A DNA stretch of 40,000 nucleotides from an uncultured Acidobacteriaceae bacterium. Its GTDB lineage: Bacteria > Acidobacteriota > Terriglobia > Terriglobales > Acidobacteriaceae. The notes under the pieces are model-generated. The model was not told the origin of the DNA, searched no databases, and was given only the letters and a program-made list of their open reading frames with translations. The translations under genes were made by a program, and so were the position numbers. Positions 1-40,000 of this stretch are shown here, one piece after another. The stretch covers positions 91,089-131,088 of the forward strand of contig CAWFLH010000008.1 in the NCBI GenBank assembly GCA_963816575.1, in the 5' to 3' direction. The first letter of the stretch is position 1; every line of letters starts with the position of its first letter.

Positions 1-3000
1 CCAGAGACCTCCATAACCTCAAACACGGTACAGGACGTGGGCGCGAGCGCGCTATCGCCCTCGGGCGATCTGAATCCCGGCACCATCTCCATCCACGGCC
101 AGCGCGAATTCGCCAACGCTTTCATCGTGAACGGCAGCGACTCCGAAGAAGACGTGAACATGGGGACGGCGATCATTCCCAACCTCGACTCCATCGCCGA
201 GTTCCGGATTCTTACCAGCAACTTCGACGCGGAGTACGGTGAATTCAGCGGAGGACAGATCAACGTCATTACCAAGTCCGGCAGCAACGCATTTCACGGA
301 GATCTCTTCGAGTTCCTCCGCAATACCGATCTGGACGCACGCAATTACTTTTCCCCTACGCGCGGAACCTTCATCCAAAACCAGTTCGGCGGAACTTTCG
401 GCGGCCCCATCCGGCACGACAAGATCTTCTTCTTTTCCGATTATCAGGGAACCCGTCAGACGCTGGGAGTGGATACCGGATTGATCCCGGTGCCTTCGAC
501 CGCAGACCGGAGCGGAGATCTATCGGACCAGGCCAGTTCCTTTTACACGACGCAGATCGTCAATGGGCAGCCGGTTGTAGTGCCCACGGTAGTCAGCGGT
601 CAGACCTGGGCTGCAACGCTGTCTCAAGCTTTCGCCTATCCGACGCCAATTTATCCGGACGAGCCCTACTATTTTCCCGGGTGCACCAACACGAACTACT
701 CACCGGGCGTCAGCACTAACGCCTGCGTGCTTCCTACGCTGCAGATTCCGAGCACTGCCTGGTCCGCGCCCGCCAAGCAGTTGTTGCAATACATTCCAGC
801 GCCGAATGCTTCCGGCAGTGAATTTGCAACCTCCGCTCAAAACCAGACGCTGCGCGACGACAAAGGATCCGTGCGCCTCGACGCCAACACGGGCTGGGGA
901 CTGATCTCCGGCTACTATTTTATCGACGATTACTCGCTGGACAACCCTTATCCGGTCGCCCAGGGCGGAGCCAGCGTGCCCGGTTTCAACGCGCTGTATC
1001 TGGGCCGGGCGCAACTATTCAGCATCGGCGATACCAAAACGCTGAACCCGACGTCAGTCAACGAGGTTCATTTCAGCTACCTGCGGGCGTACAACGACCT
1101 GGGCAAACCGCAAGGCGGGCTCGGAGTCAGCCTGGTATCGCAGGGTTTCGTCACGCCCTCGGGAACGCCTACCATTGTGGCTCTCGCTCCGCAAAACGAA
1201 GGAGTGGAAAATCTGGTCTTCAACAACTTCTCCACCGGTACGAACACAAATGAACTGAAGCAGGCGAACAACACTTTCCAACTGCTCGACAACTTTTCGA
1301 AGGTTGTGGGACGTCACACCATGAAATTCGGCGGCGAGTTCCACTACGACCAGGTCAACGTGAATCCCATAGCCCAGTTCAATGGCAACTTTCTGTTTAC
1401 CGGAAGCGAGACCGGCCTCGACTTCGCCGATTTCCTGCTGGGCATTCCCAGCCAGTACAACCAGAGTCAACTGAATCCTTTCTATGGCCGAAACAAGTAC
1501 GCCGGCATCTTCGCGCAGGATAGTTGGCACGTAAAGTCGAACCTCACTCTCAACTTCGGCTTGCGCTGGGACCGCATCGAGCCCTGGTATGAAAAGTACA
1601 ATCAGATTTCAACCACCGAACCCGGCAAACAGTCGGTGGTGTTCCCGGGCGCGCCGGTAGGGATCTTGTACCCCACTGATCCCGGAGTGCGGCGCACGCT
1701 GGCACCCCCCGGCGACGAATTCTCGCCGCGCCTCGGACTCGCCTATTCGCCCGACGTACCGGCGGACACTTTCCTGGGCAAGGTCTTAGGCGGTCCCGGC
1801 AAAACCAGTCTTCGGGCCGGCTTCGGAATGTATTACACCTCGATCGAAGCACTCACCATCGGGGTGCTGGCGGCAAATGCTCCCTACGGAACCACTTATA
1901 GCAGCCCCGCGCCTCCCCTGTTTTACAACCCATTCGTGACTGCTTCCAATGGCGATACCAAGGGCCAGTATTTCCCCGTCAAGTTCGCGCCGTTGAACTC
2001 TTCCGCCAGCCATCCCGATTCGAGCGTTGACTGGACGCAATATGTTCCCATCACCGGCATTCCGGCATATCCCGTCAGCAATCGCATTCCGTACACCGAG
2101 CAATTCATGTTCTCGATCGAGCGCCAACTTGGGAACAATACGGTGGTCAGCGCGAGCTATGTGGGCAATCAGTCCCATCGCCTGCTGGTGCTGGTGGAAT
2201 CTAATCCCGGCGACCCCGAACTGTGCCTCAGCTTGCCTGGCTGCGGACCTTTTACAGAAACGGAAAGTGGAACCCGCGGACCTCTGGGCTTGAATTTCGG
2301 CAGCGATACCAACCAGTCCACTACCGGCAATTCCAACTATAACGGTATGGAACTCAGTCTCCGCCACACCAGCAACCGCTTGCAATTGTTCGCCAGCTAT
2401 ACCTACAGCAAATCCATCGATCAATCCTCGAATGTCGGCGAACAGGTCAACCCCATTGATCCCTCGCTGAGCCGCGCTTTGTCGTCTTTCGATGTGAAGC
2501 ACAACTTCGTGGTGAGCTATGCCTACGAGCTTCCCTTGGAACATCTGTTCGGCGTTTCCAACCGCTGGACGAAGGGTTGGACGATTTCCGGCATTACCCG
2601 CTTCAGCAGTGGTTTTCCGGTGACGCTTCTCAACTACGGCGACAATTCCCTGCTCGGAGCCGAGCCGAACGGTATCAACAACTACGGCGTTGATGAGCCG
2701 GAATACGTTCCCGGACCCCTCGAGCTGAATTCGAATCCGCGCAATGGGAGATCGTACTTCAACACTTCGCTGTTCAGCCTTCAGCCACTGGGAGAGCCCG
2801 GCAACGCCAAGCGCCGTTTCTTTTACGGACCGGGCATCGACAACTACGACATGGCGTTACAGAAGAGCGTGCCGCTCACGGAGTCGAAGTCCCTTCAATT
2901 CCGTTTCGAAGGATTCAACGTTTTTAACCACGCCCAGTTCTATGGACCGGCATCCGTGAATGGCAACATCAACGACAGCTTGTCGTTTGGAAAGGTGGTC

Positions 3001-3051
3001 AGCGCGGCCTCTCCACGTCTGATGCAGGCTGCGATCAAGTTCATTTTCTAG
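1..3051 (+). CDS. TonB-dependent receptor-like outer-membrane beta-barrel protein (5' partial, continues upstream of the window)
   Basis: The frame is open from nt 1; track ORF 37..3051 starts at an internal GTG. It has the FDAEYGEFSGGQINVITKSGSNAFHG motif typical of CarboxypepD_reg/TonB-dependent receptors and a long Gly/Asn/Tyr/Ser-rich beta-strand region. It also has NRLQLFASYTYSKSID and a C-terminal ...AAIKFIF with terminal Phe, as in OM barrels. Confidence 0.85.
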   Translation, partial: PETSITSNTVQDVGASALSPSGDLNPGTISIHGQREFANAFIVNGSDSEEDVNMGTAIIPNLDSIAEFRILTSNFDAEYGEFSGGQINVITKSGSNAFHGDLFEFLRNTDLDARNYFSPTRGTFIQNQFGGTFGGPIRHDKIFFFSDYQGTRQTLGVDTGLIPVPSTADRSGDLSDQASSFYTTQIVNGQPVVVPTVVSGQTWAATLSQAFAYPTPIYPDEPYYFPGCTNTNYSPGVSTNACVLPTLQIPSTAWSAPAKQLLQYIPAPNASGSEFATSAQNQTLRDDKGSVRLDANTGWGLISGYYFIDDYSLDNPYPVAQGGASVPGFNALYLGRAQLFSIGDTKTLNPTSVNEVHFSYLRAYNDLGKPQGGLGVSLVSQGFVTPSGTPTIVALAPQNEGVENLVFNNFSTGTNTNELKQANNTFQLLDNFSKVVGRHTMKFGGEFHYDQVNVNPIAQFNGNFLFTGSETGLDFADFLLGIPSQYNQSQLNPFYGRNKYAGIFAQDSWHVKSNLTLNFGLRWDRIEPWYEKYNQISTTEPGKQSVVFPGAPVGILYPTDPGVRRTLAPPGDEFSPRLGLAYSPDVPADTFLGKVLGGPGKTSLRAGFGMYYTSIEALTIGVLAANAPYGTTYSSPAPPLFYNPFVTASNGDTKGQYFPVKFAPLNSSASHPDSSVDWTQYVPITGIPAYPVSNRIPYTEQFMFSIERQLGNNTVVSASYVGNQSHRLLVLVESNPGDPELCLSLPGCGPFTETESGTRGPLGLNFGSDTNQSTTGNSNYNGMELSLRHTSNRLQLFASYTYSKSIDQSSNVGEQVNPIDPSLSRALSSFDVKHNFVVSYAYELPLEHLFGVSNRWTKGWTISGITRFSSGFPVTLLNYGDNSLLGAEPNGINNYGVDEPEYVPGPLELNSNPRNGRSYFNTSLFSLQPLGEPGNAKRRFFYGPGIDNYDMALQKSVPLTESKSLQFRFEGFNVFNHAQFYGPASVNGNINDSLSFGKVVSAASPRLMQAAIKFIF

Positions 3052-3149
3052 GCGGACTACAGTAGGGCATAAAGGCCGGTGGGCAGGTGGTGCTGCAGGC
3101 GTTCCCGCGCCGGAGCGAGGCTAGAGACTTTTTTCTTTCTGCAAAAGGC

Positions 3150-3214
3150 TTGACAGTGGCCCGTTTCCGCCGTATGTTAACGCTATATTACACAGTAAGT
3201 CGATTGACTTACTG
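3150..3214 (+). promoter_or_regulatory. Putative sigma70-type promoter plus palindromic operator upstream of the phosphatase/sulfotransferase genes
   Basis: TTGACA (3150-3155), a 17-nt spacer, then TATGTT (3173-3178). This is followed by the near-perfect 22-bp palindrome CAGTAAGTCGATTGACTTACTG (3193-3214), about 100 nt before the ATG at 3311. Confidence 0.4.
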
Positions 3215-3310
3215 ATGTATGTCCCCCCGCTTCTCCCAGCGGTTCAGACGGGATTTTGGATCAACCCCTTCCCTCTGGCGGGTGAACTTCGAATCAGGAG
3301 CCTCTACAGA

Positions 3311-3982
3311 ATGGGAAAGCTAATTCTTGTGCGCCATGGACATACCAGCCTCAACGTGCCCGGCCGAGACGAGCGCCTGCGCGGCTGGCTTGATCTTCCG
3401 CTCGACGATCAAGGTTTGAAGGAAGCATGCGAAACCGCCGAACGTTTGGCGGATTATCCAGTCGAAGCGATCTACTCCTCCGACTTGCGTCGCGCCCGCC
3501 AAACCGCCGAGGTGTTGAGGCGCCGCACCCACACGCATCGAGTGACGACCACGAAAGAACTACGGCCGTGGAATCTGGGAGTATTTTGTGGTCAGAGGGT
3601 GATGGACATTCTTCCCTTTCTCAACCTATTGAATCAACACCCCGACCTCGTTGCCCCCAGCGGTGAGTCCTTCTACCAGTTCTATGGACGTTACTCACGC
3701 CGTTTGACGGACCTGATGAATCTGGCGTCGGAGGCCGAGGGATGCATTCTGGCTGTAACTCACGTGCGAAATGTTCTGGCCTCGCAGACGATCATTGAGC
3801 AGGGCGACCGGGACCGGGTTCCGGTTCGCGGGGGGCCACCGACTGGAACGCTCATCGTTGTAGAAAAACGAGACGGGGTTTGGCAGATGAAAACTGACGA
3901 CGGCAGACCCTCGCTGGTTGCGAGGCCGCGCATGACACAGGTTATTGCCGGGAGCGAAGTGGCGCAAGAGAGGCACGCATGA
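3311..3982 (+). CDS. Histidine phosphatase family protein (phosphoglycerate-mutase-like)
   Basis: Track ORF 3215..3982, trimmed to ATG 3311, which is preceded by AGGAG (3296-3300). It has the N-terminal catalytic RHG motif (KLILVRHGHTSLN), a SSDLRRARQTAE segment and a second His region (LAVTHVRNV). Confidence 0.85.
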   Translation: MGKLILVRHGHTSLNVPGRDERLRGWLDLPLDDQGLKEACETAERLADYPVEAIYSSDLRRARQTAEVLRRRTHTHRVTTTKELRPWNLGVFCGQRVMDILPFLNLLNQHPDLVAPSGESFYQFYGRYSRRLTDLMNLASEAEGCILAVTHVRNVLASQTIIEQGDRDRVPVRGGPPTGTLIVVEKRDGVWQMKTDDGRPSLVARPRMTQVIAGSEVAQERHA

Positions 3983-4965
3983 TGTCTTATCGAGCAATAC
4001 GGGCTCGGGCGGCGCGGGCCGGCTTGCATGCGCCGGTGGCGTGGCTTCGACATTTCGGCCTTGACTCGAGCGATGTGATGATTGCATCGCATGGCCGGTC
4101 GGGCAGCACGCTGTTGCGGTTTGTTCTGGGAGAAATCCTGAGCGGCGTTCCCTCGACGTTTGACACGATTCAGCGAATCGTCCCTGAAATGGGGCTGCAT
4201 GGTCACGCCATTCCCATAGTCCCCAGGGGTGGACGGCTCATCAAGACGCACGAGCCTTTCCGTCGCGAGTACAAGCGCGCCATCTACATGGTTCGCGATG
4301 TGAGGGACGCAATGCTGTCATTTTTCGCGCGCGAAACGGCGGTGGACTGTATTCATACCGACCTGGATAACTATGTCCGGCCCTTTATGCAAGGCAAGAT
4401 GTCTCATTATGGCCCCTGGCAGGCGCACGTTGACAGCTGGATTAACTCTCCTCTCGCCCAACGCGGGGACCTCCTGATCCTGCGCTTCGAAGATATGCGA
4501 AAAGATCTTGAGGGCTCGGTCGCGCGTTGCCTGGAATTTGTTGGCAAGCAGGTGGATCCGGCCATTATTCAAGCCGCGATTCGCAACAACACTTTGGAGA
4601 GAATGCGCGCCAAGGAAGATCAGGCGAAAAAACTTCCCAAGGTTGCCGGAGAAGAAGGACGGCAGGTCGGCAAAGGTACGATTGAAGGTTGGCGCCAGAG
4701 GCTGACAGAGCAGCAACTCGAGATAGTCGAGGAATTTGCCGGGGATACGCTGGCACGTCTCAATTATCCGAGCGGGCTCAGCAATCGTTCGGCAGAGCGA
4801 AAGCCGACAGGGACACTGCACAGGTCGCACCTTCCGAACATCCGGGTACAGCCGGCGAGAACCATTAGCGCAAGGAGCATGGTGCAGGACTCAGCTACCA
4901 GCCGAGCTTTCCGCATCCGGGTTGGTGGAGAGATCGCGAATTTCTTTTGCTGGTATCAGTACTGA
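3979..4965 (+). CDS. Sulfotransferase family protein
   Basis: Its start overlaps the upstream stop (ATGATG/ATGA at 3979-3982). It has a PAPS 5'-phosphosulfate-binding-loop-like ASHGRSGSTLLR and a 3'-phosphate-binding-like YMVRDVRDAMLSFF. The last ~80 aa look low-complexity and non-conserved. Confidence 0.8.
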   Translation: MMSYRAIRARAARAGLHAPVAWLRHFGLDSSDVMIASHGRSGSTLLRFVLGEILSGVPSTFDTIQRIVPEMGLHGHAIPIVPRGGRLIKTHEPFRREYKRAIYMVRDVRDAMLSFFARETAVDCIHTDLDNYVRPFMQGKMSHYGPWQAHVDSWINSPLAQRGDLLILRFEDMRKDLEGSVARCLEFVGKQVDPAIIQAAIRNNTLERMRAKEDQAKKLPKVAGEEGRQVGKGTIEGWRQRLTEQQLEIVEEFAGDTLARLNYPSGLSNRSAERKPTGTLHRSHLPNIRVQPARTISARSMVQDSATSRAFRIRVGGEIANFFCWYQY

Positions 4966-5046
4966 AAGTCGCGGAAGCAGGCTGCGGGCGCCTTACCGGC
5001 AGTCGCTGGTCTTGTTGCCCTCCGTGGGCAGCGCAATCGAGGCCGT

Positions 5047-6099
5047 ATGATTTTTCCGTTTGACATGATTTTTCCGTTTAGAGAGATTGACTACTACCTT
5101 TTTGGGGTGGGGGCGGGAATCCGTAATCTATTGGGAAACAGTTTCTCGATTGGATTGCGCAAGACAGTTGGAAAAATTTCCCAGCCAATCAGTTCGTACA
5201 CCCGCTTTCCCGAATACTACTGCATGGATCGGGCAATCACTGAGTACGTCGGCGAGAGCAGGGGTTCCAAGCCGGCACGGATCCTTGATATTGGCAGCCC
5301 CAAGTGTTTTGGTCTGTATTTAGCCGATAAGCTGGAAGTGGAAGTCGAGATGACGGATGTAAGCCGGCTGAATTTGGATGAATACTCCCTGATGTCGAAG
5401 AGCCTCGCAGCCAGGGCCAAGGGACATGTTCATTTCTCTACCCAAGATGCGCGCGCTCTCGACTACGAAGACTCCACATTTGACATTGTCTATTCGATGT
5501 CGGTTATCGAACACATTGAGGGTGAGCAGGGAGATTCTGAGAGCATTCGGGAGATGGTTCGCGTGCTCAAACCGGGAGGGCTACTTCTGCTTAGTGTGCC
5601 TTTCGGAAAGAAGTATGTGGAGCAACTGCGGAGAGGATTTGCGCATGCTGTGGAGAAGACAAGAGACCAGTCTCTTTACTTTTTCCAACGAATCTATGAT
5701 CGGACTGCCCTTGAAAACCGGATCTTGTCAGCCTTGGGAGGGCTTCAAGTGCGTTCGGAGTGGACTATCTGGCGGGAAAGCAATCTTCCCGTGCGAGCAT
5801 TCAAGGAGCTAGGAGAGAACGCTCAAGGGCTGTTAGGCTTTCTGAACCCCCTGCTGTCTCGCTGGTGCAATCGGTGCGCAAGCGGCGTAGTGGATGATAT
5901 CCCCAGCCGCTATGGAGAGATTCATTCGGCGACGGATTCTTATGGCGATTTCGTGTTTGTCGGCGAAAAGAGAAGCCATCGCTTAGATCAGCTGGCGACT
6001 GCGCCCGCAGGCGTTCCAGCAGTTCCCGGCAGCCGGCTTACACCTAAATCCAGCAAGGGCAAACGCACGGGAAACTGGGTATTTGGTTACCGCAGCTAG
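5047..6099 (+). CDS. Class I SAM-dependent methyltransferase
   Basis: Motif I-like ARILDIGSPKCFG, an acidic residue after beta-2 (VEMTDV), FDIVYSMSVIEHIE and VLKPGGLLLLSVPFG. The 5' end carries an 18-bp tandem duplication, so the true start could be ATG 5047 or ATG 5065. Confidence 0.8.
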   Translation: MIFPFDMIFPFREIDYYLFGVGAGIRNLLGNSFSIGLRKTVGKISQPISSYTRFPEYYCMDRAITEYVGESRGSKPARILDIGSPKCFGLYLADKLEVEVEMTDVSRLNLDEYSLMSKSLAARAKGHVHFSTQDARALDYEDSTFDIVYSMSVIEHIEGEQGDSESIREMVRVLKPGGLLLLSVPFGKKYVEQLRRGFAHAVEKTRDQSLYFFQRIYDRTALENRILSALGGLQVRSEWTIWRESNLPVRAFKELGENAQGLLGFLNPLLSRWCNRCASGVVDDIPSRYGEIHSATDSYGDFVFVGEKRSHRLDQLATAPAGVPAVPGSRLTPKSSKGKRTGNWVFGYRS

Positions 6100-6180
6100 C
6101 GGGGCTGCCGTCTGATCGTCCGTTTGTAACTTCACGCCACAGGATCTTCGCAACCGGATTTTCGTTCAATCGGCGGTTCC

Positions 6181-9117
6181 CTACTGCAGTTTCGCGTATT
6201 CTGCCTTGGCTTCGACGAGGATAGGGATGCCGGGGTCGGCGTCTTTCCAGAGAGTGAGAAAATCCTGGTATGCGGCTTTGGCTTTGGCGGTGTCGCCGGA
6301 GATGACGTAGGCGCGGCCGAGTTGGAGATGGGCGAGAGAGCCGAGCAGGAAGTTTTGGATTACTCCGGGATGGTCGGGGAATTTCTGGAATTCCGCGGCA
6401 GCGGCTGGACCGTTCTTTTGGGCGAGGTATGCCAGACCGCGAAGGTAGGCGGGATACATGGAGATTCCCGGTGGAGGCGCGCCGAGTTCGTAGGGCAGGG
6501 AGGGTTCGAGGGCGATGATGGCGCGGTCGGGCGCTTGTTGAGCCAACGCGAGAGAGGCCTCGATCACGGGGAACCAATACACCTTTAGATATGTGTTGCT
6601 GGGCTCGGACTTTTGAAGAGCATCGAGGATGGCTTTCGATTGCGAAGTTTCGCCGGTCCGGGCCAGGGCGACGGCGGCGATGACTTTCACATCGCGGCCG
6701 GGAGCAAGCGCCAAAGCGCGGCCTACGGCCTGGCGGGCTCCGGTGGCGTTGCCGACTTCGGCCTCGCGGACCGCCTGGAATGCGATCCACTGAGCGCCGG
6801 TTTCTTTGGCGTCGGAGCGCACGGCGGAATCAGCGGCGCGGCGGGCGAGGTCGCGGGCTTTTTCCATGCGGCCATAGTAGGCTTGCGTATCGGCGTGGGT
6901 GGTGAGCAACTGGTCTTCTTCGCCGGGACGGCCAGCTCCCCAGGCCACCTGGCGTTCCATCTCCGCCGCATCCCCAGACAGAAATGCCAAAGAATAAAGA
7001 TCGCCGCGAAGAGTGAGCCCATCGAAATTTTTCTGGTGGGCTTCTGCCAGAGTCTGACGGGCTTCTTTCAAGCGATTGAGGTTGATGTAGGTGCCGGCCA
7101 GGTTTCCGTAGCCGACAATTGTGGGTTCCAACTGCTGCTCCAATTCGGTTTCCACGATCGCTTTGTCATATTGGCCGAGAGCGGAGTAGATATAGGCGAG
7201 ATTGCCGTGAGGGACCTGGTCCCGGGGATAGCTTTTCGCCCAGAGTTCGTAGGCCTCGGTGGCCTTTTCGACTTCTCCGGTGACGTATTGGAAATAGAAA
7301 GCGGAGATGCGGTAGCGCTCGCGCTCACTGACACGGTCGCGCAGGTCGTAAGCTCTCTTGGCATTTTCGGCAGCGAGGCTGGCGCGTCCGAGATTGGCGT
7401 ACTCGACGGCGAGGCCAACGTAAGCCATGGCGAAGTTGGGGTCGAGCTCGATGGCGCGCTTCATGAACGGAATGGCTTCGGCGTCGCCCTTGGTGCGTCC
7501 GGTCGTGATGCCCATGCTGTAGGCCTTGAGGGCTTCGAGCGAGGGAGTCGTGGCTTCGACGGGCACATCGAACTTCTGCACTGAGGCGAGCGATTCGCCT
7601 AGTTTGGTGCGCAGGCTGGCTGCGGCCTTACTTAGTGCCTTGAGCACATCCTGCTTGCTGGCTGCTTCTTCCTGTTCCTTGGCGAGGGTGTCTCCGTTGC
7701 TGCAACCTACGGCATCTACGCCGAGCACGTACTGGCTGCCCAGGTTTGAAACGGATCCCAACACGATGGCCTTGCTGCCGGTCCGCACACAGAGTTCTCT
7801 GGCCACGTCTGGGGTGATGTGAGTGCCGGGTTGACTGCCCATAAGGCGCAAGGTTTCGCCGACCTTGCGATCGGAAAGGATGTTGATGAAGGGAGATTGT
7901 CCGAGTTGAACGGCGAGGGCTTGCTTGAGTGCGTCGTCGAAGACAGGGTCTCCGGTTTTGTTGTCGAAGTCGGCGAGGACTACGGTGTCTTTTTCGGTTA
8001 AGGTCGCGACGGGCGTGGCAGGGGTGGCGGAACGCGAGCGCCAGTAGAGGCCAGCGGCGATGAGAGCGACGACGAGCACCGCAGCTGGAACCAGGATTTT
8101 CCAGCGGGCCGTCGCCGGTGATGACCCTGCCGCTGAGGTCTGGCCCGAAGAAACTGAAGTTTGCGGCTTGCTGGTCGATGCGGCTGAGGTCGCGGCCGCG
8201 GTGCCGGTTAGGGGATGGCTGGCGTCGTCTGCGGCGGCCGGAATCCCGGACTTACTCGATTCGATTTCGCGCTTGAGGCGTTTCAGGTCGGCGCGCATTT
8301 CCGCCGCAACCTGATAGCGAAGCTCACGGTCTTTCTCCAAGGCCTTGGTGACGATCTCTTCCAGCTTGGGCGGAAGATCGGGGTTCAGGCGCGCGGCGGG
8401 AACGGGTGTTTTATGAAGGATGGAGTCGAACAAGTCGGTGGTGGTGGCGCCGCGGAAGGGCAACTGGCCGGTGGCCATTTCGTACAAGACCGCTCCGAAA
8501 GAAAAGAGGTCGGTCCGGGTGTCGAGCTCGCGGCCGCGGGCCTGCTCGGGAGACATGTAGGCGGCGGTGCCGACCGCGGTGCCCGGACTGGTCAAGTGTT
8601 CGACGGCCTGGGTTCGCGTAGCCTCATTCTGTCCAGTGGCGGGCGATGAGGTGACCTTCGCCAGGCCGAAATCCAGCACCTTGGCGTTGCCGCGCTCGGT
8701 TACGAAGATGTTGGCGGGCTTGATGTCACGGTGCACGATGCCCTTGGCGTGCGCGGAATCGAGCGCGTCGGCGATCTGGATGGCGAGGGAAAGCAGAGTG
8801 TCTAACTCGATCGGCCGAGCACCGATGAGGTGCTTGAGGGTCTGGCCATCGAGAAACTCCATGGCGATGAAGGCCTGGCCGTCTTCCTCGCCGATATCGT
8901 GAATGGTGCAGATGTTGGGATGGTTCAGGGCGGATGCGGACTGGGCTTCGCGTTGAAAGCGGGCGAGCGCTTGCGGGTCGCGGGCAACTTCGTCCGGAAG
9001 GAATTTCAAGGCGACGAAGCGACGCAGGCGCATGTCTTCGGCTTTGTAAACCACGCCCATGCCGCCGCCGCCAAGTTTCTCGATGATGCGATAGTGGGAA
9101 ATGGTTTGGCCGATCAT
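6181..9117 (-). CDS. Serine/threonine protein kinase with a transmembrane segment and a C-terminal TPR-repeat domain
   Basis: 978-aa ORF. It has a glycine loop ([11 protein letters not shown]), VALKFL, the catalytic loop [16 protein letters not shown] and YMSPEQ. A hydrophobic TM segment ([21 protein letters not shown]) is followed by multiple TPR-like A/Y/L repeats. Antisense ORFs on the plus strand are GC-rich shadow frames. Confidence 0.9.
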
Positions 9118-9362
9118 TGATGAGTCGAACGCGCCTCGTCGATTACGGGAGTTGCCCAGTTTTCGGGTCGCTTCATATTACGGACGCGGCACCGGGCCCG
9201 TCAACGAATTGCGCGACCGAATGCCGACTTTTTGTATCTAACCAATTTCACTAGCCCACTTCGACCGGGGAATGCGGAAGTGTGGCATCATCTTCTTTAT
9301 CTTTTTGACCGGCAATATGCCTGGAAGTTTGCCGGGAACTTTTCCTGGAATCGGGAACGAGC

Positions 9363-11030
9363 ATGGCGAAACCAATTTTGCTGAGCGTGGATGACGACTC
9401 GGATGTGTTGCGGGCCATCGAGCGTGATCTGCGCTCGCAGTACGGCGCGGAATACCGGGTGATCGGAAGCGATTCGCCCGAGGGCGCGCTGGAGTTGCTG
9501 AAACAATTGAAGGTGCGCAATGACAGTGTGGCCTTGCTGCTGGCCGACCAGCGCATGCCGCGGATGGATGGCGTGGAATTTCTGCAACAGGCAATGGGGA
9601 TCTTCCCCAGCGCGAAGCGGGCGTTGCTGACGGCTTATGCGGACACCAACGCCGCGATCAGCGCGATCAATCAGGCCAGCATCAATTATTTCTTCCTGAA
9701 GCCGTGGGATCCTCCGGCGGAGCACCTGTATCCGCAATTGGATGACATGCTCGATGACTGGCAGGCTTCGTATCATCCGACATTTCAGGGGATCCGGGTG
9801 CTGGGCACGCGCTGGTCGCCGCGATCGTATGAGTTGCGGGACTTTCTGGCGCGCAACCGGGTTCCCTATCAGTGGACTGACGTCGAGCTTTCGGCGAATG
9901 ATCCGGAGACCAAGCAGTTGCTGGAAGCATTAGGGCCGGAGGCGGCTAATCTGCCCGTGGTGCTGTTTCCCGATGGGACGAAGCTGCTTGAGGGAGTGCC
10001 GGCGGATGTCGCGCAAAAAGTCGGGTTGCGCACGCGGGCTCAAACCGACTTCTATGACCTGGCGATTGTGGGCGGGGGGCCGGCCGGTTTGGCGGCAGCC
10101 GTTTATGGGGCCTCCGAAGGTCTGAATACGGTGATGATTGAGCGAGAAGCTCCCGGCGGACAGGCGGGAATGAGTTCGCGCATCGAAAACTATCTGGGAT
10201 TTCCGACGGGTCTGAGCGGCGCTGATCTGGCGCGGCGGGCGGTGGTGCAGGCGAAGCGGTTCGGAGTGGAAATTCTGGCGCAGGAAGTGGTGGGCGCCCG
10301 GGAAGAAGGACCTTACCGGATTATCAAGATGGCGGATGGAAATGAGATTTCGTGTCATGCGCTGATGATTGCGACTGGGGTGCAGTGGAAGCGGCTGGAA
10401 GCTCCGGGGGTGGCGAGGCTGCAGGGTGCGGGGATTTATTACGGTGGCGGCGCTACCGAGGCTTTGTCGTGCAAGGGTGAGAACGTTTATGTGGTGGGCG
10501 GGGCGAACTCGGCGGGCCAGGCGGCGATGAACTTCGCGAAATATGCGGAGCGGGTCGTTATTCTGGTGCGGGGCGAATCGCTCTCCAGCACGATGTCGCA
10601 ATACCTGATCGACCAGATTAAGGAGACGCCTAACATTCAGTTGTGGACCCACGCCGGGCTGGCCGAGGCACATGGTGAAACCCATCTGGAAGAAATTTCG
10701 GTGCTGTGCTCCGATACGGGCAAGGTTGAGCGGGTGCCAGCGAGTGCGATGTTCATTTTTATTGGAGCGCTGCCCCGGACAGACTGGCTGGCGGGCATTT
10801 TGGAGCGGGACGAGCGCGGGTTTCTGTTGACTGGACCTGACCTTATGCGAGGTGGGGAGCGTCCGAAGGGATGGACGCCGGACCGCGATCCGTTTCTGCT
10901 CGAGACTAATGTTCCGGGAATCTTTGCTGTGGGCGATGTGCGTCACGGTTCTATCAAACGCGTGGCTTCGGGAGTGGGCGAGGGATCGGTGGCAGTGCAA
11001 TTCATTCATCAATACTTGAGCAAGGTATAA
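9363..11030 (+). CDS. Fused response-regulator receiver / thioredoxin-reductase-like FAD-dependent oxidoreductase
   Basis: The N-terminal receiver has ILLSVDDDSDVL, LLLADQRMPRMDG and FFLKPW. The C-terminal flavoprotein has DLAIVGGGPAGLAAAVYGASEG (FAD GxGxxG), VYVVGGANSAGQAAMNFA (NAD(P)H site) and GIFAVGDVRHG. The canonical redox CxxC is not seen; the corresponding stretch reads GGGATEALSCKGENV. Confidence 0.88.
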   Translation: MAKPILLSVDDDSDVLRAIERDLRSQYGAEYRVIGSDSPEGALELLKQLKVRNDSVALLLADQRMPRMDGVEFLQQAMGIFPSAKRALLTAYADTNAAISAINQASINYFFLKPWDPPAEHLYPQLDDMLDDWQASYHPTFQGIRVLGTRWSPRSYELRDFLARNRVPYQWTDVELSANDPETKQLLEALGPEAANLPVVLFPDGTKLLEGVPADVAQKVGLRTRAQTDFYDLAIVGGGPAGLAAAVYGASEGLNTVMIEREAPGGQAGMSSRIENYLGFPTGLSGADLARRAVVQAKRFGVEILAQEVVGAREEGPYRIIKMADGNEISCHALMIATGVQWKRLEAPGVARLQGAGIYYGGGATEALSCKGENVYVVGGANSAGQAAMNFAKYAERVVILVRGESLSSTMSQYLIDQIKETPNIQLWTHAGLAEAHGETHLEEISVLCSDTGKVERVPASAMFIFIGALPRTDWLAGILERDERGFLLTGPDLMRGGERPKGWTPDRDPFLLETNVPGIFAVGDVRHGSIKRVASGVGEGSVAVQFIHQYLSKV

Positions 11031-12416
11031 ATGGTCGATAAATCTGAATTACGACGCGTCCAGGAATTCGCTGATTTGCCGGACGATCAGCTCGATTGGT
11101 TCCTCAGCCAGGCGCAGGAGATGAATCTCAAGGCGGGTGAGGTCTATGCGCGGCAGGGCGATCCCGCGGATGCGATGTTTGTGATTCTTGAGGGACATCT
11201 TCAAGGACGGGGCGAGCTTGGGGGCGAAACCTTCGTCTTTGATCTGGAGCCGGGCGACGTCACCGGAGTGCTTCCGTTTTCGAGGATGAAGCAATTTACG
11301 GTGAGCGGGCGAGCTATCGCGGATAGCCGCGCTCTGCGATTTCCGGCTTCGTTGTTTCCCGAGTTGGTGCAGAAAATGCCGGTGCTGACGCAGCGTCTGG
11401 TGGGCCTGATGTCGGACCGGATTCGAGAAACCACGCGGCTCGAACAACAGCGCGACCGGTTGGCGTCTTTGGGGAAGCTTTCGGCTGGACTGGCGCATGA
11501 ACTTAACAATCCGGCTTCGGCTGCGAAACGCGCTGCTAGCCAGATGAGCGAGATTCTGAAGAAAATCAGGGACGCGAGTCTGGAATTGGGAAAGCGCGAT
11601 CTCACCCCCACCCAGAAAGCGGAAATCGAAAAGATGGAAGCTTCGTTCACACAACCGGATATTGTTCCGCCGGATGCGCTGACTATGAGCGACCTGGAGG
11701 ACCAAATCGATTCTTTGCTGCGCAGTCATGGGCAGAACGACCTGTGGATGCTTGCTGCCGGGCTGGCTCGGCGGAACATTAAGCCGGAGATGGTTGAATC
11801 GTTGTTTGCGAATCTCGAAGGGGACACGGCCCGAGCCGCGCTGGTTCGGATCGCCGCGTCGGTGGAGATCGCTAGTCTGTTACATGAAATCGAGAGCAGC
11901 ACTTCGCGGATCTCGGATTTGGTGGGCGCCATCAAGGAATACACGCACATGGATCAGGCGCCGGTTTTAAACGTGGACGTGGTGAAGAGCCTGGAGACCA
12001 CGCTTACGATCCTGAATCACAAGCTGAAGCAAGGGGTCGGGGTGCAGCGTGATTATCAGGGTGTTCCCCTGCTGGTGAATTCATTTGGCAGCGAACTCAA
12101 TCAGGTGTGGACCAACATTATTGATAACGCGATTGACGCGATGCATGGAAAAGGCGAACTACGCGTCCGAACCTACCGCGACGACGGTTGCGCGGTGGTT
12201 GAGATTACCGATAACGGTCCGGGAATTCCTGAGGAGGTGCAGCCGCACATCTTCGAACCCTTTTTCACCACCAAGGGAGTTGGGGCAGGCACGGGCCTTG
12301 GGCTGGACACGGTGCAGCGGATCGTGAAGAAGCACCGGGGAAGTATTCAGGTTACTTCGAAGCCGGGGGAGACACGTTTTCAAGTCTGGCTGCCGTTAGC
12401 TGGGACTGCGGTGTAG
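11031..12416 (+). CDS. Cyclic-nucleotide-binding-domain histidine kinase
   Basis: The ATG directly abuts the upstream TAA (11028-11030). It has an N-terminal cNMP-binding-like fold (MFVILEGHLQGRGE...GDVTGVLPFS) and an H-box (LSAGLAHELNNPASA). It also has an N-box (VWTNIIDNAIDAM), G1 (ITDNGPGIP) and G2 (GVGAGTGLGLDTV). Confidence 0.85.
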   Translation: MVDKSELRRVQEFADLPDDQLDWFLSQAQEMNLKAGEVYARQGDPADAMFVILEGHLQGRGELGGETFVFDLEPGDVTGVLPFSRMKQFTVSGRAIADSRALRFPASLFPELVQKMPVLTQRLVGLMSDRIRETTRLEQQRDRLASLGKLSAGLAHELNNPASAAKRAASQMSEILKKIRDASLELGKRDLTPTQKAEIEKMEASFTQPDIVPPDALTMSDLEDQIDSLLRSHGQNDLWMLAAGLARRNIKPEMVESLFANLEGDTARAALVRIAASVEIASLLHEIESSTSRISDLVGAIKEYTHMDQAPVLNVDVVKSLETTLTILNHKLKQGVGVQRDYQGVPLLVNSFGSELNQVWTNIIDNAIDAMHGKGELRVRTYRDDGCAVVEITDNGPGIPEEVQPHIFEPFFTTKGVGAGTGLGLDTVQRIVKKHRGSIQVTSKPGETRFQVWLPLAGTAV

Positions 12417-12436
12417 GGCGTTACTTTTCGGAGACG

Positions 12437-12577
12437 TCATTTCTCGGACTTGCGGAAGAGGACGACGTCGGAGTCGCGATGGCCGCGGATGACGGCGAGT
12501 TGTTTGGCGTCGAAGGACCAGTCGAAATCGCGGATGAATTCCGCGTCGCTTCGTCTTACGGACGGGGCATCAGCGAG
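12437..12577 (-). pseudogene. Start-less remnant resembling the C-terminal tail of a TolB/WD40-like beta-propeller (kinase-associated) protein
   Basis: The minus-strand frame reads LADAPSVRRSDAEFIRDFDWSFDAKQLAVIRGHRDSDVVLFRKSEK*. It is bounded by an upstream in-frame stop and has no ATG/GTG/TTG. The pattern DWS.D.KQLAV.RG...SDVVL is recalled from the C-termini of acidobacterial propeller proteins; this is memory-based and unverified. Confidence 0.3.
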
Positions 12578-12611
12578 TCAACGAAGGATGAGTGAGGCTG
12601 GATTCGGGTAA

Positions 12612-13070
12612 TTACTTGCCGGTGCGCCAATCCCAAACTGGATTGCCCTTGTCGTCGCGGAACATGAGGGTGTCAGTTCCCTTTATGAGTTCTCGCACCA
12701 GGATTATGTCTGACGTGTCTTGCTTAACCTTTGAGCCCGTCACGGCAATCTCGTCTCCCTTGGTGAAGGTGATGCCCATCTCCTCCTGGAATGGTTTGGG
12801 GCAGACGTAGATGTGGATTTTGTCGTCCCCGCTCTTGATGATGAGTTCGGTGAAGTCTTTTCTGGTGCCGAAGGGCAGAAGGTTTACTTCTTCGACGATG
12901 CCTTTGGTTTTGGTCTCGGTATGGAGATCGTACTTGGGTGGGGTGGTGTCTTTTTGTTCGGTCTTTTGCGCGAGGGCCGAGGTCACGCACAAGAGCATAA
13001 ATAAGGAGATTGAGCAGAGCGTCCTGGCAGCGTTGCGCGGTGGGATGGGGACTGCTCGAGCGTGAAGCAT
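12612..13070 (-). CDS. Exported hypothetical protein (152 aa)
   Basis: Track ORF 12612..13220, trimmed to ATG 13070, which has a strong upstream GAGGAGGAG. It has a signal peptide (LCSISLFMLLCVTSALAQ). No family was recognised. Confidence 0.6.
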   Translation of the reverse strand: MLHARAVPIPPRNAARTLCSISLFMLLCVTSALAQKTEQKDTTPPKYDLHTETKTKGIVEEVNLLPFGTRKDFTELIIKSGDDKIHIYVCPKPFQEEMGITFTKGDEIAVTGSKVKQDTSDIILVRELIKGTDTLMFRDDKGNPVWDWRTGK

Positions 13071-13292
13071 GGCTCCTCCTCGTGGTTCAGGGAAATCCAA
13101 TGCTGGGAAAGAGCATCGGCTCCCGAGTCGCCTAACAGCTTCGCCAACGGTCAGGCGGCTAACTCGGTCGCCTTCTAATAAAGACAGGAGGATCGTACAC
13201 CTTGGCCCTGAAGACGCCAATAGCGTGTGCGGTTGCTCGGCGATTGAGAACCTGTTGAAGAATGCGAAGTCGGGCGCGCGAGAGTGAGTGCC

Positions 13293-13375
13293 GTCCCTGA
13301 CGGGACTCGGTTCCCTTCTCGCTCAGCTACCCCGCACTTACGTGCGGGGCTGACGAATGGCGTCGCTGAAGCGAC
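13293..13375. repeat. Intergenic cluster of three short GC-rich tetraloop hairpins (REP-like structured element)
   Basis: GTCCC-TGAC-GGGAC (13293-13306), CCCCGCAC-TTAC-GTGCGGGG (13330-13349) and GTCGC-TGAA-GCGAC (13362-13375). There is only one such cluster in this window. Confidence 0.4.
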
Positions 13376-13560
13376 TTTCCCGAGTTGATGCACTCCTCAT
13401 CTTCGGTCCAAATTAAGTGGGACTTGCTCCCCTCTCGCTCGCTTTCTTAGACGACTCTCAGATTGCGAGGGCGGGGTGCGGACCTTCTGTTTTTATTTGA
13501 ATTCCGAATCTGCTGATAGAGCCAATATCCAGAAGACCGGAGTGGAAGGGCTATCGGGTA

Positions 13561-13968
13561 ATGACCAAGATCCTGCTTGTGGAGGACAGCAAGTTTCTGA
13601 GGTTGACGGTGGAGCGCGCGCTGGCGCGTGCGGGCTATGAGATGAGCAGCGCGGCGGACGGCGAGGAAGCCTTGCGTATGGCGCGGGAGAAATTGCCGGA
13701 CCTGATTTTGCTGGACATGCTGTTGCCGAAGATAAGCGGCCCGGATGTGCTCTTGGAACTGAAGAAAGATCCTTTGACGATGGCGATCCCGGTGGTGGTG
13801 ATCACGGGCTTGTCGCAGAAAAATGCTGCCCGCTTGCAGGGAGACGGCGCGGTTGGCTTCCTGGAGAAATCCGCTCTCGAGTTGGACAAAGGACCGGAGA
13901 AAATGCTGGCTGCGTTGCAAGAGATTCTCAAAAACCTTCCTGAATCTGCTAGAACAACCTCGGCGTAG
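13561..13968 (+). CDS. Single-domain response regulator (CheY-like receiver)
   Basis: MTKILLVEDSKF..., the phospho-acceptor context PDLILLDMLLPKISG, VVVITGLS and a conserved Lys region (FLEKS). 135 aa with no output domain. Confidence 0.9.
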   Translation: MTKILLVEDSKFLRLTVERALARAGYEMSSAADGEEALRMAREKLPDLILLDMLLPKISGPDVLLELKKDPLTMAIPVVVITGLSQKNAARLQGDGAVGFLEKSALELDKGPEKMLAALQEILKNLPESARTTSA

Positions 13969-14127
13969 GCTTGGTTAGGCTTTTCCAGCTTCTATTTCTT
14001 TCTTTTCGCTTGACAAACTTCCAAAAACGAAAGTAAAAATAATCGTTCGTAATCCACCAACCGCTGCGATCGCAGTGGCGTCCGATTTCAGGAAGAAAAA
14101 CTCAAGAATCCAATCCGGAGGGTTTCA

Positions 14128-15747
14128 ATGACTAATCGCTTGCAACGGGGTACGCAACTCGTGCTGAGGCGTGAGTTGATTCGGGCCCTGTTTCTCTTTC
14201 TCGCCAGTTGCTTCGCGCTTTGCTGTTGTGCGCAGGCGCAGACATACTATGTCGCCAAGACGGGCAGCGACACGAATAACGGCAGTGCGAGCGCGCCCTG
14301 GCTCACCATCGGACACGCGGCCCTGGAAGCGCAGGCCGGCAGCACCGTTTATGTGGGAGCTGGAACCTACAGCGAGAGCGTATTGTTCGCCAACTCGGGA
14401 ACGTCCACGGCTCCTATTGTCTTCAATGGACAGGGAGTGGCGATCGTGGATGGCACCAGCGTCGCATGCTGCACGACACCTGCCTTCGCGACCAGCAACG
14501 GCTTCCTGTGCTGCAACACGCAAGGGCTGTTCACGATCGGCGCTGCGAGCGGCGTGAGTTACCTGACTCTTGAGGGGTTCACCCTCCAAAACTACAAGAC
14601 GGCGAAGAAAGCGGACGTTCCCGCCGGAATTCTGATTGCCGGCAGCGGAAGCGGGATCAACATTCTTAACAACACCGTTAAGAACATCCAGACCACGGCG
14701 GGGAAGACCGGCAACGCGTACGGTATCGGCGTTTTCGGTACGAGCTCCACGCCGCTCAGTGTGAACGTCAGCGGCAACACCGTTACTGGATGCCTGACCG
14801 GGGAAAGCGAGACGACTACTTATAACGGCAACGTGCAAAACTTTGTCGTCTCTAACAACATAATTTATGACAATGACAACATCGGCATGGACGCGATAGG
14901 TTTCGAGGGAGTCGGTCCGACGGGGTACGATCAGGCCAAGAACGGCGACGTTTATGGCAACCTCATCTACAACAACAGCGCTTTCAAGAACCCAGGGGAA
15001 GGTAATTCCTATGACGAGGATGGTCTGTACTGCGATGGCTGCACGGAGGTAACGTTTGAACGCAACACTCTTTACGGCAACGATCTGAATATCGAAGCCG
15101 CCAGCGAAATCTCGGGTGAGGTTTCGAGCAACGTGATCATCCGCAACAACCTGATCTACGCGGCAAATTCGTGCGGCGTCTCGGTGGGCGGATATGCGAA
15201 GACTGGGACGGGCGGAAGCACTAACATCACCATCGTGAACAACAGCCTTTACGATAACGACACGCAGAAGACGGGCAGTGGTGAGTTCCAGATCCAGTAC
15301 CGGGCCACCGGGATTGTGTTCGAGAACAACATTGTTTATACCGGGGCGGAGGGTCTGTTCATCTACGGGTTCGTAGCGGGGAGCGGAGTAACCGCCAACT
15401 ACAACGATTACTACACGACCAGCTCGACTACCACGTTTGAGTTGAACGGGAAAAGCTACTCCTCGTTCGCGTCTTACCAGTCAAAGACTGGACAGGATGC
15501 GAATTCGGTGTTCGCGAATCCCGACTACCTCACGGTTCCGACTTGTACGTCGACGAAGGAAACCGGGCCGCCGACGCCGCTCACAAGCTGTTCGCCGACG
15601 CCGAATTTTGACATCGCGACCAGTTCACCCGCTGAGAACACGGGCAACGCCGGTCTGGGTTCGGGGGATTTCGGGACGGTTGACTTCAATGGCAATCCGC
15701 GGGTGAATGCCAACGGACAAATCAACATGGGAGCTTATGAGCAGTGA
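14128..15747 (+). CDS. Secreted right-handed parallel beta-helix repeat protein (pectate-lyase-fold, DUF1565-like N-terminus)
   Basis: A hydrophobic N-terminus (LFLFLASCFALCCCAQA) is followed by YYVAKTGSDTNNGSASAPWLTIGHA. It has repeated ~22-aa N/G/I/V turns (NNIIYDND, IIRNNLIYAAN, IVNNSLYDND, FENNIVY). Confidence 0.8.
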   Translation: MTNRLQRGTQLVLRRELIRALFLFLASCFALCCCAQAQTYYVAKTGSDTNNGSASAPWLTIGHAALEAQAGSTVYVGAGTYSESVLFANSGTSTAPIVFNGQGVAIVDGTSVACCTTPAFATSNGFLCCNTQGLFTIGAASGVSYLTLEGFTLQNYKTAKKADVPAGILIAGSGSGINILNNTVKNIQTTAGKTGNAYGIGVFGTSSTPLSVNVSGNTVTGCLTGESETTTYNGNVQNFVVSNNIIYDNDNIGMDAIGFEGVGPTGYDQAKNGDVYGNLIYNNSAFKNPGEGNSYDEDGLYCDGCTEVTFERNTLYGNDLNIEAASEISGEVSSNVIIRNNLIYAANSCGVSVGGYAKTGTGGSTNITIVNNSLYDNDTQKTGSGEFQIQYRATGIVFENNIVYTGAEGLFIYGFVAGSGVTANYNDYYTTSSTTTFELNGKSYSSFASYQSKTGQDANSVFANPDYLTVPTCTSTKETGPPTPLTSCSPTPNFDIATSSPAENTGNAGLGSGDFGTVDFNGNPRVNANGQINMGAYEQ

Positions 15748-15776
15748 CCACGGCGTCAACCAGTAGGTTCAATCGG

Positions 15777-15801
15777 GGCACGCAGCCAAGCTGCGTGCCC
15801 G
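15777..15801 (+). terminator. Putative intrinsic terminator after the beta-helix gene
   Basis: Perfect 11-bp stem GGGCACGCAGC-CAA-GCTGCGTGCCC, 30 nt after the stop at 15747, followed by a weak T-tract (GCATTATTTGC). Its position also argues against the 15808 start of the next ORF. Confidence 0.55.
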
Positions 15802-15843
15802 CATTATTTGCGGCGCAGCCCTGGCGCCGGGGATACTAAAGGC

Positions 15844-16866
15844 ATGCGTTTCCCGTGCCTAGTATATCTGTTGCTTGTAAGCCTGGCCTACGGGCAAGCT
15901 GCGCTGCCGGCCACGTCTGCCGCGAGTGACAAAACCTCCGAATCAGAAGTTGGGCCTGACGATGCGGTGATTACGCTGAACGGGTTCTGCGCTGATCCTG
16001 CGCAGGCGGGCGTGGCGTGCAAAACCATGATTACTCGAGCACAATTTGAGAAGCTTACTGACGCGCTGCAGCCGGGGATGTCGCTGTCACTTCAGCTCAA
16101 TGTGGCGAACGCTTATGCGCGAAATCTGAGAATGGCGGCGGCGGCGGAGAAACGCGGCCTTGATAAAACACCTGCATTCGAAGAAGAGATGCGCTATGCG
16201 CGGATGCAGTTCCTTGCGCAGGACTTGACCCGCACCCTGCAAGCGGAAGCCAGCAACATCACCGACGTCGATCTCGAAGACTATTACAAAAAGAACCAGT
16301 CCTCTTACGAGCAAGCTACACTGGCGCGGATCTTTGTTCCTCGCTCCAAGCAAAGCGAAGCTGCGCGCGGGGAACATGGGGACGTGCAGGCGAAGGCCGA
16401 TGAGGAAGCGATGATGAAGGTTGCTGTCGAACTTCGCGTCCGCGCGGTTAATGGGGAAGATCCTGACAAGTTGCAGATCGAGGCTTACACGGACGCCGGG
16501 ATTCCGCGCACCAACTCTGACACGAAGATGGGGAAGGTGCGGCGGGCTGCGCTGCCTCCGCGGCATGAAGCGGTCATGGACTTGAAGCCGGGAGAAGTTT
16601 CAGAAGTGATCTCCGATCCTGGTGGCGCCCATTTCATCTACAAAGTGATCGACAAGCAGACTTTGACGTTGGAAGAAGCAAAAATGGAGATCCGCGGGGA
16701 GATTTCGAGCCAGCGCTATCGGGACAGTATGAAGGGCTTTCAGGGCGATGTCGTGTTTAGCGATGCCTACTTTAATCCTCCGGGAAAGGCTGCTACGCCT
16801 CCGCAGCGAACTCGCACGGGGAGAAGAAAGACACCTTCGGCCCAGCAGGGCCAAGACCACGACTAG
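15844..16866 (+). CDS. Peptidyl-prolyl cis-trans isomerase, parvulin/SurA-PrsA-like, exported
   Basis: Track ORF 15808..16866, trimmed to ATG 15844, which gives the signal peptide MRFPCLVYLLLVSLAYGQA. It has a SurA-N-like helical region and a parvulin-like segment (LKPGEVSEVISDPGGAHFIYKV). Confidence 0.75.
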   Translation: MRFPCLVYLLLVSLAYGQAALPATSAASDKTSESEVGPDDAVITLNGFCADPAQAGVACKTMITRAQFEKLTDALQPGMSLSLQLNVANAYARNLRMAAAAEKRGLDKTPAFEEEMRYARMQFLAQDLTRTLQAEASNITDVDLEDYYKKNQSSYEQATLARIFVPRSKQSEAARGEHGDVQAKADEEAMMKVAVELRVRAVNGEDPDKLQIEAYTDAGIPRTNSDTKMGKVRRAALPPRHEAVMDLKPGEVSEVISDPGGAHFIYKVIDKQTLTLEEAKMEIRGEISSQRYRDSMKGFQGDVVFSDAYFNPPGKAATPPQRTRTGRRKTPSAQQGQDHD

Positions 16867-17094
16867 CTAGGCCACTGCAAATAAACCACTTACAGATGGG
16901 AACCTGGGATGGGTGGGCGGAGTCTATCTTCATATTAGAGAGCACATTAGAGTGTCTGCCGGTAACATGCGGCGGTGACCTCTAATCGGTGAACCAGGGG
17001 CGGGCAGGCGATTTTTCGGTTGGGGATGCGGCGGAGAATCCTATAATCAACCTGTAGTCACGCGCTAGGTGAAGTTGAGCGTGGGAGTGACCTC

Positions 17095-17829
17095 TTGGGA
17101 GATTTGGCGAGCGCAATTGGAGCACGGGCGCAGGAAGCGGCGATTGTCGCGGACCTGAAGGCGGGTTCGGAAGAGGCCTACGCCTGGCTGATCGGTGAAT
17201 TTCAGCGGCCGGTGTACGGGCTGGTGTACCGCATGGTGAGCGATCCGGCGGACGCGGCGGATACTACGCAGGACGTTTTTCTGAAAGTGTTCCGCGGGAT
17301 GAAGAGCTTTCATGGCGAGTCCAGCCTGAAGACGTGGATTTACCGGATTGCACTGCATGAGGCCGCGAACCGGAAGCGGTGGTGGTTCCGGCACAAGGCG
17401 CATGAGACTTCGATTGAGCCGGTGGAATCGGAGGGATTGGCGAACGGAGATGCAGCGATGCAAAACGCGCTGACTGACCGGAACGATTCGCCGTTCGATA
17501 GTGTGGCGCACCGGGAAGTGCAGAAGCGGGTGGATGCTGAGCTGCGGCAGGTGGCTGAGCCCTACCGGACGAGTTTGATTCTGCGCGATTTGGAAGAAAT
17601 GTCTTATGAAGAGATAGCGGAGGTTCTGCAGATTTCGCTGGGGACGGTGAAATCGAGAATCACGAGAGGGCGGCAGGCGTTGAAGCAGCGGCTGGCGCCT
17701 TACGTGCGCGAGGTGGGCGGAGAGTTGGGGCTCGCTGCGCCGGAGCAAGAAGAAGAGACGAGTTTGAGGTCCGAAAATTTGCAGGACCGGGTTGCTGGAG
17801 GGGGAAGAAGGGTCGAGGTGATGCCATGA
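17095..17829 (+). CDS. RNA polymerase sigma-70 factor, ECF subfamily
   Basis: TTG start at 17095 with GGGAG 8 nt upstream. Region 2 reads VYGLVYRMVSDPADAADTTQDVFLKVFRG...WIYRIALHEAANR. Region 4 reads SLILRDLEEMSYEEIAEVLQISLGTVKSRITRGRQAL. Confidence 0.9.
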   Translation: MGDLASAIGARAQEAAIVADLKAGSEEAYAWLIGEFQRPVYGLVYRMVSDPADAADTTQDVFLKVFRGMKSFHGESSLKTWIYRIALHEAANRKRWWFRHKAHETSIEPVESEGLANGDAAMQNALTDRNDSPFDSVAHREVQKRVDAELRQVAEPYRTSLILRDLEEMSYEEIAEVLQISLGTVKSRITRGRQALKQRLAPYVREVGGELGLAAPEQEEETSLRSENLQDRVAGGGRRVEVMP

Positions 17830-18542
17830 GGTATGTGGCCATGAAGCCGCTTTCGGCTAAGTCGACGATGAAATGCGGGGACGTGAAGGGATTGCTGTCT
17901 CCGTATCTGGACGGGGCAGTCACCGGGATCGAGATGCAGGGCTTGCAGGCACATCTGAACGGATGTGCAGCATGCATGAAGGAGTACCGGCTGCTGCGGC
18001 AGACGCAGCAACTGCTGACGAGCGTGGGGCGGGTGCAGGAGCCGGCAGACCTTGGGCTGAAGCTGCGTCTGGCCATTTCGCGGGAGGCGGCGGAAACGCG
18101 GCGTCCGCGATTTGAAGACTTGCGCATGCGCGTGGAGAATGCTTTGAACGCGTTTATGGTGCCGGCTACGGCGGGCCTGGTCTGCGCGTTGCTGATCTTT
18201 GGGTTAGTTACTGCGATCCTGGCGATGCCGGGAGAGGTGCAGGCGAACAATAGTCAAGACGTGCCGCTGGTGCTGAATACCGGTCCGGAGTTGGAGCAGA
18301 GCGTTTTTGGCACGACTCTGAGCGGGATGAATACGGACTCGCTGGTGATTGAAGCCTACGTCGACAAGAACGGGCGCGTGCAGGACTACAAGATTCTTTC
18401 TGATCCAGGGGAGTCGCAGGAACTGCTGCCGCAGGTGAAGCGGATGCTGATCTTTACGACGTTCCGTCCGGCGATGTCGATGGGACGGCCGATTTCGTCG
18501 CGGGCAGTGCTTTCGTTCTCTAGGATCAGCGTTCGGGGGTAG
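17826..18542 (+). CDS. Anti-sigma factor (zf-HC2) with one TM helix and a TonB_C-like periplasmic domain
   Basis: ATGA overlap with the sigma-factor stop (17826-17829). It has the zinc-finger pattern C-x27-H-x3-C-x2-C (CGDVKGLL...LQAHLNGCAAC) and a TM segment (VPATAGLVCALLIFGLVTAILAM). The C-terminus (IEAYVDKNGRVQDYKILSDPG...FRPAMSMGRPI) resembles a TonB C-terminal fold. Confidence 0.8.
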   Translation: MRYVAMKPLSAKSTMKCGDVKGLLSPYLDGAVTGIEMQGLQAHLNGCAACMKEYRLLRQTQQLLTSVGRVQEPADLGLKLRLAISREAAETRRPRFEDLRMRVENALNAFMVPATAGLVCALLIFGLVTAILAMPGEVQANNSQDVPLVLNTGPELEQSVFGTTLSGMNTDSLVIEAYVDKNGRVQDYKILSDPGESQELLPQVKRMLIFTTFRPAMSMGRPISSRAVLSFSRISVRG

Positions 18543-18623
18543 GGCGGAGTTCGGCTTCCGGACCCCGGCTTCGGGTGCGCTTCGCGCTTTGCTTGAAATT
18601 CCGGCTCTTTAATCTTGTACTCG

Positions 18624-19394
18624 TTATTTCTGCCTTTCCAAATCGAACGATGTTTTGCTGTCGGCTTCCTTGTTCTCAAAAACTGCGTGAATTGACTTTC
18701 CGTCAGGCGTTACTGACAAATGCAGGATGCTGACAATCTTGCCCTTGCGCTTACTTGTAAGTTCCACAGTGCTTGAGTTCAGCAGCTTGGCGGAGACCAT
18801 GGTGTGGCCGGGGTCATCTTCGACGGGGTAATCATTGCCATCGAATTTTGCGGTGTACTTTTCACCCAGAGGCGTTTCCGCACTGAAAGCATCCTTCGTG
18901 CATTTGTAGCTGATCCCAGAACCATTACTTGATCGACTTGCTTTGAACGCACGCCATGAACCCGAGATCGCGTGGGAACCGGCAGGTCCGTTTTCGATTC
19001 GATGGCTCTGAAACTCAAGGGTCACAGTTTCTGCTTCGGTCGTATCTTTTACCAGTTGGGTCAGCGTGCTTCCGTCCTGGGAAACGGAATCGATTTCTGT
19101 GAACATCGGGCGCCCGGCCTTCTTGGCGATAATCGCGACTGTGTGCGTGTCCACTTCTTGAACATTGACGGTGTCCACGTACGCGGTCTCCGCAATTTTG
19201 TGGTCGTACCCGTCTGGTTTGATGGCTACATCCCCGAATGTGCAGCCACAATGGAAGGTTTCTTTTTCGAGCGAGTAGAGAGCTGGTTTCTGCGGGACTT
19301 GTTCTCCTGCCTTATTTGCCCAAGTTCCGTCGAAGAGGCTCTGCCCAGATGCTCTACTTGCCAAGAACAACAAAACGAAGATGAGTCTCTTCAT
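18624..19394 (-). CDS. Exported hypothetical protein (256 aa), lower G+C than its neighbours
   Basis: Track ORF 18624..19493, trimmed to ATG 19394 (GAGG upstream), which gives the signal peptide MKRLIFVLLFLASRASGQS. No family was recognised. Confidence 0.6.
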   Translation of the reverse strand: MKRLIFVLLFLASRASGQSLFDGTWANKAGEQVPQKPALYSLEKETFHCGCTFGDVAIKPDGYDHKIAETAYVDTVNVQEVDTHTVAIIAKKAGRPMFTEIDSVSQDGSTLTQLVKDTTEAETVTLEFQSHRIENGPAGSHAISGSWRAFKASRSSNGSGISYKCTKDAFSAETPLGEKYTAKFDGNDYPVEDDPGHTMVSAKLLNSSTVELTSKRKGKIVSILHLSVTPDGKSIHAVFENKEADSKTSFDLERQK

Positions 19395-19475
19395 ATTTAC
19401 CTCAGGGTGCGAAAAATACTTGTCACGGGCAAGGATTCTAAACGACGATATTTCGTTAATGAGAAAGACCGACAG

Positions 19476-19508
19476 CAAAAAAAGAAAAGCCACCTTGTCG
19501 GGCGGCTT
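19476..19508 (-). terminator. Intrinsic terminator downstream of the GloVer gene 19538..20962
   Basis: The minus strand reads AAGCCGCC-CGACAA-GGTGGCTT (8-bp stem with one G-U), followed by TTCTTTTTTTG. It lies 30 nt after the stop. Confidence 0.65.
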
Positions 19509-19537
19509 CTTTATTCGTGGTTCGAGCGCTCAGAGAC

Positions 19538-20962
19538 TCATGGCATCACGACGAATGGCCTGTTGCTGGTCAGCGTGCCGGCGGAGGTCGTTACTGTGAC
19601 GAAGCCTGTCGTCGCTCCCGCTGGAACTGTAGCCTTCACATAAGTCCCGGAGACGACCGTCGCCGTGGAAGGCATTCCATTAAAGGAAACCGTAGTTGCG
19701 GAGGTGAAGCCTTGTCCCAAGATCTCGACAAAACTTCCCACCTTGGCCATAAATGGCACCGTGCTTACGAATGCAGGCACGCTGCCGCCCCAACTGTAGA
19801 CGACACCGCAACGAGCGCACGCGCCGCCTTCATCGGTAACTCCATACAAGAACCCATTCGTGTTCTGGAATGGGGTATAGGGATAGGCTCCCGTGGTGAC
19901 ATCGAAACTATGGAGAACCGAGAAACCGCCAGCTGGAGTGACTTGAAACAGAGTGCCGCAACCGCTTCCGTTGCAGAACGGACTGCTGCCGCCCATGCCG
20001 GTGGCACCGTAGAAATTTCCGTCAGTGGCCTGTATTACGCTGGTAAGTGGAGATGTCCCATCCGTCGGGCTCATGTTGTAGAGGACAGTCGGGACACCGC
20101 TGGGTGTGATCTTGAAAACCACTCCAGCGCCTCCGCTTGCAAAAGCCGTCCCGTAGAAGTTCCCATCGCTACCCTCAACCAGGGGGCCGTGGGGGCTGTC
20201 GAAGGTTTCGGCACCAAAGTTATAGAGCACAGTCACCAAAGTCGCCTTGCCCGGGCGATATGTGACCCGATAAAACACCCCGCCACCCGCGGTCCCTCCG
20301 CTCTCGGTCGTCCCATAGAAATTTCCATCTGTGCCCAGAACCAGCGCATCAGGCTGGCAACCGTTCGGGCCGCCAAAGTCGTGCAAGAGGGCAAAGACGC
20401 CGTTAGTGATTCTGTAGATCGTGCCACAACCCGAAGGCAGCCCCAAACCTGCAGCCACGCCGTAGAAACTTCCGTCCGGACCCAGGATGGGCGGGTCCAA
20501 AGGGGCACCCCCGTCCGTGCCACCCGTGAAGTTGTAGATGGTGGTGAGGCTTCCGGTTTGCGTGATGTCGAATATAGTTCCCCAATTATGGGCTCCCCCC
20601 GTCGAAGTGACCCCAAGAAAGTGTCCGTCCGCGCGGAGAATCAACCCGCCGTCAGGATCCGAGCCGTCGGCGCAGTTCGATTGCGAGCAAAAGTTGTATA
20701 GAACTTGGGCCCGCCCTTCGGCAGTTACCTTGAATACCGCACCACGCGCGTATGTCCCTCCTTCAGAACTCGTAATGTACAGGCTGCCGTCTCGACCCTG
20801 CGCTATCCGGCCCGCAGGCTCTGTGGGACCTCCACTTACGATTTGGTACAACACGGAAAAGTTCTGCGCATATGTGGGCGTGGGTGCGCACATCGCGATC
20901 AGGCTTAGAACGGCCAAAACATGTAGCCGATAGCTCTTGATTCTCGTCATCATTGAGGTCAT
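19538..20962 (-). CDS. Secreted GloVer (Gloeo_Verruco) tandem-repeat protein with a C-terminal IPT/TIG domain
   Basis: Signal peptide (LHVLAVLSLIAMCAPTPTYAQ). It has about 9 repeats of the pattern DG..P...LI...[10 protein letters not shown]....G(T/V)(I/V)F(K/R)(I/V)T..G..T.L..F. The C-terminus (FVSTVPFMAKVGSFVEILGQGFTSATTVSFNG...ATVPAGATTGFVTVTT) is typical IPT/TIG. Confidence 0.8.
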   Translation of the reverse strand: MTSMMTRIKSYRLHVLAVLSLIAMCAPTPTYAQNFSVLYQIVSGGPTEPAGRIAQGRDGSLYITSSEGGTYARGAVFKVTAEGRAQVLYNFCSQSNCADGSDPDGGLILRADGHFLGVTSTGGAHNWGTIFDITQTGSLTTIYNFTGGTDGGAPLDPPILGPDGSFYGVAAGLGLPSGCGTIYRITNGVFALLHDFGGPNGCQPDALVLGTDGNFYGTTESGGTAGGGVFYRVTYRPGKATLVTVLYNFGAETFDSPHGPLVEGSDGNFYGTAFASGGAGVVFKITPSGVPTVLYNMSPTDGTSPLTSVIQATDGNFYGATGMGGSSPFCNGSGCGTLFQVTPAGGFSVLHSFDVTTGAYPYTPFQNTNGFLYGVTDEGGACARCGVVYSWGGSVPAFVSTVPFMAKVGSFVEILGQGFTSATTVSFNGMPSTATVVSGTYVKATVPAGATTGFVTVTTSAGTLTSNRPFVVMP

Positions 20963-21303
20963 GGAAATCCCCCCGAGGCTATCTGGGCGGGCTTGCGAGA
21001 GGCGGAGCAGGCGAAACTGATAGTAGGTCGCAGCCCGCCGCGTGCACTGGTCTCCCTAGAAAGGAGAAACATGCGTACACGGTGCGCTGTAATGATACCT
21101 CATGCTGTGTCCGGACGGGTATCCCGGTCACGCTGCCTGGTGAGAAGGCGGATTGCGTCTGTCCACGAAGTTATCAGGCCAAATCGGTCATTGAGGGGTT
21201 TGGAGCGTTATGGAGGCGTTCACGCACATCGACGCCATGGCAACCTCGGAATAGTCAGCGCGTTTGAGGCAAGCGTAGCGGGCCGAAATTGGGTAACCGG
21301 CAC

Positions 21304-21576
21304 TTACGCTGAAGCGGCCGATGCTTTTGGCTCGGAGAATACGAGCCATTCGAGGGCTGCGAAGGTTAGATACACCTGGGGCGCATCCATTTTCGCCATC
21401 ACGCTGCCGGTAATCTCGCGCAGGGCCGTCACCATGTCGTCGCTTTGAAAACAAAAACCAGTTTCGTCTGTCGCAACCACCGTGCCCGGGAAGGCGCGGC
21501 TGAAAAGAGAAACTTTCACGATAACGTGTTTGTTCACTAGCTTGGCTTTGAACGAAGGCGAGGCTGGCAGGGACAT
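21304..21576 (-). CDS. Small hypothetical protein (90 aa)
   Basis: Track ORF 21304..21603, trimmed to ATG 21576, which has GAGGAA 4-5 nt upstream. No recognisable motifs. Coding status is uncertain. Confidence 0.4.
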   Translation of the reverse strand: MSLPASPSFKAKLVNKHVIVKVSLFSRAFPGTVVATDETGFCFQSDDMVTALREITGSVMAKMDAPQVYLTFAALEWLVFSEPKASAASA

Positions 21577-21837
21577 GGTTCCTCTATAGATTGCGGTGTG
21601 CACTTCGATTGAACAAGCTCTGTTCGGGGTGTGGCGTTACGTCGGTAATTGACTCGGAGGCCTGTTCCGCGTGGCGAAACTGCCGCAGCACCCCTTGACT
21701 GTTGCGGGGTGAGGTTTGAGACAGGTCGCAGCAACTGCTTGGTTCGAGGAAGGGTGGAAGGCGAAGCTGTCGGTGCGCGATATACACTGTTTTCTGCTTT
21801 CTGCTTTGCAACTTCCCTGAAGTAAGGAGCGATTCGC

Positions 21838-23151
21838 ATGGCAGCATCGAGTAATTCGCACGCAGGATTTCTCTCTCGCCGGCACTTTTTTCGGTGGGCC
21901 AGTTCGCTGGCTGCCGCCGTTGGCGCGGCGCCTCTGGTTTCTTCCGCTAGCGCTCTTTCCTCGCCGCTGGCGTCGCCGACGGCAGCGTCGGATGGTGAGG
22001 ACTACTACGCGAAGCTGGGCGTGCCTACGATTATCAATGCCGCCGGCACCTATACCACCTTGACGGCTGCGTGCATGCCGCCGGAGGTTTTGGCGGCGGT
22101 GCAGAAGGCTGCGTTGCATCCGGTGCGTCTGCACGATCTGCAGCAGAAGGCTGGCGAGTACATTGCGCGCCGTCTGAAGTGCGAAGGCGCGGTCGTGACT
22201 TCGGGAGCCTCGGGAGCCATCAGCCTGGCGGCTGCGGCCTGCCTGCAGTACGCGAACAAGATCAACATTCTCGACATGCCGCAGGCGATTAATGGCTTGA
22301 AGAATCAGGTCATCGTGCAGCGTGCGCATCGCTATGAATATGACCGGGCGATGTATCTTTGCGGGGCGCGAGTGACGGAAGTGGTCACGCTCGATGACTA
22401 CAAGCGCGCTTGCGGCGCGGGCGACGGGGTGATGACGAATTTTTTCAATGCTGCGGAAGATGAGGATGGGATCGCAGGGAGCGCAGAGATCGGGCGAGAA
22501 GAGTGGCTGCGGGTAGCGCACGAATACAAGATTCCGTGCCACCTGGATGCAGCCGCGGACATGCCTCCGATTTCGAATCTGTGGAAGTACACCGGCATGG
22601 GTTTCGATCTGGTGGCGTTTTCCGGCGGTAAAGGAATTCGTGGTCCGCAAAACGCAGGGCTGCTTCTGGGCAGGAAAGTCCTGACGGATTTGGCCCATGC
22701 GAATAATAATCCGGGAGACGGAATCGGCCGCGGCATGAAGGTGGCCAAGGAGCAGATCGTCGGCATGGTCGCGGCCGTTGACTGGGTTCTCTCGCACACG
22801 GAAGAGTCGATGCAAGGCGACTACCAGAAGCGCGCCGATCTCATCGCCGATGCTGTGAAGGGCATTCCTTCGGTGAGGACGGAGACGGTGGTTCCGAAGA
22901 TCGCGAACCATGTTCCGCATCTTCTTATACGCTTCGACCCGGCGGTCACCGGGATCACGACTGGGCAGATCGTTGAGGCTTTGCGTCGCGATACGCCTTC
23001 GATTGAGCTGAACCCGAACACTGGACAGAAGCCGAACCAGGGCATTCCGGCAGATGCAAACACGCTGGTGGTTGGGGTGTGGATGTTGCAGCCTGGCGAA
23101 GATGCGATTGTCGGCCGGAGGATTCGCGCGGCCCTCACGAAACAGGCCTAG
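21838..23151 (+). CDS. SelA-like / class-V-fold PLP-dependent enzyme with a twin-arginine (Tat) signal
   Basis: AAGGAG lies 8 nt upstream. The N-terminus is a Tat-type signal (FLSRRHFFRWASSLAAAVGAAPLVSSASA). It has the PLP-lysine motif DLVAFSGGKGIRGPQNAGLLLGRK, as in the L-seryl-tRNA(Sec) selenium transferase-like family (COG1921). Confidence 0.72.
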   Translation: MAASSNSHAGFLSRRHFFRWASSLAAAVGAAPLVSSASALSSPLASPTAASDGEDYYAKLGVPTIINAAGTYTTLTAACMPPEVLAAVQKAALHPVRLHDLQQKAGEYIARRLKCEGAVVTSGASGAISLAAAACLQYANKINILDMPQAINGLKNQVIVQRAHRYEYDRAMYLCGARVTEVVTLDDYKRACGAGDGVMTNFFNAAEDEDGIAGSAEIGREEWLRVAHEYKIPCHLDAAADMPPISNLWKYTGMGFDLVAFSGGKGIRGPQNAGLLLGRKVLTDLAHANNNPGDGIGRGMKVAKEQIVGMVAAVDWVLSHTEESMQGDYQKRADLIADAVKGIPSVRTETVVPKIANHVPHLLIRFDPAVTGITTGQIVEALRRDTPSIELNPNTGQKPNQGIPADANTLVVGVWMLQPGEDAIVGRRIRAALTKQA

Positions 23152-23176
23152 ATTTCCTACACTATCGACAACGAAG

Positions 23177-24418
23177 TTATTCGTAACGCAGAGCTTCGAT
23201 CGGATCCATGCGCGAGGCTCGGACGGCGGGCACCATGCCGCTCACTAGGCCTACGGCAGCGAGGATCAGCGTGGCGACGATCAACGTACCCGGAGCGATG
23301 ACGAGGCGGACGTCGCCGGCTTCCGCGTTCTTCGCCATCGCGCTGTAAAGGGTGAGGCGTCCCACGGAAAGTGAGACCCCGTAGGCCAGGATGATGCCGA
23401 GCGCGCCGCCAATGAAAGTGATAGTCAGCGATTCGGCCAGGAACTGCAGCAGGATGTGACTCCGGCGCGCGCCCAGCGCTTTTTCCACGCCAATCTCGCG
23501 GGTACGCTGCGCTACCGAGACCAGCATGATGTTCATGAGGCCAACTCCGCCGATGCCGAGCGTGAGCGTGCCGATGAAACCGAGAAGAATCTTGAGGCCG
23601 ATCGTGATCAATTCGAACTGGTGGACTTGCTCCATGAGATTGAAGACGTATATGGCGCGCCGGTCGGTGGGGTTGAACTTGTGTTCTATAGCCATCACGG
23701 AGCGCACGGTGTGTTCCAGGTCTTCGTAGGCCGGGGTCTCATAGCTGAACCAGATGGAGCCGAGGTAGCGCGTGTCTTTGATGTCGCTCAGGGTGGTGAA
23801 GGGGATGTAAAGGATGCGGTTGATGTTGTCGTCGCCGGCTTGCATCTTGGGGCTTAGGACCCCGATCACTTCCACGCTGAGGCCATCGATGCGGATGTGT
23901 TCACCCAAGGCGTTGCGTCCTGAGAAAAGCTTGTCTTTGGCCTCTGAGCCAATGACCGCGACGCGGGCGTGCTGTATCTCATCTTCCGGATTGTAAAAGC
24001 GTCCCTGCGCCAACTTGAGGGCGCGGATGGAAAAGACGTTGGGATAGTTTCCGGTCACGTTGAAGGTGAAGGTCCGCGTCTCATACTGGATGTTGGCCTG
24101 CTTATCGGCTTCAGGGGTGATTTGAGCGATTTGAGGAATGTTTGTGGTAAGCGTGTCCACGTCTTCGAGGGTGAAGCGTATCTGTTGGCCGGCTTTCTGG
24201 CCGCCGGCCTGCATGGAGCTGCGGCCAGGCGCAACGATCATCAGCTTGGTGCCGAAGTTGGCGAAGATGCTGGCGCAGGCGCGGCCGAAGCCATCGCCGT
24301 AGGAGAGCAACATGACCACGGTCGCTATACCCCAAGCCATGCCGAGCATGGTGAGGGTGGTGCGGCGGCGGTTGTGCCGCATGGCGCCGTAGGCTTCGCT
24401 GAGAAGATCTCCGAACAT
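23177..24418 (-). CDS. ABC transporter permease, MacB/FtsX family
   Basis: N-terminal TM (RRTTLTMLGMAWGIATVVMLLSYGDG), a large periplasmic MacB-like core, and a C-terminal FtsX bundle (GVEKALGARRSHILLQFLAESLTITFIGGALGIILAY...VPAVRASRMDPIEALRYE). Confidence 0.9.
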   Translation of the reverse strand: MFGDLLSEAYGAMRHNRRRTTLTMLGMAWGIATVVMLLSYGDGFGRACASIFANFGTKLMIVAPGRSSMQAGGQKAGQQIRFTLEDVDTLTTNIPQIAQITPEADKQANIQYETRTFTFNVTGNYPNVFSIRALKLAQGRFYNPEDEIQHARVAVIGSEAKDKLFSGRNALGEHIRIDGLSVEVIGVLSPKMQAGDDNINRILYIPFTTLSDIKDTRYLGSIWFSYETPAYEDLEHTVRSVMAIEHKFNPTDRRAIYVFNLMEQVHQFELITIGLKILLGFIGTLTLGIGGVGLMNIMLVSVAQRTREIGVEKALGARRSHILLQFLAESLTITFIGGALGIILAYGVSLSVGRLTLYSAMAKNAEAGDVRLVIAPGTLIVATLILAAVGLVSGMVPAVRASRMDPIEALRYE

Positions 24419-24453
24419 ACTCTTAGTCGTGCTTTTACTCGTGCTCTTAATCC

Positions 24454-25701
24454 TTACTCCTGGCGGAGCGCTTCGACTGGCGCCAGCATGGCAGCCTTGC
24501 GCGCCGGATAAAGCCCCGCAACCACGCCCGCCAGCGTCAAGCAGCCGATGGCGAGAATCGCCGTCGCGGGCACCAGCTTGGGAGGATCAAAATTCCCCGG
24601 CGACTGCTGCGTACCGAGCAGCGCCATCAGCCCGCCGGCGAACCCCATCCCGATCAATCCGCTCAGTAAAGTAAGGAGGATTCCCTCCAGAAAAAACTGG
24701 AGCAGGATGCTGCGGTTGGTGGCTCCTAAGGCCTTGCGCAATCCGATCTCGCGAGTCCGTTCGCTGACTGCGACCAGCATGATGTTGATGACGCCAATGG
24801 CGCCGAGGACCAGGGTCACGATTCCCACGGTGCCCAGGAACAGGTTCATGGCGTCGAAAATCTTGCCCATCATCTCGGCTTGCTGAACGGTATCCAGGTT
24901 TTCGAAGGCGTCTTCGTCGCGGTAATCGAAACCGTGATTGCGGGCAATGATCTTGTGGACTTCTTCCCGCGCCAGCATGTGCTCTGCAGCCACGCGGGGC
25001 TGATAGTTGATGAGGGAGATAGAGTTCTGATGGTTTTCGCCCTTGAGCGGGAAGTTGGTGGCCATCGTCTGGAAGGGAATATAGCCGCGCATGTTGGTCA
25101 TGTTTTCGTCGCCCCGGCCAATGCGCTTTAGCGTGCCGATCACTTCAAACCTTACGTCGTTGAGCAAGATGAATGCGCCCAGCGCGGGTCGTCCGGAGAA
25201 GAGGTTTCTGGTCAACTCGTCTCCGAGCACGATGACGTTGCGTCTTTGCTTGTCGTCGAAGCCATTGAGCCAGCGCCCCTGCCGGAGCGGGAGGTACCTG
25301 ATCGCGGAATACTGAGGTTCCGCGCCGACAATCTGCCCGTTGGCGCTGGCGAATTCGCTGACCGCGTGCATGTCATCGCGAGACAGGACTGGGGCAGCGT
25401 TGCGAACGTGGGGAGCTTCCGCGCGGATGTCGAGATAGTCTTGATAGGTAAGGAGATAGTTGCGTGCGGAGTTCATGCTTCCGGCGACCACTGGGGCGCG
25501 GCCGGGAAAGATGAACATGATATCTTCGCCGTATTCAGCCAGCCCGCGCTTGTTTCCCGAGCGGAAACCTTCGCCCAAACCGACCAGCAGGAGCAACGAT
25601 CCCACACCCCAGGCCACGCCGAACATGGTGAGGAATGAGCGCAGTTTGTGCGCCCACAGGGTGCGGAAGATTTGCGCGAAGATGTCGAGGATCATCCGCA
25701 T
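24454..25701 (-). CDS. ABC transporter permease, MacB/FtsX family (paralog of 23177..24418)
   Basis: Same architecture: LRSFLTMFGVAWGVGSLLLLVGLGEG, a periplasmic core, then GLRKALGATNRSILLQFFLEGILLTLLSG...YPARKAAMLAPVEALRQE. It is 35 nt upstream of its paralog. Confidence 0.9.
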   Translation of the reverse strand: MRMILDIFAQIFRTLWAHKLRSFLTMFGVAWGVGSLLLLVGLGEGFRSGNKRGLAEYGEDIMFIFPGRAPVVAGSMNSARNYLLTYQDYLDIRAEAPHVRNAAPVLSRDDMHAVSEFASANGQIVGAEPQYSAIRYLPLRQGRWLNGFDDKQRRNVIVLGDELTRNLFSGRPALGAFILLNDVRFEVIGTLKRIGRGDENMTNMRGYIPFQTMATNFPLKGENHQNSISLINYQPRVAAEHMLAREEVHKIIARNHGFDYRDEDAFENLDTVQQAEMMGKIFDAMNLFLGTVGIVTLVLGAIGVINIMLVAVSERTREIGLRKALGATNRSILLQFFLEGILLTLLSGLIGMGFAGGLMALLGTQQSPGNFDPPKLVPATAILAIGCLTLAGVVAGLYPARKAAMLAPVEALRQE

Positions 25702-26043
25702 AATCTATCGTTATTGTACCCTTGGCGGTCCCGTTGGCAGCCGATCTAATGGCTGGCGCTTCCCCCCGGGGGGACACCGTTCAGAGAGCGGCCCGGGAGC
25801 CCCAACCCGCGGCGGTAGGACTGACCGTCCGGTTTGACGGGTAGGATGTGGCAACGGGAAAAACGGCTCCACCCCTCTTCTTGACGCATATCGCAGTTCA
25901 ATTGGATTTTGTGGATAGAATTGCGATGAGAATGAGTGGCTTTGCAGGTTTCCACGAAATTTCCGGCAACGTTTCCCCCAGCTTCACGACAATGCGCATG
26001 AATAGTGCCGACCTAGTAAACCTCCTGGAGAGACTCTCGGTTC

Positions 26044-27441
26044 TCAGAGGACTAGGAAGACAACGTTGCTGGAGAGTGTTCCGGTCGGCGTGGTCACTTC
26101 AACAGTACCCGTCGTTGCACTGCCTGGAACAGTCGCAGAAATTTCGGTAGGCGAAACAACCGTAAATGCTGCAACCTTGCCGTTGAAGGTTACTTTAGTG
26201 GCACCGTTTAGATCAGTCCCGAGAATAAAGATTTGTGCTCCGGTGTAAGCCGCAGCGGGCACTGTTTTCACGAAAGGAGCAAGGCCCAGAGACAACCTGA
26301 ACACTGTGCCGTATAGGTGCTGTCCATTAAACCCGTTCGTGGTTCCGTAAAAGCTGCCGTCGGTGCCCTGCACCAATCCCACTAACGGGTTCATACCGTC
26401 GGTCTTGGTGAACTCGTGCAGAACGGTAAACGTTCCACCCGGCGTAAGCTGGAAAATCATCCCGCAATTACTACCACTGCATTCTCCACCTGCGCCAATG
26501 CCCGGCGTTGTTCCATAGAAGTTCCCATCAGTACCTTGAATCAGCGCCGCATGGCTCGGCCCTCCGATTCCACTGAAGCTGTAAAGCGAGGTGAGTGAAC
26601 CCTCTGGCGTAATCTTATAGATCTGTCCCCGCCCATTCTTTCCTCCTCCGGAAGTTCCATAGAAGTTTCCATCTGTCGCTTGAATCAACGCGGAGGTGGG
26701 GCCTTCACCATCGGTAGAGTTGAAGACATCGAAAGTGGTCAGATGGCCGGCGGTACCAATTTTGAAGAAAGTACCGCAACCAATGTTGTCCTCACACAAT
26801 GGATTGGAGCCACCAGAGAGAGTTGTGCCATACAAAAATCGATCGGCGCCCTGAATAAGTCCCACGACCGGATCATTCCCGTCGGGGCAACCCTTAGTTT
26901 GGCAAAATGTGTGCAGCGTGCTAGCAGCACCTCCCGGCGTCAGCGCGAAGACCGCACCTCCGTATACGCCACCTGGGGGGGCCGTGCCGTAGAAGTTTCC
27001 ATCAACGTAATCCTGAATTAACCCTGCTGGAGATCCGATGCCGGTGCTCAGAGTGGTCAGAGAGCCGCTCTTGAGCTCGAAAAAGGTCGTATGGCTCCCG
27101 TCGGCGAAATAGGTGAGGCCGTAGAAGTCTCCATTGGCGGCCAGCACTAGCCCTTGAGGCCCTCCGCCGTCGGTACCGTCGAACTTAACCACGGTCGTGA
27201 GATTACCGCTAGGAGTAATCTTGAAAATCGTGCCCCAGCCGCCGACGCCCCCTATTCCGCCTCCCAGGGTCGTTCCATAGAAATTTCCGTCTGGTGCCTG
27301 GACCAGCGCGGTGGGGTAGGCTCCGTCGGTGATATCAAAGGTCGCCAGATTGGTGAACGTTTGTGCAGGCGATGATATCGCGGCGGCTACTACTGCAAAG
27401 AGGACGACGCAAGGAGTCCTTAGCGTACGAAACGGAGTCAT
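26044..27441 (-). CDS. Secreted GloVer tandem-repeat protein with a C-terminal IPT/TIG domain (paralog A)
   Basis: Track ORF 26044..27486, trimmed to ATG 27441 (GGAGGG upstream), which gives the signal peptide MTPFRTLRTPCVVLFAVVAAAISSPAQT. It has repeated [10 protein letters not shown]...GTIFKITPSG.LTT units. The C-terminus is VKTVPAAAYTGAQIFILGTDLNGATKVTFNGKVAAFTVVSPTEISATVPGSATTGTVEVTTPTGTLSSNVVFLVL. Confidence 0.82.
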   Translation of the reverse strand: MTPFRTLRTPCVVLFAVVAAAISSPAQTFTNLATFDITDGAYPTALVQAPDGNFYGTTLGGGIGGVGGWGTIFKITPSGNLTTVVKFDGTDGGGPQGLVLAANGDFYGLTYFADGSHTTFFELKSGSLTTLSTGIGSPAGLIQDYVDGNFYGTAPPGGVYGGAVFALTPGGAASTLHTFCQTKGCPDGNDPVVGLIQGADRFLYGTTLSGGSNPLCEDNIGCGTFFKIGTAGHLTTFDVFNSTDGEGPTSALIQATDGNFYGTSGGGKNGRGQIYKITPEGSLTSLYSFSGIGGPSHAALIQGTDGNFYGTTPGIGAGGECSGSNCGMIFQLTPGGTFTVLHEFTKTDGMNPLVGLVQGTDGSFYGTTNGFNGQHLYGTVFRLSLGLAPFVKTVPAAAYTGAQIFILGTDLNGATKVTFNGKVAAFTVVSPTEISATVPGSATTGTVEVTTPTGTLSSNVVFLVL

Positions 27442-27620
27442 AACTTCCCTCCAAAACATGAGCATCCAAACGTGTGCCGCACACAACTTTCAACATACGG
27501 CCAATCTAATCACCCTCTATGTGTCCCATCTATAGTGGATTACATAGGAGTGTGGCCACGCCAATATATTCTCGTCCATTGCGGAAACGGCGTCAAGGTG
27601 AAGGATTTTGCGATAGTCTC

Positions 27621-27636
27621 CTAATTTCCACGACTG
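27621..27636 (+). repeat. Copy 1 of a degenerate direct-repeat motif (CTAATTTCCACGACTG) at the left edge of the island
   Basis: It shares ATTT..ACGACTG with copy 3 (with a 2-nt CC insertion). It starts 10 nt after the paralog-homology breakpoint. Confidence 0.3.
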
Positions 27637-28109
27637 TTTCTCTGATCGTCAGGTTCAGCGAAACTAGCATCCGCAAGCCAACTAGCGAAGCATCAACTAC
27701 AACCAATTGTGGGGCAGTCGTTTATCATGCGCGAATGTGACTGCCCGCCGTATAACTTGACAGGCATCTCAGCATGTGCGCATGTGGCAGCCCAGCGTAT
27801 GTACAAAAAGCGGGGGGATGAAAAGAAGAAACGAGGGGGACTGGCATAGGAAACAATCCCCAACAAATTCTTGTCGCTGATTGAATGCTGCCCTTAACGC
27901 AACACCTTGGGAAAGCCGAAAACTTCCGACCTTGCCACACGCGGTTCGACGCACTTCATTCAGTGCGGCATGTCTACTTCAATGGACTATTCCGCCTTTC
28001 GTAACAAACTGATATTTTGTTAGTTTCCCACACCATAGTCTGACAACATTCCGACCATTGCCTTCCGTTCGTCGAAGCGCGCGCGAGTCTGGATTGAAGT
28101 TACTATAAG

Positions 28110-29882
28110 ATGAGGTACATCATGATCAAGCTTTTGTGTGTTATCGGCTTTCTCTTGCTTTCGCTGAAAGCAGTCGGCCAGATCAATCTGACCCAAGGCG
28201 AGTCCGTCGGCGTTGGTGCAAATGGAGTATTGCTTTCCCGCCCCAACGAGTTTCATTCTGCGGATTTCACGAGCCCGACGTTGAACAGCCTTCTTTCCAC
28301 CTGCCCTTCGACTCCAACTCCTTGTATCTGGGATGTCGAGCCTTCTGCGACCCAGATCACCGTTCCGACAACGGCCACCATTGGGTCGGCCACGCAGCCG
28401 GTGACGGTCGATTCCGGCCTGTCTTTTCTGTTAACGGGCACCGGTGGAGATGGCATCGATATCGCGCAGTGGGGTGCGCTGAAATGCCGAGGCAACAAAG
28501 GGCCAGCATCGCCGTCGGTTGCTGGCTGCGAAATCCAACAAGCGAACACTTCCATCCTCAACTCGCTCGTCAGCAATGCCGACCAGGGCGCCGTTCCTCC
28601 GCAAAGCGATTTCATGCTGGAGGGCTACGCTGCCATTGGCAGTGCCGCGGGGACAACGTGCGGCGCAGGCTGCGTTGCTCCGCGGCTCAGCTGTGGCGTG
28701 CTCTGCATCATCGCGGTCGAAGGCAAGGGTGTCATCCGCGATAGCGCGTTCGGGCCAGCGGTCGGAGAAGTGGGCATGAATTTTCAGGATGCAGGAAGCG
28801 GTAGTTCGGCTGACAACAATGCTCTACTTATCGAGAACGTCGAATCCTTCTGTAGTCTCTACGTTCACTGTTTGCCGCTGAATATTTGGGGCGCGACCGG
28901 AACTGGAACCGGAAATGGATCGAATTACCTATTTTCGGCGAGCTCTTTCGTCGATACGGGAAGTTCGAATCCAAACGGCATAACATCATTTGCCAGCGGC
29001 CAATGTCTCGATACACAAGATTGCCTGGTTAACCTCGACGGGCAAAGCGGTTCAGGCATGGGCAACAATGTGATCGGCAGCATTACCTTCGACACCACCT
29101 ACTTTGAAAGCTCGACCTCTATGAGCACGACGGGAAGCTTCATGGAGGCAAATAATGTTCGCGGCTTAGCACTGAACAACGTGCGCTTCGATGGGGGTGC
29201 CGTTCTCACCAATTGCCTGACGATTTCCGGGACAAGTTTTGGCGCAAGTTGGGTAACGGGTCGGGTCTCAGCAAACAAATGCGGTACGAACATCAATAAC
29301 GAGATCACCGGTTATTCCCAATCCAACAGCTCCGGCGGCGATCTCATGTATTACTATCCTGGAACCAACAGTGCTGGTTTCGTGATCGACGGAAAAGAAA
29401 TTCTCAACGGCAGCTTAACGATTAGCAATGCGGCGGGAACGTCTCAAACCGCATTGTCAGTATCCGCGTCGGGCGGGACGCTCGATCTCGGCAGTACCAA
29501 CGCGACCGTGAGCTCTGCCGGAGCTCTCAAGGCGACCAGTTTCACCGCAACGAATCTTCTGTGCAGCACTACGGCTCCCACCATTTCCTCCGGCTTTGGC
29601 AGTGCACCAAGCATCACCAACAACGGCAACTGCTCCTTCTCGATAAATGTCGGATCTGGCACCATTACGAACCCTGGAGTGCTCACCTTCCCAGCCGCAG
29701 CTCACGGATGGCATGTGCACTGCGACGACATCACGACCACGTCCGCTACTAACTTCATTACCAAACAAACTGGCGCCGTATCTACGACCAGCGTAACATT
29801 AACAACCTTTACCACCGCGGCTCTGACCACGGGCACATGGACAGCAAGCGACATTTTGGAATGCAGCGCGGTTGCCAATTAA
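28110..29882 (+). CDS. Secreted hypothetical protein (590 aa), Gly/Ser/Thr/Asn-rich, possibly beta-helix/fibre-like; cargo of the island
   Basis: Long ORF with the signal peptide MIKLLCVIGFLLLSLKAVGQ. The more likely start is ATG 28122, which has GAGG 6 nt upstream. It has repetitive N/G/S/T turns (ALNNVRFDGGAVLTNCLTISG, LNGSLTISNAAG). No confident family assignment. Confidence 0.6.
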   Translation: MRYIMIKLLCVIGFLLLSLKAVGQINLTQGESVGVGANGVLLSRPNEFHSADFTSPTLNSLLSTCPSTPTPCIWDVEPSATQITVPTTATIGSATQPVTVDSGLSFLLTGTGGDGIDIAQWGALKCRGNKGPASPSVAGCEIQQANTSILNSLVSNADQGAVPPQSDFMLEGYAAIGSAAGTTCGAGCVAPRLSCGVLCIIAVEGKGVIRDSAFGPAVGEVGMNFQDAGSGSSADNNALLIENVESFCSLYVHCLPLNIWGATGTGTGNGSNYLFSASSFVDTGSSNPNGITSFASGQCLDTQDCLVNLDGQSGSGMGNNVIGSITFDTTYFESSTSMSTTGSFMEANNVRGLALNNVRFDGGAVLTNCLTISGTSFGASWVTGRVSANKCGTNINNEITGYSQSNSSGGDLMYYYPGTNSAGFVIDGKEILNGSLTISNAAGTSQTALSVSASGGTLDLGSTNATVSSAGALKATSFTATNLLCSTTAPTISSGFGSAPSITNNGNCSFSINVGSGTITNPGVLTFPAAAHGWHVHCDDITTTSATNFITKQTGAVSTTSVTLTTFTTAALTTGTWTASDILECSAVAN

Positions 29883-29914
29883 AGTGAAGCATCAGTAACT
29901 CCGTTTTATGGTTG

Positions 29915-29946
29915 GAGAAACGAGGCTGATTCACCGATTGCGACTA
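29915..29946 (+). repeat. Copy 2 of the direct-repeat motif (GAGAAACGAGGCTGATTCACCGATTGCGACTA)
   Basis: The 21-nt core CTGATTCACCGATTGCGACTA matches copy 3 (CTGAATCACCATTTACGACTG) at 16/21 positions. A shared GAGAAA lies 2-5 nt upstream. It sits between the cargo gene and cas1. Confidence 0.35.
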
Positions 29947-30235
29947 CAGCTTTATTGGCCGGCGATATGGCTGACGGTCTGGTTGCTGGGGCTCTCGGTC
30001 GCAATCGTGGACGTGACTTTACGCCACAACTGGTGCGGGGAGATTAAGGCAGTCCTATGGCGAACCATGCTGGCGGCGATTGTCGCGAGTGAAACGGTAC
30101 TGGCCTCGTGTGGCGGAGGTAGGGCGTATCCATGGCGTGCGCCCAAGCCACCGCGTAGTGGTTGTATGCCTCCAGGCCGCCTAGCTTGTCGATTCGTTCA
30201 GTGAGAAATGGTTAATAGGTCGGGTTAGCTTTGAT

Positions 30236-31777
30236 TTAACTTTCATCGCCCGACACCCCAACCAGGGCCGCCAGCGTCTGCCAGTGCCTCGAATGCGGTC
30301 GGCGTCGGCCCGCACGGATGGCAACGGCATACGTCACAGAAACACCTAGCGCCGACATAATGACCGGGTTCGCGATTCCAGCCAGTAGCGGCTGAATCTT
30401 TCGCGAGTAGACTTCCTCGTTGAGCCAGGTTGGGAGGCTCGACGGCTGCCATTCTTTCTTCGCGAGGGCGTGCTGCCGCTGTGTCTGCGCCCGACGCGCC
30501 TTCGGACCGGGGGCTTGGCTAGCCACGCGTCCGATCTTGGCAATCTCCACAATTCGCTCACGAGCTGTCGTAGCGTCACACTCGGAACAATAACTTCGTC
30601 CAAACGAGATCGATGTCCCGCAAACGCGACAAATACTCTCCGGCTGTGGTGCGGTTTTGGTCGGTGGAAATGATGGATGCCCCTTCGCTTCGCGCTTGTT
30701 GCGCTGCGTAAGGCGTGTCGCGATCATCTTGGATGTGGAAGTTGGTTTTGACACGGAAGACCAAATCTCCTGCGCAACATATTCCGCGATCGGGGCCACT
30801 AATCTGCGCCACGTGTCCGAAGTCTCGCAGAGCTTGATTGCCAATGCTGAAGAAATGCGGCAGTTCCCATTGCGATCCTCCCAAAAGTCCGATTTACGAA
30901 GGGGCTCGCTCTGAAGCCAGTTCAAGACGAACGCGTCAACTCCGCCCGGCCTGCAAACTTCCATCAAATCGCAGGCGAGTGAGTCTCTGTTGGGCGTGTC
31001 CATGTGGAGAAAGCCCTGCCCCACGTCTAAGCCCATGGCAGTCGCGGCTAGTCTGGCTTCCGCCTCTAGCAGCGAGTAGACGAAATTTAACAAGGCGTTA
31101 CTGGGTGAGGCCGCTAGCCGTGGACTGTGTGTAATGGGAGAGATTCGCGACCCAAACTTTTTCCAGTGGCCAGGAACGAGCTTTTCATCCTTGCGGGGCC
31201 AGAGGATTGGAATATCCGCCCACGAATGCCAATACAATTTGGCAGCCTGTGCCTCAATGAGGGTAACCCTCTCAACGCTCTCGGCGCTCGGTAAAGTGCT
31301 TCTGAATCGAGCAATTGCGTCCGCCGTCGAAGGATCGTGCAGCATGTCGCGCACTAGTAACTCCTGCCCGGCGAGTTTCTGCGAGATGAGTTCTTTAGAA
31401 ATCTTGAGCGCCGTCCCGTTGCCGAGTGCGAGCGCTTGCGCCCTGCGGAGTTTGGAATCCGACGGAGTGACCGGGCCGGTGACGACGAGCACCTTGCCTC
31501 TGCGATCAAGCATCAAGAATGATGCGCCCGCGTCAGAGATCCAGCGGAGCGCCTCAAGGGTGACGAAACCGTCACTTCCGATTAGCACTAATCTTTTCAG
31601 ACCATGATTCACGCGGGGTAGGCGGATCGTTCGGCGCTCGTCTGCGATTCCGTCGTGCAGAAGCAGATGACCGGCGTCGACTTTGATGCGAATTCCCCAT
31701 CCATTCAAAACGAGGACGCCCGATTTGCGGATGGAGTGCGAGTGCGATAGGTTTGGCGAAGCCGTCATGGAGCTCAT
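30236..31777 (-). CDS. cas1: Cas1 homolog (solo Cas1 / putative casposase) with a C-terminal Zn-ribbon and basic tail
   Basis: 513 aa. The N-terminal beta domain reads VLVLNGWGIRIKVDAGHLLLHDG...LVLIGSDGFVTLEALRWISDAGASFLMLDRRGK. The catalytic helical domain has LIEAQAAKLYW and SPSNALLNFVYSLLEAEARLAATAMGLDVGQGFLHMDTPNRDSLACDLMEVCRP (Cas1 E...H...D/E signature). The C-terminal extension has CRVCGTSISFGRSYCSEC and an Arg/Lys-rich helical tail. No cas2 or CRISPR array is nearby. Confidence 0.85.
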   Translation of the reverse strand: MSSMTASPNLSHSHSIRKSGVLVLNGWGIRIKVDAGHLLLHDGIADERRTIRLPRVNHGLKRLVLIGSDGFVTLEALRWISDAGASFLMLDRRGKVLVVTGPVTPSDSKLRRAQALALGNGTALKISKELISQKLAGQELLVRDMLHDPSTADAIARFRSTLPSAESVERVTLIEAQAAKLYWHSWADIPILWPRKDEKLVPGHWKKFGSRISPITHSPRLAASPSNALLNFVYSLLEAEARLAATAMGLDVGQGFLHMDTPNRDSLACDLMEVCRPGGVDAFVLNWLQSEPLRKSDFWEDRNGNCRISSALAIKLCETSDTWRRLVAPIAEYVAQEIWSSVSKPTSTSKMIATRLTQRNKREAKGHPSFPPTKTAPQPESICRVCGTSISFGRSYCSECDATTARERIVEIAKIGRVASQAPGPKARRAQTQRQHALAKKEWQPSSLPTWLNEEVYSRKIQPLLAGIANPVIMSALGVSVTYAVAIRAGRRRPHSRHWQTLAALVGVSGDES

Positions 31778-32214
31778 ATCTCCTCAGCGGTCAGGGCTGT
31801 TTGCCTGCTCTAACAGGTGGGCAGCCCGCTTAACTTAAGTTTTCTATATTCTATTACTTACAAGCGCATCCGACAATGCGAAACTGTGCGCAGGAATGTG
31901 GATAAAAGCAAACTGTGGAAAACTGATGAATACTTTGGCTCGCCTGGGGCATCGAAGTTAGTAGCCTCTTTGCGCGAGTAGGGAGGACTATAGGACAGGT
32001 GAGAACCGGTCCCGAAGTGCAGTGCGGATGAATGTTACGTCCATGTAGTTACCACGACGAGTAGACCACGCCATTCCGCGCAATACCAGCCGGAGAAACA
32101 TCGTGGCGAGGACGCGAAAGAACTGGTAGGGCGGCTGAGACTCCAATATTTGCACTAGTCCCGAGCAAAAGTTCAAGGGCAAGATGACAATTTTTCCTTC
32201 GGGAGAAGTGTCAA

Positions 32215-32466
32215 ATGCCTGCCCTTCGAGTCGCCAATGCCGTCGCGCCAACCCAACCAACCGTAAGCGACAAGGTACTCCTCACCCGTGAGGAGTGTGC
32301 CGACATTCTCCGAATCCATATTCGGACCCTCGATGCGCTGCTCAAGGACGGAATTCTCCGTTTTAAGAGGGTAGGTAAACCACTCCGTGGCCGCGTCCTC
32401 GTACCGCGTGTAGAAATCGAGCGATTCCTTCAGGTGGACCAACCTGCCAAACGGCGGGTGAGGTGA
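32215..32466 (+). CDS. Helix-turn-helix DNA-binding protein (excisionase/MerR-like HTH_17 type)
   Basis: GGGAGAAG lies 6 nt upstream of the ATG. The motif is LLTREECADILRIHIRTLDALLKDGILRFKRVG. It is the first gene of the HTH-unknown-HNH-polB operon and is divergent from cas1. Confidence 0.65.
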   Translation: MPALRVANAVAPTQPTVSDKVLLTREECADILRIHIRTLDALLKDGILRFKRVGKPLRGRVLVPRVEIERFLQVDQPAKRRVR

Positions 32467-32469
32467 CCT

Positions 32470-32997
32470 ATGGCGCAGAAAAAGCTGCACTGGATCGCCT
32501 CAAAGGGCTACCGCGCACCTCGTCCATCCTCTTTAACCGAGGGACAACTAAAGACGCGCGCCGATGTACTGGCTGCTCACTCTGATATGTTGCGCGACCG
32601 CAACCTGACGGCATCCCAAGCCGCTTGGGATAACGGCGTCACGATCCGAGATTTCTGGAAATACATACCCAGAGCATTCACCAGGAACTCAAGTGGACGT
32701 ATTCGCGCTATAGCAGACCGCTACGTGAGAAGGCTGGAGATTCCCGGACGCGATGGTCCCGTCTTAGTCACCGTCAGAGGGTCCAAAGCTAAAGGTCAAC
32801 TTGCACGATTCCGCAATGATGTCTTCAGCTTTCTCGGTGGGGATCGTTCTGCGCTTGATAAATGGAAAGGCGTAACGATCCAGGGTCATGAGTTGCTGAC
32901 GGACCCCCACATTATTCGAACGCTGGGCGAGCAAGGCAATCTCCCTGAACATTTCGGCAGCGAGCAAGTTGTTCCGTACTCCGGCGGGGCCGCATGA
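32470..32997 (+). CDS. Hypothetical protein (175 aa) in the polB operon
   Basis: It starts 3 nt after the HTH stop, with GAGGTG upstream. Its stop overlaps the next start (ATGA at 32994-32997). No family was recognised. Confidence 0.55.
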   Translation: MAQKKLHWIASKGYRAPRPSSLTEGQLKTRADVLAAHSDMLRDRNLTASQAAWDNGVTIRDFWKYIPRAFTRNSSGRIRAIADRYVRRLEIPGRDGPVLVTVRGSKAKGQLARFRNDVFSFLGGDRSALDKWKGVTIQGHELLTDPHIIRTLGEQGNLPEHFGSEQVVPYSGGAA

Positions 32998-33302
32998 GAC
33001 GGTGCAATCTCTGTGGCACTACTCATGAGGTAACCCAACATCATGTCGGGGGACAACGTTTCATTGCGTGGTTCACGATGAGTCTCTGCGCCAAATGCCA
33101 AGTAATTTTCCACGCAAGACAACGTGCCGCTGGGATCAATTTGCGTTTCACTCCGGACGCCAGGATCAGATTGATTCGCGCATTGAAGATGACAGTACTC
33201 TTCATGTGGTTACTGCTCGACATGCTGGAAAGTGAAATTGGCTCGGAGATCAATGAAGCTAAGGCACTGCGTCAAGAATCTAACTCCGAGGATGGGAAAT
33301 GA
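32994..33302 (+). CDS. HNH-like endonuclease / Zn-finger protein (102 aa)
   Basis: CNLCG-x6-TQHHVGG-x12-LCAKCQVIFH resembles the CxxC...HH...CxxC/H HNH arrangement. There are ATGA overlaps on both sides (32994 and 33299). Confidence 0.5.
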   Translation: MRRCNLCGTTHEVTQHHVGGQRFIAWFTMSLCAKCQVIFHARQRAAGINLRFTPDARIRLIRALKMTVLFMWLLLDMLESEIGSEINEAKALRQESNSEDGK

Positions 33303-36300
33303 TTGAGACACACGATCTCTTCTTACGTGCGCTTGCGGTACCTATAGAGAAAAAGAAAAAGAAGAAAACCGCCAACACCGAGGACGATAACAATGTGCTG
33401 GACGAACCAACATGGCCGGATACAGTCCTGGCGTTCGATAGTGAGAGCCGGGTCACCGTAGACCAATCGCTCACGCTTAGCGTATGGCAGCGTTGCAGGC
33501 TGGTCGGGGGCGTGTATGAAGTAATCGAAGAGGGCATATTTCATGCCGGCGATCTGCCTGAAAGAGATTGCAAAGTCCTCAGAGCATATATGGAGACTGC
33601 GGTCTCCGATGTGCCAACCTTTCCACCTCGTTTTCCCCTCTACTCGCGTTCGCAGTTCATGAAAAAGGTATTTTGGCCCGCCCTTAAGAAAAACAGTTCG
33701 ATGGTTGTGGGTTTTAATCTCGGATACGATCTTTCCCGAATTGCCCTCGACTGGAAAGAAGGAAACAAAGGTGAATGGTCGCTCGTGCTGATGAAGTATG
33801 CCGATGGCAACGAGAACTGCAACTATCCACGCGTCCTGATAACACCTATTGATAGCAAGAAACAGATAATCAAGCTATGGCGACCGTGGAAAAAGAATCA
33901 ACACGAGTGGAAAGACTTAGGCAAAAAGATCCATTTCCTCGATCTTCGGACTTTGCTCTGGGCGCTTTACAACAAATCGCACTCGCTTCGGTCCGCCTGT
34001 GACAACAAACGCGGCCCCTTCAAAGAGCAGAACCTACCGCCAAAAGATGACCATGATCCCACTGGGGAAGTAACGCCAGATGAAATTGAGCACTGCCGGC
34101 AGGATGTCCGCTGCACTGTAGCACTCCTGAACGCTTGTAAGTTGGAATTCGATAAGCACTCCGATATCGATCTGAAGCCGTGGAATGCATACTCACCCGC
34201 GAGTATCGCCAAAGCTTACCTCGCGGCAATGGGCATAAAAAGGCCCTCTGTTAAGTTCAAAGCGCCGGACAAAAAGTTGGCCTCTTGGATTCAGTCCTAT
34301 TTTGGCGGGCGTTCGGAGTGCCGAATACGTCACGAGGTTGTTCCCGTAGTTCCGGTAGATTTCACCTCCGAGTATCCTTCTTGCTGCGCAAACATGGGCC
34401 TATTCAAATTTCTCACCGCTAAAAGTTTGAAGTTTGTCGATGACACAGCAAACATACGGCAGTTTGTCGCGAATATCACTCACGAACAGTGTTTTAGGCG
34501 TGATACATGGCACGATCTGAACTTTGTGGCCCGCTTAATCCCTGACGGAGACATCCTGCCCGTCAGGACTGTTTACGACGGCGTAAGCCATAATATCGGC
34601 AACAATTATTTATCTTCGAATCCTTCCCACCCAGAAGCCATTTATGTTGCAGGGCCCGATCTTGTCGCTGCAGTGATCCAGCAACCGGGAAAGATTCCCA
34701 ACATTCAACAAGCATTCAGGATCGTCCCCTGTGGCAAGCAGCCTGGAATGCGAGCCGTAAAACTTCGGGGAAAGGTTCTGATCGACCCTAACGATGATTC
34801 TGCTGACCTATTCACGAAAATCATTGAGGAGCGTAAACGCAATAAGAATGATCCCGATCTCTACTATTGGCTCAAGATTCTCGCCAATTCGATTTACGGA
34901 TTTTTCGTGGAACTCATTCCGGAGCACTTCAAACAACCGAAAAAAGTGATGGTGTTTTCTGGCGATGAGAGCTTTCCTGATTCCTCAAGAGTGATTGAAA
35001 GGCGAGGAAAATGGTTTGCGCCGTACTTGGCAACGCTCATCACATCCGCTGGAAGGCTCCTCTTGGCCATGCTGGAGGTGGAAGTGAAACGAGCAAGGGG
35101 CGCGTATCTATACTGCGATACCGACAGTCTAGCAGTTGTCGCATCGAAAAAAGGAGGCCCACTCCGCATTCCCGGAGCGCAAGGCGGGCGTATTTTGACC
35201 TGCGATGAGGTTGACGCAATCACCGCTAAATTCCAGGCACTCAATCCATACGATCCCGATACGGTGCCGGACCTCCTGAATCTCACGGACGACAATTACG
35301 TGTGCAAATGTTCGCATGAACTTAACGAGCATGACGACGCCGGAGTTTGTGAGGTGCATCGATGCCGCTGCATGGCAAGGAAAAAAGTGCGGCGGCAGCA
35401 ACTGTGGGGGATGGGCGTAGCCGCCAAACGATACGCTCTGTTTGAAAAACTACTCGCCAACAACGGGAAACTTGTCGATATTAGAATTGTCAATCCGAAA
35501 GCGCACGGCATCGGCTTCCTCTATCCGCCGAAAGACAATCCCAAGAATTGGAAAAATGACGCGCCACTGTGGGTTTTCGAGATGTGGGACTACATCGTGC
35601 GGGGATTTCTGGGATTACCGCGCAAACTACCCGCTTGGGCTTCGCGTCAACAAATGATGCGTTTCTCCGTATCCACTTGGAACGTCCTTAAGATGCTGGG
35701 CATGTGGGAGAGCGCACGTCCTAACAATTTCATGTTCATGGTAATGACCTCCGAGACATTTTCGTTTGACTTTGACTTTGACAATAAACCAAGCAAAAAG
35801 CCAATGGTAATCGTGCCGTTTTCGAGCAAACAAGATGAGTGGAACAAACTCGTAGGGATTGATATTCACAACAAGAACCGGCGCGGGACATACCGGCGTT
35901 ATCCGCTGGGCGATCCCTATTTCCACCCATTCACCTACGGGCACATGATGGAGGAATACACCCGGCACCCTGAGGCTAAGAGCCTGGGCTCGGATGGGAA
36001 GCCCTGCACAGCAGAAACTCGCGGGTTGCTGCAACGGGCGCACATTACCGCAGGACAAGTCCGCTATATCGACAAAGAGACCAGCTCAATGTGGGCGCAT
36101 AACGACGATCTCAGCGTGATAACAGATAACGATGAAGTCGGATTTAGGGTCGTCGAGTACGGGAAAAGCCGCAAAATTGCGCTTCTCGACTCATTGAAAT
36201 GTGAGATCCAGAGAACTAAATTACAACGCGAATTGCGACGCAGAGGAATTGGGCAGCACACGATTGAAAAAGCGCTGCACGCACATATACGCGTAAATAC

Positions 36301-36367
36301 CTACAAGAAAATCGTCGCCGCAATTGCAGAATTCAAAGAGGAAAAACAGAAACCAGAGAAATTCTGA
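33299..36367 (+). CDS. polB: Family B DNA polymerase with an intact 3'-5' exonuclease domain
   Basis: 1022 aa. ExoI is VLAFDSES, ExoII is VVGFNLGYDLSRI and ExoIII is EIEHCRQDVRCTVALL. Motif A is VPVDFTSEYPS (DxxSLYPS-like), motif B is LKILANSIYGFF (KxxxNSxYG), motif C is YLYCDTDSL (YxDTDS) and the KxY motif is VAAKRYALF. Confidence 0.9.
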   Translation: MIETHDLFLRALAVPIEKKKKKKTANTEDDNNVLDEPTWPDTVLAFDSESRVTVDQSLTLSVWQRCRLVGGVYEVIEEGIFHAGDLPERDCKVLRAYMETAVSDVPTFPPRFPLYSRSQFMKKVFWPALKKNSSMVVGFNLGYDLSRIALDWKEGNKGEWSLVLMKYADGNENCNYPRVLITPIDSKKQIIKLWRPWKKNQHEWKDLGKKIHFLDLRTLLWALYNKSHSLRSACDNKRGPFKEQNLPPKDDHDPTGEVTPDEIEHCRQDVRCTVALLNACKLEFDKHSDIDLKPWNAYSPASIAKAYLAAMGIKRPSVKFKAPDKKLASWIQSYFGGRSECRIRHEVVPVVPVDFTSEYPSCCANMGLFKFLTAKSLKFVDDTANIRQFVANITHEQCFRRDTWHDLNFVARLIPDGDILPVRTVYDGVSHNIGNNYLSSNPSHPEAIYVAGPDLVAAVIQQPGKIPNIQQAFRIVPCGKQPGMRAVKLRGKVLIDPNDDSADLFTKIIEERKRNKNDPDLYYWLKILANSIYGFFVELIPEHFKQPKKVMVFSGDESFPDSSRVIERRGKWFAPYLATLITSAGRLLLAMLEVEVKRARGAYLYCDTDSLAVVASKKGGPLRIPGAQGGRILTCDEVDAITAKFQALNPYDPDTVPDLLNLTDDNYVCKCSHELNEHDDAGVCEVHRCRCMARKKVRRQQLWGMGVAAKRYALFEKLLANNGKLVDIRIVNPKAHGIGFLYPPKDNPKNWKNDAPLWVFEMWDYIVRGFLGLPRKLPAWASRQQMMRFSVSTWNVLKMLGMWESARPNNFMFMVMTSETFSFDFDFDNKPSKKPMVIVPFSSKQDEWNKLVGIDIHNKNRRGTYRRYPLGDPYFHPFTYGHMMEEYTRHPEAKSLGSDGKPCTAETRGLLQRAHITAGQVRYIDKETSSMWAHNDDLSVITDNDEVGFRVVEYGKSRKIALLDSLKCEIQRTKLQRELRRRGIGQHTIEKALHAHIRVNTYKKIVAAIAEFKEEKQKPEKF

Positions 36368-36384
36368 ATCACCATTTACGACTG
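36356..36384 (+). repeat. Copy 3 of the direct-repeat motif (GAGAAATTCTGAATCACCATTTACGACTG), overlapping the polB stop codon
   Basis: See copies 1 and 2. The TGA at 36365-36367 lies inside the motif. Confidence 0.35.
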
Positions 36385-36499
36385 AGCAAGCTATCGGATC
36401 AATCTATGCAAGCCCATCGCTAAGGCAGCGACAACGAGCGCCACGGCTGCCAGGACGAACCGCGTCGGACCGACCAGCGCGGTGCGGCTTGCGAAAGAC

Positions 36500-37979
36500 T
36501 CAGAGGACTCGGAAGGGGACGTTGCTCGACAGCGTTCCGCCGGGTGTAACTACCCGCACCGTGCCCGTGGTGGCATTACCGGGGACAGTGGCCTGAATCT
36601 CAGTCGGCGACACGACAGTGAACACTGCGGTCTTGCCATTGAAGGTGACGCTGGTCGCGCCCGTCAGATTCGTCCCCAGGATTAGCACTTGGGTATGCGT
36701 GTAAGCGCCAGCAGGTACGGTCTTCACGAAAGGAGCAAGCCCCATCGACAACTGGAACACAGTGCCGTAGAGGTGCTGTCCGACGAAGCCGTTGGTCGTC
36801 CCGTAAATATTTCCATCGGTTCCCTGTACCAAAGCGGCGGCAGGGTTCATCCCGTCCGTCTTGTCGAAGCTATGCAGTGTGGTGAGCGTGCCATCGGGCG
36901 TTACCTGAAAGATGCTGCCGCAATTGTTGCCACTGCAGGCGCCTTTGTAACCGATCCCTGAGGTCGTCCCGTAAAAATTTCCGTCGGTAGCCTGGATCAG
37001 CGCGGTGAGGGGATTTCCACCGTCTGTGCCATCAAAGGTGTGAAGAGTGGTCAGCGCACCCGCAGGCGTCATTTTGAAGATCGTGCCGCAATAATATGGC
37101 GATGTATACAGGGCCGGGCAGGCCAAGTCCCTCCATTCTCGGTCGTTCCGTAGAAGTTCCCGTCGGTGCCCAAGGTCAGTCCGCCCATGGGGTCAGTACC
37201 ATCCGTGAGTAAATTGAATTGGTGGAGAATGTTTAGAGCGCCTTCGGTACCGATTTTGAAGACAACCCCAGCATATGCTGGGCCGCCACCACTAGTTGTT
37301 GTACCGTAGAGGACTCCGTTGTTGGCCTGCACCAGCTGAGCCGCAGGGAAAATTCCATCGGCGCATTTTGCTAAATTGCAAAAGTTGTATAAGACAGTCA
37401 GAGTGCCGCTTGGGCTGATTTTGAATACCGTGCCGCAGCCAGGGTAGTCCTCACACTTCTTCGTGGGCGAGCCGCCGTAGGGCGCTGTCCCATAAAAATT
37501 TCCGTCAATCGTGTCTTGCATTAGGGGCGGGAAAATAGGCATAGAAGTGCCGCTGCCGCCCAGGCCGGAGGAGTTGCTGTAGAGGGTTGAGAACGCGCCT
37601 TCGGGAGTAATCGCGTAGACCGTGGTATGCGGAGACTCGTAGCCCATCGTCACGCCGTAAAGGTTCCCGTTTGCAGCGAGTATTAGTCCGGCCTGTGGCC
37701 ACGATCCGTCAGTGCCCACAAACTCATGCACGGTTGTGAACGTGCCTGCCGGAGTGATCTTGAAAACCGTCCCGCAGCCGTTGTAACAGATTCTCTGCCG
37801 CCCTCCCATGTCGTGCCGTAGAAGTTGCCATCGAGTCCCTGGACAAGAGCCCCGTAGGGAAAGCTGCCGTCGCTGTTTTCAAAAGTGTGCAGAGTAGTGA
37901 AGGTTTGCGCCTGCGAGGCAATCCCTGTCGCCCACCACAGCGCGAATATCAACCATGCCGTCTTCCATCTGCAAGCCAT
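36500..37979 (-). pseudogene. GloVer tandem-repeat / IPT-TIG exoprotein, paralog B, disrupted by at least two frameshifts
   Basis: Three overlapping track ORFs in three frames (37683..38138, 37069..37809, 36500..37126) together encode one GloVer protein. It has a signal peptide ([26 protein letters not shown], from ATG 37979). The frame changes at about 37,790-37,810 (...[11 protein letters not shown] | ...[15 protein letters not shown]) and at about 37,100-37,130 (...GNFYGTTENGG | ...LACPALYTSPYYCGTIFKMTPAG). The C-terminus is closely similar to paralog A. Confidence 0.75.
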
Positions 37980-38306
37980 AAAAACATTCCTCTCACGATT
38001 CGAAAAACATAGCCCTACGCTATATAGCATAGGCGCGAGGGAACGTGGCGTCAACGGGAAGGATTTTGCATCATCAATACGCAGCAATGGGCATTGCGAG
38101 AGCGAAAATTTAACGCTCATACCGGAACGTCTGCACAAGTCCTAAGTTAGGTCAATTTTCGCTCCATATCTTCATCTTCGTTCAGTGTTGCCGGGGCATT
38201 ACAAAATTAAGAACACAACCAATTTATTACAAATCACTCCTCGTAACTATGGTAGTGTGATTCGAACCTTCGACTGTAACTGTGGACGAAGAGGGAGGTG
38301 CTATAT

Positions 38307-40000
38307 ATGGGACCTCAGGTACATGAGACTCTTGCTGCGCGATGGGATTCAAACTATAAATCACAATATAAGATCAAGAGGTTTTTTGTCTTCTTGTTTA
38401 GCCTAGCCGTTTTTTGTATTCTCACTAACGCATTAGCCCAAACAGCTGGGGTCTGGGGATAAGTGGTCCCCGGCCCTGGATTGACGTTACCGGCCCGAAT
38501 TGTGGCTCCTCGGCTGGGTTCTGTGGCGCAGATCCCTGCAGGTGTGAATCCTTCTGCGACTGCAATCTCAAATCTTTTGGGCCTGGCATGTGCAAGTTTA
38601 AGAGTTGGCTCTTTTTGCCTCCTGGGACCTGTACAGGCCGGATCTGGTAGGTACCCACGGGGTACCTGCACCCTTTTGCAGGTCTCGTTGCTTGCGGCGG
38701 AGTACACATCGTCAAGAGCGTCGGCACTACAAGCTCATTCCCCAGCAACAATGGGTCGTTTGTCATTACCAGTTCGCAATTCACATTGAAAAATATCGAG
38801 TATGACGGAAACAACGGCAGCTTCAGCGGCCCATGCATCACAGTGACCAGCCCGAGCGCTACGCCGCCCCAGATTTCCGACATCGTGATTGAGGATAATT
38901 ACATTCACAACTGCGACGGGCAATCAATTACGCTGACCTCCGGGCTTAGCTACACTTACTCCGGCCCGCTGCGCACGCATATCCGACGCAACCGCATTGT
39001 TGGCGGCGCTAGCGAACAGCCGATTCTGATCCAAGGCTCCGTCAACGATATCGACATCATCGACAACTTTATTGACGGAACCAACTGCACCAGCTGCGGC
39101 AGCACACTCGGGACGATCAATGCAGAAGCGCAGGGTGTGGGTGCGATTTCCTGTCCCGCGAACGGCCTCAGCACCGGCGCGTGCATCACGAACCTACGGA
39201 TCAAGCACAACAAGATCTACTGCACAACGGCATGGTGTATTCAAGCAGGCAGCTTCGGCGGCAACCAGATGACCGGTCTGCAGATCGAAGACAACGATCT
39301 GGAACTGTTTCAATCGACGACGCAGGGATTCGTATCCGTCGTAGCCGCGGGCGCCCAGATAACCGGTAATACGATGAACAATCACTACACCGATCTCGGC
39401 TACAACCACACGTTCTTCGCAATCGAAAATGCCGAGTCGACCGGAACGGTGATTACAAATAACATCTGCTACTGCGAAAACTCAGGTGCGGGGGGATTCC
39501 TAACGATAGACGGCGGCAAAGATGTGATCGCAACCGGAAACCACGTCTACGGCTTCGGTGAAGCTTCGGGCATCGGGATTACGATGGACAACAGCACTTT
39601 GGTGCCCGCAACGATCGCGACGATCGCGGAGACAGGCTATGTCGTCACGGTCACCATGTCGGGAACCTTCCCCACTCAGATACAGCCAGGGGTCGCGGTT
39701 GCTATTTGCACGAACGCCACAATCACCGCAATGGCCTGTCAGTCATCCGCCGGTACCGCCTACGGTCCGACAACCGTCATCAACCAGAATTACTCCCAAA
39801 GCTCAAAGACGTTTTCTTATCTCAGTCCTACTACTGGACTTTCTTGCTCGTCTTTGTGCGGCGGCGTTGCTCTCGCTACAGTGTACAACCGAGTGAGCCA
39901 GAACACGATTCAGATGCCGCTCGGAAATGCGCTCACGGCGTCGATCTACGCATTGCAGTACCGAAACGTCACAGACGCCAGCTACATCTACGGCAACACC
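38307..40000 (+). pseudogene. Right-handed beta-helix repeat exoprotein, apparently disrupted (frameshift plus in-frame TAG), 3' partial at the window end
   Basis: This ORF is absent from the ORF track because it has no stop in the window. ATG 38307 (AGGGAGGTG upstream) opens a 51-aa frame with a signal peptide (KRFFVFLFSLAVFCILTNALAQTAG) and ends at TAA 38460-38462. The body continues in another frame from 38429 (..PWIDVTGP...LFLPPGTC..), hits TAG at 38648-38650, and is then open from 38651 to 40000. It has beta-helix turns (IVIEDNYIHNCDG, IRRNRIVGG, DIIDNFIDG, LRIKHNKIYC, LQIEDNDLE, VITNNICYCEN). Confidence 0.5.

Follow-up and report, generated by a model that had tools for sequence, protein, structure and literature searches.

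We identified most of a casposon in a 40-kb stretch of acidobacterial DNA, referred to here as the window. Casposons are transposons that replicate themselves and insert with the help of a Cas1 enzyme. The region is a real casposon of bacterial family 3, a kind that has already been described, and we are confident that the window carries the greater part of a family-3-type element of approximately 15 kb in a Terriglobia (Sulfotelmatobacter-like) chromosome. The element extends from position 25839 to beyond position 40000. Its features are listed below, where TIR denotes a terminal inverted repeat, TSD a target-site duplication, and L001 a relative with 98.7% identity whose 14,774-bp element has perfect 40-nt TIRs at both ends.

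25825..25838, no strand: left copy of the presumed 14-bp TSD, CCGTCCGGTTTGAC (GTCAAACCGGACGG on the opposite strand), abutting the TIR externally and containing the GTCAA target motif
25839..25878, + strand: left TIR, 40 nt, GGGTAGGATGTGGCAACGGGAAAAACGGCTCCACCCCTCT, identical to both TIRs of L001
26044..27486, − strand: cargo, secreted GloVer-repeat/TIG-domain protein, 480 aa (TIGR03803, E=6e-71; PF01833), between the TIR and the core
28110..29882, + strand: cargo, 590-aa protein, no family match
30236..31777, − strand: casposase (Cas1), 513 aa (PF01867, E=1.5e-38)
31778..32214, no strand: intergenic stretch separating the casposase gene from the divergent HTH-PolB operon, with presumed promoters (from position only)
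32215..32466, + strand: small HTH protein (HTH_17/excisionase-MerR-like), 83 aa (PF12728, E=3.9e-7; TIGR01764, E=2.7e-5)
32470..32997, + strand: conserved core protein, 175 aa, found in 38/38 intact cores
32994..33302, + strand: Cys/His protein, HNH-like, zinc-binding, 102 aa, found in 34/38 cores
33299..36367, + strand: family B DNA polymerase (PolB), 1022 aa, with a helical C-terminal tail (PF03175, E=2.9e-7, partial match)
36500..37981, − strand: cargo, GloVer-repeat/TIG protein, broken in the window, 493 aa in L001
38610..40000, + strand: cargo gene, function unassigned, cut by the window end, 633-733 aa in relatives
~40805-40844, approximately 0.8 kb past the window end: right TIR, predicted from collinearity with L001

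The initial annotation had placed the element at 27612-36425, had seen no obvious TIRs, and had described the segment as interrupting a pair of tandem paralogs. That interval covers the core only: the true left end is the TIR at 25839-25878, and the right end lies past the window. In the element region this TIR was the sole match to a TIR profile (36 elements), the other match being weak and far away (position 3247, E=0.47), and it was matched by seven loci in a blastn search. The supposed interrupted paralogs are the two GloVer/TIG genes, which sit inside the element as cargo. Much of the remaining description was borne out. The G+C content is lower in the segment (0.49-0.55 versus approximately 0.59 to the left), with the drop starting at the left TIR. 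The Cas1 ORF lies divergent to an operon of overlapping genes at a distance of 437 bp (annotated as ~0.44 kb), and the five genes are as originally given, except that the HNH assignment has no significant Pfam match. Also as claimed, the 40-kb window contains no CRISPR (repeat-spacer) array, and apart from cas1 no cas gene (neither cas2 nor an effector gene) was found among the ORFs scanned; nor does the window contain a tRNA gene. Across 38 loci, no recombinase other than Cas1 was conserved.

The core proteins keep their catalytic residues. The casposase consists of a Cas1 core (approximately residues 20-330) followed by a C4 zinc ribbon (C383, C386, C397, and C400) and an HTH-like C-terminal end. 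Residues E175, H258, D270, and E273 are invariant across 36 homologues, so the Cas1 active site, a test for casposons, is intact, and the best PDB match is the Methanosarcina mazei casposase (6OPM). All 23 PolB homologues retain the same Exo, A, B, C, and KxY residues, the last being K710, R711, and Y712 (KRY). The initial annotation had likewise described every exonuclease and polymerase motif as intact. Its AF2 model, which is mediocre (pLDDT 57), matches vaccinia E9, E. coli Pol II, HSV polymerase, and pol alpha with a Foldseek probability of 1.0, and its profile matches pol alpha weakly; phi29 polymerase was absent from both the structural and the profile matches.

The small operon genes were assigned by position as well as by sequence. 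The HTH_17 gene occupies the place of the MerR-like HTH gene of the family 3 casposons HenMar-C1 and NitAL212-C1. The 175-aa protein had no Pfam match and a weak profile match to the N-terminal region of an IS5376 transposase (E=0.38). Its place and size are those of the ~150-aa "HTH" gene of family 2/3 casposons, and it is probably the second casposon HTH protein. The 102-aa protein has invariant C4, C7, H17, and C32 residues (consensus CxxCGS..ExHHxGGRNH..PLCxxHHxxFH), sits where HenMar-C1 carries its "HNH, ZBD (C4)" gene, and matches weakly (E=0.004) a PDB protein deposited as a "nicking endonuclease". We regard its HNH identity as weak. Among the cargo, the 590-aa protein had no Pfam or NCBIfam match and no exact copy on record. 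The gene at 38610 has an open frame from 38651 to 40000, and a collinear gene was called in two relatives (L086 and L087).

We compared the window with related loci from Acidobacteriota MAGs. The core (Cas1, HTH, 175-aa protein, 102-aa protein, and PolB) is kept as a unit in approximately 70 loci, around which flanking gene families are not conserved; in 38 loci, the five core families were the only conserved ones. Nucleotide homology between copies ends at the Cas1 and PolB stop codons. In 37 loci, L001 included, TIR pairs 8-18 kb apart surround the core. Most are 35-140 nt long with 92-100% identity (one pair is 31 nt with 90% identity), and they share a conserved core of approximately 37 nt that starts GGG(G)TA. 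All 37 TIR-bounded loci have a 14-bp TSD, 36 of them perfect and one with a single mismatch. The TSD nearly always starts with GTCAA, the motif occupying positions 1-5 in 34-37 of the 37. Cargo in these elements includes GloVer/TIG secreted proteins, a RES toxin, and others. Two metagenome contigs (L052 and L055) contain nothing but the element and have a TIR at each end.

The insertion sites are specific and intergenic, and they have in common the GTCAA motif, with a leader-like sequence upstream. Elements are inserted in both orientations and frequently form tandem arrays, whose neighbors lie exactly 14 bp apart in 19 loci. One such site lies upstream of valS. A second lies upstream of a gene whose product starts MPKRTFQPN, which we take to be rpmH, and others exist. 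Of 39 loci checked, none has a tRNA gene at an element end; two tRNA genes turned up, both away from the ends.

The casposon lineage in soil Acidobacteriota is a large, recently mobile population. Elements in two genomes (L044 and L045) are 99.95% identical and occupy different sites with different flanks and TSDs. The casposon is 98.6% identical to L088, whereas the neighboring host DNA is 82% identical. The leader and target upstream of valS are occupied at at least 54 of 118 metagenome sites, and empty versions of this site exist too. One of these empty sites, in L100, matches the two flanks of L044 when these are joined. In the relatives, then, one element is found at different sites and empty sites are present.

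For family placement, we used the Cas1 reference set of PMC4046053. With a profile of the window's Cas1 family, family 3 casposases reached 406, 331, 282, 238, and 202 bits and family 2 casposases 125-179 bits, and CRISPR Cas1 did not exceed 88 bits. In a simple neighbor-joining (NJ) tree, the window's Cas1 clade was intermixed with family 3 (joint clade bootstrap 61/100). Judged from these scores and this tree, the window Cas1 groups with casposases, outside the CRISPR clades of the reference set. For PolB, the comparison covered structures and profiles, of which the nearest are of the E9, Pol II, and pol alpha types.

The published family 3 set comprises approximately five bacterial elements (PMC4046053), among them NitAL212-C1 from Nitrosomonas sp. 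AL212, HenMar-C1, StrAlb-C1, and AceAut-C1 (Krupovic et al. 2014, PMC4046053). NitAL212-C1 is 14.4 kb long, with a 36-nt TIR that starts GGGGTATG and ends GTACAC, a 14-bp TSD, and an intergenic target (PMC4046053), all of which (TIR, TSD, length, and target type) agree with the Acidobacteriota elements. As here, the family 3 host is bacterial. The gene order, Cas1, MerR-like HTH, ~150-175-aa HTH, HNH/zinc-binding protein, and PolB, is identical in the window, HenMar-C1, and NitAL212-C1. In host, gene order, TIR, TSD, and intergenic target, the Acidobacteriota elements match family 3. There are also differences. In the window, the zinc ribbon follows the Cas1 core, whereas in NitAL212 it is N-terminal; the cargo is not the same (here GloVer/TIG secreted proteins, a RES toxin, and further genes); and the host phylum here is Acidobacteriota. 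Compared with the approximately five known elements, dozens of copies are documented here, with a GTCAA motif, leader-like flanks, several specific sites, and frequent tandem arrays.

The proposal that this is a casposon with Cas1 as its integrase is strongly supported by the TIRs, 14-bp TSDs, different-site copies, and empty sites of the relatives, and by the grouping of Cas1 with family 3. Of the novelties suggested with it, the host phylum stands, in that Acidobacteriota as a casposon host was not found in the searchable literature; the two papers naming both casposons and Acidobacteria have no bearing on this. TIRs are present, however, and an intergenic, non-tRNA target is the rule in published family 3 elements (NitAL212-C1, HenMar-C1, and AceAut-C1; PMC4046053). 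Likewise, the gene order (Cas1, HTH, HTH, HNH, and PolB) is that of the published core of families 2 and 3. Of the checks proposed there, the Cas1 phylogeny agreed with the proposal, profile searches recovered Cas1 and (partially) PolB without a significant HNH match, and empty sites were found for relatives such as L100 and none for the window's own target.

Family 2 elements (AciBoo-C1 of Aciduliprofundum boonei, and Methanosarcina mazei) likewise have a ~14-bp TSD, a C-terminal HTH, tandem arrays, and the same five-gene core, and they recognize a leader-plus-TSD target like the window lineage. In contrast, they are archaeal and lie mostly at the 3' ends of tRNA genes, a location seen in none of the 39 loci checked, and their casposases score lower with the window family's profile. 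The Cas1-Cas2 adaptation module of CRISPR-Cas has a homologous Cas1 catalytic core and also integrates next to a leader, duplicating a short target of fixed length so that inserts are split by equal-length repeats. Unlike that module, the present system has no Cas2, short-spacer array, or effectors, and its inserts are self-replicating elements of 8-18 kb.

That the window's Cas1 is nevertheless a CRISPR adaptation gene, with its array and other cas genes just outside the window, is almost certainly wrong. Pfam, NCBIfam, and PADLOC do label it CRISPR Cas1, its homologues are publicly annotated as "CRISPR-associated endonuclease Cas1", and A. fulgidus Cas1 (141 bits) scores nearly the same as the M. 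mazei casposase (150 bits). This reading is refuted by the TIR/TSD-bounded relatives, in 37 of which the gene sits in such an element, and by the Cas1 profile (202-406 bits for family 3 casposases, 88 or less for reference CRISPR Cas1). The protein also has a C-terminal extension of zinc ribbon and HTH, the 40 kb lack an array, cas2, and effector, and neither the 40 kb nor the genes called around close relatives showed cas1 beside cas2 and a repeat-spacer array. We find it scarcely more credible that the region is another PolB-encoding mobile element (a pipolin, or a protein-primed linear plasmid or virus) with cas1 merely as cargo. The only Pfam match of the polymerase, PF03175, is of the protein-primed/organellar-viral type, and the element-only contigs L052 and L055 would fit this reading. 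Pipolins carry tyrosine recombinases, integrate into tRNA genes, and have a polymerase without the canonical KxY motif. The elements here differ on all three counts: KxY is invariant, no tRNA gene lies at the ends, and Cas1 is the one conserved candidate for an integrase. Both structure and profile of the polymerase point to the E9, Pol II, and pol alpha types, with phi29 polymerase absent. What the window element shares with pipolins and other self-synthesizing PolB elements (Redrejo-Rodriguez et al. 2017, PMC5695915) is integration in bacteria and a family B DNA polymerase of its own. Conservation is limited to the five core genes, however, and extends to no recombinase of the tyrosine or serine type and to no capsid or packaging gene. 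The elements also have TIR ends and 14-bp TSDs, the latter being the casposase signature (PMC8464041).

The two remaining alternatives accept the gene set and question its mobility. A domesticated, immobile Cas1-PolB module (e.g., for defense or repair), vertically inherited after transposition was lost, is very improbable. In its favor, non-orthologous copies are at least 15% apart in nucleotide sequence, many copies are degraded or interrupted, and collections of phages, plasmids, and IMG/VR yielded no copy. Against it stand perfect TIRs and perfect 14-bp TSDs in many elements, the 99.95%-identical element at two sites in two genomes, the casposon that is far closer to L088 than its host flanks are, and a site that is both occupied and empty, with flanking genes not conserved. 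More weight, though still little, goes to the view that the casposon lineage is real but its copy in the window dead or chimeric, with an end lost or scrambled by recombination and no longer mobile. The left arm (25839-30250), with its GloVer/TIG gene, is found in the window only and has no counterpart in L001; it is wholly unlike the 98.7%-identical relatives, which carry an IS110-like insertion at exactly this breakpoint, the 3' end of cas1. Toward the break, identity to L001 falls to approximately 85% over the last 200 nt of cas1. Because the left arm is unique and identity decays at the cas1 end, we read the window copy as a recombinant, and it might be rearranged. One cargo gene (36500..37981) has two frameshifts and the right end lies outside the window. 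However, the frameshifts are 1-bp deletions in homopolymer runs (at 37129 and 37791) and may both reflect sequencing errors, all five core ORFs are uninterrupted and keep their catalytic residues, the left TIR is a perfect copy, and the predicted TIR spacing of approximately 15.0 kb is typical of relatives (8.1-18.1 kb, median 14.3 kb). With the right-hand TIR and TSD copy outside the window, the integrity of this copy rests on collinearity with L001.

For the casposon reading, published studies of casposases from families 1 and 2 suggest the following mechanism. The casposase would bind the TIR ends, with the zinc ribbon and HTH tail helping, and would join the 3' OH ends to both target strands 14 bp apart. 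Gap filling would then produce the 14-bp duplication and regenerate the target, and we propose that tandem arrays arise because of this regeneration. The element would be copied by its own PolB, and the small HTH proteins and the HNH-like protein may aid recognition and processing of ends and target. The arms between TIR and core would serve as exchangeable cargo space, filled here with secreted GloVer/TIG proteins.

Casposons are proposed ancestors of the CRISPR adaptation machinery. We think it fairly likely that the window copy belongs to an undescribed, very abundant, and recently active family 3 lineage of Acidobacteriota, which targets a leader-like sequence and a GTCAA-initiated 14-bp site, uses a few intergenic sites (for example upstream of valS and of the putative rpmH), and forms 14-bp-spaced arrays. 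The window also shows that thousands of "CRISPR-associated Cas1" annotations in soil Acidobacteriota are casposases, a mislabeling that matters where cas1 counts stand proxy for the prevalence of CRISPR in soil. The casposase biochemistry that we found in the literature concerns archaeal enzymes of families 1 and 2 (PMC8464041 among the sources). Starting from the window, one arrives at dozens of intact family 3 elements whose TIRs and 14-bp TSDs are perfect; with a clear target motif, both orientations, arrays, and occupied and empty sites, target recognition by a bacterial casposase is therefore directly testable. If our reading is true, the lineage would be a bacterial, sequence-rich natural system for testing how the recognition of leaders and repeats by Cas1 developed out of casposon integration.

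We examined the core genes of the element and the composition of the DNA around them. The reading frames lie where the initial annotation, made by a model from the sequence alone, had placed them, with Cas1 divergent from an overlapping operon.

Core genes of the window element
30236-31777, minus strand: Cas1 (casposase), 513 aa; PF01867 E=1.5e-38, TIGR00287 E=1.8e-30
437 bp: divergent spacer between Cas1 and the operon
32215-32466: HTH_17 protein, 83 aa, first gene of the overlapping operon
32470-32997: 175-aa protein, operon gene
32994-33302: 102-aa Cys/His protein, operon gene
33299-36367: family B polymerase (PolB), 1022 aa, operon gene

The assignment of Cas1 was confirmed by its significant match to PF01867. 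For PolB, the motifs were intact as annotated: across 23 aligned homologues, with identities as low as ~50%, all exonuclease and polymerase motif residues were invariant (D47/E49, D144, D354/Y359, K526-N530-Y533-G534, D607-T608-D609, and K710-R711-Y712). Its Pfam match, to PF03175, was partial only (E=2.9e-7). A PDB search with the single PolB sequence returned chance matches only. The polymerase profile weakly matched pol alpha, and a polymerase model (pLDDT 57) resembled vaccinia E9, Pol II, HSV polymerase, and pol alpha, with phi29 polymerase absent among its structure matches. Compared by description only, these apparent resemblances are consistent with the published family 2 and family 3 casposon polymerases. 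The 102-aa reading frame was present, but its annotation as HNH-like found no significant match in a family-profile search. Residues C4, C7, H17, and C32 are invariant in the 102-aa family, whose profile weakly matched a protein deposited as a "nicking endonuclease". The 40-kb window holds no detectable repeat-spacer array or tRNA gene, and no further cas genes were found among the window ORFs scanned. The lower G+C of the segment was also recovered, falling from ~0.59 to 0.49-0.55 from near 25.5-26 kb. An Rfam Acido-Lenti-1 sRNA motif at 13330-13376 (+; 44.2 bits; gathering score, 37) fits an acidobacterial host and has no connection with the element.

Searches for homologues gave more than 3000 clusters for Cas1 and 1246 for PolB, many of which lie on common contigs; the named homologues came from Candidatus Sulfotelmatobacter and other Acidobacteriota. 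No match was obtained with PolB in IMG/VR, plasmid, and phage collections. A scan of one genome per species yielded 79 distinct loci, nearly all titled Acidobacteriota, with 2 or 3 copies in some genomes (L-numbers denote related loci that carry the homologous core or target site). The majority have the order Cas1(-) / [HTH] / 175-aa / 102-aa / PolB(+). When ORFs within 7 kb were clustered, the core genes were the only conserved ones, and at the nucleotide level homology between non-orthologous copies ended within ~30 nt of the Cas1 and PolB stop codons.

No terminal inverted repeats (TIRs) above shuffled controls were found within 1.5 kb of these stop codons in 39 loci; the TIRs sit 1-8 kb further out. 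They came into view in L044 and L045, loci from different MAGs that have a common 15.8-kb block (99.95% identity) between unrelated flanks. The block ends in imperfect TIRs of ~65 nt, starting GGGGTATTACGCATTGAGGGGATTTTGCTACAC, and is flanked on both sides by TAGAGCAGTTTGAC in one genome and by GTCAAACGGGCGAA in the other. This shared block prompted a search of whole flanks, which identified inverted repeats in 37 loci, mostly as pairs of 35-140 nt that are perfect or nearly so (the weakest pair accepted was 31 nt at 90%). The pairs bracket the core and 1-8 kb of variable genes per side, giving elements of 8.1-18.1 kb (median, 14.3 kb). Directly outside the TIRs, all 37 elements have a 14-bp direct duplication, perfect in 36 and with a single mismatch in one. 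The duplicated 14-mer begins G-T-C-A-A in 34-37 of the 37, and the core is found in both orientations relative to this motif. Across subfamilies, conservation covers the first ~37 nt of the TIR, with the pattern GGG(G)TA-N10-GACGG(C/G)AAAA-N6-CACCCC.

In 19 loci, an oppositely oriented neighbour TIR ends exactly 14 bp before the element TIR. These are tandem arrays with one target copy in common; L042 and L045, for example, are neighbours on a single contig, separated by the same 14-mer. Second cores within 5-10 kb of the first were seen in L009, L026, L048, L059, L062/L072, and L082. They are often truncated (PolB/Cas1 fragments of 26-52% identity), and several PolB genes in these loci are interrupted by 1.1-1.5-kb insertions. 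Arrays are frequent, and so is decay. Two further contigs, L052 (10,550 bp) and L055 (11,949 bp), each consist of a single element, with 100% identical TIRs (139 and 98 nt) at, or at most 15 nt from, both contig ends; either a free linear form or an assembly that broke at repeats could account for them.

The window copy was delimited by comparison with L001, one of the loci L001-L006, whose organisms carry the same element. Over 30250-40000 the window matches L001 at 98.7% identity. The L001 element of 14,774 bp ends in a perfect pair of 40-nt TIRs (GGGTAGGATGTGGCAACGGGAAAAACGGCTCCACCCCTCT, 925-964 and 15659-15698) and has the target-site duplication (TSD) TTTCTGGGTTTGAC. In the window this 40-mer is found just once, at 25839-25878 (+), where it points inward and is directly preceded by CCGTCCGGTTTGAC, which agrees with the target motif. 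By collinearity, the PolB-side TIR is predicted at ~40805-40844, beyond the window end. The element therefore spans from 25839 to past 40000, larger than the 27612-36425 proposed in the initial annotation, which had also seen no obvious TIRs. The tandem paralogs that the element was thought to interrupt, two genes for secreted GloVer-repeat/TIG-domain proteins, are instead cargo inside it.

Cargo genes of the window element
26044-27486: GloVer/TIG cargo gene
28110-29882: 590-aa cargo gene
36500-37981: GloVer/TIG cargo gene, right arm
~38610 onwards: right-arm cargo gene (open frame 38651-40000)

By exact sequence, the window Cas1, the left GloVer protein, and the 590-aa protein had no match on record. 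The left arm differs from that of L001, where genes for a P4-cII-like protein, a 314-aa protein, and a RES toxin are found along with an IS110-like insertion. Identity between the two falls from 100% to ~85% in the last 200 nt of cas1, a decay suggestive of recombination among related elements. Two 1-bp deletions versus L001, in homopolymer runs of C and T at 37129 and 37791, affect the right-arm TIG gene. They split the 493-aa GloVer/TIG gene into two ORFs, reflecting either a pseudogene or homopolymer sequencing errors. In another relative, L088 (~15750-15890), a 733-aa cargo gene of L086 (15012-17643) is called as just 246 aa, and homology with the window stops ~1 kb short of where it ends in L086. 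These differences suggest a deletion, which may have taken the right TIR of the L088 copy.

We rejected a 30-nt motif by the gene ends (GGTCAATGAGTGTAA...) as a short TIR. It marks the ends of a separate IS110-like element/MITE, and in L001 it flanks a Transposase_20 gene. A repeat distinct from the casposon TIRs, with ends GGTCAATGAGTGTAAaCGCGATtTT, forms inverted pairs 0.3-1.4 kb apart. On the Cas1 side it lies at L001 11523-12558, where the pair flanks a Transposase_20 (IS110-family) gene, and at ~6334 in L009, ~6762 in L034, and ~6770 in L072; on the PolB side it lies at ~12885-12961 in L020, L021, L028, L048, and L053. It is within ~30 nt of a Cas1/PolB stop codon in ~9 independent loci (by rough estimate, fewer than one expected by chance), a preference for the borders of the core, and in L001 it coincides exactly with the end of homology to the window.

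Evidence for mobility came from comparisons of copies, flanks, and target sites. The window and L088 casposons are 98.6% identical and have different TSDs, and thus represent separate insertion events of an element shared recently. Host DNA left of the window element (14105-18542) is only 82% identical to L088 18614-23069 and inverted relative to it, and lies near the casposon in both genomes; this block holds a DUF1565 beta-helix protein and adjacent ORFs, and in L088 includes sigma-70 and zf-HC2 anti-sigma genes. In eight loci, sequence upstream of a divergent valS gene forms the leader side of the target, and leader and target are conserved as GATCTTACAGG..AGAAAAGAAGG/GTCAAAC. Other TIR subfamilies use other specific sites, upstream of other genes. 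Reading by eye from the sequence, we take one of these genes, with a product starting MPKRTFQPN, to be ribosomal protein L34 (rpmH), and the product of another target-adjacent gene presumably starts like a Ser/Thr kinase. On the leader sides (e.g., L025, L029, and L074; L007, L015, L057, and L073), an element resembling TATAAT or TTACAG lies ~20-25 nt upstream of GTCAA, either a candidate promoter or a candidate casposase/HTH recognition element. In metagenome contigs, the valS leader was located at 118 usable sites. At least 54 have TIR-like sequence directly after the 14-mer, and host sequence follows it at others (e.g., L100, L112, L192, L197, L203, and L204). An empty site, of the kind that the initial annotation had suggested seeking for the window, was found for a relative: L100 aligns across the junction with the joined flanks of L044. 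For the window's own site, a 28-nt probe (left junction plus target) was unmatched in metagenome contigs, which gave neither an empty nor a second occupied copy.

The anatomy of these elements is observed directly, and we infer the chemistry from published work on family 1 and family 2 casposases. The casposase would bind the TIR ends and attack the two target strands 14 bp apart. Repair would then copy the 14-mer and restore the site, so that arrays could form, and PolB would presumably replicate the element.

Of the four recognised casposon families, the bacterial one is family 3. In the PDB, the window Cas1 matched the M. mazei casposase 6OPM best, with A. fulgidus Cas1 close behind; for this reason placement relied on the Cas1 reference alignment from Krupovic et al. 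2014 (PMC4046053, Additional file 2). A profile built from 36 homologues of the window Cas1 scored 406, 331, 282, 238, and 202 bits against family 3 casposases, 125-179 against family 2, 82-85 against family 1, and at most 88 against CRISPR Cas1. In an NJ tree, family 3 sequences were interspersed with the window's relatives in a joint clade (61/100 bootstraps). The published family 3 element NitAL212-C1 (PMC4046053; 14,414 bp) has a 36-nt TIR (GGGGTATGTTAACTTCTCCCAAACGCCGTACACTT), a 14-bp TSD, and an intergenic target, and the window element, taken with its TIR-bounded relatives, agrees. The window order likewise agrees with that of HenMar-C1 and NitAL212-C1 (Cas1 / MerR-like HTH / HTH / HNH/ZBD / PolB(-HTH)). 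By its TIR, the TSDs in its relatives, its Cas1 profile, and its gene order, the window element is a genuine casposon, as first proposed, and of the family 3 type, with its right end predicted from L001. Papers in the searched literature that mention casposons together with Acidobacteria describe no such elements. A full-library search gave 1037 Cas1 clusters (50% identity level) at E<1e-30. Nearly all of the best 150 matches, obviously truncated ones aside, are ~500 aa, with alignments that extend over the C-terminal zinc ribbon and the HTH-like tail. Family 3 thus greatly exceeds the few members published so far.

Follow-up and report, generated by a model that had tools for sequence, protein, structure and literature searches.

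Cas1 Core of the Casposase Gene

The window, i.e., the whole stretch of 40,000 nucleotides analyzed here, carries on its minus strand an ATG-initiated gene (positions 30236–31777) that we read as coding for a casposase of 513 aa, in which a Cas1 domain is followed by a C4 zinc module, a basic helical linker and an XRE-type HTH. The Cas1 catalytic domain (residues 27–312, positions 30842–31699, minus strand) matches the Pfam family PF01867 with 133 bits against a cut-off of 22.3 (E = 1.5e-38), and the protein scores 106.2 bits with the cas1 model TIGR00287 (cut-off 71.7). The closest solved structure is PDB 6opm (E = 4.4e-23, residues 12–327), which was deposited under the name “CRISPR-associated endonuclease Cas1” and corresponds to the structure of the Methanosarcina mazei casposase (PMC6977970). 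An earlier note on this DNA had recognized a Cas1 homolog by eye from three motifs, all of which were found: on the minus strand, LIEAQAAKLYW supplies E175 (codon 31253–31255), GFLHMD supplies H258 (31004–31006) and ACDLMEVCRP supplies both D270 (30968–30970) and E273 (30959–30961), as checked by translation.

In E. coli numbering, the catalytic residues of Cas1 are E141, H208, D218, and D221. The four residues of the window protein are invariant across 26 aligned family members and share alignment columns with the E/H/D/E of nine reference casposases (families 1–3) and of two CRISPR Cas1 proteins, none of them being substituted upon alignment. Being complete and invariant, this set places the protein outside Cas1-solo group 1, the inactive stand-alone Cas1 proteins, which are defined by an incomplete catalytic set. 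Judged by its sequence, the protein is a casposase whose catalytic tetrad is intact, rather than a relic; the tetrad predicts an active integrase, as had been suggested earlier. A full-length AF2 model built on the 26-sequence alignment reached a mean pLDDT of 45 and stayed below 50 over the Cas1 domain, where it was unusable; hence the evidence for the active site is sequence-based.

The gene could also be viewed as an ordinary CRISPR adaptation cas1 with its array and partner cas genes elsewhere, given that the protein passes the generic TIGR00287 model and that family members are annotated as CRISPR-associated Cas1 endonucleases in their sources. However, none of the Cas1 models for CRISPR subtypes (I-B, I-C, I-D, I-E, II, V and the I-G fusion) reaches its cut-off, with scores of 90 against 385 for cas1_DVULG and 99 against 560 for cas4g_cas1g. 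The 40-kb window yielded neither a CRISPR array or array-like tandem repeats nor an RNA family of CRISPR repeats, the ORFs scanned gave no further match to a cas family, and the gene lists of the related loci L001–L010 contained no cas genes; no tRNA was found in the window. In BLAST comparisons, the best family 3 reference matches are AceAut-C1 (E = 5e-70) and three further casposases, those of S. spinosa, S. albulus, and NitAL212 (2.6e-64 to 7.9e-46), with HenMar-C1 of that family only at 5.8e-26, while family 2 casposases give 3e-31 to 5e-24 and CRISPR Cas1 proteins 5.5e-7 or 0.002; by E-value, the protein is 10^40- to 10^60-fold closer to casposases than to CRISPR Cas1. Furthermore, polB accompanies cas1 in 67 of the 79 related loci, and TIRs and TSDs bracket the elements. 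The CRISPR adaptation reading is thus effectively refuted.

Predicted Zinc Module and HTH of the C-Terminal Extension

Downstream of the Cas1 domain lies the four-cysteine module that had been claimed earlier, CRVCGTSISFGRSYCSEC (C383, C386, C397, and C400; positions 30578–30631, minus strand, coordinates verified). All four cysteines are invariant in the relatives, as is the CxxC-x10-CxxC spacing among family members, and zinc binding is predicted from this pattern. The label “Zn-ribbon” attached to it fits the C4 composition but perhaps not the fold. Zn-ribbon Pfam families match below threshold in 15 of 17 family members; the sub-threshold matches at the module include DZR, Zn_ribbon_15, and DUF2116, the last described as “probable treble clef,” and the top PDB profile match is the zinc finger of eL37 (E = 0.003). 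In the AF2 model, the module consists of two short strands, and its second CxxC caps a long helix that begins there. The module may therefore be treble-clef-like rather than a classical ribbon.

The basic tail announced in the earlier note was also recovered, with 26 K+R against 11 D+E in the C-terminal 168 aa. Its first part is a basic linker (residues ~401–442, positions 30452–30577, minus strand) that the AF2 model of the C-terminal fragment folds into two long helices (54–76 and 79–98 in fragment numbering, pLDDT 82–90); residues 401–453 hold 10 K+R against 4 D+E. The second part (residues 454–506, positions 30260–30418, minus strand, coordinates verified) is a helical domain with an XRE-type HTH, as identified by profiles, AF2 and Foldseek. 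It contains the near-invariant block GVS..Y...IR.G...PH.RHW..LA, and over residues ~476–512 it is matched by HTH_31 in 13 of 17 family members (best E = 4.9e-7) and by HTH_3 in 12 of 17 (best E = 1.2e-5). The window protein alone gives E = 0.026 with the HTH profile, below the cut-off, and its Pfam matches at both the zinc module and the HTH lie below gathering thresholds. The AF2 helices over residues 454–506 have pLDDT values of 90–95, and the top Foldseek matches of the domain are all HTHs of the XRE/lambda-repressor/C-protein type (probability 0.7–0.89); their weak E-values (at least 0.2) are as expected for a domain of only ~55 residues.

Since the tail ends in an XRE-type HTH, the architecture is Cas1 plus zinc module plus HTH. 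The proposal that a Zn-ribbon plus a basic tail would be a variation on the usual casposase HTH consequently holds for the zinc module and the basic helices, but the tail is no alternative to an HTH, which it includes. Nor is the arrangement new, as family 3 AceAut-C1 was described with “both ZBD and HTH fused to the C-terminus of the Cas1 domain” (Krupovic et al., 2014, PMC4046053).

A priori, an error of sequencing or assembly could have joined a second gene, coding for the C-terminal 165 aa, to cas1. This is refuted by the best 120 protein homologs (450–528 aa, coverage 98–99%), nearly all of which are single ORFs of about 505–520 aa, and by the genomic loci: most of the 79, from many independent assemblies and down to 49% identity, keep the extension and align through to residue about 506–513, a few being truncated, and conserved residues run across the junction. 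A stand-alone family of ~200-aa Zn-HTH proteins was also considered, as a representative search returned many short top matches. Their N-termini are heterogeneous and mutually unconserved, one being a visibly deleted cas1, which indicates decayed or fragmentary casposase genes, and the family was rejected.

The M. mazei enzyme loses its integration activity when its HTH is deleted (PMC6977970). The extension of the window protein (C4 zinc module, basic two-helix linker and XRE-type HTH) most likely serves sequence-specific DNA recognition. The DNA recognized would be either a promoter-like target, described below, or else the conserved TIR core GGGGT...AAAA.GC.ACCCC.

Ends and Gene Content of the Element

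The casposase gene lies inside an element whose left, cas1-side end is visible in the window; PolB, the TIR and the element context were absent from the earlier note. A 40-nt TIR, GGGTAGGATGTGGCAACGGGAAAAACGGCTCCACCCCTCT (short form GGGTAGGATGTGGCAACGGG...), occupies positions 25839–25878 on the plus strand, 4.4 kb beyond cas1, and is found only once in the window. Both TIR arms (925–964 and 15659–15698) of the element at a related locus, L001, have the identical sequence; the TIRs of 33 other elements are homologous to it, and those published for NitAL212-C1 and MetFor-C1 are similar. A search for TIRs in the gaps adjoining cas1 and polB (27400–30400 against 36300–36620) gave a best match of 11 nt, i.e., chance level. 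The TIR is directly abutted by the left copy of the presumed 14-bp TSD, CCGTCCGGTTTGAC (25825–25838, plus strand; reverse complement GTCAAACCGGACGG), of which a single copy is visible within the window and which obeys the rule of the family, a 14-bp TSD with GTCAA at its start or TTGAC at its end. An exact-match scan of metagenome contigs with the left flank and TSD of the window found nothing. Mapping to L001 leads us to expect the right TIR ~800 nt past the right edge of the window, giving an element of roughly 15 kb from the TIR at 25839 to ~0.8 kb beyond the window. As the right TIR and the second TSD copy lie outside the window, the completeness of this copy is inferred from L001.

The element is laid out as cas1, a short intergenic region, an operon on the opposite strand coding for an excisionase-like HTH protein, an HTH protein, an HNH-like protein and PolB, and cargo at both ends. 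The operon, divergent from cas1, opens with a gene for an 83-aa excisionase-type HTH protein (32215–32466, plus strand; PF12728 HTH_17, E = 3.9e-7) that also matches PHROG 66 (excisionase/regulator) and TIGR01764; it is kept in L001–L006 and found in only two of the 79 more distant loci. The next gene codes for a conserved accessory protein of 175 aa (32470–32997, plus strand) with a homolog at the same position in 42 of 79 loci, and is probably an HTH protein, judging from weak HTH_23/HTH_29 matches in three of nine family members (best E = 4.3e-4). The third product, a Cys/His-rich protein of 102 aa (32994–33302, plus strand), has homologs directly upstream of polB in 25 of 79 loci. Its family consensus, C..CGS...E.HH.GGRNH..W...LC..HH..FH, and weak matches to RecA_dep_nuc (four of 11 members, 3.1e-4), DUF968, and HNHc_6 suggest that it is probably an HNH/His-Me-finger nuclease; the family profile had no match in the PDB.

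The fourth gene codes for a family B DNA polymerase (PolB) of 1022 aa (33299–36367, plus strand) and stands 1.5 kb from cas1. The class assignment consists of the motifs plus a weak match to PF03175 (E = 2.9e-7), the sole Pfam match. The exonuclease and polymerase motifs are FDSES at residue 46, FNLGYD at 139, DFTSEYPS at 354, YCDTDS at 605, and KRY at 710, and KILANSIYG is visible in the translation. PHROG DNA polymerases are matched at E = 2.5e-9, and a search of the PDB by sequence found no match. Within the scope of the motif comparison and the weak PF03175 match, motif C (YCDTDS) is that of the PolB_CDTDS cluster, which includes the PolB of the A. boonei casposon (PMC7544198); family 2/3 casposons have a PolB of this cluster, whereas that of family 1 is protein-primed. 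The C-terminal 95 aa contain a weak HTH-like segment (RecX_HTH2, E = 3.5e-4); no alignment was found between the casposase HTH and the PolB C-terminus, a likeness reported for family 2.

Cargo varies between copies. Between the TIR and cas1 lie genes for a repeat protein of 480 aa with an IPT/TIG domain at its C-terminus (26044–27486, minus strand; Pfam TIG, E = 1.1e-5), which is missing at the corresponding position of L001, and for a secreted-looking protein of 590 aa (28110–29882, plus strand) without a match in Pfam, PHROG, or NCBIfam; lacking a homolog in the 79 related loci, the latter is variable cargo. Beyond polB, another TIG/repeat protein (36503–37979, minus strand; TIG domain, E = 5.4e-7) is split into three reading frames, as its intact 493-aa L001 ortholog aligns by tblastn in frames −3, −2, and −1. 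It is followed by a gene running off the window (38307–40000, plus strand) that is homologous to a 733-aa L001 protein (tblastn, 91% identity over residues 50–561) and changes frame near 38453–38585. The frame shifts in these two cargo genes could be due to decay or sequencing error.

Signs of Recent Mobility and Lineage Distribution

Positions 30250–40000 of the window align to 11519–1777 of L001 with 98.7% identity, and the PolB proteins are 100% identical. The L001 element has both TIRs and a perfect 14-bp TSD. The two elements differ in their TSDs and flanks and are in opposite orientations relative to the target motif. A shared insertion site on the polB side was considered and ruled out, the shared 9.7 kb being wholly internal and the TSDs and orientations different. 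Near-identical copies at different sites thus point to recent mobility of the element.

Could the window copy nonetheless be a dead or domesticated remnant, an intact-looking but immobile relic with a Cas1 perhaps recruited for a host function? Its right end lies beyond the window, two of its cargo genes are frame-shifted, and decayed relatives are many: polB is interrupted by IS elements in some, the casposase gene is truncated or has internal deletions in others, and one is a deletion derivative of 5.2 kb. Yet the copy retains cas1 and polB at full length and a perfect left TIR, its catalytic and zinc-binding residues are all intact, and the PolB is identical to that of a copy elsewhere with perfect TIRs and TSD. 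We consider a remnant improbable.

The genomic searches returned 261 matches, and among the loci fetched the relatives are only in Acidobacteriota (Terriglobia). In 34 insertions (L001 and 33 further), TIRs of 32–140 nt are accompanied by perfect 14-bp TSDs starting with GTCAA. Elements with a full-length cas1 measure 9.9–19.6 kb, the set also including the 5.2-kb deletion derivative, and tandem arrays are frequent. Literature searches for casposons of Acidobacteria or Terriglobia had no relevant result, nor did they find any paper on this lineage or its target choice. The elements appear to form a large casposon lineage that has been active recently, has apparently gone undescribed and, among the loci examined, is confined to Terriglobia.

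Comparison with Known Casposons

In a neighbor-joining tree covering casposase families 1–3 and drawn without bootstrap, the window protein falls within family 3 as sister to AceAut-C1. We assign, with a probability of about 0.9, the ORF at 30236–31777 to the casposase of an integrated casposon related to family 3 in an acidobacterial host, probably related to Candidatus Sulfotelmatobacter. AceAut-C1 is the closest reference, with 44% identity over 290 aa when the Cas1 domain alone is compared, and shares, as published, the domain order of Cas1, zinc-binding domain and C-terminal HTH. Its host is likewise bacterial, its insertion is intergenic, and its element carries PolB-HTH, HNH, and HTH proteins, which have probable counterparts in matching gene order in the window element. 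On the other hand, it resides in another host phylum, is a 20-kb element with different cargo, 602-nt TIRs, and a 15-bp TSD, against TIRs of 32–140 nt and a 14-bp TSD in the present lineage, and has not been reported to target promoters or form arrays.

The M. mazei casposase (family 2; Hickman et al., 2020, PMC6977970) shares the catalytic residues, an essential C-terminal HTH of its own, a TSD of 14 bp whose 5′ end carries a conserved motif (CGCA, in place of the GTCAA of the lineage) and similar TIR starts (GGGTA/GGGAT...AAAA). It differs by its identity of only 29%, its lack of a zinc module, its archaeal host, its target (the 3′ end of tRNA-Leu or an intergenic site) and its HTH, for which neither sequence nor fold comparison detected a match to the XRE-type HTH of the window protein. 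NitAL212-C1 of Nitrosomonas sp. AL212 (family 3) is a 14.4-kb element whose Cas1 is 33% identical. It likewise has a casposase with both ZBD and HTH, a 14-bp TSD, a length also found in MetFor-C1, and a TIR of ~35 nt beginning GGGGTATG...CCAAACGCCGTACAC, but its ZBD is N-terminal and its TSD, AGCCGGTACTGCCC, is without GTCAA/TTGAC.

Insertion at Promoter-Like Sequences

The target sites of the lineage resemble promoters. Among 29 reconstructed targets, which fall into 19 sequence classes and are partly dependent since some are orthologous hot spots, 27 have the form TTGACN-N17/18-TAnnnT and precede host genes; shuffled sequences would give 1.1 such sites, and 4.9% of other TTGAC sites fit the pattern. 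Downstream of 19 of these 27 targets, within 160 nt, an ORF of 250 aa or more runs in the same direction, against a background of 22% (p = 1.5e-7). The GTCAA of the TSD is the −35 box (TTGAC) of a predicted σ70-type promoter, with the TAnnnT −10 box 17–18 bp further on and then the host gene. The elements therefore appear to target promoters, the promoter function of the sites being predicted from sequence and gene position. As one of the duplicated −35 copies remains joined to its −10 box, the predicted host promoter should survive the insertion.

By analogy with M. mazei, a dimer of casposase dimers would use its E-H-D-E site to join the TIR 3′-OH ends to target strands staggered by 14 bp; repair of the gaps would then create the 14-bp duplication, and the PolB of the element would replicate it. 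Repeated use of the promoter-proximal copy could produce the tandem casposon arrays. Spacer integration by CRISPR Cas1-Cas2 at the leader-repeat junction is comparable in catalytic fold and chemistry and in the duplication of a short sequence, and in both systems new insertions appear to go beside the promoter-bearing flank, yielding polar tandem arrays (the polarity in the casposon lineage being deduced from flank anatomy). Unlike CRISPR, the lineage has neither Cas2 nor a CRISPR array, its “spacers” are self-replicating elements of 10–20 kb, and the duplicated unit is 14 bp.

Our tentative proposal, to which we give somewhat less than even odds, is that this Cas1 integrase with its zinc module and XRE-HTH recognizes σ70-type promoters and makes a 14-bp duplication that ends at the fifth base of the −35 box, so that the promoter is kept and its proximal copy re-used for array formation. 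That the Zn-HTH tail itself reads the target specifically is a conjecture of the same order; promoter recognition might be direct through the tail or might proceed via promoter-bound RNA polymerase.

An alternative that we regard as somewhat less likely is that the casposase reads GTCAA alone, that the promoter context reflects the survival of harmless insertions and that the function of the Zn-HTH tail is TIR binding or transcriptional control of the element. HTH domains of the XRE type are typically those of repressors, and a duplication that preserves the promoter would make such insertions selectively favored. Only the first four TSD bases are invariant in M. mazei (PMC4779613). Against this stands the −10-like hexamer at a fixed spacing of 17–18 bp, whose frequency relative to other TTGAC sites far exceeds what simple avoidance of coding sequences would give. 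Insertions also recur beside earlier ones on the promoter side, and two reports describe a requirement for sequence outside the TSD in other casposases (PMC6614799, PMC6977970).

Implications

The CRISPR adaptation machinery has been proposed to descend from casposons. In 2016, “only a handful” of bacterial casposons were recognized (PMC4779613). The lineage described here numbers hundreds of copies in soil Acidobacteria, some of them nearly identical yet located at different sites. With its sharp 14-bp TSD and promoter-like target, it constitutes a data-rich natural system for the study of site choice by a Cas1 integrase and of the function of a Zn/HTH tail. Should specificity reside in the casposase, the enzyme would be a compact, sequence-directed DNA integrase for large cargo (10–20 kb). 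The preservation of the host promoter by duplication would exemplify a “safe-harbor” strategy. If the promoter reading is true, the insertion of spacers next to the leader with duplication of a repeat would have in this lineage its natural counterpart among transposons, and the lineage would be a possible evolutionary bridge to the leader-proximal, polar integration seen in CRISPR arrays.

The Casposase and Its Predicted Active Site

The open reading frame at 30236-31777 (minus strand, cas1) starts with ATG and codes for a 513-aa protein, which the earlier note had recognized by eye as a Cas1 homolog. Its position and all of the quoted motifs were recovered, with coordinates checked by translation, and its identity as Cas1 now extends beyond visual resemblance. 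Pfam Cas_Cas1 matches residues 27-312 (E = 1.5e-38, 133 bits for a cut-off of 22.3), the generic TIGR00287 model scores 106 bits (cut-off 71.7), and the top solved relative, 6opm (E = 4.4e-23, residues 12-327), outranks the Archaeoglobus CRISPR Cas1 4n06. 6opm bears the deposited name “CRISPR-associated endonuclease Cas1” and corresponds to the Methanosarcina mazei casposase-DNA structure (PMC6977970). All CRISPR-subtype-specific Cas1 models fall far under their cut-offs; the 40-kb window contains no CRISPR-like repeat array, tRNA or CRISPR repeat RNA family, and no other cas-family match was found among its scanned ORFs.

A protein-collection search returned 3,275 matches, of which the best 120 measure 450-528 aa (nearly all about 505-520 aa), with 67-96% identity and 98-99% coverage; the nearest carry the source name Candidatus Sulfotelmatobacter. 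Residues E175 (31253-31255, minus strand), H258, D270 and E273 (H258 to E273, HMDTPNRDSLACDLME, 30959-31006, minus strand), all checked by translation, are invariant in an alignment of 26 homologs from these 120. They share columns with the E/H/D/E of family 1, 2 and 3 casposases and of two CRISPR Cas1 proteins in a reference alignment (supplement of Krupovic et al., 2014). Proper alignment thus revealed no substitution of catalytic residues, and the Cas1 active site appears intact, as had been proposed. The evidence here is sequence alignment; the full-length AlphaFold model has a mean pLDDT of 45 and is poor over the Cas1 domain. The shared length, coverage and invariant residues argue that the C-terminal tail is part of the casposase, and the near-constant full length of the best 120 homologs rules out a separate gene fused by error.

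A Zinc Module and a Helix-Turn-Helix in the C-Terminal Extension

The tail comprises a four-Cys motif (CRVCGTSISFGRSYCSEC, 30578-30631, minus strand) and a C-terminal helical block (30260-30418, minus strand), both checked by translation. C383, C386, C397 and C400, together with G490..P494-H495..R497-H498-W499..A503, are invariant in the same 26 homologs, pointing to lineage-wide conservation of both parts. When residues 345-513 of 17 family members were each scanned singly against Pfam, HTH_31 matched 13 (best E = 4.9e-7) and HTH_3 matched 12 (best E = 1.2e-5), both at residues ~476-512; the window protein alone reaches only E = 0.026 against an HTH profile. The CxxC-x10-CxxC region gave zinc-ribbon/treble-clef matches, all sub-threshold (DZR in 15/17 members), and a PDB profile search with the tail retrieved the zinc finger of ribosomal protein eL37 (E = 0.003). 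An AlphaFold model of the C-terminal fragment (mean pLDDT 80.6; 90-95 over the last 60 residues) has the first CxxC flanked by two short strands and the second capping a long helix, followed by two long basic helices and four short ones. Foldseek against the PDB returned only XRE/lambda-repressor/C-protein/SinR-type HTH domains (probability 0.7-0.89, target-normalised TM up to 0.64), with weak E-values, as expected for so small a domain. Taken together, the profile matches, fragment model and Foldseek results support a predicted order of C4 zinc module, basic helical linker and XRE-type HTH. The earlier phrase “basic helical tail” holds as a description (26 K+R vs. 11 D+E) but not as an alternative to the casposase HTH, since the tail contains one. 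Neither PDB profile search nor Foldseek detected similarity between this HTH and that of the family 2 casposase.

An exhaustive profile search of representative clusters with the C-terminal alignment yielded 3,246 clusters (253 at E<=1e-30, 1,499 at E<=1e-10), and at high scores the Zn-HTH module appears specific to this casposase lineage. Many top matches are short proteins, about half of them colinear C-terminal casposase fragments; the remainder have heterogeneous, low-complexity N-termini that lack mutual conservation, and an internally deleted cas1 is among them. A stand-alone Zn-HTH family was rejected on these grounds, and the short proteins are read as remnants or fragments of casposase genes. 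Among the 50%-identity cluster representatives with Zn-HTH (P0121-P0270), many are likewise truncated, frame-shifted or internally deleted casposase genes, including P0155, which joins Cas1 residues ~74-139 straight to the zinc module; they point to a large graveyard of dead casposase copies.

Relationship to Known Casposons

Among reference casposases, compared over the Cas1 domain, the window protein is closest to that of the published family 3 casposon AceAut-C1 (44% over 290 aa, E = 5e-70), followed by other family 3 members (28-37%), family 2 (26-31%) and family 1 (E = 1e-16), with CRISPR Cas1 far behind (5.5e-7 and 0.002). A small neighbour-joining tree, without support values, places it as sister to AceAut-C1 inside family 3. 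The AceAut-C1 casposase has been described with both a ZBD and an HTH fused C-terminally to the Cas1 domain and is labelled “Cas1-Zf” in the supplement (Krupovic et al., 2014, PMC4046053). The Cas1-Zn-HTH architecture, which the earlier note regarded as a variation on the casposase theme, was therefore already on record for the closest relative known; sequences were compared over the Cas1 domain alone and the tails likened by published description. The window protein is best classified as a family 3 casposase of AceAut-C1 architecture.

Element Boundaries and Cargo

A search of the gaps adjoining cas1 and polB found no terminal inverted repeat (TIR). The ends were located through L001, the closest related element, whose Cas1 is 96% identical. 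Window positions 30250-40000 align to this near-identical copy at 98.7%, and similarity ends at the cas1 stop codon, from which divergence is complete (window 30236-30250, L001 11519-11533). In L001, 14.8 kb are enclosed by the arms of a perfect inverted repeat of 40 nt (925-964 and 15659-15698), outside which lies a 14-bp direct repeat, also perfect, TTTCTGGGTTTGAC. The window has a single, identical copy of this 40-nt sequence, at 25839-25878, with a 14-bp flank, CCGTCCGGTTTGAC (25825-25838), directly before it. From this left TIR and the mapping onto L001, the element probably extends from 25839 to beyond 40000, with cas1 internal, and its right TIR should lie ~0.8 kb past the window edge. 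An exact-match scan of metagenome contigs with the window left flank and target-site duplication (TSD) recovered no empty site.

The 4.4 kb between left TIR and cas1 are variable cargo: a TIG-domain repeat protein and a 590-aa protein in the window, and an IS110 fragment, a RES toxin, a 314-aa protein and a P4 cII-like protein in L001. This cargo has been swapped, both elements keeping the same TIR. The two copies differ in TSD and flanks and lie in opposite orientations to the target motif despite 100% identical PolB proteins, which marks them as independent, recent insertions. A TIG/repeat cargo gene (36503-37979, minus strand) is split over three reading frames and a 733-aa-protein homolog (38307-38585, plus strand) shifts frame close to its beginning; L001 has both genes intact, so these frameshifts reflect either decay of the window copy or assembly indel errors. 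Repeat proteins that end in an IPT/TIG domain are encoded by paralogous genes, two inside the casposon (26044-27486 and 36503-37979) and one outside it (19538-20962); they are 39-55% identical and have a ~37-nt repeated coding unit in common (repeat family D1). A 98-aa ORF (29908-30204, plus strand), situated after the 590-aa cargo gene and before the cas1 stop, matches no family and is doubtful as a gene. Elsewhere, the window carries an Acido-Lenti-1 sRNA (13330-13376, plus strand; Rfam RF01687, 44.2 bits for a cut-off of 37), which, like the source name of the nearest casposase homologs, indicates an acidobacterial host.

The polB Operon

On the strand opposite to cas1, and separated from it by a short intergenic region, four genes form an operon; they code for an 83-aa excisionase-type HTH protein (HTH_17, E = 3.9e-7), a 175-aa protein (p175), a 102-aa Cys/His-rich protein (p102) and a 1022-aa family B DNA polymerase (PF03175, E = 2.9e-7; PHROG DNA polymerases). 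PolB keeps ExoI FDSES, ExoII FNLGYD, KxY (KRY), motif A DFTSEYPS, motif B KILANSIYG and motif C YCDTDS, the last resembling the “PolB_CDTDS” cluster that holds the A. boonei casposon polymerase (Kazlauskas et al., 2020, PMC7544198). Its C-terminus (residues ~930-1022; 36080-36367, plus strand) has a weak three-helix/HTH-like match (RecX_HTH2, E = 3.5e-4), which recalls the PolB-HTH fusions of family 2/3 casposons and shows no similarity to the casposase HTH. The p102 family has an HNH-like pattern (C..CGS..E.HH.GGRNH..W..LC..HH..FH) with sub-threshold matches to His-Me-finger families, and the p175 profile gives weak HTH matches; these signals are weak but coherent. AceAut-C1 likewise has PolB-HTH, an HNH ORF and an HTH protein in consecutive order.

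A Casposon Lineage in Terriglobia

In a scan of one genome per prokaryotic species, 261 stretches encode casposase relatives, and the best 79 loci all belong to the class Terriglobia of Acidobacteriota (49-82% identity), most aligning through residue ~506-513 and a few being truncated. A polB homolog is present in 67 of the 79, typically 2-5 kb upstream of cas1. We delineated 34 distinct insertions in which a TIR pair brackets cas1 and polB and a perfect TSD is present. Their TIRs (32-140 nt, pairs mostly 97-100% identical) start with GGG(G)T and have an internal block AAAA.GC.AC.CCC in common, a layout like that of published family 2/3 TIRs (MetFor-C1, GGGTAATAGTTATCCCGAAAAAATGCCACTC; NitAL212-C1, GGGGTATGTTAACTTCTCCCAAACGCCGTACAC). 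Elements with full-length cas1 span 9.9-19.6 kb. One of the insertions, a 5.2-kb element (L034, 8411-13604) with perfect 39-nt TIRs and a 14-bp TSD (GTCAACGCATGCTA), has lost the part of cas1 beyond residue ~348, gave no polB match, and is a non-autonomous deletion derivative. IS elements (IS256-type, DDE_Tnp_1, DUF772) lie in or beside polB at L007 6077-7372, L008 6249-7208 and L009 7575-9002; given such insertions in several related casposons, many copies are therefore taken to be inactivated.

A Promoter-Shaped Target Site

The TSD is 14 bp long in all 34 insertions, as in MetFor-C1, NitAL212-C1 and M. mazei, and its first five bases are G-T-C-A-A (each in 29-33 of 34); both orientations relative to the element occur (18 vs. 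12). We reconstructed 29 pre-insertion sites in 19 distinct sequence classes, some orthologous and hence not independent. On the other strand, 27 of the 29 read [9 nt]TTGAC-N-[17 or 18 nt]-TAnnnT, the -10-like hexamers being mostly TAAGAT and TACACT and in some cases TATACT or TAAACT. Shuffled controls gave a mean of 1.1 and a maximum of 5, and of the 1,213 further TTGAC occurrences in these loci only 4.9% have such a hexamer at this spacing. At 19 of 27 sites, an ORF of 250 aa or more begins 20-160 nt past TTGAC in the same direction, vs. 22% for host-flank TTGAC sites (p = 1.5e-7). Given the TTGAC, the suitably spaced hexamer and the downstream ORF, the target looks like a complete sigma70-type promoter, and the elements appear to insert at its -35 box (e.g., L012 2900-2913, L008 1150-1163, window 25825-25838). 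The cuts are staggered such that the duplicated stretch stops with base five of the -35 box; one TSD copy stays joined to the spacer and -10 box, and the predicted host promoter is therefore preserved. Such preservation also figures in another explanation, which we consider less likely but plausible, whereby the enzyme reads GTCAA alone and selection keeps harmless, promoter-preserving insertions. The Zn-HTH tail of this lineage would recognize the promoter-like target or else the conserved TIR core, and replication of the element would fall to PolB. The M. mazei casposase acts as a tetramer that links a pair of TIR 3′ ends across 14 bp of target, and it no longer integrates once the HTH is deleted (PMC6977970).

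Tandem Arrays

Another casposon TIR opens the promoter-distal flank at no fewer than 10 of the 29 sites, or at 15 when judged by a crude test, for example in L009 (17915-17945), L012, L029, L031, L053, L055 and L088. Of the two sites that lack a -10 box, one, L031, is flanked on either side by TIR-like sequence, and genome OY970265.1 (L007, L031, L046) holds at least three copies within 55 kb. These flanks and the multi-copy genome show that tandem casposon arrays, separated by 14-bp TSD copies, are common. Intact TSDs flank the promoter-adjacent element. Should recognition require the -10 box, the promoter-proximal TSD copy alone could be reused, and arrays would grow in a polar way.

Novelty of the Lineage

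The open-access literature recognizes casposon families 1-4 and a proposed hot-spring family 5, and its few bacterial casposons are sited simply as “intergenic.” Full-text searches of open-access papers for casposons with Acidobacteria or Terriglobia returned nothing relevant. A large Terriglobia-specific radiation, an XRE-type HTH without detectable similarity to that of the family 2 casposase, a 5′-GTCAA promoter-shaped target and frequent arrays thus all appear undescribed. The window protein, taken alone, has a known architecture; the novelty lies in the system-level features of its lineage.
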